A stretch of 24,000 nt of DNA from an uncultured Oscillibacter sp. (GTDB lineage: Bacteria > Bacillota > Clostridia > Oscillospirales > Oscillospiraceae). The stretch covers positions 1 to 24,000 of the forward strand of contig UQUC01000026.1 in NCBI GenBank assembly GCA_900544105.1. Direction: 5' to 3'. The position numbers were made by a program, and so were the translations under genes. The notes under the pieces were generated by a model, which had not been told where the DNA came from, did not search any database, and saw nothing but the letters and a program-made list of their open reading frames with translations. Numbering within the stretch: position 1 is the stretch's first letter; the number at the start of each line of letters is the position of its first letter. This document shows positions 1 through 24,000 of this stretch, piece by piece.

Positions 1-24
1 GGGGTATTCCAACTTTTGTGTGGG
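1..24. repeat. Left terminal inverted repeat (IR-L) of the putative ~12-kb element
   Basis: GGGGTATTCCAACTTTTGTGTGGG (1-24) matches the reverse complement of 11979-12002 (GGGTTATTCCAACTTTTGTGTGGG) at 23/24 positions by hand alignment. The true terminus could lie upstream of the window start. Confidence 0.7.
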
Positions 25-127
25 TTGGGCGGAAAAAATCAGGGAGCTGAGAGCTAAATCGTTTCGTGTGGGAACGGCGCAAAAAAGTTGTGCTGAGTTT
101 CTTTTCTCGTGTGCTACCAATTTAAGA

Positions 128-159
128 CCTCCTGTTATAGAATTTTCTGTAACAGGAGG
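128..159 (+). promoter_or_regulatory. Hairpin that sequesters the Shine-Dalgarno of the 168-482 ORF
   Basis: CCTCCTGTTA (128-137) is the exact reverse complement of TAACAGGAGG (150-159). The 3' arm contains the AGGAGG located 8 nt upstream of ATG 168. Confidence 0.35.
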
Positions 160-167
160 TGATTTTT

Positions 168-482
168 ATGAGCAGAAAAGACCCGTATTTTTCCTTCAAA
201 GACAGAGACAGCGTAGAGTACAAACCTCAGTATGGGACGGCGTACACGCTGCGTCAGGAGAAAATCCTGTCAGGCGAATTGCCCTTGGAGGACATCCGCC
301 CCAACGAACTGAGCCTGCTGAAGCAGAAGGCAAAACACCTCGGCGATATGGAGGGCTACGAGATAGCGACCCTGCGTTACGAGGAGATGCTGCATCCCCT
401 GGATGCCTACTACAATCACTACACCGCCGAGGAAGCAGCGGAAATCCTTCGGAAGCTGACGCCGCCGGGGTTTGAGTCGTAG
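168..482 (+). CDS. Hypothetical small protein (104 aa)
   Basis: ATG at 168 lies 8 nt after AGGAGG (154-159), so the track ORF 159-482 is trimmed to this start. Codon usage looks coding. I recognise no motif. Confidence 0.6.
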   Translation: MSRKDPYFSFKDRDSVEYKPQYGTAYTLRQEKILSGELPLEDIRPNELSLLKQKAKHLGDMEGYEIATLRYEEMLHPLDAYYNHYTAEEAAEILRKLTPPGFES

Positions 483-501
483 GCGGCGGAAGGCAACTCC
501 G

Positions 502-897
502 ATGGACACGAGCCGCAGAAACAATGTTCCTCCGTGCAAGGACGACGATGATATTTGGTACTGGGGCTACTCCATATTCGTGCCGCATATTCCCAACACG
601 CGGGCGTATCCCTATGTGTCCCGCATCATGGGTCCAGACCCCAAGTACCGCTTTGCCCGCAAGTTCCTGCAATACCAGTGGCCGCCAAAGACACCGAAAG
701 GCCGACGGTTCGATGTGGAGCTGCCGGGAGATGGCGTCTATGAGGTCGGCATCAAACGATGGAACGCGGACAAGACCCTGCTGCTGGAGCGGCAGGTATA
801 CTGGCTGTTGCTGCTGGATGGCAACGAGTACACCATCCCCAAGTGGCAGGTGCTGCCGCTGGTGGAGGCACTACGCAGTGGTACGCTCGGTGCCTGA
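502..897 (+). CDS. Hypothetical protein (131 aa)
   Basis: Track ORF 472-897 is trimmed to the first ATG (502), which is preceded by GGAAGG. It is followed directly by the terminator hairpin at 911-937. No recognisable motif. Confidence 0.55.
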   Translation: MDTSRRNNVPPCKDDDDIWYWGYSIFVPHIPNTRAYPYVSRIMGPDPKYRFARKFLQYQWPPKTPKGRRFDVELPGDGVYEVGIKRWNADKTLLLERQVYWLLLLDGNEYTIPKWQVLPLVEALRSGTLGA

Positions 898-910
898 AGA
901 ACAAAGAGAA

Positions 911-946
911 CCCCTGTGAGGTCAATCCTCACAGGGGCATCTTTTT
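911..946. terminator. Bidirectional intrinsic terminator hairpin (copy 1 of a duplicated hairpin)
   Basis: CCCCTGTGAGG-tcaat-CCTCACAGGGG forms an 11-bp stem, followed by CATCTTTTT on the + strand. The minus-strand side is T-rich (reverse complement of ACAAAGAGAA). It sits between the convergent ORFs 502-897 (+) and 978-1418 (-). Confidence 0.7.
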
Positions 947-977
947 AATGGCACAGTAGAGAAATGCTTATATAAAG

Positions 978-1418
978 TCACTCCTGTCCGCGCTCCTCCA
1001 TATACTTAAACACTTCTTTATCGGATTTAGCCCTTTTATACCAACCAATGCCTATCATAACAAAGCCAACAATCATTACTACAGTCCTAATTGTTGACGC
1101 TGACGAGAGGAAGCAAGAGGCAACAAGTCCTGTACCAGCACCCGTAAAGAAGTCTACGAGTGATTTCTCATACTTTATTTTTCCCAATACGCGCTCCTTG
1201 TCAATAGCTTTTACCATTTTGGAATCCCCCTTCAGTAATGTATCAAGCGATACATCAAATTGATTGCTCATTGCTATGAGAATCTGTAAATCCGGATAAC
1301 TCTTTTCGTTTTCCCAATTCGAAACCGTCTGTCTTGTAACATGGAATAACTCACCAAACTGTTCTTGCGTTAATTGCTGCTCATTACGAATTGCTGATAT
1401 TTGATTTCCTATGCTCAT
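978..1418 (-). CDS. XRE-family helix-turn-helix regulator with C-terminal transmembrane segments (146 aa)
   Basis: MSIGNQISAIRNEQQLTQEQFGELFHVTRQTVSNWENEKSYPDLQILIAMSNQFDVSLDTLL is a classic HTH_3 (Cro/CI-type) pattern. The C-terminal half has hydrophobic stretches (GLVASCFLSSA..., VVMIVGFVMIGIGWY). Start trimmed to ATG 1418, which has GGGAG upstream. The gene is visibly AT-rich compared with its neighbours. Confidence 0.8.
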   Translation of the reverse strand: MSIGNQISAIRNEQQLTQEQFGELFHVTRQTVSNWENEKSYPDLQILIAMSNQFDVSLDTLLKGDSKMVKAIDKERVLGKIKYEKSLVDFFTGAGTGLVASCFLSSASTIRTVVMIVGFVMIGIGWYKRAKSDKEVFKYMEERGQE

Positions 1419-1610
1419 GGTCAGCACCAACTCCCTCTCTGAAAAGAATTTACTACGACCTTGCTTCTTGTCTACTATTATGTAAGAAAAACAGCGCAAA
1501 GTAAAGCAATTTACTTTTTACATTGCGTTTTTCGTGTGGTTAAGTAGGTTTCGCAAATTCTTTTCGACAAACTCGAAGGCAATTCAACAACAGCGAATTA
1601 TAGAAAGATG

Positions 1611-1645
1611 CCCCTGTGAGGTCAATCCTCACAGGGGTATCTTTG
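1611..1645. terminator. Intrinsic terminator hairpin (copy 2, identical 27-bp core to 911-937)
   Basis: The same CCCCTGTGAGGTCAATCCTCACAGGGG core occurs exactly 700 bp downstream of copy 1. Here the palindrome extends to AAAGATGCCCC...GGGGTATCTTT. It lies just after the stop of the minus-strand ORF 1651-1878. Confidence 0.65.
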
Positions 1646-1650
1646 TTGTA

Positions 1651-1878
1651 TCATTTTGAATTGTATTCCCTCAGAATATTCTGAGCAATAAAGTCGATTT
1701 TGTCCTCCACGCTCATAGAGGCGTAGGACTCAGACACGGGAGGCGCTTCCATCCGCACGAACTCCTCACAGAACCGTACCGCCATCGCCTCAGCGGTGGT
1801 GCCAAGTTTGGCGCACAGCGCGGCCATCTGCTCGTACAGGGCGGTTTCCATGTCAATCCGTACATCTGCCATTGCCAT
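1651..1878 (-). CDS. Small ribbon-helix-helix-like protein (75 aa), translationally coupled to the transposase
   Basis: The ATG (1876-1878) directly abuts the transposase stop codon (1880-1882), with a single base (1879) between them. The N-terminus VRIDMETALYEQMAALCAKLGTTAEAMAVRFCEEFV fits a beta-strand/helix/helix (RHH, CopG/Arc-like) pattern by eye. Confidence 0.5.
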   Translation of the reverse strand: MAMADVRIDMETALYEQMAALCAKLGTTAEAMAVRFCEEFVRMEAPPVSESYASMSVEDKIDFIAQNILREYNSK

Positions 1879-1879
1879 G

Positions 1880-3502
1880 TTACTCTACCTCCTGCTCTTC
1901 TGCCGCACAGGACCCATCCTGCAACTGGCATTCACCGTTGTCATCGTCCTCACGGACATAGTTGCTGAAGGCCAGCAGCGAGTCTTCCTGCGGCGCAAAC
2001 TCCGGCTTCATAGAGCAGACCGTTTCCCAGTGTACCTTCGGCTTCGAGAACGAAAGGAGCGACATATATCCCATCGCGTGAGGCGGCTTGTCGCAAGAAG
2101 GCTCCTCGGCAACAGGGACGCTCTCCGTCTGCATCGTGTAGACAACGAGAGCCGCAACCTTGTCGCTGTAAAGAGCCCGCGCACGCAGCCGTTCAAAGCT
2201 GTACCCGTTCCCCATGCGGCTCATGTCCTCCACCATCCGGTTCAAGCCCTCCGTTACGGCATTGGTAAAGCGGCGGTTGGGTTCAAAGTAATTGAAGATT
2301 TCCTCGTGCCACTTCCTCGTGAGGGTGTTCTTGGCCGAACGAAGGTCGTCAAACAGCTCCGGCTCCACCTCGAACCGCTTCTTCCATGCCTCGATTTGAC
2401 GGCAGCCGGAGGGAGGGATAAGCTCCGCCCATTCCTTGCAGTATGCCTCCGCCGTCTTGCGGTCAGGGGCGGTGTAGATGCGGTCAAAGCGTTCCTTGAT
2501 AAGCCGCAGATGGTTGAACTCAGGGAAAGTCGCGCAGATATTTGCCATTGCGCTGATACGCCTCTCACTCTTGGCGAGATTCTTGGCGTTGAACTTGAAC
2601 AGATAGGTGTTCGTCTGGGCGAGGTTCCGCACCGCAATCATGCGCTTCTTTGCGCCGCCCTCCGGCTCCGCTTGGATGAGGGCGCCGATATAGGCCATGA
2701 TTTTGCTGCGGGCCTTGGCGATTTTCTCATAGACGGACTGGCAGACATGGAACTTGTCCACGACGATGGCGGCATTGGGCAAGCACTCCTGCACATAAGT
2801 ACGGTAGCCACAGGACATATCCATCGTTACGACCTCGATATTGGTGTCGTAGCCGACCATGCTCTCAATGGCTGCAATGACGGTATCCTTCTTGTTATCG
2901 GGACACATCTCCAGCAGAACACGGTTCTCAATGTCTGTAAAGATGGCCCGCATATTATGGACAATGTGCTTTTCATCAATGCCCAATACGCGGGGAGCGA
3001 TAACAGGGCCATGGGCTGACGCCAACTCTTTGGAATACTCGTCAAAAATTTTGCCGATGATAGTGTCGGAATAGCCGTATTTCAGGGCGACTGTACTCAG
3101 CGGCTTGGTAAACGCCTCGTGTCTGATTTCGTCATAAAGCCGCCTTGTCAAATGCCGGCTCTCCATAATGTCCGGCGATGGCGGGGAAAAGGACCTTCCG
3201 CATTCGCTACAGATGTACCGTTGCACCGTCAGGTCTATATCGACCTTCGTGCGTCCGCTGTTGACATCGTGAATGCGGCGCGGAGCCCCTGTTTGGCCGT
3301 GTGCGTGAACGGCGGTACTGCCGCAGAAACGGCATTTTCGGTTTCGGTAGTCCTCCACATGGCAGGAGAACAGTAAGTAAGGATGCCCTGCCTTGGGCCG
3401 ATAGCAGGCATCTTCAATTATGCCGCGCAAATTCAGGTGCGGAATGGGAATGACCTCCTCCATATCATCCGGAGTCAGTCGAATGTGATTCACAGTCTTC
3501 AT
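1880..3502 (-). CDS. ISL3-family DDE transposase (540 aa)
   Basis: It has an N-terminal zinc-finger-like CRFCGS...CSECG. The DDE region shows LGIDEKH, VTMDMSCGY and TNAVTEGLNRMVEDMSRMGNGY, an ISL3-typical TNAxxEGxN motif. Start trimmed to ATG 3502 (MKTVNH), which has GAGAGG upstream. It has a roughly 90-aa acidic C-terminal tail beyond ...LRARALYSD. Confidence 0.85.
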   Translation of the reverse strand: MKTVNHIRLTPDDMEEVIPIPHLNLRGIIEDACYRPKAGHPYLLFSCHVEDYRNRKCRFCGSTAVHAHGQTGAPRRIHDVNSGRTKVDIDLTVQRYICSECGRSFSPPSPDIMESRHLTRRLYDEIRHEAFTKPLSTVALKYGYSDTIIGKIFDEYSKELASAHGPVIAPRVLGIDEKHIVHNMRAIFTDIENRVLLEMCPDNKKDTVIAAIESMVGYDTNIEVVTMDMSCGYRTYVQECLPNAAIVVDKFHVCQSVYEKIAKARSKIMAYIGALIQAEPEGGAKKRMIAVRNLAQTNTYLFKFNAKNLAKSERRISAMANICATFPEFNHLRLIKERFDRIYTAPDRKTAEAYCKEWAELIPPSGCRQIEAWKKRFEVEPELFDDLRSAKNTLTRKWHEEIFNYFEPNRRFTNAVTEGLNRMVEDMSRMGNGYSFERLRARALYSDKVAALVVYTMQTESVPVAEEPSCDKPPHAMGYMSLLSFSKPKVHWETVCSMKPEFAPQEDSLLAFSNYVREDDDNGECQLQDGSCAAEEQEVE

Positions 3503-3603
3503 CGTGGTATACCTCTCAAATTCATCAAAAATAATGTGCCGGGGAAATGTATTCAAATAATTGATGAAGACTACGCTATTTACTTTTGGTATACCGTGAC
3601 CAT

Positions 3604-3632
3604 AGAATAGCACAAATGTTCTGTTCGCGCAA
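3604..3632 (-). promoter_or_regulatory. Candidate sigma-70-type promoter for the transposase
   Basis: The minus strand reads TTGCGC - 17 nt - (TGC)TATTCT, with an extended -10 TGn, about 95 nt upstream of ATG 3502. Confidence 0.45.
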
Positions 3633-3690
3633 GGGGGTTGCAAAAATTTTCTGTTTTCGGTAGATTTTGGAATAAAAATGATGAATTATG

Positions 3691-3718
3691 TTGCGAATTG
3701 AAAAATGTGTGCTATAAT
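3691..3718 (+). promoter_or_regulatory. Candidate sigma-70-type promoter for the hsd operon
   Basis: TTGCGA (3691-3696) - 16 nt - TGCTATAAT (extended -10; TATAAT at 3713-3718). It is divergent from the transposase promoter. Confidence 0.55.
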
Positions 3719-3749
3719 GAAAATGTCGAAGACTACAGAGAACTTCGAT

Positions 3750-3791
3750 GAGAAACGGGCCCGTTTCTCATCCTTTGCCTTGGCAAAGGAT
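3750..3791. promoter_or_regulatory. Two adjacent perfect palindromes in the hsdM leader (candidate operators or RNA hairpins)
   Basis: GAGAAACGGGCCCGTTTCTC (3750-3769) is a perfect 20-bp palindrome. It is directly followed by ATCCTTTGCC-tt-GGCAAAGGAT (3770-3791). Both lie between the predicted TSS (~3725) and the hsdM start (3853). Confidence 0.5.
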
Positions 3792-3852
3792 GATTCTCTT
3801 CTGTACGCAGGCATGGATGAGGAATTGGCCGTCATTGGAAAGGATGGAGCAC

Positions 3853-5634
3853 ATGACGACCAGTAACGAACGCATTGCATCTACCGGCAAGAATATACAG
3901 GAAAAAGCCAACTTAATTTGGAATGTGGCAAACACCCTCTTTGGCGCGTTTAAGCCCCATGAGTACGGACTCGTCATCCTGCCGATGGCGGTCATCAAGC
4001 GGTTCCACGACTGCCTGCTGCCGACCCATCAGGCAGTGCTGGACAAGTACAAGGAGGTGCAGCACCTCGCCGTGAAGGAGGGCTTCCTCTGCGCCGCCTC
4101 TGGCTACCAGTTCTATAACATCAGCCCATTTACCTTCGAAACGCTGAAAGCGGACCCCGAAAACATCAATGAGAATTTCCGCGCTTTCCTGAACGGCTTT
4201 TCTGACAATGTGCAGGACATTTTGGCGCGGATGAACTTCCACGCCCAAATCGACCGCATGGAGGAGGCCGGTCTGCTGTATCAGGTTATCGTGGACTTCT
4301 GCTCCGAGCAGGGCGATATGCGCCCCGAAAAAATCAGCGCAGTGGATATGGGCTATATCTTCGAGAACTTGGTGCAGCGGTTCTCCGAGTCCTACAACGA
4401 GGAGGCCGGAGCGCACTTCACCAGCCGCGATATTATCTATCTCATGTGCGACCTGCTGGTCAGCAATGCAAAATTTGATGGGGACGGCATCTCCAAGACG
4501 GTTTACGACATGACGATGGGCACCAGCCAGATGCTCACCTGCATGGAGGAACGGCTCAAGCAGTTGGACGCCGATGCGGATGTCACCTGCTTCGGGCAGG
4601 AGCTGAATCCCTTTACGTTTGGCATCGCCAAGGCGGATATGCTCATTCGCGGCGGCGACCCCGACAATATGCAGTTTGGCAACACGCTGGACGATGATAA
4701 ATTCAGCGGGTATCAGTTCGATTACGAAATTTCTAACCCGCCCTTCGGTATCGACTGGAAGCGAGAGGCCCCCAAGGTCGAGGCGGAGCATAAAAAGGGC
4801 GGCGCGGGGCGTTTTGGACCCGGTCTGCCCAGCAAGAGCGATGGACAGATGCTGTTCATGCTCAACGGACTTGCCAAGCTGAAGCCGGATGGCCGCATGG
4901 CTATCATCCAAAACGGCTCGTCCCTGTTCACCGGCGATGCCGGCTCCGGGCAGAGCGAGATTCGTCGCTATCTCATTGAAAACGACTGGCTGGACGCTAT
5001 TGTTCAGTTGCCCAACGACAGCTTTTATAATACCGGAATCGCCACTTATATTTGGATTATCACCAAGGACAAGCCAGAGGAGCATATCGGCAAGGTGCAG
5101 CTTATCGACGCCAGCAAGTGCTATGAGCCCCGCCGCAAATCCATCGGTAACAAGCGTGTGGACATCACCGATGTCTGCCGCGAGCTTATCGTCAAGGCCT
5201 ACGGCGCATACGCGGACCACACCTACCAGCGGGAGCTGGAGTCCGGCGCACATATCGTCTGCAAGAGCCGCGTGCTGGACAGCGTCAGCCTTGGCTACAA
5301 CAAAATCGTAGTAGAAACGCCGGAGATGGACGAGAACGGGCAGCCGGTACGCAAGCGTGGAAAGCCCGTGGCGGATACCTCCAAGCGGGACACGGAGAAT
5401 GTGCCGCTGGACGAGGACATGGACTCCTATCTGAGCCGTGAGGTACTGCCCTATAACCCCCATGCATGGATTGACAGGAGCAAGACCAAGGTGGGCTATG
5501 AAATCCCCTTCACCCGCACCTTCTATGAATACAAGCCCATTGAGCCTGCCGCAGAGATTGCCAAGCGCATCGAGGCCCATGAACAGTCGTTGATGCAGAA
5601 GCTCCACGACCTGTTCGGGAAGGATGGTGAGTGA
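3853..5634 (+). CDS. hsdM: Type I restriction-modification system, DNA methyltransferase subunit M (593 aa)
   Basis: The N-terminus LIWNVANTLFGAFKPHEYGLVILPMAVIKRF is HsdM-N-like. There is a SAM motif DMTMGTSQM and the catalytic NPPF in EISNPPFGIDWK. It is followed by hsdS. The start could be ATG 3844 or 3853; 3853 has better AAGGA spacing. Confidence 0.9.
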   Translation: MTTSNERIASTGKNIQEKANLIWNVANTLFGAFKPHEYGLVILPMAVIKRFHDCLLPTHQAVLDKYKEVQHLAVKEGFLCAASGYQFYNISPFTFETLKADPENINENFRAFLNGFSDNVQDILARMNFHAQIDRMEEAGLLYQVIVDFCSEQGDMRPEKISAVDMGYIFENLVQRFSESYNEEAGAHFTSRDIIYLMCDLLVSNAKFDGDGISKTVYDMTMGTSQMLTCMEERLKQLDADADVTCFGQELNPFTFGIAKADMLIRGGDPDNMQFGNTLDDDKFSGYQFDYEISNPPFGIDWKREAPKVEAEHKKGGAGRFGPGLPSKSDGQMLFMLNGLAKLKPDGRMAIIQNGSSLFTGDAGSGQSEIRRYLIENDWLDAIVQLPNDSFYNTGIATYIWIITKDKPEEHIGKVQLIDASKCYEPRRKSIGNKRVDITDVCRELIVKAYGAYADHTYQRELESGAHIVCKSRVLDSVSLGYNKIVVETPEMDENGQPVRKRGKPVADTSKRDTENVPLDEDMDSYLSREVLPYNPHAWIDRSKTKVGYEIPFTRTFYEYKPIEPAAEIAKRIEAHEQSLMQKLHDLFGKDGE

Positions 5635-5635
5635 T

Positions 5636-6943
5636 ATGACGCCTACTGTGGGTTATACGGAGATGAAGGACAGCGGTATCGAGTGGGTGGGCATGATTCC
5701 GAAAGATTGGGACATCAACATTCTCTTCCAACTTGTTTCTCAGGTAAAAAACAAAAACAAAGATTTGACAGAAACCAATTTATTGTCTTTGAGTTACGGG
5801 AAAATCAAAAGAAAAAACATCGACCATACAGATGGTTTGATTCCTGCTTCATTTGACAGTTACAACATTATTGATACCGGGGACATTGTTCTGCGACTCA
5901 CTGACCTTCAAAATGACCAAACGAGCCTTCGTGTTGGACGCTCAACCGAAAAGGGAATTATTACTTCTGCTTATATAACATTGCGCCCCGTCAATCTCAA
6001 AACATCAAAATTTCTTTACTATTTGCTTCATGCGTTTGACATCAGAAAAGGTTTTTATGGAATGGGGGCAGGCGTGCGGCAAGGACTTACCTATGATGAG
6101 GTCAAAGTTCTGAAACTACCGCTTCCATCCATATCAGAACAAACCGCCATCGCTACATATCTCGACACACAGTGTGCCAAAATTGACGAAATTATCGCCG
6201 AAGCCAAGGCCAGCATTGAGGATTACAAGCAGTGGAAGGCATCCATCATCTACGAAGCCGTCACCAAGGGGATTGACCCCAATGCAGAGATGAAGGATAG
6301 CGGGATTGAGTGGGTTGCCAAGATTCCTGCACGGTGGCATAAAGGAAGAGTCAGCCAAGTTGCAAATGCTTATAATGGGGACCGTAGCAGTAACTATCCA
6401 AGCGGGAGCGATATTGTTAGCTCCGGAATATCGTTCTTGACATCTAACAATTTAGGCCAGATTAAACTTAATACGGATATTCAAACAAACAAGTTTATTA
6501 CATCAGAGAAATACCATTCCCTTAGAGGGGCAAAACTGCAAAAAGACGATATTGTATTTTGCTTACGCGGGAGTGTCGGAAAATGCTCTATAAACAAAAC
6601 GCTAACAGAAGGAAGTATTGCTTCATCCCTCATCTTGATTAGGCCTGTTGGAATAAATCCTGATTACCTTAATTATGTACTTCAAAACAGTGCCATAACC
6701 GAAACAGCAGTTATTTCGGCGATTGGTATTGGTTCGCTCAACCTTTCGGCGGAGAATATCATGAGTTTTTCTATTCCACTTCCTTCATTGGATGAACAGA
6801 AACGTATTGCCCAGTATTTAGATGAAACCTGTAGTTACCTTGATGACATTGTGTTAGAAAAACAACTCTTAATTGCAGACCTCGAATCTTACAAAAAATC
6901 TCTAATCTACGAAGTCGTAACTGGGAAAAGGAGGGTGTGCTGA
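5636..6943 (+). CDS. hsdS: Type I R-M specificity subunit S with two target-recognition domains (435 aa)
   Basis: An internal duplicated conserved segment is present: EMKDSGIEWVGMIPKDW and EMKDSGIEWVAKIPARW. Conserved helical spacers are ...QWKASIIYEAVTKG... and ...YKKSLIYEVVTGKRRV. Two AT-rich variable blocks (TRDs) lie between the GC-richer conserved blocks. The start could be 5624 or 5636. Confidence 0.85.
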   Translation: MTPTVGYTEMKDSGIEWVGMIPKDWDINILFQLVSQVKNKNKDLTETNLLSLSYGKIKRKNIDHTDGLIPASFDSYNIIDTGDIVLRLTDLQNDQTSLRVGRSTEKGIITSAYITLRPVNLKTSKFLYYLLHAFDIRKGFYGMGAGVRQGLTYDEVKVLKLPLPSISEQTAIATYLDTQCAKIDEIIAEAKASIEDYKQWKASIIYEAVTKGIDPNAEMKDSGIEWVAKIPARWHKGRVSQVANAYNGDRSSNYPSGSDIVSSGISFLTSNNLGQIKLNTDIQTNKFITSEKYHSLRGAKLQKDDIVFCLRGSVGKCSINKTLTEGSIASSLILIRPVGINPDYLNYVLQNSAITETAVISAIGIGSLNLSAENIMSFSIPLPSLDEQKRIAQYLDETCSYLDDIVLEKQLLIADLESYKKSLIYEVVTGKRRVC

Positions 6944-7494
6944 TGGGTGTAAATATTGATGCAAAGGATAATGCGGCTACGGTCAAAGTTATACCCTACA
7001 AGTCTATATGCGTATTTGTCTTAATTGTTGACGGAGTTTTATTATTTGCCCCAGAAAATGTTGTTGCTGCGCTGGGGCTTAACCAAGTGCGTGAAACCAT
7101 CAAACCCTACTTAGGCATTCTGTTTCTCTGCGCGGCTGCGATTTTGCTTATTGATGTTGGCGGCGGCTGGATAAGGCGTAAAGTAACCGTTTCGCGGTAT
7201 CGTGGAAAAAACGCAAAACGAATACTGGATAGATTGAGTAAACGTGGCAAACAGGTTGTACGAAGGATGTATGAGTCAGAAAGCCATACGGCATACCTGT
7301 CAATCACGGATGCGACAGCAACTTATCTGCAGCGTTCGTCTATTATTGGGCAAACAACCGCAAGTAACAACGGCGAGTATTTTGACCGCTATTTACAGCC
7401 GTGGGTCGTTGAATATCTTGATAAGCACCCAGATTATCTGAGGGAAATGCCTGAGCCAGATGAAGGTGCATTTGAGTGTGAAGGAGAATTCTAA
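6943..7494 (+). CDS. 2-TM membrane protein, superinfection-exclusion (SieB-family)-like (183 aa)
   Basis: The ATG overlaps the hsdS stop (TGATG), with GGAGGG 8 nt upstream. There are two N-terminal TM helices (ICVFVLIVDGVLLFA; ILFLCAAAILLIDVGG). These are followed by a basic linker and a soluble C-terminal domain (...LSKRGKQVVRRMY...YLSITDATATYLQRSSIIG...YLQPWVVEYLDKHPDYL). This architecture matches my recollection of Pfam SieB-family proteins. The family call is recall-based, not searched. Confidence 0.5.
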   Translation: MGVNIDAKDNAATVKVIPYKSICVFVLIVDGVLLFAPENVVAALGLNQVRETIKPYLGILFLCAAAILLIDVGGGWIRRKVTVSRYRGKNAKRILDRLSKRGKQVVRRMYESESHTAYLSITDATATYLQRSSIIGQTTASNNGEYFDRYLQPWVVEYLDKHPDYLREMPEPDEGAFECEGEF

Positions 7495-7495
7495 A

Positions 7496-7948
7496 ATGCC
7501 AGATAGTACAAAGCCAAATGTGACCCATCTCGGATATATCCAATCAACTATTACAAGAATGGGGCAAAACGCATTTCAAGCAAAAGCGTGGTGCATCACC
7601 ATCATCACCGCACTCCTCGTTTTTTATTTGGAAAAGGCATCTAATGCCTCAAAATACGCAACTATCTATATTGCACTCGGAGTGGTTGCGCTGTTCTGCG
7701 CTCTTGATACATATTATCTTTACCTTGAGCGCGGCTACCGTAAGCTCTACAGAGTCGCAGCAAAACTGGAAGTAGAATCCGAGCCGCTTCCCGATTTTGA
7801 AATGCAAATCCCCCAAAATGCGCGTGGTATTGTGCAATATGGTAAGGCGTTTCTTTCGGTATCTACAGGCCTGTTCTATGGCGTAATCATGCTTTTGCTA
7901 ATCATCTTGTGGCTGTGTACTAATGCTGCAGATACACCTTCCGTGTAA
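7496..7948 (+). CDS. Small 3-TM membrane protein (150 aa), candidate membrane effector
   Basis: ATG 7496 lies 8 nt after GAAGGAG and 1 nt after the previous stop. Hydrophobic helices are AWCITIITALLVFYL, YATIYIALGVVALFCALDTYYLYL and LFYGVIMLLLIILWLC. No enzymatic motif is visible. Confidence 0.7.
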   Translation: MPDSTKPNVTHLGYIQSTITRMGQNAFQAKAWCITIITALLVFYLEKASNASKYATIYIALGVVALFCALDTYYLYLERGYRKLYRVAAKLEVESEPLPDFEMQIPQNARGIVQYGKAFLSVSTGLFYGVIMLLLIILWLCTNAADTPSV

Positions 7949-7966
7949 GAGAAAGGAGGATGCTTT

Positions 7967-8554
7967 ATGGCGTCTAAGGTTTTTGTGTCCTATAAGTTTG
8001 CGGACAATAATGTGGCGTATTTATACTCACCACTTTATTCCCCCTATTCATATACCAGCACAACCGCACGTTCATATGTGGATGATTTTAAGCGCCGAGC
8101 CGAAAATGAAGGGTGCATAGTTTATAAGGGTGAGAGGGCGGATGAGGATTTGTCTTATCTCAGTGATGATACGATTTGGCAAAAGCTGAGAGACCGGATT
8201 TATGACAGCACCGTTACCGTAGTATTTATTTCTCCTAATATGCGGGAAAAATACCGGAGTGAACGCGACCAATGGATTCCTTGGGAAATTGCTTTTTCCC
8301 TGCGTGAAACTACGAGGAACGACAGAACAAGTCACTCGAATGCGTTGATATTCGTTATTCTGCCGGACAGAAACAATAGTTATGACTACTATTCCACAAT
8401 GAGGCATTTCAATATTGTTGCCAGCAATATTCGGAATGGTTATGCCGAGGTTGCCTATTGGAGTAACTTTGTAACAGATATACAAGGGCATATTAGTAGA
8501 GCTCTTTTACGGAAGCAGATAGTCTCGCCGAATGAGGTAGTAAAGACAGTGTAA
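7967..8554 (+). CDS. TIR-like domain protein (DUF1863 / ThsB-like), 195 aa
   Basis: It opens with [12 protein letters not shown], the TIR beta-A pattern 'hFhSY'. It also has [10 protein letters not shown]...[15 protein letters not shown], matching the 'S.W(I/V).WEI' motif typical of MTH538/DUF1863 TIR-like proteins. AAGGAGG sits upstream of the ATG. Confidence 0.7.
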
Positions 8555-8560
8555 GGAGGT

Positions 8561-8580
8561 GCCCGATAATGCCCGATAAT
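8561..8580 (+). repeat. Perfect 10-bp tandem duplication (GCCCGATAAT x2) spanning the hsdR start codon
   Basis: Read directly: GCCCGATAAT GCCCGATAAT G. The hsdR ATG (8569-8571) is formed across the junction of the two copies. Confidence 0.9.
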
Positions 8581-11500
8581 GAAAAGCAATTTGAACAGGA
8601 TATTGAGACCTTTCTGATTTCCCCTGCCGGTGGCTGGCAGAAGGCCTCAGACGCCGGCTACCGTGCGCCGGAAAGCGCGGGTATGGCGCTGGATATCCGC
8701 ACCCTGACGACCTTCGTAAAAGCCACACAGCCCGTGGCGTGGCAGCGGCTGGAGAAGCAGAGCGACGGCAACTCTGAAATGAAATTCTACAAGGCGTTCG
8801 AAAATGCCGTGGAGAATGACGGCCTTATTTCTGTGCTGCGGCACGGCTTTAAGCACCGTGGCATCGACTTCCACGTCTGCTACTTCAAGCCGGAGTCCAC
8901 GCTGAACGATGTGTCGTTGCAGCACTATCAGCAGAATATCTGCCAGTGTATCCGCCAGTGGCACTACTCGGAAAGCTGCGGCAACAGTGTGGACATGATG
9001 CTGGCGGTCAACGGTATCCCTGTTATCGCCATCGAACTGAAGAACCAGCTTACGGGGCAGAACATCGACAACGGCAAAAACCAGTGGATGTTCTACCGCG
9101 ACCCCAAGGAGCCGGTCTTCCGCCTGAACCACCGCATTTTGGCGTTTTTCGCGGTGGACCTGTACGAAGCCGCCATGACTACAAAACTGGATGGTGCCAA
9201 GACCTTTTTCCTGCCCTTCAATCAGGGCAGCAACGGCCCCGGACAGAACGGAGGCGCAGGCAATCCGACCAACGCAGACGGCGATTATGTGACATCTTAT
9301 CTTTGGAAAGAGGTGCTTCAGAAGGATAGTCTGCTGGACATTTTGCAGAAGTTCATCAGCTTCCAAGTGAAGAAGGAGAAGATTCGGCTGAAGGACGGCT
9401 CCGAAAAGGAAATCCTCAAGAAGTCCGTTATTTTCCCGCGTTATCATCAGATGGATGTTGTCCGAAAGCTGGTGGGTGATGTGCGGCAGAACGGCTCCGG
9501 CCACAACTACCTCGTACAGCACAGTGCCGGCTCCGGCAAGTCCAACTCTATCGCTTGGACGGCCTACCGGCTGGCAAGTCTTCACGATGCGGACAACAAG
9601 CCCATTTTCAGCTCCGTGGTCATTGTGACAGACCGCACCGTGCTGGACGCCCAGCTTCAAGAAACGATTTCCGGCTTTGACCATACGCTCGGCTCCGTTG
9701 TGACCATCGGCGAGAAGATGAACTCCCGCGACCTGCGGGATGCGCTCAACGCCGGCAAGCGTATCATTGTGACCACGCTGCAGAAGTTCCCCGTTATCTA
9801 TGAGGAAGTGGACGATACAAAGGGTAAGGCGTTTGCGGTCATCGTGGACGAGGCCCACAGCAGCCAAACGGGGCACAGTGCCATGAAGCTGAAAATGGCA
9901 CTGGCGGATACCCATGACGCGCTGAAGGAATATGCCGATATCGAGGGCAAGGCGGAGGACGAGATGGAGGACACCGAGGACAGCCTTGTGCGGGAGCTTA
10001 TCACCCACGGCAAGCACAAGAATCTGAGTTTCTTTGCCTTCACCGCCACGCCGAAGAAAAAGACGCTGGAGATGTTCGGCGAGGAACACGCAGACGGCAC
10101 ATTCCATCCATTCCATATCTACTCCATGCGACAGGCCATAGAGGAGGGCTTTATCCTCAATGTGCTGGAGAACTACACCACCTATAAAACCTGCTTCCAA
10201 ATCGCCAAGAATACGCCGGACAACCCCGAAGTGCCTACCATCAAGGCAATCAAGACCATTCGGCGCTTCGAAGAACTGCATCCTCATAACTTGCAGCAGA
10301 AAGCGGCCATCATCGTAGAGACCTTCCGTGATGTGACAAAGCGCAAAATCGGTGGCAGGGGCAAAATGATGGTGGTCACGGCGTCCCGCTTGGCGGCGGT
10401 GCGTTACTACCATGAAATCAAAGCGTATTTAGATGCCAACCACTATGATGATGTAGAAATCCTTATCGCATTCTCCGGAAGCATCCGCGACCCCGAAGAG
10501 AAAAGCGGCCACGAATACACCGAAAGCGGCATGAACATGGACCGTGACGGTAATCACATCTCCGAGAGCCAAACCAAGCAGGTGTTCCACGACGAGGGCG
10601 ATGTGCTTATCGTAGCGGAAAAATATCAGACCGGCTTTGACGAGCCGCTGCTGCACACGATGATTGTGGATAAGAAACTGCGGGATGTGAAGGCCGTGCA
10701 GACTCTGAGCCGCCTGAACCGTACATACCTCGGCAAGGAGGACACCTATATCCTCGATTTCGTGAACACCAAGGAGGAAATCCTCAAGGCGTTCCAGCCG
10801 TATTATCAGGAGACAAGTCTGTCCGAGGAAATCAATATTGACCTTATCTACAAGGCGCAGAAGCAGCTCCGCGACTTCCGCGTGTATAATAACGACGATG
10901 TGGAAGCTGTTAGCAAGATTTATTTTTCGCCGGAAGCCAAGAAGGTGCAGACCACACAGGCAAAAATCTCCAATGCGCTGCTGCCCATCGCACGAGCCTA
11001 CAATCAGTTAAGCAAGGACGACAAATACCAGTTCAGGCGCACCATCCGTTCCTTTGTGAAGTGGTATAACTACATCTCCCAGATTGTGCGGATGTTTGAT
11101 AAGGCACTCCACAAGGAATATCTGTTCTGTTCCTATTTGGCACGTCTGCTGCCGGCAGAAACGGCTGCTCCGTGGGACTTGGAGAACCGCGTAAAGCTGG
11201 AGTATTACCGGCTGGAAAAGACCTTTGAGGGAGCCATAGAGTTGGAGGACAAGGATGTTCCGCTGGAACCTGAGCGGACAAAGAAGGCAGTCAATATGAA
11301 CACCAAGAAAGACCCGCTGGAAACGGTTATCGAGGCCATCAACGAGGTGTATAAGGGTTCCTTTACAGAAGCAGACCGCGTCCTCATTGGTACGCTGCGT
11401 GAAAAGTTGCTGGCAGACAAGAAACTCCGAAAAGCCGCAAAATCCGATGGACAACAGATTTTCGAGAAAAATGTGTTCCCCAAGGTGTTCAACGACACCG

Positions 11501-11646
11501 CGCAGGCATCCTATATCGAAAGCACGGAAACCTACACCAAACTCTTTGAAGATGGTGCCAAGTACCGCGCAATTATGACGGCACTGGCACAGGAACTATA
11601 CCGCGAAATGCGGAACGAGCGGGAGGATGACCATGCCAAGGGCTAA
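8569..11646 (+). CDS. hsdR: Type I restriction endonuclease subunit R (1025 aa)
   Basis: The N-terminal PD-(D/E)xK-like nuclease region is ...[20 protein letters not shown]. Helicase motif I is [14 protein letters not shown] and motif II is [12 protein letters not shown] (DEAH). The later motif [17 protein letters not shown] is present. AAGGAGG lies 9 nt upstream. Confidence 0.9.
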
Positions 11647-11800
11647 AAAAGATGGACAGCATCTGAACTGCTACATTGACCGCGTCCTCCGCGAAAGGTT
11701 GGAGGACTACGCCGAAGAGAAAGGACAGACGCTGACCATGGCTGTTGAGCGGCTTCTGACGAAAGCCCTCGATGCCGAAGAAAAGAAAGAGGACAACTAA
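11633..11800 (+). CDS. Small ribbon-helix-helix (CopG/Arc-like) protein, 55 aa (below the ORF-track cut-off)
   Basis: Hand translation gives [55 protein letters not shown]. It overlaps the hsdR 3' end by 14 nt. The strand-helix-helix pattern is LNCYID / [13 protein letters not shown] / [15 protein letters not shown] strong terminator follows. Confidence 0.55.
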
Positions 11801-11806
11801 AAAAAG

Positions 11807-11839
11807 AATCTGGCGTCCAAACAGGATGCCAGATTTTTT
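11807..11839 (+). terminator. Rho-independent terminator ending the hsd operon
   Basis: AATCTGGCGTCC-aaaca-GGATGCCAGATT forms a 12-bp stem with one G-U pair, followed by TTTTTT. Confidence 0.8.
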
Positions 11840-11866
11840 CGTACTTTTTGTTCACTCGGAGGAAAA

Positions 11867-12002
11867 CCCACACAAAAATTGGAAGAAGTCGCTCACCCGA
11901 AATTGGGGGTAAAAACTGAAATCCCACAGAAAAGTTGGAAGGAATCGCTCGGTCGAAATGAGGGTTGAAAAGAAAAATCCCACACAAAAGTTGGAATAAC
12001 CC
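11867..12002 (+). repeat. Three direct repeats with an exact 56-bp period; the last (truncated) copy is the right terminal inverted repeat (IR-R)
   Basis: Units start at 11867, 11923 and 11979 with CCCACA(C/G)AAAA(A/G)TTGGAA.... Units 1 and 2 are 42/56 identical by hand alignment. Unit 3 (11979-12002) is the inverted partner of 1-24. Confidence 0.8.
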
Positions 12003-12016
12003 GGAGCTGACCTCTA

Positions 12017-12044
12017 TTGACATAGATATTAATGAGGATATCAC
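12017..12044 (+). promoter_or_regulatory. Candidate promoter for the downstream six-gene operon
   Basis: A perfect TTGACA (12017-12022) - 16 nt - TATCAC (12039-12044) lies immediately outside IR-R. The -10 element is weak. Confidence 0.3.
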
Positions 12045-12114
12045 AAAGGAAATTGCCTCCGGCATATGGACGGAGGTTTATGACGACTGCGCCAGCGGAC
12101 GGATCTATCTGAAT

Positions 12115-12366
12115 ATGTGGGAAATCTGGGAAGGGATCAATCTGGTTGGCTTCCCCAAGGGCGCACCGAATCCCCGCCGGGTGGAGGACCCGCTGAAATG
12201 GATCCTCTGGCGGCTGGGAAGGATCGGCCCCTATTTTCAGGCGGATCCTCAGCCGAAAAAGGCGCTGCTGGAGTCTGCAAGGAAATATCAGGGGCGGCTT
12301 GACGACTGGATGAACGAACAAAGGTGCAAACAAGAGCGGTTTTATAACGGGGAGGATCTCCAATGA
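12115..12366 (+). CDS. Hypothetical small protein (83 aa from first ATG), possibly the 3' remnant of a longer gene
   Basis: The track ORF 11965-12366 begins at a TTG inside the 56-bp repeats, which is implausible. The first in-frame ATG is 12115. The stop overlaps the next start (ATGA at 12363-12366). Confidence 0.4.
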   Translation: MWEIWEGINLVGFPKGAPNPRRVEDPLKWILWRLGRIGPYFQADPQPKKALLESARKYQGRLDDWMNEQRCKQERFYNGEDLQ

Positions 12367-14543
12367 AAATGGAGCAGGCATGCCGGTTCCGGACGGATGA
12401 AGCCGGATATATGGTCTGCGCCAGATCCCAGGGTCTGACGGCGGATAATGAAAACAACCTCGGCTATTTCAACAGTACCATGACGTCCTTGTTTGAAAAG
12501 GACGGATCCGGCCCGAGAATGGGTCAGTCTATCCTCAGCTACGCTGTCAGCGAGGAGAACGGCGGCAGGCGGCTGGAGGAGGACCCGTTTGTTGCGGAGC
12601 TTTTCCGGTATCTGGCATCTGCCGCCCCGGAGGAGCGCCGCCAGATGCTGCTGGATATGCAGTATATTTTGGGGGAGCTGGTGCCGCTGGAGTATGCGTC
12701 ACTGGAGATGATCGCCACCGCATATCACATGCGGAAGATGAACGATGGAAACCGGCCGGAAAATGACGTGTATGACCGCGTGGTGGGGAATCTGCTGCTT
12801 TGCGGCAGGGTTCCGTCGGCAAACCAGGAGACGGTGAACAAGCTCCTGATCTGGATGCTGAAAAGGCAGAACGCTGCGCTGCCCAAGCGGATTATGGAGC
12901 TGTCTGTGGACCGCTGCGTCAAACAGGTGCAGGCGGATGCGGCAGGCGGGCGGGAGCTCTGCGACTGTGTTTGCCGTCTTTTGCAGTACAGCAGAAGCGC
13001 TGAGCAGCTGGAGCTGCTGCAGAAAACGGTGAAAACCTTCGATGTGCGCTATGCCGGGCTTGTGCATGCCCTGCTGCGCGGCATCTTTTCGGACCGGGCA
13101 TGCAGCATTGACCCGCAGACGGCGTGCAGTCTGATCCCGGAGATGCTGCGCTCCGGCGATGAAATGCTGACCGGGGATTGCGTGGAGCTGACCACCTGCC
13201 TGGATGCAGGGCAGTGCCGGCAGCTGGCAGAGAGCATTCTGCGGCATGTGGGGCTCCGCCAGATGACGCTGATGGAGCAGAACGTTCTGGCCAATATCCT
13301 GGACGAGCTGAGCCGGTCCGGCGGTGTGCTGGGAAAAGAGAGCTGTGAGATCCTGGACCGCAATTCCTGCGTTTATAACGGCAGACTGCTGGATGCCTGC
13401 GTGGGCTATATGGTGCAGGTGCGGCTGCGGCAGGAGCTTCCCGTGGAGGAGCGCTGCGCGCTGCTGGCCGGGCTGGAACGGGAGTATCCGGCCCTGTATG
13501 ATGACGTTGCGGCTGCGCTGAAGAGCGGCGGCAGCATCCTGTGGAAGAAATATCAGATTCACAAGCATCTGCAGAATTGCAGATGCTATGAGGACATTGT
13601 GGCTGCGCGCCGGAGCTATCAGGGGGCGTCCCCCATGGACGATTTTGAACAGGAGTGTGTTGCTCTTTGGATGCAGCTCCTGCGCAGGGATGTCTATCAG
13701 GGGATGCCGCTGAAAAACCTGGTGCCGCAGATGGGACGCGCAGTCGATGCGCTGCCCAGAGGCGTATTCTCGCTGGAGGCCGCTCATGAGCTGCAGCGGC
13801 GGCAGCGGGCCTATTTCTGGAGCTGCATGACCTATCGCACAATGATGGACTATGTGTTGGACGGCGCGCCCAGCAGCAATGTGCAGGCGCTGCTTCAGAC
13901 CCGGGACAGCGGAGCGGATGGCAATAAGCTGCACTTTCTGGATGCCGTGTGGCAGCTGTACCGGGATCCGAGCCGGACTGAGCCGATGACAGAGCTGGTG
14001 CTGGACGGACACCTGCCTGCCAGGGACAGGGAGGAGATCTGCAATCAGCTGCTGCCGCTGGCGGCAAAGCTGAAAGCTGCCTCCAACCAGGCAATTTTCG
14101 CATGGGATCTGATGCTTCTGTCCTGCAGCCGGGTGGAAGCCGGACGGGTCGTTTATGACTGCGGCAGTCTGATTAAGAAAATTGAGGGGATTCCGGCGCT
14201 GAAAATGGGAGTTTCCGGCAGCCAGTCTCTCCAGCTGGAGCATTCCGTCATACTGCGGGACGAGAAGGTGCGCAGCGACCTGCGCAAGGCCGCCGGCCGC
14301 GGCGACAGTCTGCTCAGTGAGCAGCTGGAAAAGACGCTGAAGGCGTGGGGAAAGGCGCGCAGGCCCGACAATGGCCACGGGAAAAGACTGAGCTCTGATC
14401 CGCCGGCCGCGGAAAAGAAGGGGTTATTCTCTATTTTCGACCGCAGCGACAGAGGCGGGCGGACGGAGAAGTCGGACCGGGGCTTTATTTTTGACGACTA
14501 CGACGGCGACTCGGGAAAAAGAGGAAGGAATAGGAGAAGATGA
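12363..14543 (+). CDS. Large uncharacterised, probably all-alpha protein (726 aa) with a charged, low-complexity C-terminal tail
   Basis: GGGGAGG lies 9 nt upstream and G/C third-position bias is strong. The composition is rich in L/A/R/E/C. I see no Walker A or other enzymatic motif. The tail is ...DRSDRGGRTEKSDRGFIFDDYDGDSGKRGRNRRR. Confidence 0.75.
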   Translation: MKMEQACRFRTDEAGYMVCARSQGLTADNENNLGYFNSTMTSLFEKDGSGPRMGQSILSYAVSEENGGRRLEEDPFVAELFRYLASAAPEERRQMLLDMQYILGELVPLEYASLEMIATAYHMRKMNDGNRPENDVYDRVVGNLLLCGRVPSANQETVNKLLIWMLKRQNAALPKRIMELSVDRCVKQVQADAAGGRELCDCVCRLLQYSRSAEQLELLQKTVKTFDVRYAGLVHALLRGIFSDRACSIDPQTACSLIPEMLRSGDEMLTGDCVELTTCLDAGQCRQLAESILRHVGLRQMTLMEQNVLANILDELSRSGGVLGKESCEILDRNSCVYNGRLLDACVGYMVQVRLRQELPVEERCALLAGLEREYPALYDDVAAALKSGGSILWKKYQIHKHLQNCRCYEDIVAARRSYQGASPMDDFEQECVALWMQLLRRDVYQGMPLKNLVPQMGRAVDALPRGVFSLEAAHELQRRQRAYFWSCMTYRTMMDYVLDGAPSSNVQALLQTRDSGADGNKLHFLDAVWQLYRDPSRTEPMTELVLDGHLPARDREEICNQLLPLAAKLKAASNQAIFAWDLMLLSCSRVEAGRVVYDCGSLIKKIEGIPALKMGVSGSQSLQLEHSVILRDEKVRSDLRKAAGRGDSLLSEQLEKTLKAWGKARRPDNGHGKRLSSDPPAAEKKGLFSIFDRSDRGGRTEKSDRGFIFDDYDGDSGKRGRNRRR

Positions 14544-15589
14544 GCGACAGCGTGATGTATCCGGAAGCCGGCCGCTGGGTCAACAGCTACCTGGTGGGCG
14601 CCAACGCCTACAAAATTATGTCGACCCCCGAGGAGGCACAGCAGCTGCTGCTGGACGATAGCGAGGACTTTCTGCAAACAGGGACGGAGCGCCACTATAT
14701 TCAGGTGCGATGCCGGAACGAGAATAAACCGCTGTGGCTGGTGCCGTTCCGGGTCAAGCGGGAGGAGTTGCTGCGGGTATCCGACGTGCTGGAGCAGATT
14801 CAGATGGGACGAATCCTGCGGGAGGGCTTTTTCTGGCCGTTCGATCTGGTCCGGAGCGATGAAATGCAGGGATATGTGCTGCATCCCTTCAGCATGGATG
14901 CGTATCCCTCTGTCCGCCGGTTTTTGCCCAGCTCTGACACGCCCAGGTGGACCATTGCCGTCCATCTGTTCCGCAGGATCGGGCAGCTGCACCGTGAGGG
15001 CCTGACGCTGAACGGCTTTGGCAGGGATCAGGTGCGCGTGGAGTATGGGACAAACCAGGTGTATCTGGTTCCGGGTGAAACAATTTCTCGGGTTTCGCAG
15101 CTCGGCGCGGCCTTTCGCGGCGACTTTCTGTCTGTGCCGCAGGTGGTGGAGCAGCAGCTGGAGAAAAATGGCATCGTGCTGGACGGGTGCGTGCGCGACA
15201 TATTCTCGGCAGCGGTAATTGCCTTTTATCTGCTGTTCTATACCCATCCTTTCATCGGGGAGGAGTACAGCCACCTGATGCGGGAGCAATATCTGGAATA
15301 TTTTCAGAGTCACCCGGTGTTTCTGTTTGACGCCGGAGGGCACAATGGAACGGGACATCATCAATTCGGCGCGGAGATAACGGCCCAATGGTGGAGAGCG
15401 CAGCCGGAGCTGCGGCAGCTGTTTTCAGATTTCTTTGCGGCGCTGTGTGCAGGACAGATCGATGAAAATGCCCCGTGGAATGACACGGAGAACTGGATCC
15501 GCTGCCTTCTGGAGGATGCAGCCGTGAACGATAACGATAAGAGCCGCACAAGCTACGAGCTGGAGCTGGAAAAATTCCATCTGGTCTGA
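14540..15589 (+). CDS. Protein-kinase-fold protein with degenerate catalytic motifs (putative pseudokinase), 349 aa
   Basis: The ATGA overlap couples it to the previous gene. The C-lobe-like signature is DGCVRDIFSAAVIAFYLLFYTHPFIGEEY (compare 'D.wSlG..ly.ll.G..PF'). The catalytic-loop position reads LHREGLTLNGFGRDQVRV rather than H-R-D-x-K-x-x-N. The DFG position reads VYLVPGET. Confidence 0.6.
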   Translation: MSDSVMYPEAGRWVNSYLVGANAYKIMSTPEEAQQLLLDDSEDFLQTGTERHYIQVRCRNENKPLWLVPFRVKREELLRVSDVLEQIQMGRILREGFFWPFDLVRSDEMQGYVLHPFSMDAYPSVRRFLPSSDTPRWTIAVHLFRRIGQLHREGLTLNGFGRDQVRVEYGTNQVYLVPGETISRVSQLGAAFRGDFLSVPQVVEQQLEKNGIVLDGCVRDIFSAAVIAFYLLFYTHPFIGEEYSHLMREQYLEYFQSHPVFLFDAGGHNGTGHHQFGAEITAQWWRAQPELRQLFSDFFAALCAGQIDENAPWNDTENWIRCLLEDAAVNDNDKSRTSYELELEKFHLV

Positions 15590-15599
15590 GGGGTAAGGC

Positions 15600-16562
15600 A
15601 TGAGAGAGATATTGAAAGAAGTAGTCAACGAGCAGGGATTACAGATTTTACAGACGCCCGCGATGCTGCGGGCAAAATTGGAAGAAAAAGGCGACGACCG
15701 CAGCGATGCGCTGCTGTGGGAGCTTATCCTGACGGCCTGCCCCAGCGTGGCGGATGTGGCCGTGCAGCCGGAGCTTTCCCGCGCGGAGGTCAACACGGTG
15801 ATCGGCGCGGTGACCAAGACCACCATGCTGTCTGCCTCCCTGGTGAGAAGGATGGTCCAGCAGCTGCTGGATGCCGCGCAGGTGAAGCTATCGCCGGTGC
15901 CGCGGTTTCTGATCCTCGCCAACGGCAGGCACGGCGGAGCGTGCTCGGTGGAGGATCAGCGGGAGGGCGAGGTCCTGCAGGCGGCTCTTGCGTCGCTGGA
16001 GACGGACACGGAAACGGCCCTCAGCGACCTGCAGACCCTGTCCCAGGCCGGGAACGCCTATGCCAGCTACCAGCTGGGCCTGTACTACAGCAGCCACAAG
16101 ATGGAGGGGATGGATACCCAGCAGGTGGCGCAGAACTTCTTCAACTGCGCCGCGCAGCAGGGCTATGGCCCGGGCTATGGCGCCCTGGCGGATTATGCAC
16201 TGAACGGGCGGCGAAAGAATCTTCGCCGGGCGGCCCAGTATTTTGGGTATCCCACATCCCTGGCGGGCCGGGACGGCAAAAGGTGGAGCAAAAACGCCGC
16301 GGACCTGTTGGCCTATCGGGAGCAGAACGTCCGCAGCGGAAGACAGACCCTGCTGCTGGTGGTGGTCACGCTGGTGATAACGCTGCTGGCGGGTATTTGC
16401 AGTCCTCGCGAATTTGCGATGGCGGTTCCGGCGCTGGTGCTGGAGCTTGGCTGCGGGGTTCGCTGCGTGCTGGGACTGGTTATGGACCCCTACGGCTCCT
16501 ACCGCTTTGTGTATGCCGCCCTGGCTGCCTGCTGGCTGCTGAACATCCTATGCCTGGTCTGA
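15600..16562 (+). CDS. Sel1/TPR-like repeat protein with C-terminal transmembrane helices (320 aa)
   Basis: Sel1-like repeats are visible: AGNAYASYQLGLYYSS..., AAQQGYGPGYGALADYALNG.... C-terminal hydrophobic helices are TLLLVVVTLVITLLAGI, FAMAVPALVLELGCGVRCVLGLV and FVYAALAACWLLNILCLV. Confidence 0.6.
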   Translation: MREILKEVVNEQGLQILQTPAMLRAKLEEKGDDRSDALLWELILTACPSVADVAVQPELSRAEVNTVIGAVTKTTMLSASLVRRMVQQLLDAAQVKLSPVPRFLILANGRHGGACSVEDQREGEVLQAALASLETDTETALSDLQTLSQAGNAYASYQLGLYYSSHKMEGMDTQQVAQNFFNCAAQQGYGPGYGALADYALNGRRKNLRRAAQYFGYPTSLAGRDGKRWSKNAADLLAYREQNVRSGRQTLLLVVVTLVITLLAGICSPREFAMAVPALVLELGCGVRCVLGLVMDPYGSYRFVYAALAACWLLNILCLV

Positions 16563-16575
16563 GGGGAGGCACAGT

Positions 16576-17313
16576 ATGAGTACATCTTATTTCATGAACA
16601 TCGGCGCGTATGTGGCCACGGTGATTTTTGCGGCTGCGCGTCTGGCTGTGGGAGGAGTGCTGACCGAGCCCGGCGCGCTGATCCCGGCACTGCTGGTGCT
16701 GGGGATCCTGCTTATCCCCTTGGCGTCTAAGGGTGGATTTCAGAAGAGTACCTATCAGACCGGGCCAGCCTTTGGGCTGGCATGGGGCGTCCTTTATGCC
16801 TTTCTGACACCTGTTGTCCTGGCTGCGGTATCCTCCGGATGGAGCGACCTTTGCTCCCGCGTGGGAAAGCTTACGCATCTGGGCTGGCCTATGGTGGCCG
16901 GGGCGGTGCTGCTGGCTGCGCTGACGCTGGAAAAAGGCGCGCAAAAGCAAAGTATATATCGGGCGGCCCGGCTTCTGGTATGGGCGGCCTACATCCTGCT
17001 GCTGAACTGGCGCGCCGGCGCCATGCGGCTGGATGCGGATGATTGCTGGCTGATCAGCGTGCTGGGCGTTCCGGTGGCGGGCGCGGTGTATGAGCTGCTG
17101 GAGCAGAAGGGTCAGGTCACTGCCAAATGGTATCATGCGCCGTTGGCGCTTCTGGGCGTTTCCTGGTGTGTGCTGACGGTATTCCTATCCGTGCGATACA
17201 GGGCGGCAAACGCAATGGAGATCTACCCGAAGGAGTACAGCACGGTTTGCAGGCTCTGCAATGTGGTGCCGCTGCTGGCTGCGGTGCTTGCTGCGCTGTG
17301 CGTGATATTTTGA
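16576..17313 (+). CDS. Polytopic integral membrane protein (245 aa)
   Basis: GGGGAGG lies 6 nt upstream. The sequence consists almost entirely of hydrophobic helices separated by short loops. No motif recognised. Confidence 0.7.
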   Translation: MSTSYFMNIGAYVATVIFAAARLAVGGVLTEPGALIPALLVLGILLIPLASKGGFQKSTYQTGPAFGLAWGVLYAFLTPVVLAAVSSGWSDLCSRVGKLTHLGWPMVAGAVLLAALTLEKGAQKQSIYRAARLLVWAAYILLLNWRAGAMRLDADDCWLISVLGVPVAGAVYELLEQKGQVTAKWYHAPLALLGVSWCVLTVFLSVRYRAANAMEIYPKEYSTVCRLCNVVPLLAAVLAALCVIF

Positions 17314-17331
17314 CATAAGGAGGAGAGAGAT

Positions 17332-18477
17332 TTGAAGCTTGATATCAGGACCTTGAGCGCGTCTCTGGTGGCCGGATTTGTGAGCTGGTACCTGTGCGCG
17401 GGGATTTACAATAAGAACGCGGATTCCATGTGGACGCCGCTGCTGATGGCGCTGTTGTTTCTTGTGCTGGCGGCGATAACCTGCCTGGTGGTGCACCTTA
17501 CAACGGGGCGGCGCACGAGATTTATGCAATTCAAGGGTATCGGTCAGATCATGACCATGCTGGCTGTGGGCCTGGTGGCGCTGATGACGCTGATTTATGG
17601 GAACTGCCCGGAGCTGTTCCAGATAGATGGCAATGCGACGTATTACTACAACAGCGTTGATCGAGACGGAGAAAAGATGGTGACGGGGATCAGCGAACTT
17701 TCTTACCATATGGATGAGGATACCTATCGCCGGGCCTATCAGCAGTGCGACCGGATCGTTCAGGAGGTGGTAAGCGGGGCGGCGGGCCTTTCTGCGCGAG
17801 AGGCGGAGCTGCATGCCTATCGCTACGTCACCGGCCACTGTGTCTACGACCTGTCCACGCCGTATTGCGGGACGCCCTACGGCGCGCTGGTGGAAGGCCG
17901 GGCCAAGTGTGACGGAACCGGAAAAACCATGCAATGGATCCTGGAGCAGATGGGAATCGTTTGCCTGTCGATTTCCGGCGCGCCCTTGGACGGCGGGAAC
18001 GGGCACCAGTGGAATGTGGCGGAAATTGACGGCATATTTTATGATCTGGATGCCACCGCTGACCTGGGAAACCAGGGGGACAAGCTGCTGTATGGCCGGT
18101 TCAATGTGGATAACCACCTGATTCGGGACCTCTATCCCATCGGAGACGGCTATCTGTCCTGCTTCACTATTCCGGGTACCGACAGCATGTCGGGCAGCTA
18201 TCATGCCCGCAATCATACGCGGGTGGAAAGCGACGCCGACTGCGGGCCGATTTTGGCGCAGCAGTTTTCACAGGTGATACAGAAGAACGGCGGCAGCTTT
18301 GCCATCCAGCTTGCGCAGAGTGCGCAGGTGGATGAACTGAGCCGGATCTTCGGAAAATGGGAGGGCGCCGAGCGCTTCCTGAAGGAGTATGGCGTATCGC
18401 TGCAGGGCTTCGGCTATTACTCGCTGACGCAGCCCGAGACAAACGTCTATCAGTTCACAGTGTACCGGGATTCGTGA
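17332..18477 (+). CDS. Membrane-anchored transglutaminase-like cysteine protease superfamily protein (381 aa)
   Basis: The TTG start lies 8 nt after AAGGAGG. There are three N-terminal TM helices. The Cys-His-Asp core pattern is EGRAKCDGTGKTMQWILEQMGI ... GHQWNVAEIDGIFYDLDAT, typical of the transglutaminase-like fold. Confidence 0.7.
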   Translation: MKLDIRTLSASLVAGFVSWYLCAGIYNKNADSMWTPLLMALLFLVLAAITCLVVHLTTGRRTRFMQFKGIGQIMTMLAVGLVALMTLIYGNCPELFQIDGNATYYYNSVDRDGEKMVTGISELSYHMDEDTYRRAYQQCDRIVQEVVSGAAGLSAREAELHAYRYVTGHCVYDLSTPYCGTPYGALVEGRAKCDGTGKTMQWILEQMGIVCLSISGAPLDGGNGHQWNVAEIDGIFYDLDATADLGNQGDKLLYGRFNVDNHLIRDLYPIGDGYLSCFTIPGTDSMSGSYHARNHTRVESDADCGPILAQQFSQVIQKNGGSFAIQLAQSAQVDELSRIFGKWEGAERFLKEYGVSLQGFGYYSLTQPETNVYQFTVYRDS

Positions 18478-18481
18478 GGAC

Positions 18482-18518
18482 AAAAAGGACTCCTGCCAAG
18501 GCGGCAGGAGTCCTTTTT
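18482..18518 (+). terminator. Rho-independent (bidirectional) terminator ending the six-gene operon
   Basis: AAAAA-GGACTCCTGCC-aaggc-GGCAGGAGTCC-TTTTT forms an 11-bp GC-rich stem flanked by A- and T-runs. Confidence 0.85.
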
Positions 18519-18562
18519 GTGTCCCCTAAAAGTGCTTTGACCTTTGGGGCTTTTTGACAAGA

Positions 18563-18596
18563 AACAGGGGTCCCGCAGTTCTGCGGGACCCCTGTT
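18563..18596 (-). terminator. Terminator hairpin downstream of gdhA
   Basis: AACAGGGGTCCCGCAG-tt-CTGCGGGACCCCTGTT is a near-perfect 16-bp inverted repeat located about 30 nt after the gdhA stop. The minus-strand downstream tract is only moderately U-rich. Confidence 0.7.
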
Positions 18597-18628
18597 GGTT
18601 CTATTTGGATGATATCCTATCTTTCGGC

Positions 18629-19981
18629 TTAGAAGCAGCCCTGCTCCATCATAGCCTCAGCGACCTTCTTGAAGCCGGCGATGTTGGCGCCAGCCACCAG
18701 GTCATAGCCCAGGCCGTACTCGGCAGCGGCATCGGCGGATTCCTTGTGGATGGTCTTCATCATCTTGTGCAGCTGAGCATCGACTTCCTCGGCAGTCCAG
18801 ACCAGACGCTCGGAGTTCTGAGCCATCTCCAGAGCGGAGACGCCCACGCCGCCGGCGTTAACGGCCTTGGAGGGAGCCACAATGATGCCCTTCTGCTGAC
18901 GCAGGAAGTTCAGAGCGTCGTTGGTGGTGGGCATATTGGCCACTTCGATGTAGTACTTCACGCCGGAGGCAGCAATCTTCTCGGCGGACTCCATGCGAAC
19001 GTCGTTCTGCATGGCGGCGGGCATGTACACGTCAACATCCTTGACGCCCCAGCACTTCTCGCCAGCCACGAACTCGCAGCCGAACTTGTCGGCATAGGGT
19101 TTGCAGTGCATAGGATCCTTGGCGCGCATCTCCAGGATGTAGTTCAGCTTCTCGTCGGTGATAACGCCGTCGGGATCGTGAACGTAACCATCGGGACCGG
19201 CAAAGTAGGTGACGGCAGCGCCCAGCTGAGCGGCCTTCTTCATGATGCCCCAGCCCACGTTGCCGTAGCCGGAGATGGCGATCTTCTTGCCCTCGATGGT
19301 GTCATTCTCGTGCTTGAGCACTTCCTGCAGATAGTAGATAGCGCCGTAGCCGGTGGCCTCGGGACGGATCAGGGAACCGCCGTAGCTCAGGCCCTTGCCG
19401 GTGAGCACGCCGTTCTCCCACACGCCCTTCAGGCGGCGGTACTGGCCATACAGGTAGCCGATCTCGCGGCCGCCCACGCCCATATCACCGGCGGGAACGT
19501 CGATGTCGGGCCCGATGTAACGATACAGAGCCGTCATGAAGCTCTGGCAGAAACGCATGACCTCGGCGTCGGACTTGCCGGCGGGATCAAAGTCGGAACC
19601 GCCCTTGGCGCCGCCGATGGGGAGGCCGGTCAGGCTGTTCTTGAAGGTCTGCTCGAAGCCCAGGAACTTGATGATGCCCTCATACACGTTCTTCTGGAAG
19701 CGCAGGCCGCCCTTGTAGGGGCCGATGGCGCCGTTGAACTGGCAGCGCCAGCCGCGGTTGGTGTGCCACTGGCCGTTGTCGTCGCACCACACAACGCGGA
19801 AGGTGAACATACGCTCGGGCTCGACCATGCGGTTCAGCAGGTCGACCTTCTCATACTCGGGGTGCTTCTCGATGACAGGCTCCAGAGAGGACAGGACCTC
19901 CTCGACGGTCTGCACGAACTCGGGCTCGTTGCCATGCTTGGTTCTGACGTTCTCCAGAACGCTGGCCAGATAAGCATTCAT
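18629..19981 (-). CDS. gdhA: NADP-specific glutamate dehydrogenase (450 aa)
   Basis: Hexameric GDH signatures are present: GPYKGGLRF, GLPIGGAKGGSDFDP, GPDIDVPAGDMGVGGREIG and the Rossmann motif ISGYGNVGW. Start trimmed to ATG 19981 (MNAYLASV...), which has GAGGAGG upstream. Confidence 0.92.
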   Translation of the reverse strand: MNAYLASVLENVRTKHGNEPEFVQTVEEVLSSLEPVIEKHPEYEKVDLLNRMVEPERMFTFRVVWCDDNGQWHTNRGWRCQFNGAIGPYKGGLRFQKNVYEGIIKFLGFEQTFKNSLTGLPIGGAKGGSDFDPAGKSDAEVMRFCQSFMTALYRYIGPDIDVPAGDMGVGGREIGYLYGQYRRLKGVWENGVLTGKGLSYGGSLIRPEATGYGAIYYLQEVLKHENDTIEGKKIAISGYGNVGWGIMKKAAQLGAAVTYFAGPDGYVHDPDGVITDEKLNYILEMRAKDPMHCKPYADKFGCEFVAGEKCWGVKDVDVYMPAAMQNDVRMESAEKIAASGVKYYIEVANMPTTNDALNFLRQQKGIIVAPSKAVNAGGVGVSALEMAQNSERLVWTAEEVDAQLHKMMKTIHKESADAAAEYGLGYDLVAGANIAGFKKVAEAMMEQGCF

Positions 19982-20065
19982 AATAGTTGCCTCCTCAAAA
20001 ATTGTTCCAAGATTGTTCAAAATCGAATGGGTAGATGAAATTTGCTCATACCCCCATCCGTTCTG

Positions 20066-20094
20066 ATAATAACACCATTCCGGCAAATACTCAA
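20066..20094 (-). promoter_or_regulatory. Candidate promoter for gdhA
   Basis: The minus strand reads TTGAGT - 17 nt - (TGT)TATTAT, with an extended -10, about 85 nt upstream of the gdhA ATG. Confidence 0.45.
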
Positions 20095-20376
20095 GGGGGT
20101 TATTCCGAAAATCGTCCCTCGCGACCGTAAAATCTTCGCGGTGTTTTTTGTGCATTTTGTAAAAATGCACATTCCCTCCTTTGCACCCGGCAGCCGCCGC
20201 AAATTGTGGATTCCGGCCTATTTGATGATTATTTCACAATTTCGCGATACAGACTCTTTCGCCCGCAAAATTACCGGTATCCCGACTTTGTAGATTTTTT
20301 TTTAGGGATTCCGGCCTGGCCCGGCTGGCTTTTTCGGAATCCTGCACATTTTTTGCCGCTGGAGCTAAAATTTCTG

Positions 20377-20405
20377 TTGCATTTTTATACCAAAGCGTGT
20401 AAAAT
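20377..20405 (+). promoter_or_regulatory. Candidate promoter for the ssnA-ygfK operon
   Basis: TTGCAT (20377-20382) - 17 nt - TAAAAT (20400-20405). This predicts a leader of about 155 nt. Confidence 0.45.
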
Positions 20406-20485
20406 ATAGGCAACAATCCAAGATTGGTAGCTGTAAGGAAGTGCCTCGCGCACGGGCTGCAACTATCACTCGGCTGTTGCTTGAG

Positions 20486-20522
20486 TGTTTCAGATCTCCA
20501 TCCGGAGGTTTGAAACATTTTT
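20486..20522 (+). terminator. Intrinsic-terminator-like hairpin inside the ssnA leader (candidate attenuator or riboswitch expression platform)
   Basis: TGTTTCA(GATCTCC-atcc-GGAGGTT)TGAAACA is followed by TTTTTCTTT. It ends about 45 nt before the ssnA ATG. Confidence 0.5.
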
Positions 20523-20565
20523 CTTTACCCGGAAGCATTGGAACAATTCAAAAGGAGGAACACAC

Positions 20566-21909
20566 ATGAATCTGGTCATCAACGGAAGACTCATCACCCG
20601 GGACGAGGGCGGCAAGGGCTATTATGAGCACGGGGCCGTGGCCTATGAGGGCGCCACCATCACCGAGGTGGGCCAGGAGAGCGCCCTGCGGGCCAAGTAT
20701 CCCCAGGCTCACATCATCGACGCCAAGGGCGGCATCATCATGCCCGCCTTCATCAACGCCCATACCCACATCTATTCCGCCCTGGCCCGGGGCCTGTCCA
20801 TTGTGGGCAACAACCCCACCAATTTCTATGAGGTGCTGGACGGCACCTGGTGGGCCATCGACCGGAAGCTGACCCTGGAGGGGACCCGGGCCAGCGCCGA
20901 CGCCCTGTACATCGACTGCATCAAGCAGGGCGTTACCACCATCTTTGATCACCACGCTTCCTATGCCGAGATCCCCGGCTCCCTGCACACCATTGCCGAG
21001 TCCGCCAAGAGGTTCGGCATCCGCTCCTGCCTGTGCTATGAGGTCTCCGACCGGGACGGCGAGGAGAAGTGCCTCCAGGCCATCCAGGAAAACGCCGACT
21101 TCATCACCGAGTGCCAGAAGAACCAGGATCCCATGCTGGCCGCCATGTTCGGCGGACACGCTCTGTTCACCATCAGCGACAAGACCTTCGACCGCATGGT
21201 GGCCGCCAACAATGGCCGCACCGGCTACCACATCCATGTGTCCGAGGGCATGAACGACGTGTACGACTCCCTGCAAAACTATGGCCGCCGTCCGGTGCAG
21301 CGGCTCCAGGACCACGGCATCCTGGGCCCCAAGACCATTCTGGGCCACTGCATCCATGTGAACACCGCCGAGATGGACATCATCAAGGAGACCGGCACCA
21401 TGGTGGTCAACAACCCCGAGAGCAACATGGGCAACGCCATCGGCATCTGCCCGGTGCTCCAGCTGCACAAGCGGGGCATCCTGCTGGGCATGGGCACCGA
21501 TGCCTATACCAACGATATGCTGGAGTCCCTGAAGGTGGCCCTGTGCTCCCAGCGCAGCCAGAACTGTCTGCCCAACGTGGGCTGGTGCGAGGTCACGGAC
21601 ATGCTGTTCCGCAACAACGCCAAGATCGGCGAAAAGTACTTCCCGGTGCAGCTGGGCGTGCTGAAGGCCGGCGCCGCCGCGGACATCATCGTCATGGACT
21701 ATAAGCCCTTCACCCCCTTCTCCGACGAGAACATCGACGGCCACATGATCTTCGGCATGACCGGCCGCCAGTGCCAGACCACCATCGCAGGCGGCAAGCT
21801 CCTGATGCAGGACCGCCAGCTGGTGGGCATCGACGAGGAGGCGGAAAATGCCCACATCCTGGAGGCTGCCAAGAAGCTCTGGGGCAGCCTGAACAACCGG
21901 GTGTATTGA
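20566..21909 (+). CDS. ssnA: Amidohydrolase-superfamily protein, SsnA-type putative aminohydrolase (447 aa)
   Basis: The metal-binding motif is INAHTHIYSAL, with IFDHHAS, GYHIHVSEG, VNNPESNMGNAIG and GMGTDA. The layout and several blocks resemble E. coli SsnA as I recall it. It is adjacent to ygfK, as in E. coli. AAAAGGAGGA sits upstream of ATG 20566. Confidence 0.8.
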   Translation: MNLVINGRLITRDEGGKGYYEHGAVAYEGATITEVGQESALRAKYPQAHIIDAKGGIIMPAFINAHTHIYSALARGLSIVGNNPTNFYEVLDGTWWAIDRKLTLEGTRASADALYIDCIKQGVTTIFDHHASYAEIPGSLHTIAESAKRFGIRSCLCYEVSDRDGEEKCLQAIQENADFITECQKNQDPMLAAMFGGHALFTISDKTFDRMVAANNGRTGYHIHVSEGMNDVYDSLQNYGRRPVQRLQDHGILGPKTILGHCIHVNTAEMDIIKETGTMVVNNPESNMGNAIGICPVLQLHKRGILLGMGTDAYTNDMLESLKVALCSQRSQNCLPNVGWCEVTDMLFRNNAKIGEKYFPVQLGVLKAGAAADIIVMDYKPFTPFSDENIDGHMIFGMTGRQCQTTIAGGKLLMQDRQLVGIDEEAENAHILEAAKKLWGSLNNRVY

Positions 21910-21947
21910 TGCGCTGATCTTTTACGATTCAAAAAGGAGGAACCCCC

Positions 21948-24000
21948 ATGTCCGAGAAAATGTATCCCATTCCCTTCAAATCCCTGATGAATTGGGTAAT
22001 CACCGAGTACGTCGGCTGCGGCGACGTGTTCGGCGTGCATAAGCAGTACCACGCCACCGGCAAGAGCCTGCCCATCTTCGGCGAGCGCATCGAGACCCCC
22101 TTCGGCCCCGCCGCCGGTCCCAACAGCCAGCTGGCCCAGAACATCATCGCCGCCTATGCGGCCGGCGCCCGGTTCTTCGAGGTAAAGACCGTTCAGAAGA
22201 TGGACGGCGCTGATCTGGCCGCCTGTGTGCCCCGCCCCTGCATCCTGGCCAACGACGAGGGCTATAACCAGGAGTGGTCCACGGAGCTGACCGTTCCCCA
22301 GGCCATGGACGAGTATATCAAGGCCTGGTGCGCTCTGAAGGTCCTCAGCAAGGTCTACGGCTTCGGCGATCCCGACGGCTTCGTGTTCAACATGTCCGTG
22401 GGCTATGACCTGGAGGGCATCAAGGGCGAGAAGGTCAACACCTATATCGACGGTATGATGGACGCCCGCCGCACCGCCATTTTCGGCGAGTGCAAGGAGG
22501 TCCTGAAGGAGCTGTTCCCCCAGGAGACCGCCTTCATCGACGCCATCTCCCCCCGGGTGTCCCGCAGCGTCACTGTGTCCACCCTCCACGGCTGTCCCCC
22601 TGACGAGATCGAGCGCATCGCCAGCTACCTGATCTCCGAAAAGCACCTGCACACCTTCGTCAAGTGCAACCCCACCATCCTGGGCTACCAGACCGCCCGC
22701 CGCACCCTGGACTCCATGGGCTATGACTACATCGTCTTCGATGAGCACCATTTCAACGAGGATCTGCAGTGGGCCGACGCCGTGCCCATGTTTGAGCGCC
22801 TGCAGGCCCTGGCCGACAGCTGCGGCCTGGAGTTTGGCCTGAAGCTGTCCAACACCTTCCCGGTGGACACCACCCGTGGCGAGCTGCCCAACAACGAGAT
22901 GTACATGTCCGGCCGCAGCCTGTTCCCCCTGACCATCGAGATGTGCCACCGCATTTCCCGCCAGTTCAAGGGTAAGATGCGCATCTCCTTCGCCGGCGGC
23001 GCGGAGTATTTCAACTGCGACAAGCTGTTTGCCGCAGGCATCTGGCCCATCACCGTGGCCACCACCATCCTCAAGCCCGGCGGATACAACCGCCTGCACC
23101 AGATGGTGGAGAAGGTGGAGCCCATGGCATACCGTCCCTTCTCCGGCACGGACACCCAGGCCATCTGCCAGATGTCCGCCGCCAGTCACACCGATGTTCA
23201 CCACGTCAAGCCCATCAAGCCCCTGCCCAGCCGCAAGAGCGACAAGCAGGTGCCCTGGATGGACTGCTTTACCGCTCCCTGCCAGGGCGGCTGCCCCATC
23301 CACCAGGATATCCCCGAGTATATGGAGCTGTGCCGCAAGGGCCTGTATGCCCCGGCCCTGAAGCTCATCACCCAGAAGAACCCCCTGCCCTTCCTGACCG
23401 GCACCATCTGCGCCCACCGGTGTCAGACCAAGTGTTCCCGGAACTTCTATGACGAGTCCGTCCGCATCCGGGATACCAAGCTGCTGGCCGCCGAAAAGGG
23501 CTACAACGCCCTGATGGCCTCCATCCGGCCCACCGAGAAGGTCTCCGGCAAGAAGGCCGCCATCATCGGCGGCGGCCCCACCGGCATCGCCGCGGCCTAT
23601 TTCCTGGCCCGGGCCGGTATCGAGACCACCATTTTCGAGCGGGAGAGCTGCCTGGGCGGCGTGCCCCGGCACGTGATCCCCTCCTTCCGCATCGCCAACG
23701 AGACCATCGAGAAGGACATCGCCTTGATGGAGAAGTACGGCGTGGACGTCCGCTGCGGCGCGCCTGCCCCCTCCGTCACCGAGCTGAAGGCCATGGGCTA
23801 CACCCATATCCTGTTCGCCGTGGGCGCCTGGAAGCCCGGCAAGCTGGAGATCGCCGGTGATGTGGCCGGGGCCATCCAGTGGATGAAGGGCGTCAAGGCC
23901 GGCAACATCGCCGTGGGCGGCAGCATTGCCGTCGTCGGCGGCGGCAACACCGCCATGGATGCCGCCCGTCTGGCCAAGCGGTCCGGTGCCAAGCAGGTGA
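21948..24000 (+). CDS. ygfK: YgfK-family oxidoreductase (putative selenate reductase subunit YgfK-like), 5' partial that runs off the window
   Basis: It is not in the ORF track because it has no stop in the window. Hand translation from ATG 21948 (AAAAAGGAGGA upstream) gives MSEKMYPIPFKSLMNWVITEY...FGPAAGPNSQLAQNIIAAY...FFEVKTVQ.... It has a Cys cluster CFTAPCQGGCPIHQDIPEY. GltD-like dinucleotide motifs are KKAAIIGGGPTGIAAAYFLARAG and IAVVGGGNTAMDAAR. The N-terminus closely resembles E. coli YgfK as I recall it. Confidence 0.8.
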   Translation, partial: MSEKMYPIPFKSLMNWVITEYVGCGDVFGVHKQYHATGKSLPIFGERIETPFGPAAGPNSQLAQNIIAAYAAGARFFEVKTVQKMDGADLAACVPRPCILANDEGYNQEWSTELTVPQAMDEYIKAWCALKVLSKVYGFGDPDGFVFNMSVGYDLEGIKGEKVNTYIDGMMDARRTAIFGECKEVLKELFPQETAFIDAISPRVSRSVTVSTLHGCPPDEIERIASYLISEKHLHTFVKCNPTILGYQTARRTLDSMGYDYIVFDEHHFNEDLQWADAVPMFERLQALADSCGLEFGLKLSNTFPVDTTRGELPNNEMYMSGRSLFPLTIEMCHRISRQFKGKMRISFAGGAEYFNCDKLFAAGIWPITVATTILKPGGYNRLHQMVEKVEPMAYRPFSGTDTQAICQMSAASHTDVHHVKPIKPLPSRKSDKQVPWMDCFTAPCQGGCPIHQDIPEYMELCRKGLYAPALKLITQKNPLPFLTGTICAHRCQTKCSRNFYDESVRIRDTKLLAAEKGYNALMASIRPTEKVSGKKAAIIGGGPTGIAAAYFLARAGIETTIFERESCLGGVPRHVIPSFRIANETIEKDIALMEKYGVDVRCGAPAPSVTELKAMGYTHILFAVGAWKPGKLEIAGDVAGAIQWMKGVKAGNIAVGGSIAVVGGGNTAMDAARLAKRSGAKQV

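Follow-up and report, generated by a model that had tools for sequence, protein, structure and literature searches.

A 12-kb ISL3-family transposon carrying a Type I restriction–modification system in an uncultured Oscillibacter, and its probable oriented insertion upstream of promoters

The first 12 kb of the window analysed here (24,000 nucleotides from an uncultured Oscillibacter sp.) are framed by a pair of 24-bp inverted repeats and contain a complete set of restriction–modification genes, which raises the question of whether this segment is a transposon with defence genes as cargo and, if so, what determines the place of its insertion. The repeats at 1–24 and 11979–12002, described in an earlier note on this DNA, do match at 23 of 24 positions. 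As limits of the element they must be slightly shifted, since the element proper extends from 2 to 12001 (12,000 bp, 12 genes; Table 1) and position 1 is a base of the target duplication. The ends, GGGTATTCC...GGAATAACC, are imperfect terminal inverted repeats (2–24 versus 11979–12001, 22 of 23 positions matching) that are conserved across 60 distinct junctions, and the window contains four occurrences of the core TTCCAAYTTTTSTGTGGG, where 0.05 would be expected. The two ends are asymmetric, with three sites in the right one and two in the left, and phage and metagenome copies retain the 140-nt right end. Because position 1 of the window is also the first base of contig C26, in a MAG of 123 contigs, the break at the element boundary is an assembly product. 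The left flank could be recovered from another assembly with the same insertion (L033), in which CGGAGCTG directly precedes GGGTATTCC and the repeat does not run into a larger element. This octamer matches window 12002–12009, which gives the window's copy an 8-bp target duplication; a direct repeat of this length had been anticipated as GGAGCTGA, which is off by one base. The change in base composition reported at 12003 is real but modest, GC passing from ~0.48–0.53 inside the element to ~0.60 past 12002. Finally, no compact IS with repeats of its own was found around the transposase gene, in agreement with the earlier note, and the more than 20 related copies always use the distal ends.

Table 1. 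Coordinates of the element, its genes and its target in the window
Feature	Position	Strand	Details
Left target duplication, last base	1	.	CGGAGCTG; remainder beyond contig start; L033 junction ...GGAGC CGGAGCTG / GGGTATTCC
Left terminal inverted repeat, terminal putative transposase site L1	2–24	+	GGGTATTCCAACTTTTGTGTGGG; kept at 36 distinct left junctions
Second, weaker site core, left end	62–72	+	TTTCGTGTGGG; 48 nt from L1; kept in every left end of alignment A1
Hairpin	127–160	+	15-bp stem; covers orfA ribosome-binding site; same hairpin in L006
orfA, conserved backbone gene	168–482	+	104 aa; no family match; at 64 left ends
orfB, conserved backbone gene	502–897	+	131 aa; beta-rich; AF2 pLDDT 76
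Optional cassette	953–1650	-	XRE-type HTH gene with membrane tail (978–1499) and terminator-hairpin copy
orfC	1651–1878	-	75 aa; immediately downstream of transposase; no family match
ISL3-family DDE transposase	1880–3502	-	540 aa; sole recombinase in element
hsdM, Type I R-M methyltransferase	3748–5634	+	N6_Mtase 6.4e-52, HsdM_N 1.7e-19
hsdS, specificity subunit	5624–6943	+	Methylase_S 1.9e-18
Embedded trio within R-M operon	6937–8554	+	SieB-like, PDC-M50A, ThsB-like TIR
SieB-like gene	6937–7494	+	Pfam SieB 2.1e-20
PDC-M50A candidate defence gene	7460–7948	+	PADLOC PDC-M50A 1.9e-31
ThsB-like TIR gene	7967–8554	+	PADLOC ThsB 1.2e-52
hsdR, Type I restriction subunit	8569–11646	+	SWI2_SNF2, ResIII, HSDR_N, T1R_D3; PADLOC REase_I 1.7e-40
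Strong intrinsic terminator	11803–11839	+	After hsdR, inside right end; 16-pair stem and T run
Right end	11863–12001	-	Three 25-nt sites, direct order, 56 bp apart
Right-end sites	11863–11887, 11919–11943, 11975–12001	-	Outermost is the terminal inverted repeat
Right target duplication	12002–12009	.	CGGAGCTG, 8 bp
Target landmark, host DNA	12017–12044	+	Reads away from element
Target promoter elements	12017–12022, 12039–12044	+	-35 TTGACA, 16-nt spacer, -10-like TATCAC

The element belongs to a family that is widespread in human-gut metagenomes, with exact 8-bp duplications at 11 distinct insertion sites, the window's copy included via L033. A sister copy of 11,881 bp (L020), flanked by ACGGCGCG, combines a transposase 99% identical to that of the window with another Type I R-M system; the locus it occupies is empty in three related species, where the joined flanks match contiguously at 91, 87 and 84%. 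Left parts 99.9–100% identical to the window are present at other sites (L138, L141/L115), and hsdM and hsdR of the window (98.7–98.8% DNA identity) recur at a second site (L067/L063) with the duplication CGAACTGC. Of the empty sites and second copies that the earlier note had proposed to look for, second copies thus exist at many sites and an unoccupied locus was obtained for L020; the exact empty site of the window's own copy, whose left flank is absent from the MAG, was not found, and in L134, the sole alternative context for this site, homology begins only from window 12040 onward. Phage-borne copies also exist, and none of them showed a target duplication. Judged from these sequence comparisons, what occupies these 12 kb is a genuine ISL3-family element, mobile in the recent past, that carries a DNA-restriction defence system; the earlier proposal of an ISL3-type transposon with Type I R-M cargo is supported by the duplication, the second copies and the transposase.

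As stated previously, the transposase is the only recombinase gene of the segment. It matches Pfam DDE_Tnp_ISL3 (PF01610) over the full model (9.2e-37) and passes the cut-off of the ISL3 equivalog NF033550 (210.9 bits versus 180, aa 47–445), while the NCBIfam models for ISLre2 and ISKra4 gave no match at E ≤ 0.01 and IS256 only a marginal one. The protein carries an extra acidic C-terminal tail of ~95 aa. In all likelihood it catalyses the movement of the element. Alternatively, it may be a passenger or decayed gene, the mover being orfA/orfB or an enzyme supplied in trans. Such an arrangement would accommodate the common 1.7-kb transposase-less copies, which have clean duplications and all keep orfA and orfB, as well as the eight phage records with these ends, in which no relative of the transposase is encoded; in L057, moreover, the same left repeat is paired with a transposase only ~51% identical, which counts against regarding transposase–end specificity as proven. 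However, DDE transposons normally have non-autonomous derivatives, 8-bp duplications and repeats of such length are hallmarks of ISL3, and the transposase is full-length, above the equivalog cut-off and 95–100% conserved across copies at different sites, while orfA (104 aa) and orfB (131 aa, beta-rich, without a predicted catalytic fold) appear unlike recombinases. We therefore consider a passenger role highly unlikely.

The backbone comprises, in order, the left end, orfA, orfB, the optional HTH cassette, orfC and the transposase, followed by the cargo slot. The exact orfA protein occurs in 1347 collection blocks; orfB of the distant relative L128 is 37% identical, and the predicted structure of orfB had no fold match in the PDB. 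Both genes may have a role in transposition or targeting. The cassette is associated with two copies of a 34-nt terminator hairpin (911–944 and 1611–1644) and is missing from L020, L041 and L054, which match the window to ~904–952 and pick up again at 1651, and also from L006. The downstream orfC, kept at 83–100% in 28 loci, looks ribbon-helix-helix-like by eye.

The cargo slot of the window is filled by an hsdM–hsdS–hsdR operon with the SieB-like, PDC-M50A and ThsB-TIR genes embedded in it. On the strength of Pfam and PADLOC matches to hsdM, hsdS and hsdR, this is a predicted Type I R-M system. The trio does not qualify as Thoeris: the ThsB-like gene has no ThsA beside it, its neighbours being the SieB-like and PDC-M50A genes. 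Cargo is exchanged between copies, as two of them with 99% identical transposases have HsdR and HsdM proteins only 23 and 25% identical. On a smaller scale, L067, at another site, has 1,317 nt in place of window 6318–8552, and the 3′ half of its hsdS differs (75% aa). Further copies have Type I R-M systems of the EcoR124 type, or an ABC transporter together with a histidine kinase.

The flanks of the element revealed a second regularity. Right-end flanks (24 distinct) were scored against TTGACA-N16–18-TATAAT over 12 positions at an offset of 15 ± 1 nt; all 24 scored at least 8, 22 at least 9 and 19 at least 10, the background probabilities being 0.0034 for at least 9 and 0.0006 for at least 10. 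None of 36 left-end flanks reached 9 against the same pattern. TTGAC is found 16–20 nt and TATAAT 39–44 nt outside the right end, and information content peaks solely at these positions. Of the 24 sites, 22 have the -35 at an offset of 15 nt from the right end and the remaining two at 14 or 16 nt, and the register tracks the -35 where the spacer is 16 or 18 nt. In every case the three-site right end is promoter-proximal, the left end never, and a same-strand ORF lies downstream (24/24); in L020, the targeted promoter is directly upstream of a full-length valS T-box leader (Rfam 98.7 bits). By these two signs the promoters appear genuine. A fixed register at right ends, absent at left ends, implies that the element integrates in a single orientation and that its insertion point lies 15 nt upstream from the -35 of promoters of the sigma-70 type. 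We found no report in the literature of such targeting for ISL3. The window's own target has the weakest -10 of the set and fails a strict promoter scanner, and it may lie inside an open reading frame running across the joined flanks.

Could the promoter reflect selection after random insertion, or be carried by the element itself? Surviving insertions of a true transposon are indeed expected to be intergenic and promoter-sparing, and AT-rich tropism or lower fitness cost has been suggested for the intergenic preference of ISL3 in Enterococcus faecium (PMC13216065). Nevertheless, both hexamers are host DNA, because the 8-bp duplication sits between the element end and the -35, and spacers and surroundings share nothing between sites. 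Selection would also be unable to fix the position to a single base at 22 of 24 sites and the orientation at all 24, and the window's own copy seems to lie within an open frame, at a promoter-like sequence. This explanation is thus very improbable. An intrinsic-terminator hairpin, or another DNA structure often found just upstream of promoters, is scarcely credible as the landmark. The reconstructed L020 target does form a perfect 14-bp-stem terminator (dG −30) whose loop contains the duplication, and the GAAATGAC site is similar (z = −6.9), but folding was significantly better than in shuffles at only two of the reconstructed sites (the others at z −1.7 to +1.2), and the two hexamers are the sole conserved columns.

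The reading that we favour, with a probability of roughly 0.85, is that window 2–12001 is an intact ISL3 cargo transposon (‘transporter IS’) with oriented promoter-upstream targeting. Its transposase would bind a site of ~25 nt, of which the left end has two copies and the right end three, and would cut the target with an 8-bp stagger. Integration would not be random, the right end always coming to lie 15 nt ahead of the -35 hexamer in a promoter of the sigma-70/sigma-A type, so that the duplicated 8 bp correspond to about promoter positions −50 to −43. The downstream host gene would keep its core promoter intact, and the right-end terminator would shield it from cargo transcription. The asymmetry of the ends presumably sets the orientation of insertion. 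The chances are about equal that the landmark is read via promoter-bound RNA polymerase holoenzyme (sigma region 4 or alpha C-terminal domain) or by direct readout of both hexamers.

The element has the ISL3 traits of a DDE transposase, terminal repeats within roughly 15–40 bp and an 8-bp duplication; it is not a simple IS of ~1.2–2.3 kb with a single transposase gene, being a cargo-bearing derivative like ISPpu12, an element of ~3.4 kb. The comparison with ISPpu12 drawn in the earlier note is borne out for the 24-bp repeats, 8-bp duplications and passenger genes, ISPpu12 likewise combining an ISL3 DDE transposase with passengers in one pair of ends, and its insertions lie in coding genes such as nrfA and barA (PMC3735179). 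Unlike ISPpu12, the window element is 12 kb long and has asymmetric multi-site ends, three conserved backbone genes besides the transposase, a defence cargo that can be swapped and a target at an exact distance upstream of promoters. Ends of the Tn7 and Mu type also contain several unequally arranged transposase-binding repeats and insert in a specific orientation; the window element, however, has no TnsABC or MuAB homologues and duplicates 8 bp instead of 5, and by this analogy the resemblance is one of architecture only.

To our knowledge, fixed-distance promoter integration in bacteria has been described only for the Mutator-like TnGBS/ISLre2/ISKra4 lineages. TnGBS ICEs, ISLre2-family IS (p-MULT 3) and the ISKra4 group (p-MULT 4) insert in an oriented manner 15–17 bp upstream of sigma-A -35 boxes, the orientation being attributed to dissymmetry of both ends; a signature motif of their transposases, located between domains N1 and N2, is linked with promoter targeting, and ISL3 is unmentioned in that survey (PMC3942029). 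The window family shares the distance, at 15 nt, and the asymmetric ends, but its transposase is an ISL3 equivalog and not of the ISLre2/ISKra4 type and, unlike TnGBS ICEs, the element has no conjugation or replication module. One may speculate, with somewhat less than even confidence, that this ISL3 clade independently evolved the TnGBS/ISLre2 trick, using the holoenzyme as a ruler from the -35 / sigma region 4 and depositing its large defence cargo safely ~50 nt ahead of transcription starts in hosts and phages, with contact made by the clade-specific acidic C-terminal tail or by the always-kept orfA/orfB. An unrelated transposase family that shares the 15-nt register would provide an independent system for asking whether DNA hexamers or the polymerase are recognised. 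The recently expanded ISL3 of E. faecium prefers intergenic positions close to the downstream gene and on its opposite strand, with no target motif or fixed register reported, and in the case described the native -35 gave way to one supplied by the element (PMC13216065). Although of the same IS family, the window elements differ in leaving both hexamers intact 15 nt away and in carrying cargo; an ISL3 promoter register may explain the intergenic preference in Enterococcus. Through this element family, gut Firmicutes and their phages would also have a common route for gaining and swapping defence genes, entire Type I R-M systems among them, while host genes stay unbroken. A transposase that delivers 12 kb of cargo to a predictable position and spares promoters could, in addition, serve as a genetic tool.

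The extra right-end sites, the weaker left copy, the conserved backbone genes and the promoter-upstream target all go beyond the earlier note. Within the backbone, the hairpin ahead of orfA might provide translational or operator control of this gene.

On sequence grounds, the analysis supports the segment at the start of the window as an ISL3-family transposon that carries cargo and targets promoters in the manner of TnGBS. The earlier note had proposed an ISL3-type transposon with a Type I restriction–modification (R-M) cargo bounded by inverted repeats, and this reading is borne out by the match of the repeats (23 of 24 positions between window 1–24 and 11979–12002), by the score of the transposase on the NCBIfam ISL3 equivalog (210.9 bits, cut-off 180), by an 8-bp target duplication and by copies at other sites. 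The extent of 1–12002 given there was right in placing both termini at the repeats; the exact borders are 2–12001. Since the window is the initial 24 kb of contig C26 (MAG of 2.17 Mb, 123 contigs), the contig itself begins at the repeat, and the segment is present only once in its own MAG. The left junction of the window copy was read in a locus from the metagenome scan, L033 (...GGAGC CGGAGCTG/GGGTATTCC, the slash marking the junction), and the right flank opens with CGGAGCTG at 12002–12009, which together define an element of 2–12001 with an 8-bp duplication. Within the window the core TTCCAAYTTTTSTGTGGG is found four times, as against 0.05 expected by chance. One occurrence belongs to the left end; the other three (11863, 11919 and 11975) are in the right end, in direct order with a spacing of 56 bp. 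A compact insertion sequence around the transposase, which the earlier note had considered, is rejected, since nothing but terminator hairpins flanks the gene and the distal ends are those used in every related copy. A Tn7-like reading of the TGTGGG motif fails on the wrong orientation of the motif and the lack of Tns genes.

Scanning of metagenomes with the terminal 20-mer yielded 106 loci, almost all from the human gut. Over all loci, exact 8-bp duplications were found at 11 distinct sites, in several cases with a single contig covering both ends. The sister copy L020, from an Oscillospiraceae MAG, measures 11,881 bp, encodes a transposase with 99% identity to the window's and is flanked by ACGGCGCG; its joined flanks find an uninterrupted match in three related species (91, 87 and 84%), so that the locus is unoccupied there. 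The left parts of L138 and L141/L115 are 99.9–100% identical to the window but lie at other sites, and hsdM and hsdR of the window recur at a second site (L067/L063, duplication CGAACTGC) with a DNA identity of 98.7–98.8%. As far as can be read from the sequences, these near-identical parts at other sites are the result of recent movement. The second copies looked for in the earlier note thus exist, and its search for an empty site succeeded for L020 but not for the window copy, for which no exact empty site was found: the relatives lack the right flank and the left flank is absent from the MAG. A search of 400 genomes of the order for relatives of the transposase matched the own genome alone, and viral contigs gave no match.

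The right flank leads into an operon of six co-directional genes (12363–20038; 726, 349, 320, 245, 381 and 494 aa), for none of which Pfam, NCBIfam or PADLOC gave a match. Of their products, the 726-aa protein occurs in 1231 collection blocks; at the DNA level the operon is matched in none of 40 relatives. In L134, which also carries it, homology begins at window 12040 and the upstream context differs, hence this locus provides no empty site for the window copy.

The choice of target follows a promoter register. All 24 distinct right-end flanks carry TTGAC at 16–20 and TATAAT at 39–44, counted outward from the end, and their consensus score is at least 8/12 in 24, at least 9 in 22 and at least 10 in 19, as compared with background frequencies of 0.0034 (at least 9) and 0.0006 (at least 10). 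By contrast, none of the 36 distinct left-end flanks scores 9 or more against the promoter consensus. No column outside the two hexamers, the duplicated 8 bp included, holds information, and with spacers of 16 or 18 nt the register stays tied to the −35. As seen from the element end, the −35 lies beyond the duplication, so the promoter is host sequence. A same-strand ORF follows downstream in 24/24 right-end flanks, and in L020 the promoter lies immediately 5′ of the full-length T-box leader of valS. The target of the window copy has a perfect −35 and a poor −10 (TATCAC), and its joined flanks form one open frame, which suggests that this copy may lie within a gene, at a sequence that resembles a promoter. 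A hairpin as the landmark was tested and rejected, target hairpins being significant at two sites only.

Oriented insertion 15–17 bp upstream of sigma-A promoters is known from TnGBS/ISLre2 and from the ISKra4 group, in a survey that leaves ISL3 unmentioned (PMC3942029). Unlike those elements, the window transposase has no match to the ISLre2 or ISKra4 families. ISPpu12, with which the earlier note had drawn a comparison, is of the same family and indeed shares the 24-bp repeats and passenger genes, as well as 8-bp duplications; its own insertions, however, are in coding genes (PMC3735179). For E. faecium ISL3 elements, a 2026 study described a preference for intergenic sites near downstream genes, giving no motif (PMC13216065). 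We found no report in the literature of promoter-register targeting by ISL3 elements.

In the most likely mechanism, binding of the transposase to the repeated sites would give a complex whose polarity comes from the unequal ends. Taking its position from the −35, this complex would join the right end 15 nt upstream, with a stagger of 8 bp that falls around −50 to −43, and the internal terminator would shield the host promoter from cargo transcription. The hexamers might be read directly or via bound polymerase. For this step, which we infer, a footprint that takes in both hexamers and the cut site, together with the preference for near-consensus promoters, leans towards polymerase.

Features of the element in the window copy
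Feature	Position	Strand	Remark
orfA	168–482	+	
orfB	502–897	+	
XRE-type HTH gene	978–1499	−	a 34-nt terminator hairpin on either side
orfC	1651–1878	−	
ISL3 transposase, 540 aa	1880–3502	−	
hsdM	3748–5634	+	
hsdS	5624–6943	+	
SieB-like gene	6937–7494	+	
PDC-M50A candidate defence gene	7460–7948	+	
ThsB-like TIR gene	7967–8554	+	
hsdR	8569–11646	+	
strong terminator	11803–11839	+	three right-end sites come after

Every left end is accompanied by orfA and orfB (64 and 60 loci), and the transposase, whose acidic C-terminal tail extends about 95 residues past the end of the NCBIfam ISL3 model, was seen in 22 loci. Homologues of orfB are confined to the family of elements described here, and its AF2 model (pLDDT 76) gave no PDB fold match (E > 0.25). 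A hairpin with a 15-bp stem at window 127–160, which takes in the GGAGG ribosome-binding site of orfA, is kept in distant relatives and may have a role in translational control of the backbone genes. Complete elements are 9.9–12 kb long. Shorter derivatives that lack the transposase (1,680–1,735 bp) consist of the left end, orfA and orfB, an intact or remnant HTH gene and the right end; they are frequent, and their duplications are clean. The low-GC cassette at 953–1650 (698 bp), comprising the HTH gene with a membrane tail and the second hairpin copy, is present in some element copies and missing in L020, L041, L054 and L006; it appears to have been inserted at the hairpin. At one and the same insertion site, L136, L139 and L143 have two, three and one right-end sites, respectively, presumably owing to recombination between the 56-bp repeats.

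The cargo is, by sequence comparison, exchangeable between copies. In L020 it is a Type I system of the EcoR124 type (HsdR 23% and HsdM 25% identical to those of the window), and L024, L044, L068 and L093 have similar ones; L006 carries a third Type I system, L102 an ABC transporter with a histidine kinase, and L027 unknown genes. In L067, 1,317 nt replace window 6318–8552 (the hsdS 3′ half and the three embedded genes), a pattern indicating that the defence module (SieB-like/PDC-M50A/ThsB-TIR) is swapped within the R-M operon along with the specificity domain. In a same-genus relative the backbone is the same, the transposase shares 54% identity and the left repeat, GGGCTATCCCAAGTTTGATGTGTG, is related; a degenerate scan for the distant-clade repeat returned chance hits only. 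L057 combines a left repeat and backbone of the window type (orfA 82%) with a transposase that shares 99% identity with the one in L006 but only about 51% with the window's. The left repeat of L006, in turn, differs. This points either to recombination of modules between clades or to a loose specificity for the ends.

At L049 5346–8225, a copy of the window's hsdR (99.6%) points with its 3′ end at a right end that belongs to a second element. The two are separated by a promoter-like TTGCTT-16-TATACT, in an apparent nested or head-to-tail insertion. L021 (CAKUYO010000083.1), a 5.2-kb contig with a transposase 92% identical, is binned in a Bacteroidales MAG; as all other named hosts are Firmicutes, this is probably a binning error and not a host jump.

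Transposase-less elements of 0.28–1.3 kb with the same ends occur in eight large phage records of IMG/VR (54–192 kb, behind L009–L016), which raised the possibility that the repeat is a phage iteron or partition site. This is rejected because inverted partners bound the elements in the phages and duplications are found elsewhere. The phages form a related large-phage family with the elements at one locus, where the target duplication is not preserved. By eye, this locus adjoins the promoter of a DUF1273-like gene and the cargo is toxin–antitoxin-like.

Follow-up and report, generated by a model that had tools for sequence, protein, structure and literature searches.

The three genes that lie between hsdS and hsdR of this Type I restriction-modification (R-M) operon most likely form part of a stacked defence operon, a reading to which we give a probability of about 0.78. 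The second and third genes (ORF2 and ORF3) are assigned by homology to a two-gene Type V Thoeris system (ThsF plus ThsB), a known system described in 2024-2025, whilst the first (ORF1) would be an independent SieB-family gene and the R-M enzyme would be independent of both. The preliminary description of this DNA had suggested that all three genes could be a single abortive infection or defence module. The protein classes, the tight coupling of the genes, their foreign composition and such a role are all supported, but the single trio gives way to an arrangement of two plus one. The combination had also not been recognised as a named defence system; ORF2 and ORF3, however, match ThsF and ThsB of Type V Thoeris and the PDC-M50 candidate in PADLOC. 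At least 1,000 public contigs carry this exact cassette, and its products are ‘hypothetical protein’ in all sources that give them a name. Naming the cassette as Type V Thoeris plus SieB would fill this annotation gap in what is apparently a common gut-associated lineage of Clostridia type.

Layout of the operon

The features of the locus are listed in Table 1; the window is the whole stretch of 24,000 nucleotides that was analysed. The junctions of the three same-strand ORFs, as first described, are confirmed exactly. The stop codon of hsdS and the start codon of ORF1 overlap in the sequence TGATG (6941-6945), a single base separates the TAA of ORF1 (7492-7494) from the ATG of ORF2, the 18-nt spacer between ORF2 and ORF3 contains AAGGAGG, and the TAA of ORF3 (8552-8554) directly adjoins the GGAGG that precedes the hsdR ATG. 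Since each of the three is conserved at the protein level across many independent contigs, all are real genes; for ORF2, 2,392 collection blocks contain the identical sequence in their index.

Table 1. Features of the hsd operon and its upstream flank in the 24,000-nucleotide window
Feature	Position	Strand	Basis or remark
ISL3-family transposase	1880..3643	-	directly upstream of operon
Sigma-70-like promoter candidate, top-scoring	3691..3718	+	TTGCGA, 16-nt spacer, TG-TATAAT; upstream of hsdM
hsdM, Type I R-M methyltransferase subunit	3853..5634	+	N6_Mtase E=5.6e-52, HsdM_N E=1.5e-19
hsdS, specificity subunit	5636..6943	+	Methylase_S E=1.8e-18
ORF1, SieB-family 2-TM protein, 183 aa	6943..7494	+	PF14163 SieB; variable slot between hsdS and thsF
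ORF2, thsF homologue; by homology the Type V Thoeris membrane effector (3-TM), 150 aa	7496..7948	+	ThsF and PDC-M50A matches
ORF3, thsB, predicted TIR sensor and signal synthase, 195 aa	7967..8554	+	ThsB_TIR and PADLOC ThsB matches
10-bp tandem duplication, TGCCCGATAA x2	8560..8579	+	spans hsdR start codon
hsdR, Type I restriction/translocase subunit	8569..11646	+	HSDR_N, ResIII, SWI2_SNF2, T1R_D3-like
Small ORF, 57 aa, overlapping hsdR 3' end	11627..11800	+	final gene of predicted operon
Intrinsic-terminator-like hairpin and T-run	about 11803-11849	+	16-bp stem; end of operon

The genes from hsdM through hsdS, sieB, thsF and thsB to hsdR are predicted to form one transcription unit, because of their translational coupling and the outcome of a promoter and terminator scan. 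The promoter candidate ahead of hsdM matches the consensus at 10 of 12 positions and has an extended -10 element, which is a match to consensus only. The hairpin at 11803 is the sole strong terminator candidate on the + strand between 3800 and 12400, and the scan found nothing convincing between the two. It is thus consistent with co-transcription of the embedded genes with the R-M genes, as had been proposed.

An alternative upstream ATG for hsdM is present at 3748. The small ORF at the end of the predicted operon has a weak match to RepB-RCR_reg (E=1.3e-3), and an ORF of 55-63 aa is found 3' of hsdR in every related locus that reaches beyond hsdR. At the other end, the transposase travels with the operon: L031-36 and L067-71, loci whose outer flanks differ, also have DDE_Tnp_ISL3 in this place. 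The 10-bp duplication at the hsdR start is found in the SieB-bearing loci L031 and L043 and is absent in L001 and L037.

The ThsF-ThsB pair

The identification of ORF2 depends on its alignment to the validated ThsF of Bacillus thuringiensis DAR 81934 (L052:4773-5198), which is full length by BLASTP (30% identity, E=1e-19) and is recovered by hhalign with 99.4% probability (E=2e-21, 130 columns). Four PADLOC PDC-M50A models match ORF2, the best at E=1.5e-31, and the validated ThsF matches PDC-M50A at E=1.8e-48. The earlier view of ORF2 as a protein with three TM segments stands: hydrophobic segments lie at about 27-45, 51-77 and 117-148, and the AF2 monomer model is helical (9-46, 50-88 and 122-145; pLDDT 81, pTM 0.72). 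Residues R21, K30, W32, D71, E78 and R82 are conserved, and the basic residues among them, R21, K30 and R82, are consistent with a ring-shaped homo-oligomer that has basic pockets between protomers. The family label used in the preprint on Type V Thoeris was not reproduced, as Pfam DUF2270 (PF10028) matches neither ORF2 nor the validated ThsF and gives weak matches in only eight of 143 family members (best E=9e-4). No NCBIfam model matches any of the three ORFs, and in PHROGs ORF2 and ORF3 match only families of unknown function.

ORF3, which is without a TM segment, had been described as TIR-like, and this is borne out by its matches to Pfam ThsB_TIR (E=5.5e-7; 30.4 bits, cut-off 21.2) and to PADLOC ThsB (E=1.2e-52). 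It matches PDB entry 9vyl, which is named ‘cyclic ADP-D-ribose synthase TIR1’ and in which the WIPWE motif is conserved (E=2e-42). One of the TIRs to which Table S1 of the preprint gives the label ‘DUF2270 - Type V’ shares 50% identity with ORF3 (E=2e-44). Glu107 within WIPWE, the predicted catalytic residue, aligns with both 9vyl and the Table S1 TIRs. With the ThsB of B. thuringiensis, ORF3 has only the WxxxE motif in common by BLASTP. The signal molecule of ORF3 can only be inferred, because its TIR clade differs from the clades of the two validated Type V ThsBs.

Type V ThsB has been shown to produce 3'cADPR in response to infection, and cells with the B. thuringiensis system are poisoned by this molecule; cloning of that system into B. 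subtilis, as an operon that includes the TIR gene, gives defence (Yirmiya et al., bioRxiv 10.64898/2025.12.03.692087). By analogy with it, phage infection would cause the ThsB encoded here to make a cyclic isomer of ADPR, in all likelihood 3'cADPR, from NAD+. This signal would bind a ring-shaped ThsF oligomer in the membrane, at basic pockets where protomers meet, and the membrane would then be opened or disrupted and phage replication stopped by abortive infection. The pair resembles Type V Thoeris in joining a TIR protein to a three-TM effector of some 140-150 aa that is a full-length ThsF homologue, and in the similarity of ORF3 to TIRs that the authors themselves labelled Type V. It differs in that the gene order is reversed, with thsF before thsB, in its TIR clade, and in its place, with translational coupling, within a Type I R-M operon. 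Embedding of this kind is also the origin of the PDC candidates, a ‘guilt-by-embedding’ set of genes located within BREX, DISARM and Type I R-M operons, to which PDC-M50, a candidate of two families (FAM_00415>>FAM_00416), belongs (Payne et al. 2024, bioRxiv 10.1101/2024.01.29.577857). ORF2 and the validated ThsF are alike in matching its A component, but PDC-M50 has no SieB member. A literature search for ‘PDC-M50’ gave no matches.

A variable slot in a mosaic core

The assignment of ORF1 to the SieB family, as a protein with two TM segments, is well supported: it matches PF14163 over model positions 2-147 of 147 (E=2e-20; 73.3 bits, cut-off 26), and two of its segments are hydrophobic. A PDB sequence search returned nothing significant for it, and PHROGs gave no match. 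The slot that it occupies in the operon is variable. This slot is empty in L001, L037 and L054-58, and in L038-42 it is filled by genes for proteins of 213 aa and 87 aa. Eight loci have, in a different conserved element that lacks TIR and ThsF, homologues 57% identical to ORF1; one relative adjoins terminase genes in a phage or viral contig, and relatives are also found beside a phage helicase. In L060 an allele swap is apparent, with the HsdS C-terminus 100% identical, SieB 66% and ThsF 94%. Because the slot is variable, solo homologues exist, a relative lies in a phage contig and alleles have been swapped in L060, SieB is taken to be separable, and ORF1 is best regarded as a separate, separately acquired exclusion gene of phage type in a cargo slot. 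The ‘three-gene cassette’ does not hold as one unit, given sister operons that have thsF-thsB with other genes, or none, in place of ORF1.

ORF1 shares with the SieB proteins of phages P22 and lambda its full-length Pfam match, its small size and two N-terminal TM segments, and its relatives are likewise found in phage or mobile-element contexts. Those proteins, however, are prophage-encoded and abort superinfecting phage, whereas ORF1 is chromosomal, in a bacterium of Clostridia type, and belongs to an hsd operon. Reasoning from P22 SieB, ORF1 may act alone as a single-gene abortive or exclusion factor.

The three genes had also been seen as an AT-rich foreign cassette that was inserted later. 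Low GC is indeed found in all three (GC3 of 0.40, 0.44 and 0.44 for ORF1, ORF2 and ORF3, against 0.71 for hsdR), but hsdS is equally low and the cassette does not stand alone in this respect. The compositional boundary lies at the hsdS start, because GC3 falls there from 0.76 in hsdM to 0.43 in hsdS. Later insertion fits ORF1 only. All the related hsd operons that were sampled have the thsF-thsB pair, and hsdS is as low in GC; on these grounds we reject the cassette as one later insertion.

This GC3 pattern and a breakpoint near 8100-8300 in the sliding nucleotide identity point to mosaic exchange. HsdR is 97-99% identical at the amino acid level to that of L031-36, and hsdS is the most variable gene among the sister loci, with 35-63% amino acid identity in the closest loci and mosaicism by TRD. 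The conserved hsdM and hsdR genes could serve as homology arms, between which the central low-GC block (hsdS, cargo, thsF and thsB) would be swapped.

Linkage to the Type I enzyme and alternative readings

The hsd-embedded arrangement recurs in L001, L031-44, L054-58 and L067-71, and thsF-thsB follows hsdS in three different hsd backbones. Every sampled ThsF relative of at least 48% identity sits right after hsdS. Pure hitch-hiking is not an obvious explanation for so constant a linkage, and functional coupling may be involved. In the neighbourhoods sampled the hsdS-hsdR setting is seen repeatedly, but the trio does not always co-occur and many ThsF-TIR pairs are found away from hsd loci. One such set comprises the ThsF-TIR pairs of L003-L010 and L051, where tblastn with the window's Hsd proteins detects no hsd genes.

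Could the embedded genes be guards of the Type I enzyme, silenced by the R-M complex and released when a phage Ocr or ArdA protein inhibits it, as the preliminary analogy to PrrC supposed? The position inside the hsd operon, like that of prrC, and the hsdS linkage of the Thoeris clade, unbroken in the loci sampled, would suit such a role, and PrrC is listed as almost exclusively embedded (Payne et al., 10.1101/2024.01.29.577857). The analogy finds no support here. None of the three proteins has PrrC homology: in Pfam, NCBIfam and PADLOC the three ORFs have no match to PrrC/RloC (ABC-ATPase-like N-domain plus anticodon nuclease). The validated Type V locus is without hsd genes, as are the ThsF-TIR pairs noted above; the pair thus occurs, and was validated, apart from them. 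TgvAB, too, has its genes within a Type I R-M operon, and its activity does not depend on restriction by HsdR. We therefore consider the guard explanation very unlikely. A narrower version, in which only the hsdS-following Clostridial Type V clade is wired to the Type I enzyme, with ThsB sensing ArdA/Ocr inhibition or HsdR activity and SieB as a possible modulator, is just as hard to favour; if true, it would amount to a guard of restriction that resembles PrrC but works through TIR signalling.

Two further explanations concern the make-up of the system. In one, the three genes are an integrated system: the SieB-like protein would be a further membrane effector that responds to the signal, or it would regulate or anchor ThsF/ThsB. 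In its favour, ORF1 has translational coupling to both of its neighbours, loci in which SieB identity is down to 66% retain the order SieB-ThsF-ThsB, and rare Thoeris operons with two effectors have been noted (Yirmiya et al., 10.64898/2025.12.03.692087). Nevertheless, the absence or replacement of SieB in sister operons, the eight loci with solo homologues, the relative beside terminase genes and the swapping of SieB alleles independently of their flanks in L060 make this unlikely, and ‘SieB’ does not appear in the accessible parts of the TIR survey text and supplementary tables. In the other, the two-gene architecture is kept but the Thoeris type or signal differs, with either a SLATT effector (Type VII, canonical cADPR) or a ThsB that makes 2'cADPR, His-ADPR or another product. 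ORF2 has a weak match to the PADLOC RT-associated SLATT model (RTasSLATT, E=0.057), and SLATT_6 is marginal in one of 143 family members (E=0.0077). Against this, the SLATT Pfam models have no significant match to ORF2 or to 20 diverse relatives, and ORF2 aligns over its full length to the validated ThsF, which led us to reject it as a SLATT effector of Type VII (ThsH). ORF3 resembles the TIRs labelled Type V rather than Type VII in the accessible part of Table S1, and if 9vyl is, as its name suggests, B. dafuensis TIR1, its product would be the isomer that activates ThsA. A different type or signal is accordingly the most improbable of the explanations considered.

The stacked defence operon, with a Type V Thoeris pair, a separate SieB and an independent R-M enzyme, has precedent, as Type I R-M operons that harbour other defence genes are documented (TgvAB, prrC; Payne et al., 10.1101/2024.01.29.577857). 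PrrC in EcoprrI and TgvAB in VPI-2 are similarly flanked by hsd genes, with which they probably share a transcript, although neither PrrC nor the GmrSD-like TgvAB is related in sequence to the three ORFs, and PrrC is physically controlled by its R-M enzyme whereas Thoeris neither shows nor needs such dependence. The comparative data suggest that the Type I enzyme would provide an independent first, DNA-targeting layer, and that embedding would give co-expression and co-transfer of the stacked defence genes. With its conserved hsdS-thsF-thsB order, variable slots and mosaic low-GC core between conserved hsdM and hsdR, the locus illustrates clearly how in nature a Type I R-M operon acts as a scaffold on which further defence genes are gathered and exchanged. 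It also offers a natural operon for asking whether embedded systems travel together with R-M or cooperate with it.

More widely, plasmid loci H1 and H2 carry a ThsB of the validated clade but no adjacent ThsF. ThsF-family genes adjoin at least four TIR clades, across phyla, the validated clade being found in L016 and L051. Cyanobacterial ThsF-like genes have a convergent TIR gene in four loci.

The embedded gene pair and its identity

Three small ORFs lie on the + strand between hsdS and hsdR, and the last two match a named defence system, Type V Thoeris, where the preliminary description had recognised none. Yirmiya et al. (preprint of December 2025, 10.64898/2025.12.03.692087) defined Thoeris types V-XI, and their Table S1 labels TIRs resembling ORF3 "DUF2270 - Type V". 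One of these shares 50% identity with ORF3 (E=2e-44), which also matches ThsB_TIR and a PADLOC ThsB model (E=1.2e-52) and aligns with PDB 9vyl ("cyclic ADP-D-ribose synthase TIR1"; E=2e-42) with conservation of WIPWE, so that residue 107 is the predicted catalytic Glu.

ORF2 has no Pfam family match. Its sequence contains three hydrophobic segments, and AF2 models it confidently as helical (pLDDT 81); it matches PDC-M50A (E=1.5e-31), the PADLOC model of a candidate system from the "guilt-by-embedding" survey. Type VII, with a SLATT effector, was suspected initially and rejected, since SLATT models were non-significant in ORF2 and its relatives. The validated Type V locus was found through the B. 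thuringiensis DAR 81934 ThsB sequence (Table S1), the exact protein being present in the database. The neighbouring gene encodes a 141-aa protein, taken as the ThsF effector because the IMG gene numbers are consecutive. A full-length alignment of ORF2 with this ThsF gives 30% identity (E=1e-19; hhalign probability 99.4%, E=2e-21), and ThsF itself matches PDC-M50A (E=1.8e-48). Pfam scans gave a DUF2270 match for neither protein, and the homology thus rests on direct comparison, not on the label. The earlier SieB-like, 3-TM and TIR-like calls agree with the profile matches and hydrophobic segments.

The ORF2 family is very large (5,083 cluster representatives at E<=1e-3), and its members adjoin TIRs of at least four TIR clades, in Clostridia, Bacilli, Proteobacteria, Poribacteria and Cyanobacteria, a behaviour that should be expected of a shared Thoeris effector. 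The interest of the cassette is modest: it is very common yet unannotated, and its ThsB clade lies beyond those characterised.

Operon structure and proposed exchange of the core

Features of the operon and its surroundings
Feature	Position	Strand	Remark
ISL3 transposase	1880-3643	-	
Promoter-like site	3691-3718		best candidate in scan
hsdM	3853-5634	+	Type I R-M operon; GC3 0.76
hsdS	5636-6943	+	Type I R-M operon; GC3 0.43
hsdS/ORF1 junction	6941-6945		TGATG
ORF1 (SieB-like)	6943-7494	+	GC3 0.40
ORF1/ORF2 junction	7492-7498		TAA, one base, ATG
ORF2 (thsF)	7496-7948	+	GC3 0.44
ORF3 (thsB)	7967-8554	+	GC3 0.44; start preceded by 18-nt spacer with AAGGAGG
ORF3 stop	8552-8554		TAA abutting GGAGG before hsdR start
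Tandem duplication	8560-8579		10 bp, TGCCCGATAA twice, across hsdR start codon
hsdR	8569-11646	+	Type I R-M operon; GC3 0.71
57-aa ORF	11627-11800	+	overlaps hsdR 3' end
Terminator	11803-11839		only strong one in scan; 3' of conserved 57-aa ORF
Six packed ORFs	12363-20038	+	directly 3' of operon

All the junctions described earlier match when re-read from the window. The promoter/terminator scan gave no convincing signal between its promoter-like site and its strong terminator, and one predicted transcript covering the operon is therefore plausible. The AT-richness claimed for the three-gene cassette stands; its extent does not, hsdS being similarly low in GC3. In high-GC hosts the central block of hsdS and embedded genes has a GC3 of ~0.4, against ~0.7 for hsdM and hsdR, and sliding nucleotide identity reveals mosaicism with a breakpoint within thsB. 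On such sequence patterns, the conserved hsdM and hsdR would serve as homology arms between which a variable core is exchanged. PrrC and TgvAB are precedents for defence genes embedded in Type I R-M operons, as is the "guilt-by-embedding" survey from which the PDC candidates, PDC-M50 among them, arose; the locus is a tidy case of such an operon as a scaffold.

Nor do the three genes form a single unit; the arrangement is two plus one. Sister loci keep hsdS, thsF and thsB in this order, but the adjoining slots vary. The slot from hsdS to thsF is empty (L001, L037, L054-58) or holds SieB (window, L031-36, L043/44, L048), an unrelated 213-aa and 87-aa pair (L038-42) or an unrelated 392-aa gene (L002). 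That from thsB to hsdR may hold a 422-aa gene (L054/55), a GNAT-like gene (L057/58) or an FRG/PDC-S15 gene (L002).

The Pfam SieB match of ORF1 spans the entire model (E=2e-20), and the protein contains two hydrophobic segments. In eight loci SieB homologues (57% identity) stand alone in another conserved element, beside a phage-type helicase, and a SieB-like gene on a viral contig lies immediately upstream of terminase and portal genes. At L060 the HsdS C-terminus is 100%, SieB 66% and ThsF 94% identical, which indicates an allele swap. Because of these observations and the variable slot, the likeliest reading of ORF1 is a single-gene exclusion or abortive factor of phage origin that was acquired independently. 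P22 SieB halts macromolecular synthesis midway in the superinfecting phage's lytic cycle.

Mechanism and relation to restriction

Homology and architecture come from sequence data, and the mechanism follows the preprint. ThsB would sense infection and produce a cADPR isomer, probably 3'cADPR; on binding it, ThsF oligomers would breach the membrane. Ofir et al. reported that B. dafuensis TIR1 and TIR2 make the ThsA-activating isomer; going by the name "TIR1" alone, PDB 9vyl would be the former.

The preliminary description suggested, by analogy with PrrC, that the embedded genes could be a suicide module guarding R-M. This model is kept alive by strict linkage: every sampled ThsF relative of at least 48% identity lies directly 3' of hsdS, across three hsd backbones (HsdM at least 85% identical to that of the window; the L057 type, 58%; and L056, 25%, with the order hsdR-hsdM-hsdS). 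However, no positive evidence for it was found, and it is improbable. Around more distant ThsF-TIR pairs, tblastn with the window's Hsd proteins found no hsd genes; they are absent also from the validated locus, which adjoins UvrD-helicase-like and OLD/TOPRIM-ATPase-like genes. The layout as described stands, and its interpretation only in part.

Neighbouring genes and variants

Several slot genes (L002:429-1607, 392 aa; L038:1345-2292, 213 + 87 aa; L054:7174-8442, 422 aa; L056:7150-8118, 322 aa; L057:4413-4775, 120 aa) had no Pfam or PADLOC matches, and are candidate uncharacterised defence genes because of their position inside hsd operons. In one metagenome thsB is cut to 102 aa (L069:9472-9780) with the remaining operon intact, which may be a natural inactivation of the Thoeris sensor. 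The duplication at the hsdR start occurs in SieB-bearing L031 and L043, not in L001 or L037, and may be a scar of recombination or slippage. A small ORF (55-63 aa) occupies the same position 3' of hsdR in all related loci reaching past it; that of the window weakly matches (E=1.3e-3) a plasmid RepB regulatory protein and may encode a small DNA-binding protein that regulates the operon.

The six ORFs beyond (726, 349, 320, 245, 381 and 494 aa; GC about 0.60) had no Pfam matches and one marginal PADLOC match (PtuA-like AAA, E=0.005); the first four are kept beside the operon in L067 and L069-71, as far as these loci reach, not in L068. On its upstream side the operon is accompanied by the ISL3 transposase and small HTH genes, outer flanks vary by contig, and in L068 (408-1206 and 14243-16335) ArdA-like, DUF3801, ParB_N and DNA-methylase genes lie beside it. 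This suggests that the operon rides a conjugative or integrative element encoding its own anti-restriction protein. In some carriers the transposase is preceded, at a distance of a few genes, by a DO-GTPase2-family gene (PF19993; L067:85-1980, L069:85-1980), and the wider region may be a defence island.

In cyanobacterial loci (L014, L017-L030; about 9350-10450 each) a ThsF-like protein keeps DxYYLYLER with a different C-terminal half, and its gene is preceded by one for a NUDIX protein of ~179 aa (PF00293, E=3e-12). A convergent FFSFHY-type TIR gene directly follows in L014, L017, L022 and L025, and no TIR was detected in the remainder of this set. These loci may represent a form of Thoeris that includes its own nucleotide hydrolase.

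Follow-up and report, generated by a model that had tools for sequence, protein, structure and literature searches.

Two adjacent genes of an uncultured Oscillibacter sp., carried in a stretch of 24,000 nucleotides (contig UQUC01000026.1; hereafter the window), very probably constitute a type V Thoeris anti-phage system, thsF-thsB, which would be co-transcribed with the genes of a type I restriction-modification (RM) operon and act through the mechanism proposed below. The first-pass annotation of this DNA had proposed that the two ORFs, of 150 and 195 aa and both indeed present, couple a Thoeris-like TIR signal generator to a small transmembrane (TM) effector, and this is supported by the full-length homology of the TM protein to ThsF, by the pairing of the two genes and by the conservation of Glu107 in the TIR protein. 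It had also regarded such a pair as poorly described biology. However, the system is already known: it was catalogued as the PADLOC candidate PDC-M50, and then named type V Thoeris (ThsB/ThsF, signal 3'cADPR) and partly characterised by Yirmiya et al. (bioRxiv 10.64898/2025.12.03.692087, Dec 2025).

Table 1. Positions in the window of the operon genes, of their putative transcription signals and of the flanking transposase
Feature	Positions	Strand	Remarks
ISL3-family transposase, operon flank	1880..3643	-	Pfam DDE_Tnp_ISL3 E=9e-37
Best sigma-70-like promoter match	3691..3718	+	TTGCGA-16-TATAAT with TG extension, 10/12; upstream of hsdM; consensus match only
hsdM, type I RM methyltransferase	3748..5634	+	Pfam N6_Mtase E=6.4e-52, HsdM_N E=1.7e-19
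hsdS, type I RM specificity subunit	5624..6943	+	Pfam Methylase_S, two stretches
SieB-like gene	6943..7494	+	183 aa from ATG 6943; Pfam PF14163 SieB E=2.1e-20, positions 2-147 of 147
thsF-like effector gene	7496..7948	+	150 aa from ATG 7496; N-terminal amphipathic helix and three TM helices; ORF and RBS
thsB	7967..8554	+	195-aa TIR-like signal-generating enzyme; predicted catalytic Glu107 in QWIPWEI motif
hsdR, restriction/translocase subunit	8569..11646	+	Pfam HSDR_N, ResIII, SWI2_SNF2, T1R_D3-like
Best intrinsic-terminator-like hairpin	11803..11839	+	16-pair stem then T-run; downstream of hsdR; consensus match only

The assignment to type V is carried by the membrane protein. It aligns over its full length with the validated B. 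thuringiensis DAR 81934 ThsF (BLASTP E=1e-19, 30% identity in 148 aligned columns; hhalign probability 99.9%, E=5.5e-36), and the hydropathy peaks of the two proteins fall at the same positions. The gene for this reference ThsF lies at 3773-4198 of its locus (L034), adjacent to the gene for P0338, whose sequence equals that of the published ThsB (100% identity). Both membrane proteins match the PADLOC PDC-M50A models, at E=1.9e-31 for the window protein and 1.8e-48 for that of B. thuringiensis. A GAAGGAG Shine-Dalgarno sequence stands 9 nt before the ATG of the thsF-like gene; the ORF list also holds a longer form of 162 aa, which starts at 7460 and overlaps the upstream gene. Three hydrophobic segments (about residues 29-45, 52-73 and 121-143) were found in a Kyte-Doolittle scan and the AlphaFold2 model (pLDDT 93.4) has helices at 7-46, 50-88, 112-119 and 122-145, in agreement with the three hydrophobic helices of the first reading. 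Within the family R21, K30, W32, D71, Y74, L75, E78, Y85 and Y128 are conserved, and the polar residues common to the window protein and B. thuringiensis ThsF are R21, K30, W32, D71, E78, R82 and Y85. The conserved R21, K30, R79 and R82 are compatible with the basic pockets between protomers of the heptameric channel in the published AlphaFold3 model of ThsF (bioRxiv 10.64898/2025.12.03.692087). Homologues of the TM protein number 71 at cluster level, the family found by profile comprises 5,091 50%-identity representatives (E<=1e-3), and the TIR protein has 1,471 homologues; the conservation of both genes is well beyond chance.

The window TM protein has no match to PF10028 (DUF2270) with HMMER. 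Matches occur in 14 of 40 close family members and in 3 of 76 distant ones, and reach only E values of about 0.003-0.05, under the 25-bit cut-off. Since the validated B. thuringiensis ThsF itself lacks a PF10028 match, both by HMMER and among precomputed ones, this model does not discriminate type V membership; we dropped it as a criterion and used the direct comparison with the validated ThsF instead. The 'DUF2270' label rests on the more sensitive annotation of Yirmiya et al. Weak recurring Pfam matches to 8xMP, DUF3278 and Ac76 all lay under their own cut-offs and were left uninterpreted. The kinship with SLATT or Pycsar-TM effectors that had been suggested earlier found no support: Pfam gave no SLATT family, at thresholds of E<=1 or E<=0.01, in either the window protein or any of 114 homologues, the PADLOC RTasSLATT model reached only E=0.086, and no Pycsar model was matched in PADLOC or Pfam.

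The 195-aa protein is a TIR protein of the ThsB type, as had been read from the motif KVFVSYKF and a second motif of 15 residues, both of which it contains. It scores 30.4 bits on Pfam PF08937 ThsB_TIR (cut-off 21.2; E=5.5e-7) and matches the PADLOC ThsB model PDLC00428 at E=1.2e-52. Its AlphaFold2 model (pLDDT 86.8) matches PDB entry 9vyl, 'BdThsB1 with NAD' (Foldseek E=1.4e-16, TM 0.82), which is also retrieved by phmmer (E=2.1e-42) and is the closest solved relative by both structure and sequence. The molecule in this entry is called 'Putative cyclic ADP-D-ribose synthase TIR1' and, going by these names, is probably TIR1 of B. dafuensis; a literature search under the name BdThsB1 returned no paper. 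The glutamate of the WEI motif, singled out in the first-pass annotation, is indeed conserved: Q102, W103, I104, P105 and E107 are invariant in 45 of 45 homologues. In an hhalign comparison of the TIR family with the 98-aa B. cereus ThsB domain, which was not significant (probability 3.5%), QWIPWEI falls opposite RWVRYEI, where the published glutamate E85 of B. cereus ThsB lies; we take this as a pointer only. Longer members of the family (about 222 aa) carry a Cys-rich insertion of about 30 residues which is missing from the window protein. The thsB gene is preceded by AAAGGAGG.

The two genes keep company in other genomes. Among 30 genome loci found with the TM-family profile (L001-L030), a TIR gene adjoins the TM gene in 23: the two abut or overlap in 13 (L001-L012 and L016), a divergent TIR gene stands 218 bp upstream of the TM gene in one (L019), and nine cyanobacterial loci have a convergent TIR gene immediately downstream of the TM gene, four of these being detected by phmmer at a distance of 13 bp and five more by Pfam. 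Furthermore, in all eight further loci, fetched through close homologues, a thsB homologue is directly downstream of thsF. A Terribacillus plasmid also carries a TIR gene with a TM gene, whose product matches the family profile at 3.6e-46. The paired TIRs belong to at least five unrelated subfamilies. A single TM family that teams up with so many kinds of TIR shows the modularity to be expected if the two parts communicate through a shared diffusible signal. Downstream of the relatives of B. thuringiensis ThsB on B. cereus and Priestia plasmids (L031 and L032) we found no ThsF-like ORF; these genes belong to other Thoeris contexts, in which the neighbours are of the SIR2 or Macro kind.

The interval from hsdS to hsdR is occupied by the pair and by a SieB-like gene, the operon having the order hsdM-hsdS-sieB-like-thsF-thsB-hsdR. 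The type I RM system is complete by Pfam, with HsdM, HsdS and HsdR all present; the true start of hsdM is probably an internal ATG, because its homologues have 594 aa. The hsdS stop overlaps the start of the SieB-like gene, and the successive gaps are -1, +1, +18 (thsF to thsB) and +14 nt, hsdR starting 14 nt past the thsB stop. This spacing, with the promoter candidate and the strong terminator-like hairpin of Table 1, lets us infer that the pair is co-transcribed with the RM genes. HsdM and HsdR are 95-99% identical to their L036 counterparts, whereas HsdS is only 36% identical. In the window and in eight related loci with an identified upstream gene, thsF-thsB comes directly after hsdS, and one of these eight is a type I RM system of a different family (HsdM only 25% identical). 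The cargo of the related RM operons varies: a SieB-like gene, a GNAT gene, and genes for unknown proteins of 120, 322 and 422 aa. Because the pair recurs there with other variable cargo, the hsdS-hsdR interval appears to be a compact slot for exchangeable defence genes, one that deserves mining. The earlier statement that SIR2, SLOG and Macro domains are absent holds: scans of the six operon proteins and of 20 further window ORFs matched neither SIR2 nor SLOG, and no Macro domain turned up in the operon or the other scanned window ORFs. No NCBIfam family covers the three embedded proteins, and megablast of positions 6900-8600 against E. coli genomes gave no match. Both the RM operon and the SieB-like gene had been missed as context in the first-pass annotation. 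The ISL3 transposase is likewise a neighbour in L036-L039 (96% identity).

The proposed mechanism is drawn from the homologous B. thuringiensis DAR 81934 system which, cloned as two genes, defends B. subtilis, its ThsB making 3'cADPR upon infection (bioRxiv 10.64898/2025.12.03.692087). Cells are poisoned by added 3'cADPR only if they carry this system, the Tad1 sponge blocks its defence, and both infection-dependent 3'cADPR and 3'cADPR-triggered toxicity are established for this system only (bioRxiv 10.64898/2025.12.03.692087). By analogy, the window ThsB would sense a phage infection cue and, through Glu107, cleave NAD+ and cyclise ADP-ribose into a signal, most probably 3'cADPR (1''-3' glycocyclic ADPR). 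This signal would bind ThsF, which is predicted to assemble into a homo-oligomeric ring whose ligand pockets, between protomers, are basic, and bound ThsF would open or disrupt the membrane, thereby stopping growth before the phage cycle is completed (abortive infection). In this scheme the phage trigger, the nature of the signal and the oligomerisation and gating of ThsF are inferred, whereas the analysis shows the homology of both proteins, the conserved catalytic motif, the TIR fold, the 3-TM topology, the gene pairing and the operon anatomy. The RM enzyme may act as a first line of defence, with Thoeris and the SieB-like protein as independent second lines encoded by the same operon.

The window pair shares with the published type V systems the two-gene operon of a TIR gene and a 3-TM effector gene, and its TIR is 49% identical to IMG 2512524509, a member of the subfamily that Table S1 of Yirmiya et al. 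places under 'DUF2270 - Type V'. It differs in gene order (thsF-thsB here, thsB-thsF in B. thuringiensis), in lying within a type I RM operon alongside a SieB-like gene, and in its TIR, which is from another cluster than either validated type V ThsB. No defence was seen with a Paenibacillus operon that has a TIR from the cluster of the window TIR, nor, in E. coli, with a Vibrio type V system (bioRxiv 10.64898/2025.12.03.692087). The RM context of type V is absent from the main text of that study (bioRxiv 10.64898/2025.12.03.692087), where the word 'restriction' has 0 occurrences.

Could the same architecture run on another chemistry? The signal might be 2'cADPR, canonical cADPR or another ADPR derivative, or ThsF might receive a second, infection-derived input, and this we regard as possible, though doubtful. 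Bacillus sp. 1NLA3E has a type V system that is defensive, yet is not triggered by added 3'cADPR (bioRxiv 10.64898/2025.12.03.692087). The signals of Thoeris types X and XI are unknown, and the window ThsF has only 30% identity with the validated one. Moreover, the sequence of the window TIR shows no relation to that of the B. thuringiensis type V ThsB, BLASTP finding no similarity beyond a WI..EIA motif. Against another chemistry, the polar residues of ThsF listed above are kept in the window protein, and the nearest characterised TIR, TIR1/BdThsB1, comes from a type I system, in which the TIRs make the ThsA-activating isomer. Another alternative, raised in the first-pass annotation, makes the TIR itself an NAD+-depleting NADase effector, the TM protein being a sensor, an anchor, a regulator or an unrelated neighbour. 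Many bacterial TIRs are indeed NADase effectors (CBASS, Pycsar, pAgo, SpbK), and Pfam recognises no ligand-binding domain in the TM protein. However, in the validated homologous system a small molecule triggers toxicity when added to cells that carry it and a 3'cADPR sponge blocks defence, the association of the TM family with many unrelated TIR subfamilies is unlike a specific protein-protein sensor, and the window TIR is of the ThsB type, its closest characterised relative being a signal producer. We thus hold this alternative to be quite improbable.

The position of the pair invites other readings, in which the embedded genes would serve the type I RM enzyme, either as accessory or regulatory subunits or as a guard firing upon its inhibition, rather than form an autonomous Thoeris system. 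The recurrence of the pair directly after hsdS, even in a different RM family, speaks in their favour, as does PrrC, a precedent for a suicide effector embedded in a type I RM operon: it is regulated by its RM host and fires when the RM complex (EcoprrI) is inhibited. On the other hand, the TM and TIR genes are paired without any RM gene in L003-L012, L016 and L033, as well as in the validated B. thuringiensis locus, which defends as two genes, and the embedded TgvAB works independently of HsdR; a role as RM subunits or guard alone is therefore very improbable in our view. A functional wiring of the Thoeris pair to the RM system in this gut-Clostridia lineage, as a guard triggered when anti-restriction proteins disable the Hsd complex or through coupled expression, would explain the location of thsF-thsB directly after hsdS even in an unrelated RM family, but we find it unlikely. 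In a weaker variant, this ThsB subfamily would signal to ThsF with a molecule other than 3'cADPR. The type V Thoeris reading, with the pair as autonomous cargo, has parallels: PrrC and TgvAB (Vibrio cholerae VPI-2) are also independent defence genes lying between hsd genes and apparently co-transcribed with them. These differ in activity, PrrC being an anticodon nuclease and TgvAB a type IV restriction system, whereas the window cargo would be a signalling abortive-infection system with a SieB-like gene.

Other known systems resemble the pair in part. PDC-M50 (PADLOC-DB v2; Payne et al., bioRxiv 10.1101/2024.01.29.577857), whose PDC-M50A models match the window TM protein and the validated ThsF alike, is a bioinformatic candidate without assigned function, and our literature search returned no paper describing it. 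B. dafuensis TIR1 of type I Thoeris senses phage and makes a ThsA-activating cADPR isomer. This type provides the closest relative of the window TIR (BdThsB1, 9vyl), but its effector ThsA is a SIR2-SLOG protein that depletes NAD+, and no effector of the ThsA type was found in the window. Types VII (ThsH) and II (ThsC, Macro and TM) also couple a TIR-made signal, canonical cADPR and His-ADPR respectively, to an oligomerising, membrane-disrupting effector; the SLATT and Macro domains of these effectors are not matched by the window TM protein. Pycsar combines a pyrimidine cyclase with a TM effector of its own; the window operon has no cyclase, and Pfam and PADLOC gave no match to a Pycsar model.

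The importance of the window pair is modest overall. Homology to ThsF now allows a TM protein that is devoid of Pfam annotation and lies beside a TIR-like gene with a weak score to be placed in type V, and type V Thoeris is thereby extended to gut Clostridia and to the inside of type I RM operons with variable cargo. With its distinct ThsB subfamily, the pair would be suitable for examining whether 3'cADPR is the signal of every type V system.

The SieB-like protein has two N-terminal TM segments by hydropathy and a basic C-terminal domain. It matches the whole PF14163 profile of the SieB superinfection exclusion protein; the known SieB is prophage-carried, whereas the window gene is chromosomal, inside an RM operon and not conserved with the Thoeris pair. 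Indeed, it is found at 81% identity in L036-L039 but is missing from L040-L043 and from all 30 profile-found loci, which rules it out as a third Thoeris component and leaves it as a candidate for a separate, embedded abortive-infection gene.

Finally, the cyanobacterial ThsF homologues have a conserved Nudix partner. Such a partner, which receives no mention in the Thoeris paper (bioRxiv 10.64898/2025.12.03.692087), may point to an accessory that clears or processes the signal.

The two small genes set within the type I restriction-modification (RM) operon very probably encode a ThsB/ThsF pair of the type V Thoeris family, acting through a TIR-made signal and a membrane effector. Type V Thoeris was defined in a December 2025 preprint (Yirmiya et al., bioRxiv 10.64898/2025.12.03.692087) as ThsB, a TIR protein, with ThsF, a three-TM effector annotated DUF2270. 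The novelty claimed for the pair in the first-pass annotation is therefore not supported, while its reading as a Thoeris-like TIR/TM pair is supported by full-length homology to ThsF and by similarity to the TIR IMG 2512524509. In the same preprint, the system of B. thuringiensis DAR 81934 protects against phage, synthesizes 3′cADPR in an infection-dependent manner, renders added 3′cADPR toxic and is inhibited by the Tad1 sponge; its ThsF is modelled by AF3 as a heptameric channel with basic inter-protomer pockets.

At the B. thuringiensis locus (L034), protein P0338 matches the published ThsB sequence at 100% identity, and the gene 3′ of it encodes the validated ThsF. The window TM protein and this ThsF align end to end (30% identity, BLASTP E=1e-19; hhalign 99.9%, E=5.5e-36), with hydrophobic segments at matching positions and R21, K30, W32, D71, E78, R82 and Y85 in common, and both match the PADLOC candidate models PDC-M50A (E=1.9e-31 for the window protein, 1.8e-48 for ThsF). 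Hydropathy places three hydrophobic segments at about 29-45, 52-73 and 121-143, and a confident AF2 model (76-sequence alignment, pLDDT 93.4) is all-helical, with helices 7-46, 50-88, 112-119 and 122-145. The family comprises 71 close clusters and 5,091 representatives at 50% identity (profile, E<=1e-3); its conserved positions (R21, K30, W32, D71, Y74, L75, E78, Y85 and Y128) are mainly polar and lie mostly on the N-terminal helix and the TM2 extension, E78 being the sole invariant one in the broad set. Pfam and NCBIfam scans assigned the window protein to no family, and Pfam PF10028 (DUF2270) reaches only E of about 0.003-0.05 with family members. Of the type V features compared, this label alone is missing from the window protein; the validated ThsF likewise falls short of it, so PF10028 is unusable as a test of membership.

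The ORFs, coordinates and motifs of the first-pass annotation agree with our ORF calls and the raw sequence, and the glutamate of its WEI motif is indeed conserved: Q102, W103, I104, P105 and E107 do not vary among 45 aligned homologues of the window TIR, out of 1,471 found at E<=1e-3. This protein scores 30.4 bits with Pfam ThsB_TIR (PF08937, cut-off 21.2) and matches a PADLOC ThsB model strongly (E=1.2e-52). Its AF2 model (pLDDT 86.8) resembles PDB 9vyl, 'Crystal structure of BdThsB1 with NAD' (Foldseek E=1.4e-16, TM 0.82), and residues 1-142 match the same chain by phmmer (E=2.1e-42); the molecule is named 'Putative cyclic ADP-D-ribose synthase TIR1', and the two names point to TIR1 of Bacillus dafuensis. 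With IMG 2512524509, which Table S1 of Yirmiya et al. places in TIR cluster 2742576382 under 'DUF2270 - Type V', the window TIR shares 49% identity (E=4e-45). BLASTP finds the window TIR unrelated to the B. thuringiensis type V ThsB; since the ThsF proteins are homologous, the effector is shared and the TIR swapped.

How the pair works had been left between a SLATT/Pycsar-like TM effector and a TIR that is itself the effector. No SLATT or Pycsar family matched the window TM protein or 114 homologues. The second possibility is disfavoured by the pairing seen in 30 loci from species-representative genomes that the TM-protein profile retrieved. In 13 of them (L001-L012, L016) a TIR gene directly adjoins the TM gene or overlaps it, and L019 has a divergent TIR gene 218 bp upstream; nine cyanobacterial loci have a convergent one just 3′ of the TM gene, either 13 bp away (L014, L017, L022, L025; phmmer) or found by Pfam (L021, L023, L024, L027, L028). 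The ORF 3′ of the TM gene in L030 also gives a TIR_2 match, and the seeds used found no TIR in L013, L015, L018, L020, L026 and L029. These TIRs fall into at least five subfamilies, which parallels the many type V TIR clusters in Table S1 of Yirmiya et al. The combination of a single effector family with exchangeable TIRs suits a design based on a diffusible signal and argues against the TIR as effector. Some loci contain runs of multiple TIR genes and multiple ThsF-like genes: five TIR-like ORFs lie within 4.5 kb with one ThsF-like gene in L004 (Ignatzschineria sp. F8392), and L007 and L010 (Poribacteria) carry two ThsF-like genes each, resembling the multi-ThsB Thoeris islands of Yirmiya et al.

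Within the type V reading, we lean modestly towards 3′cADPR as the signal, because it is the molecule to which the validated ThsF responds, and because the isomer that activates ThsA is produced by the TIR's closest characterised relative. Against this, one type V system of Yirmiya et al. is not triggered by 3′cADPR, and the TIR-ThsF combination of the window is a predicted pairing. By analogy with the systems of that study, ThsF would form a ring and would be gated, and phage would trigger the system.

The operon consists of six closely packed plus-strand genes, with intergenic gaps of -1, +1, +18 and +14 nt. A Shine-Dalgarno motif precedes each embedded gene in the raw sequence (GAAGGAG 5′ of 7496, AAAGGAGG 5′ of 7967). 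This packing, together with consensus matches to a promoter and a terminator, suggests a single transcription unit. The G+C content is about 42-44% in hsdS and the three embedded genes vs 54-57% in hsdM and hsdR.

Features of the window and of related loci
Locus	Feature	Coordinates	Strand	Remarks
Window	HTH_3 regulator	978-1499	-	flanks RM operon
Window	ISL3-family transposase	1880-3643	-	flanks RM operon
Window	promoter-like site	3691-3718		top in 3400-12300; just 5′ of hsdM; 10/12 plus TG extension
Window	hsdM	3748-5634	+	Pfam N6_Mtase, HsdM_N
Window	hsdS	5624-6943	+	Pfam Methylase_S
Window	SieB-like gene	6943-7494	+	ATG 6943; PF14163 E=2.1e-20
Window	TM-protein gene (ThsF-like)	7496-7948	+	150 aa; PADLOC PDC-M50A
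Window	TIR-like gene (ThsB)	7967-8554	+	195 aa; PF08937, PADLOC ThsB
Window	hsdR	8569-11646	+	Pfam HSDR_N, ResIII, T1R_D3-like
Window	terminator-like hairpin	11803-11839		top in 3400-12300; 3′ of hsdR; 16 pairs plus T-run
Window	five ORFs, packed or overlapping	12363-18477	+	726, 349, 320, 245, 381 aa
Window	weak P-loop-like PADLOC match	15600-16562		
Window	transglutaminase-related lipoprotein NF045980	17332-18477		sub-threshold, 47.6 bits vs cut-off 450
Window	Glu/Leu/Phe/Val dehydrogenase	18629-20170	-	housekeeping
Window	amidohydrolase	20485-21909	+	housekeeping
L004	ThsF-like gene and TIR-like ORFs	5911-10427		
L017	Nudix	5355-5897		
L017	ThsF-like	5869-6414		
L017	ThsB	6427-6972	-	
L034	validated ThsF	3773-4198		141 aa
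L036	hsdS	4248-5447		
L040	422-aa protein	6174-7442		no Pfam match
L041	120-aa protein	3416-3778		between hsdM and hsdS
L042	322-aa protein	6150-7118		no Pfam match
L043	120-aa protein	3413-3775		between hsdM and hsdS
L043	124-aa GNAT-like protein	6017-6391		

The RM setting and the SieB-like gene had been overlooked in the first-pass annotation. All eight loci fetched via close homologues (L036-L043; ThsF identity 48-83%) carry thsF-thsB directly 3′ of hsdS in a type I RM operon. One of them (L042; hsdR-hsdM-hsdS-thsF-thsB) belongs to another type I RM family, its HsdM being only 25% identical and its neighbours OLD/UvrD-type genes. The variable embedded genes of L040, L041 (same contig as L001), L042 and L043 are possible further defence cargo. 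In L002 a 392-aa ORF with no Pfam match lies directly 5′ of thsF, and HsdS-like and HsdR-like fragments occupy opposite contig ends. More distant members (L003-L012, L016, the plasmid locus L033 and the B. thuringiensis locus) lie outside RM operons. Defence genes embedded in type I RM operons are already known (TgvAB, PrrC), so the context is a nice example, not a new principle. What remains new is the position immediately behind hsdS across the lineage, the SieB-like gene embedded alongside and a ThsB subfamily that is a candidate for type V pairing.

The SieB-like protein has two TM segments and a basic C-terminal domain, and no PADLOC model covers it. Among the related operons its gene is confined to L036-L039 (81% identity), and it thus looks like a separate embedded abortive-infection candidate, of superinfection-exclusion type. 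Between the window and L036, HsdM is 95.5% and HsdR 98-99% identical vs only 36% for HsdS, so variation is concentrated in mid-operon. Identity climbs stepwise from HsdS via the SieB-like protein (81%) and ThsF (83%) to ThsB (95%). Such a gradient resembles the outcome of replacement by recombination with hsdS at its centre.

In 14 cyanobacterial loci (L014, L017, L018, L020-L030) a conserved Nudix hydrolase gene (about 179 aa; PF00293 E=3e-12, Nudix box REVYEETGY) abuts or overlaps the ThsF-like gene on its 5′ side, usually followed by the convergent TIR as ThsB_TIR alone, TIR_2+EAD7, TIR_2+FGE-sulfatase or TIR_2+GUN4. The word 'Nudix' is absent from the main text and the searched supplements of Yirmiya et al. 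This partner could be an accessory that degrades or processes the signal.

The ORFs immediately 3′ of the defence operon (about 60% G+C, strong positive GC skew) match no Pfam, PADLOC or NCBIfam family apart from the two weak hits in the table, and look like an uncharacterised operon; housekeeping genes occupy the far end of the window. The ISL3 and HTH genes also flank the near-identical operon in L036-L039, where different genes follow downstream (Tex, CysS or ribosomal protein S20), which suggests a cassette located at differing genomic places.
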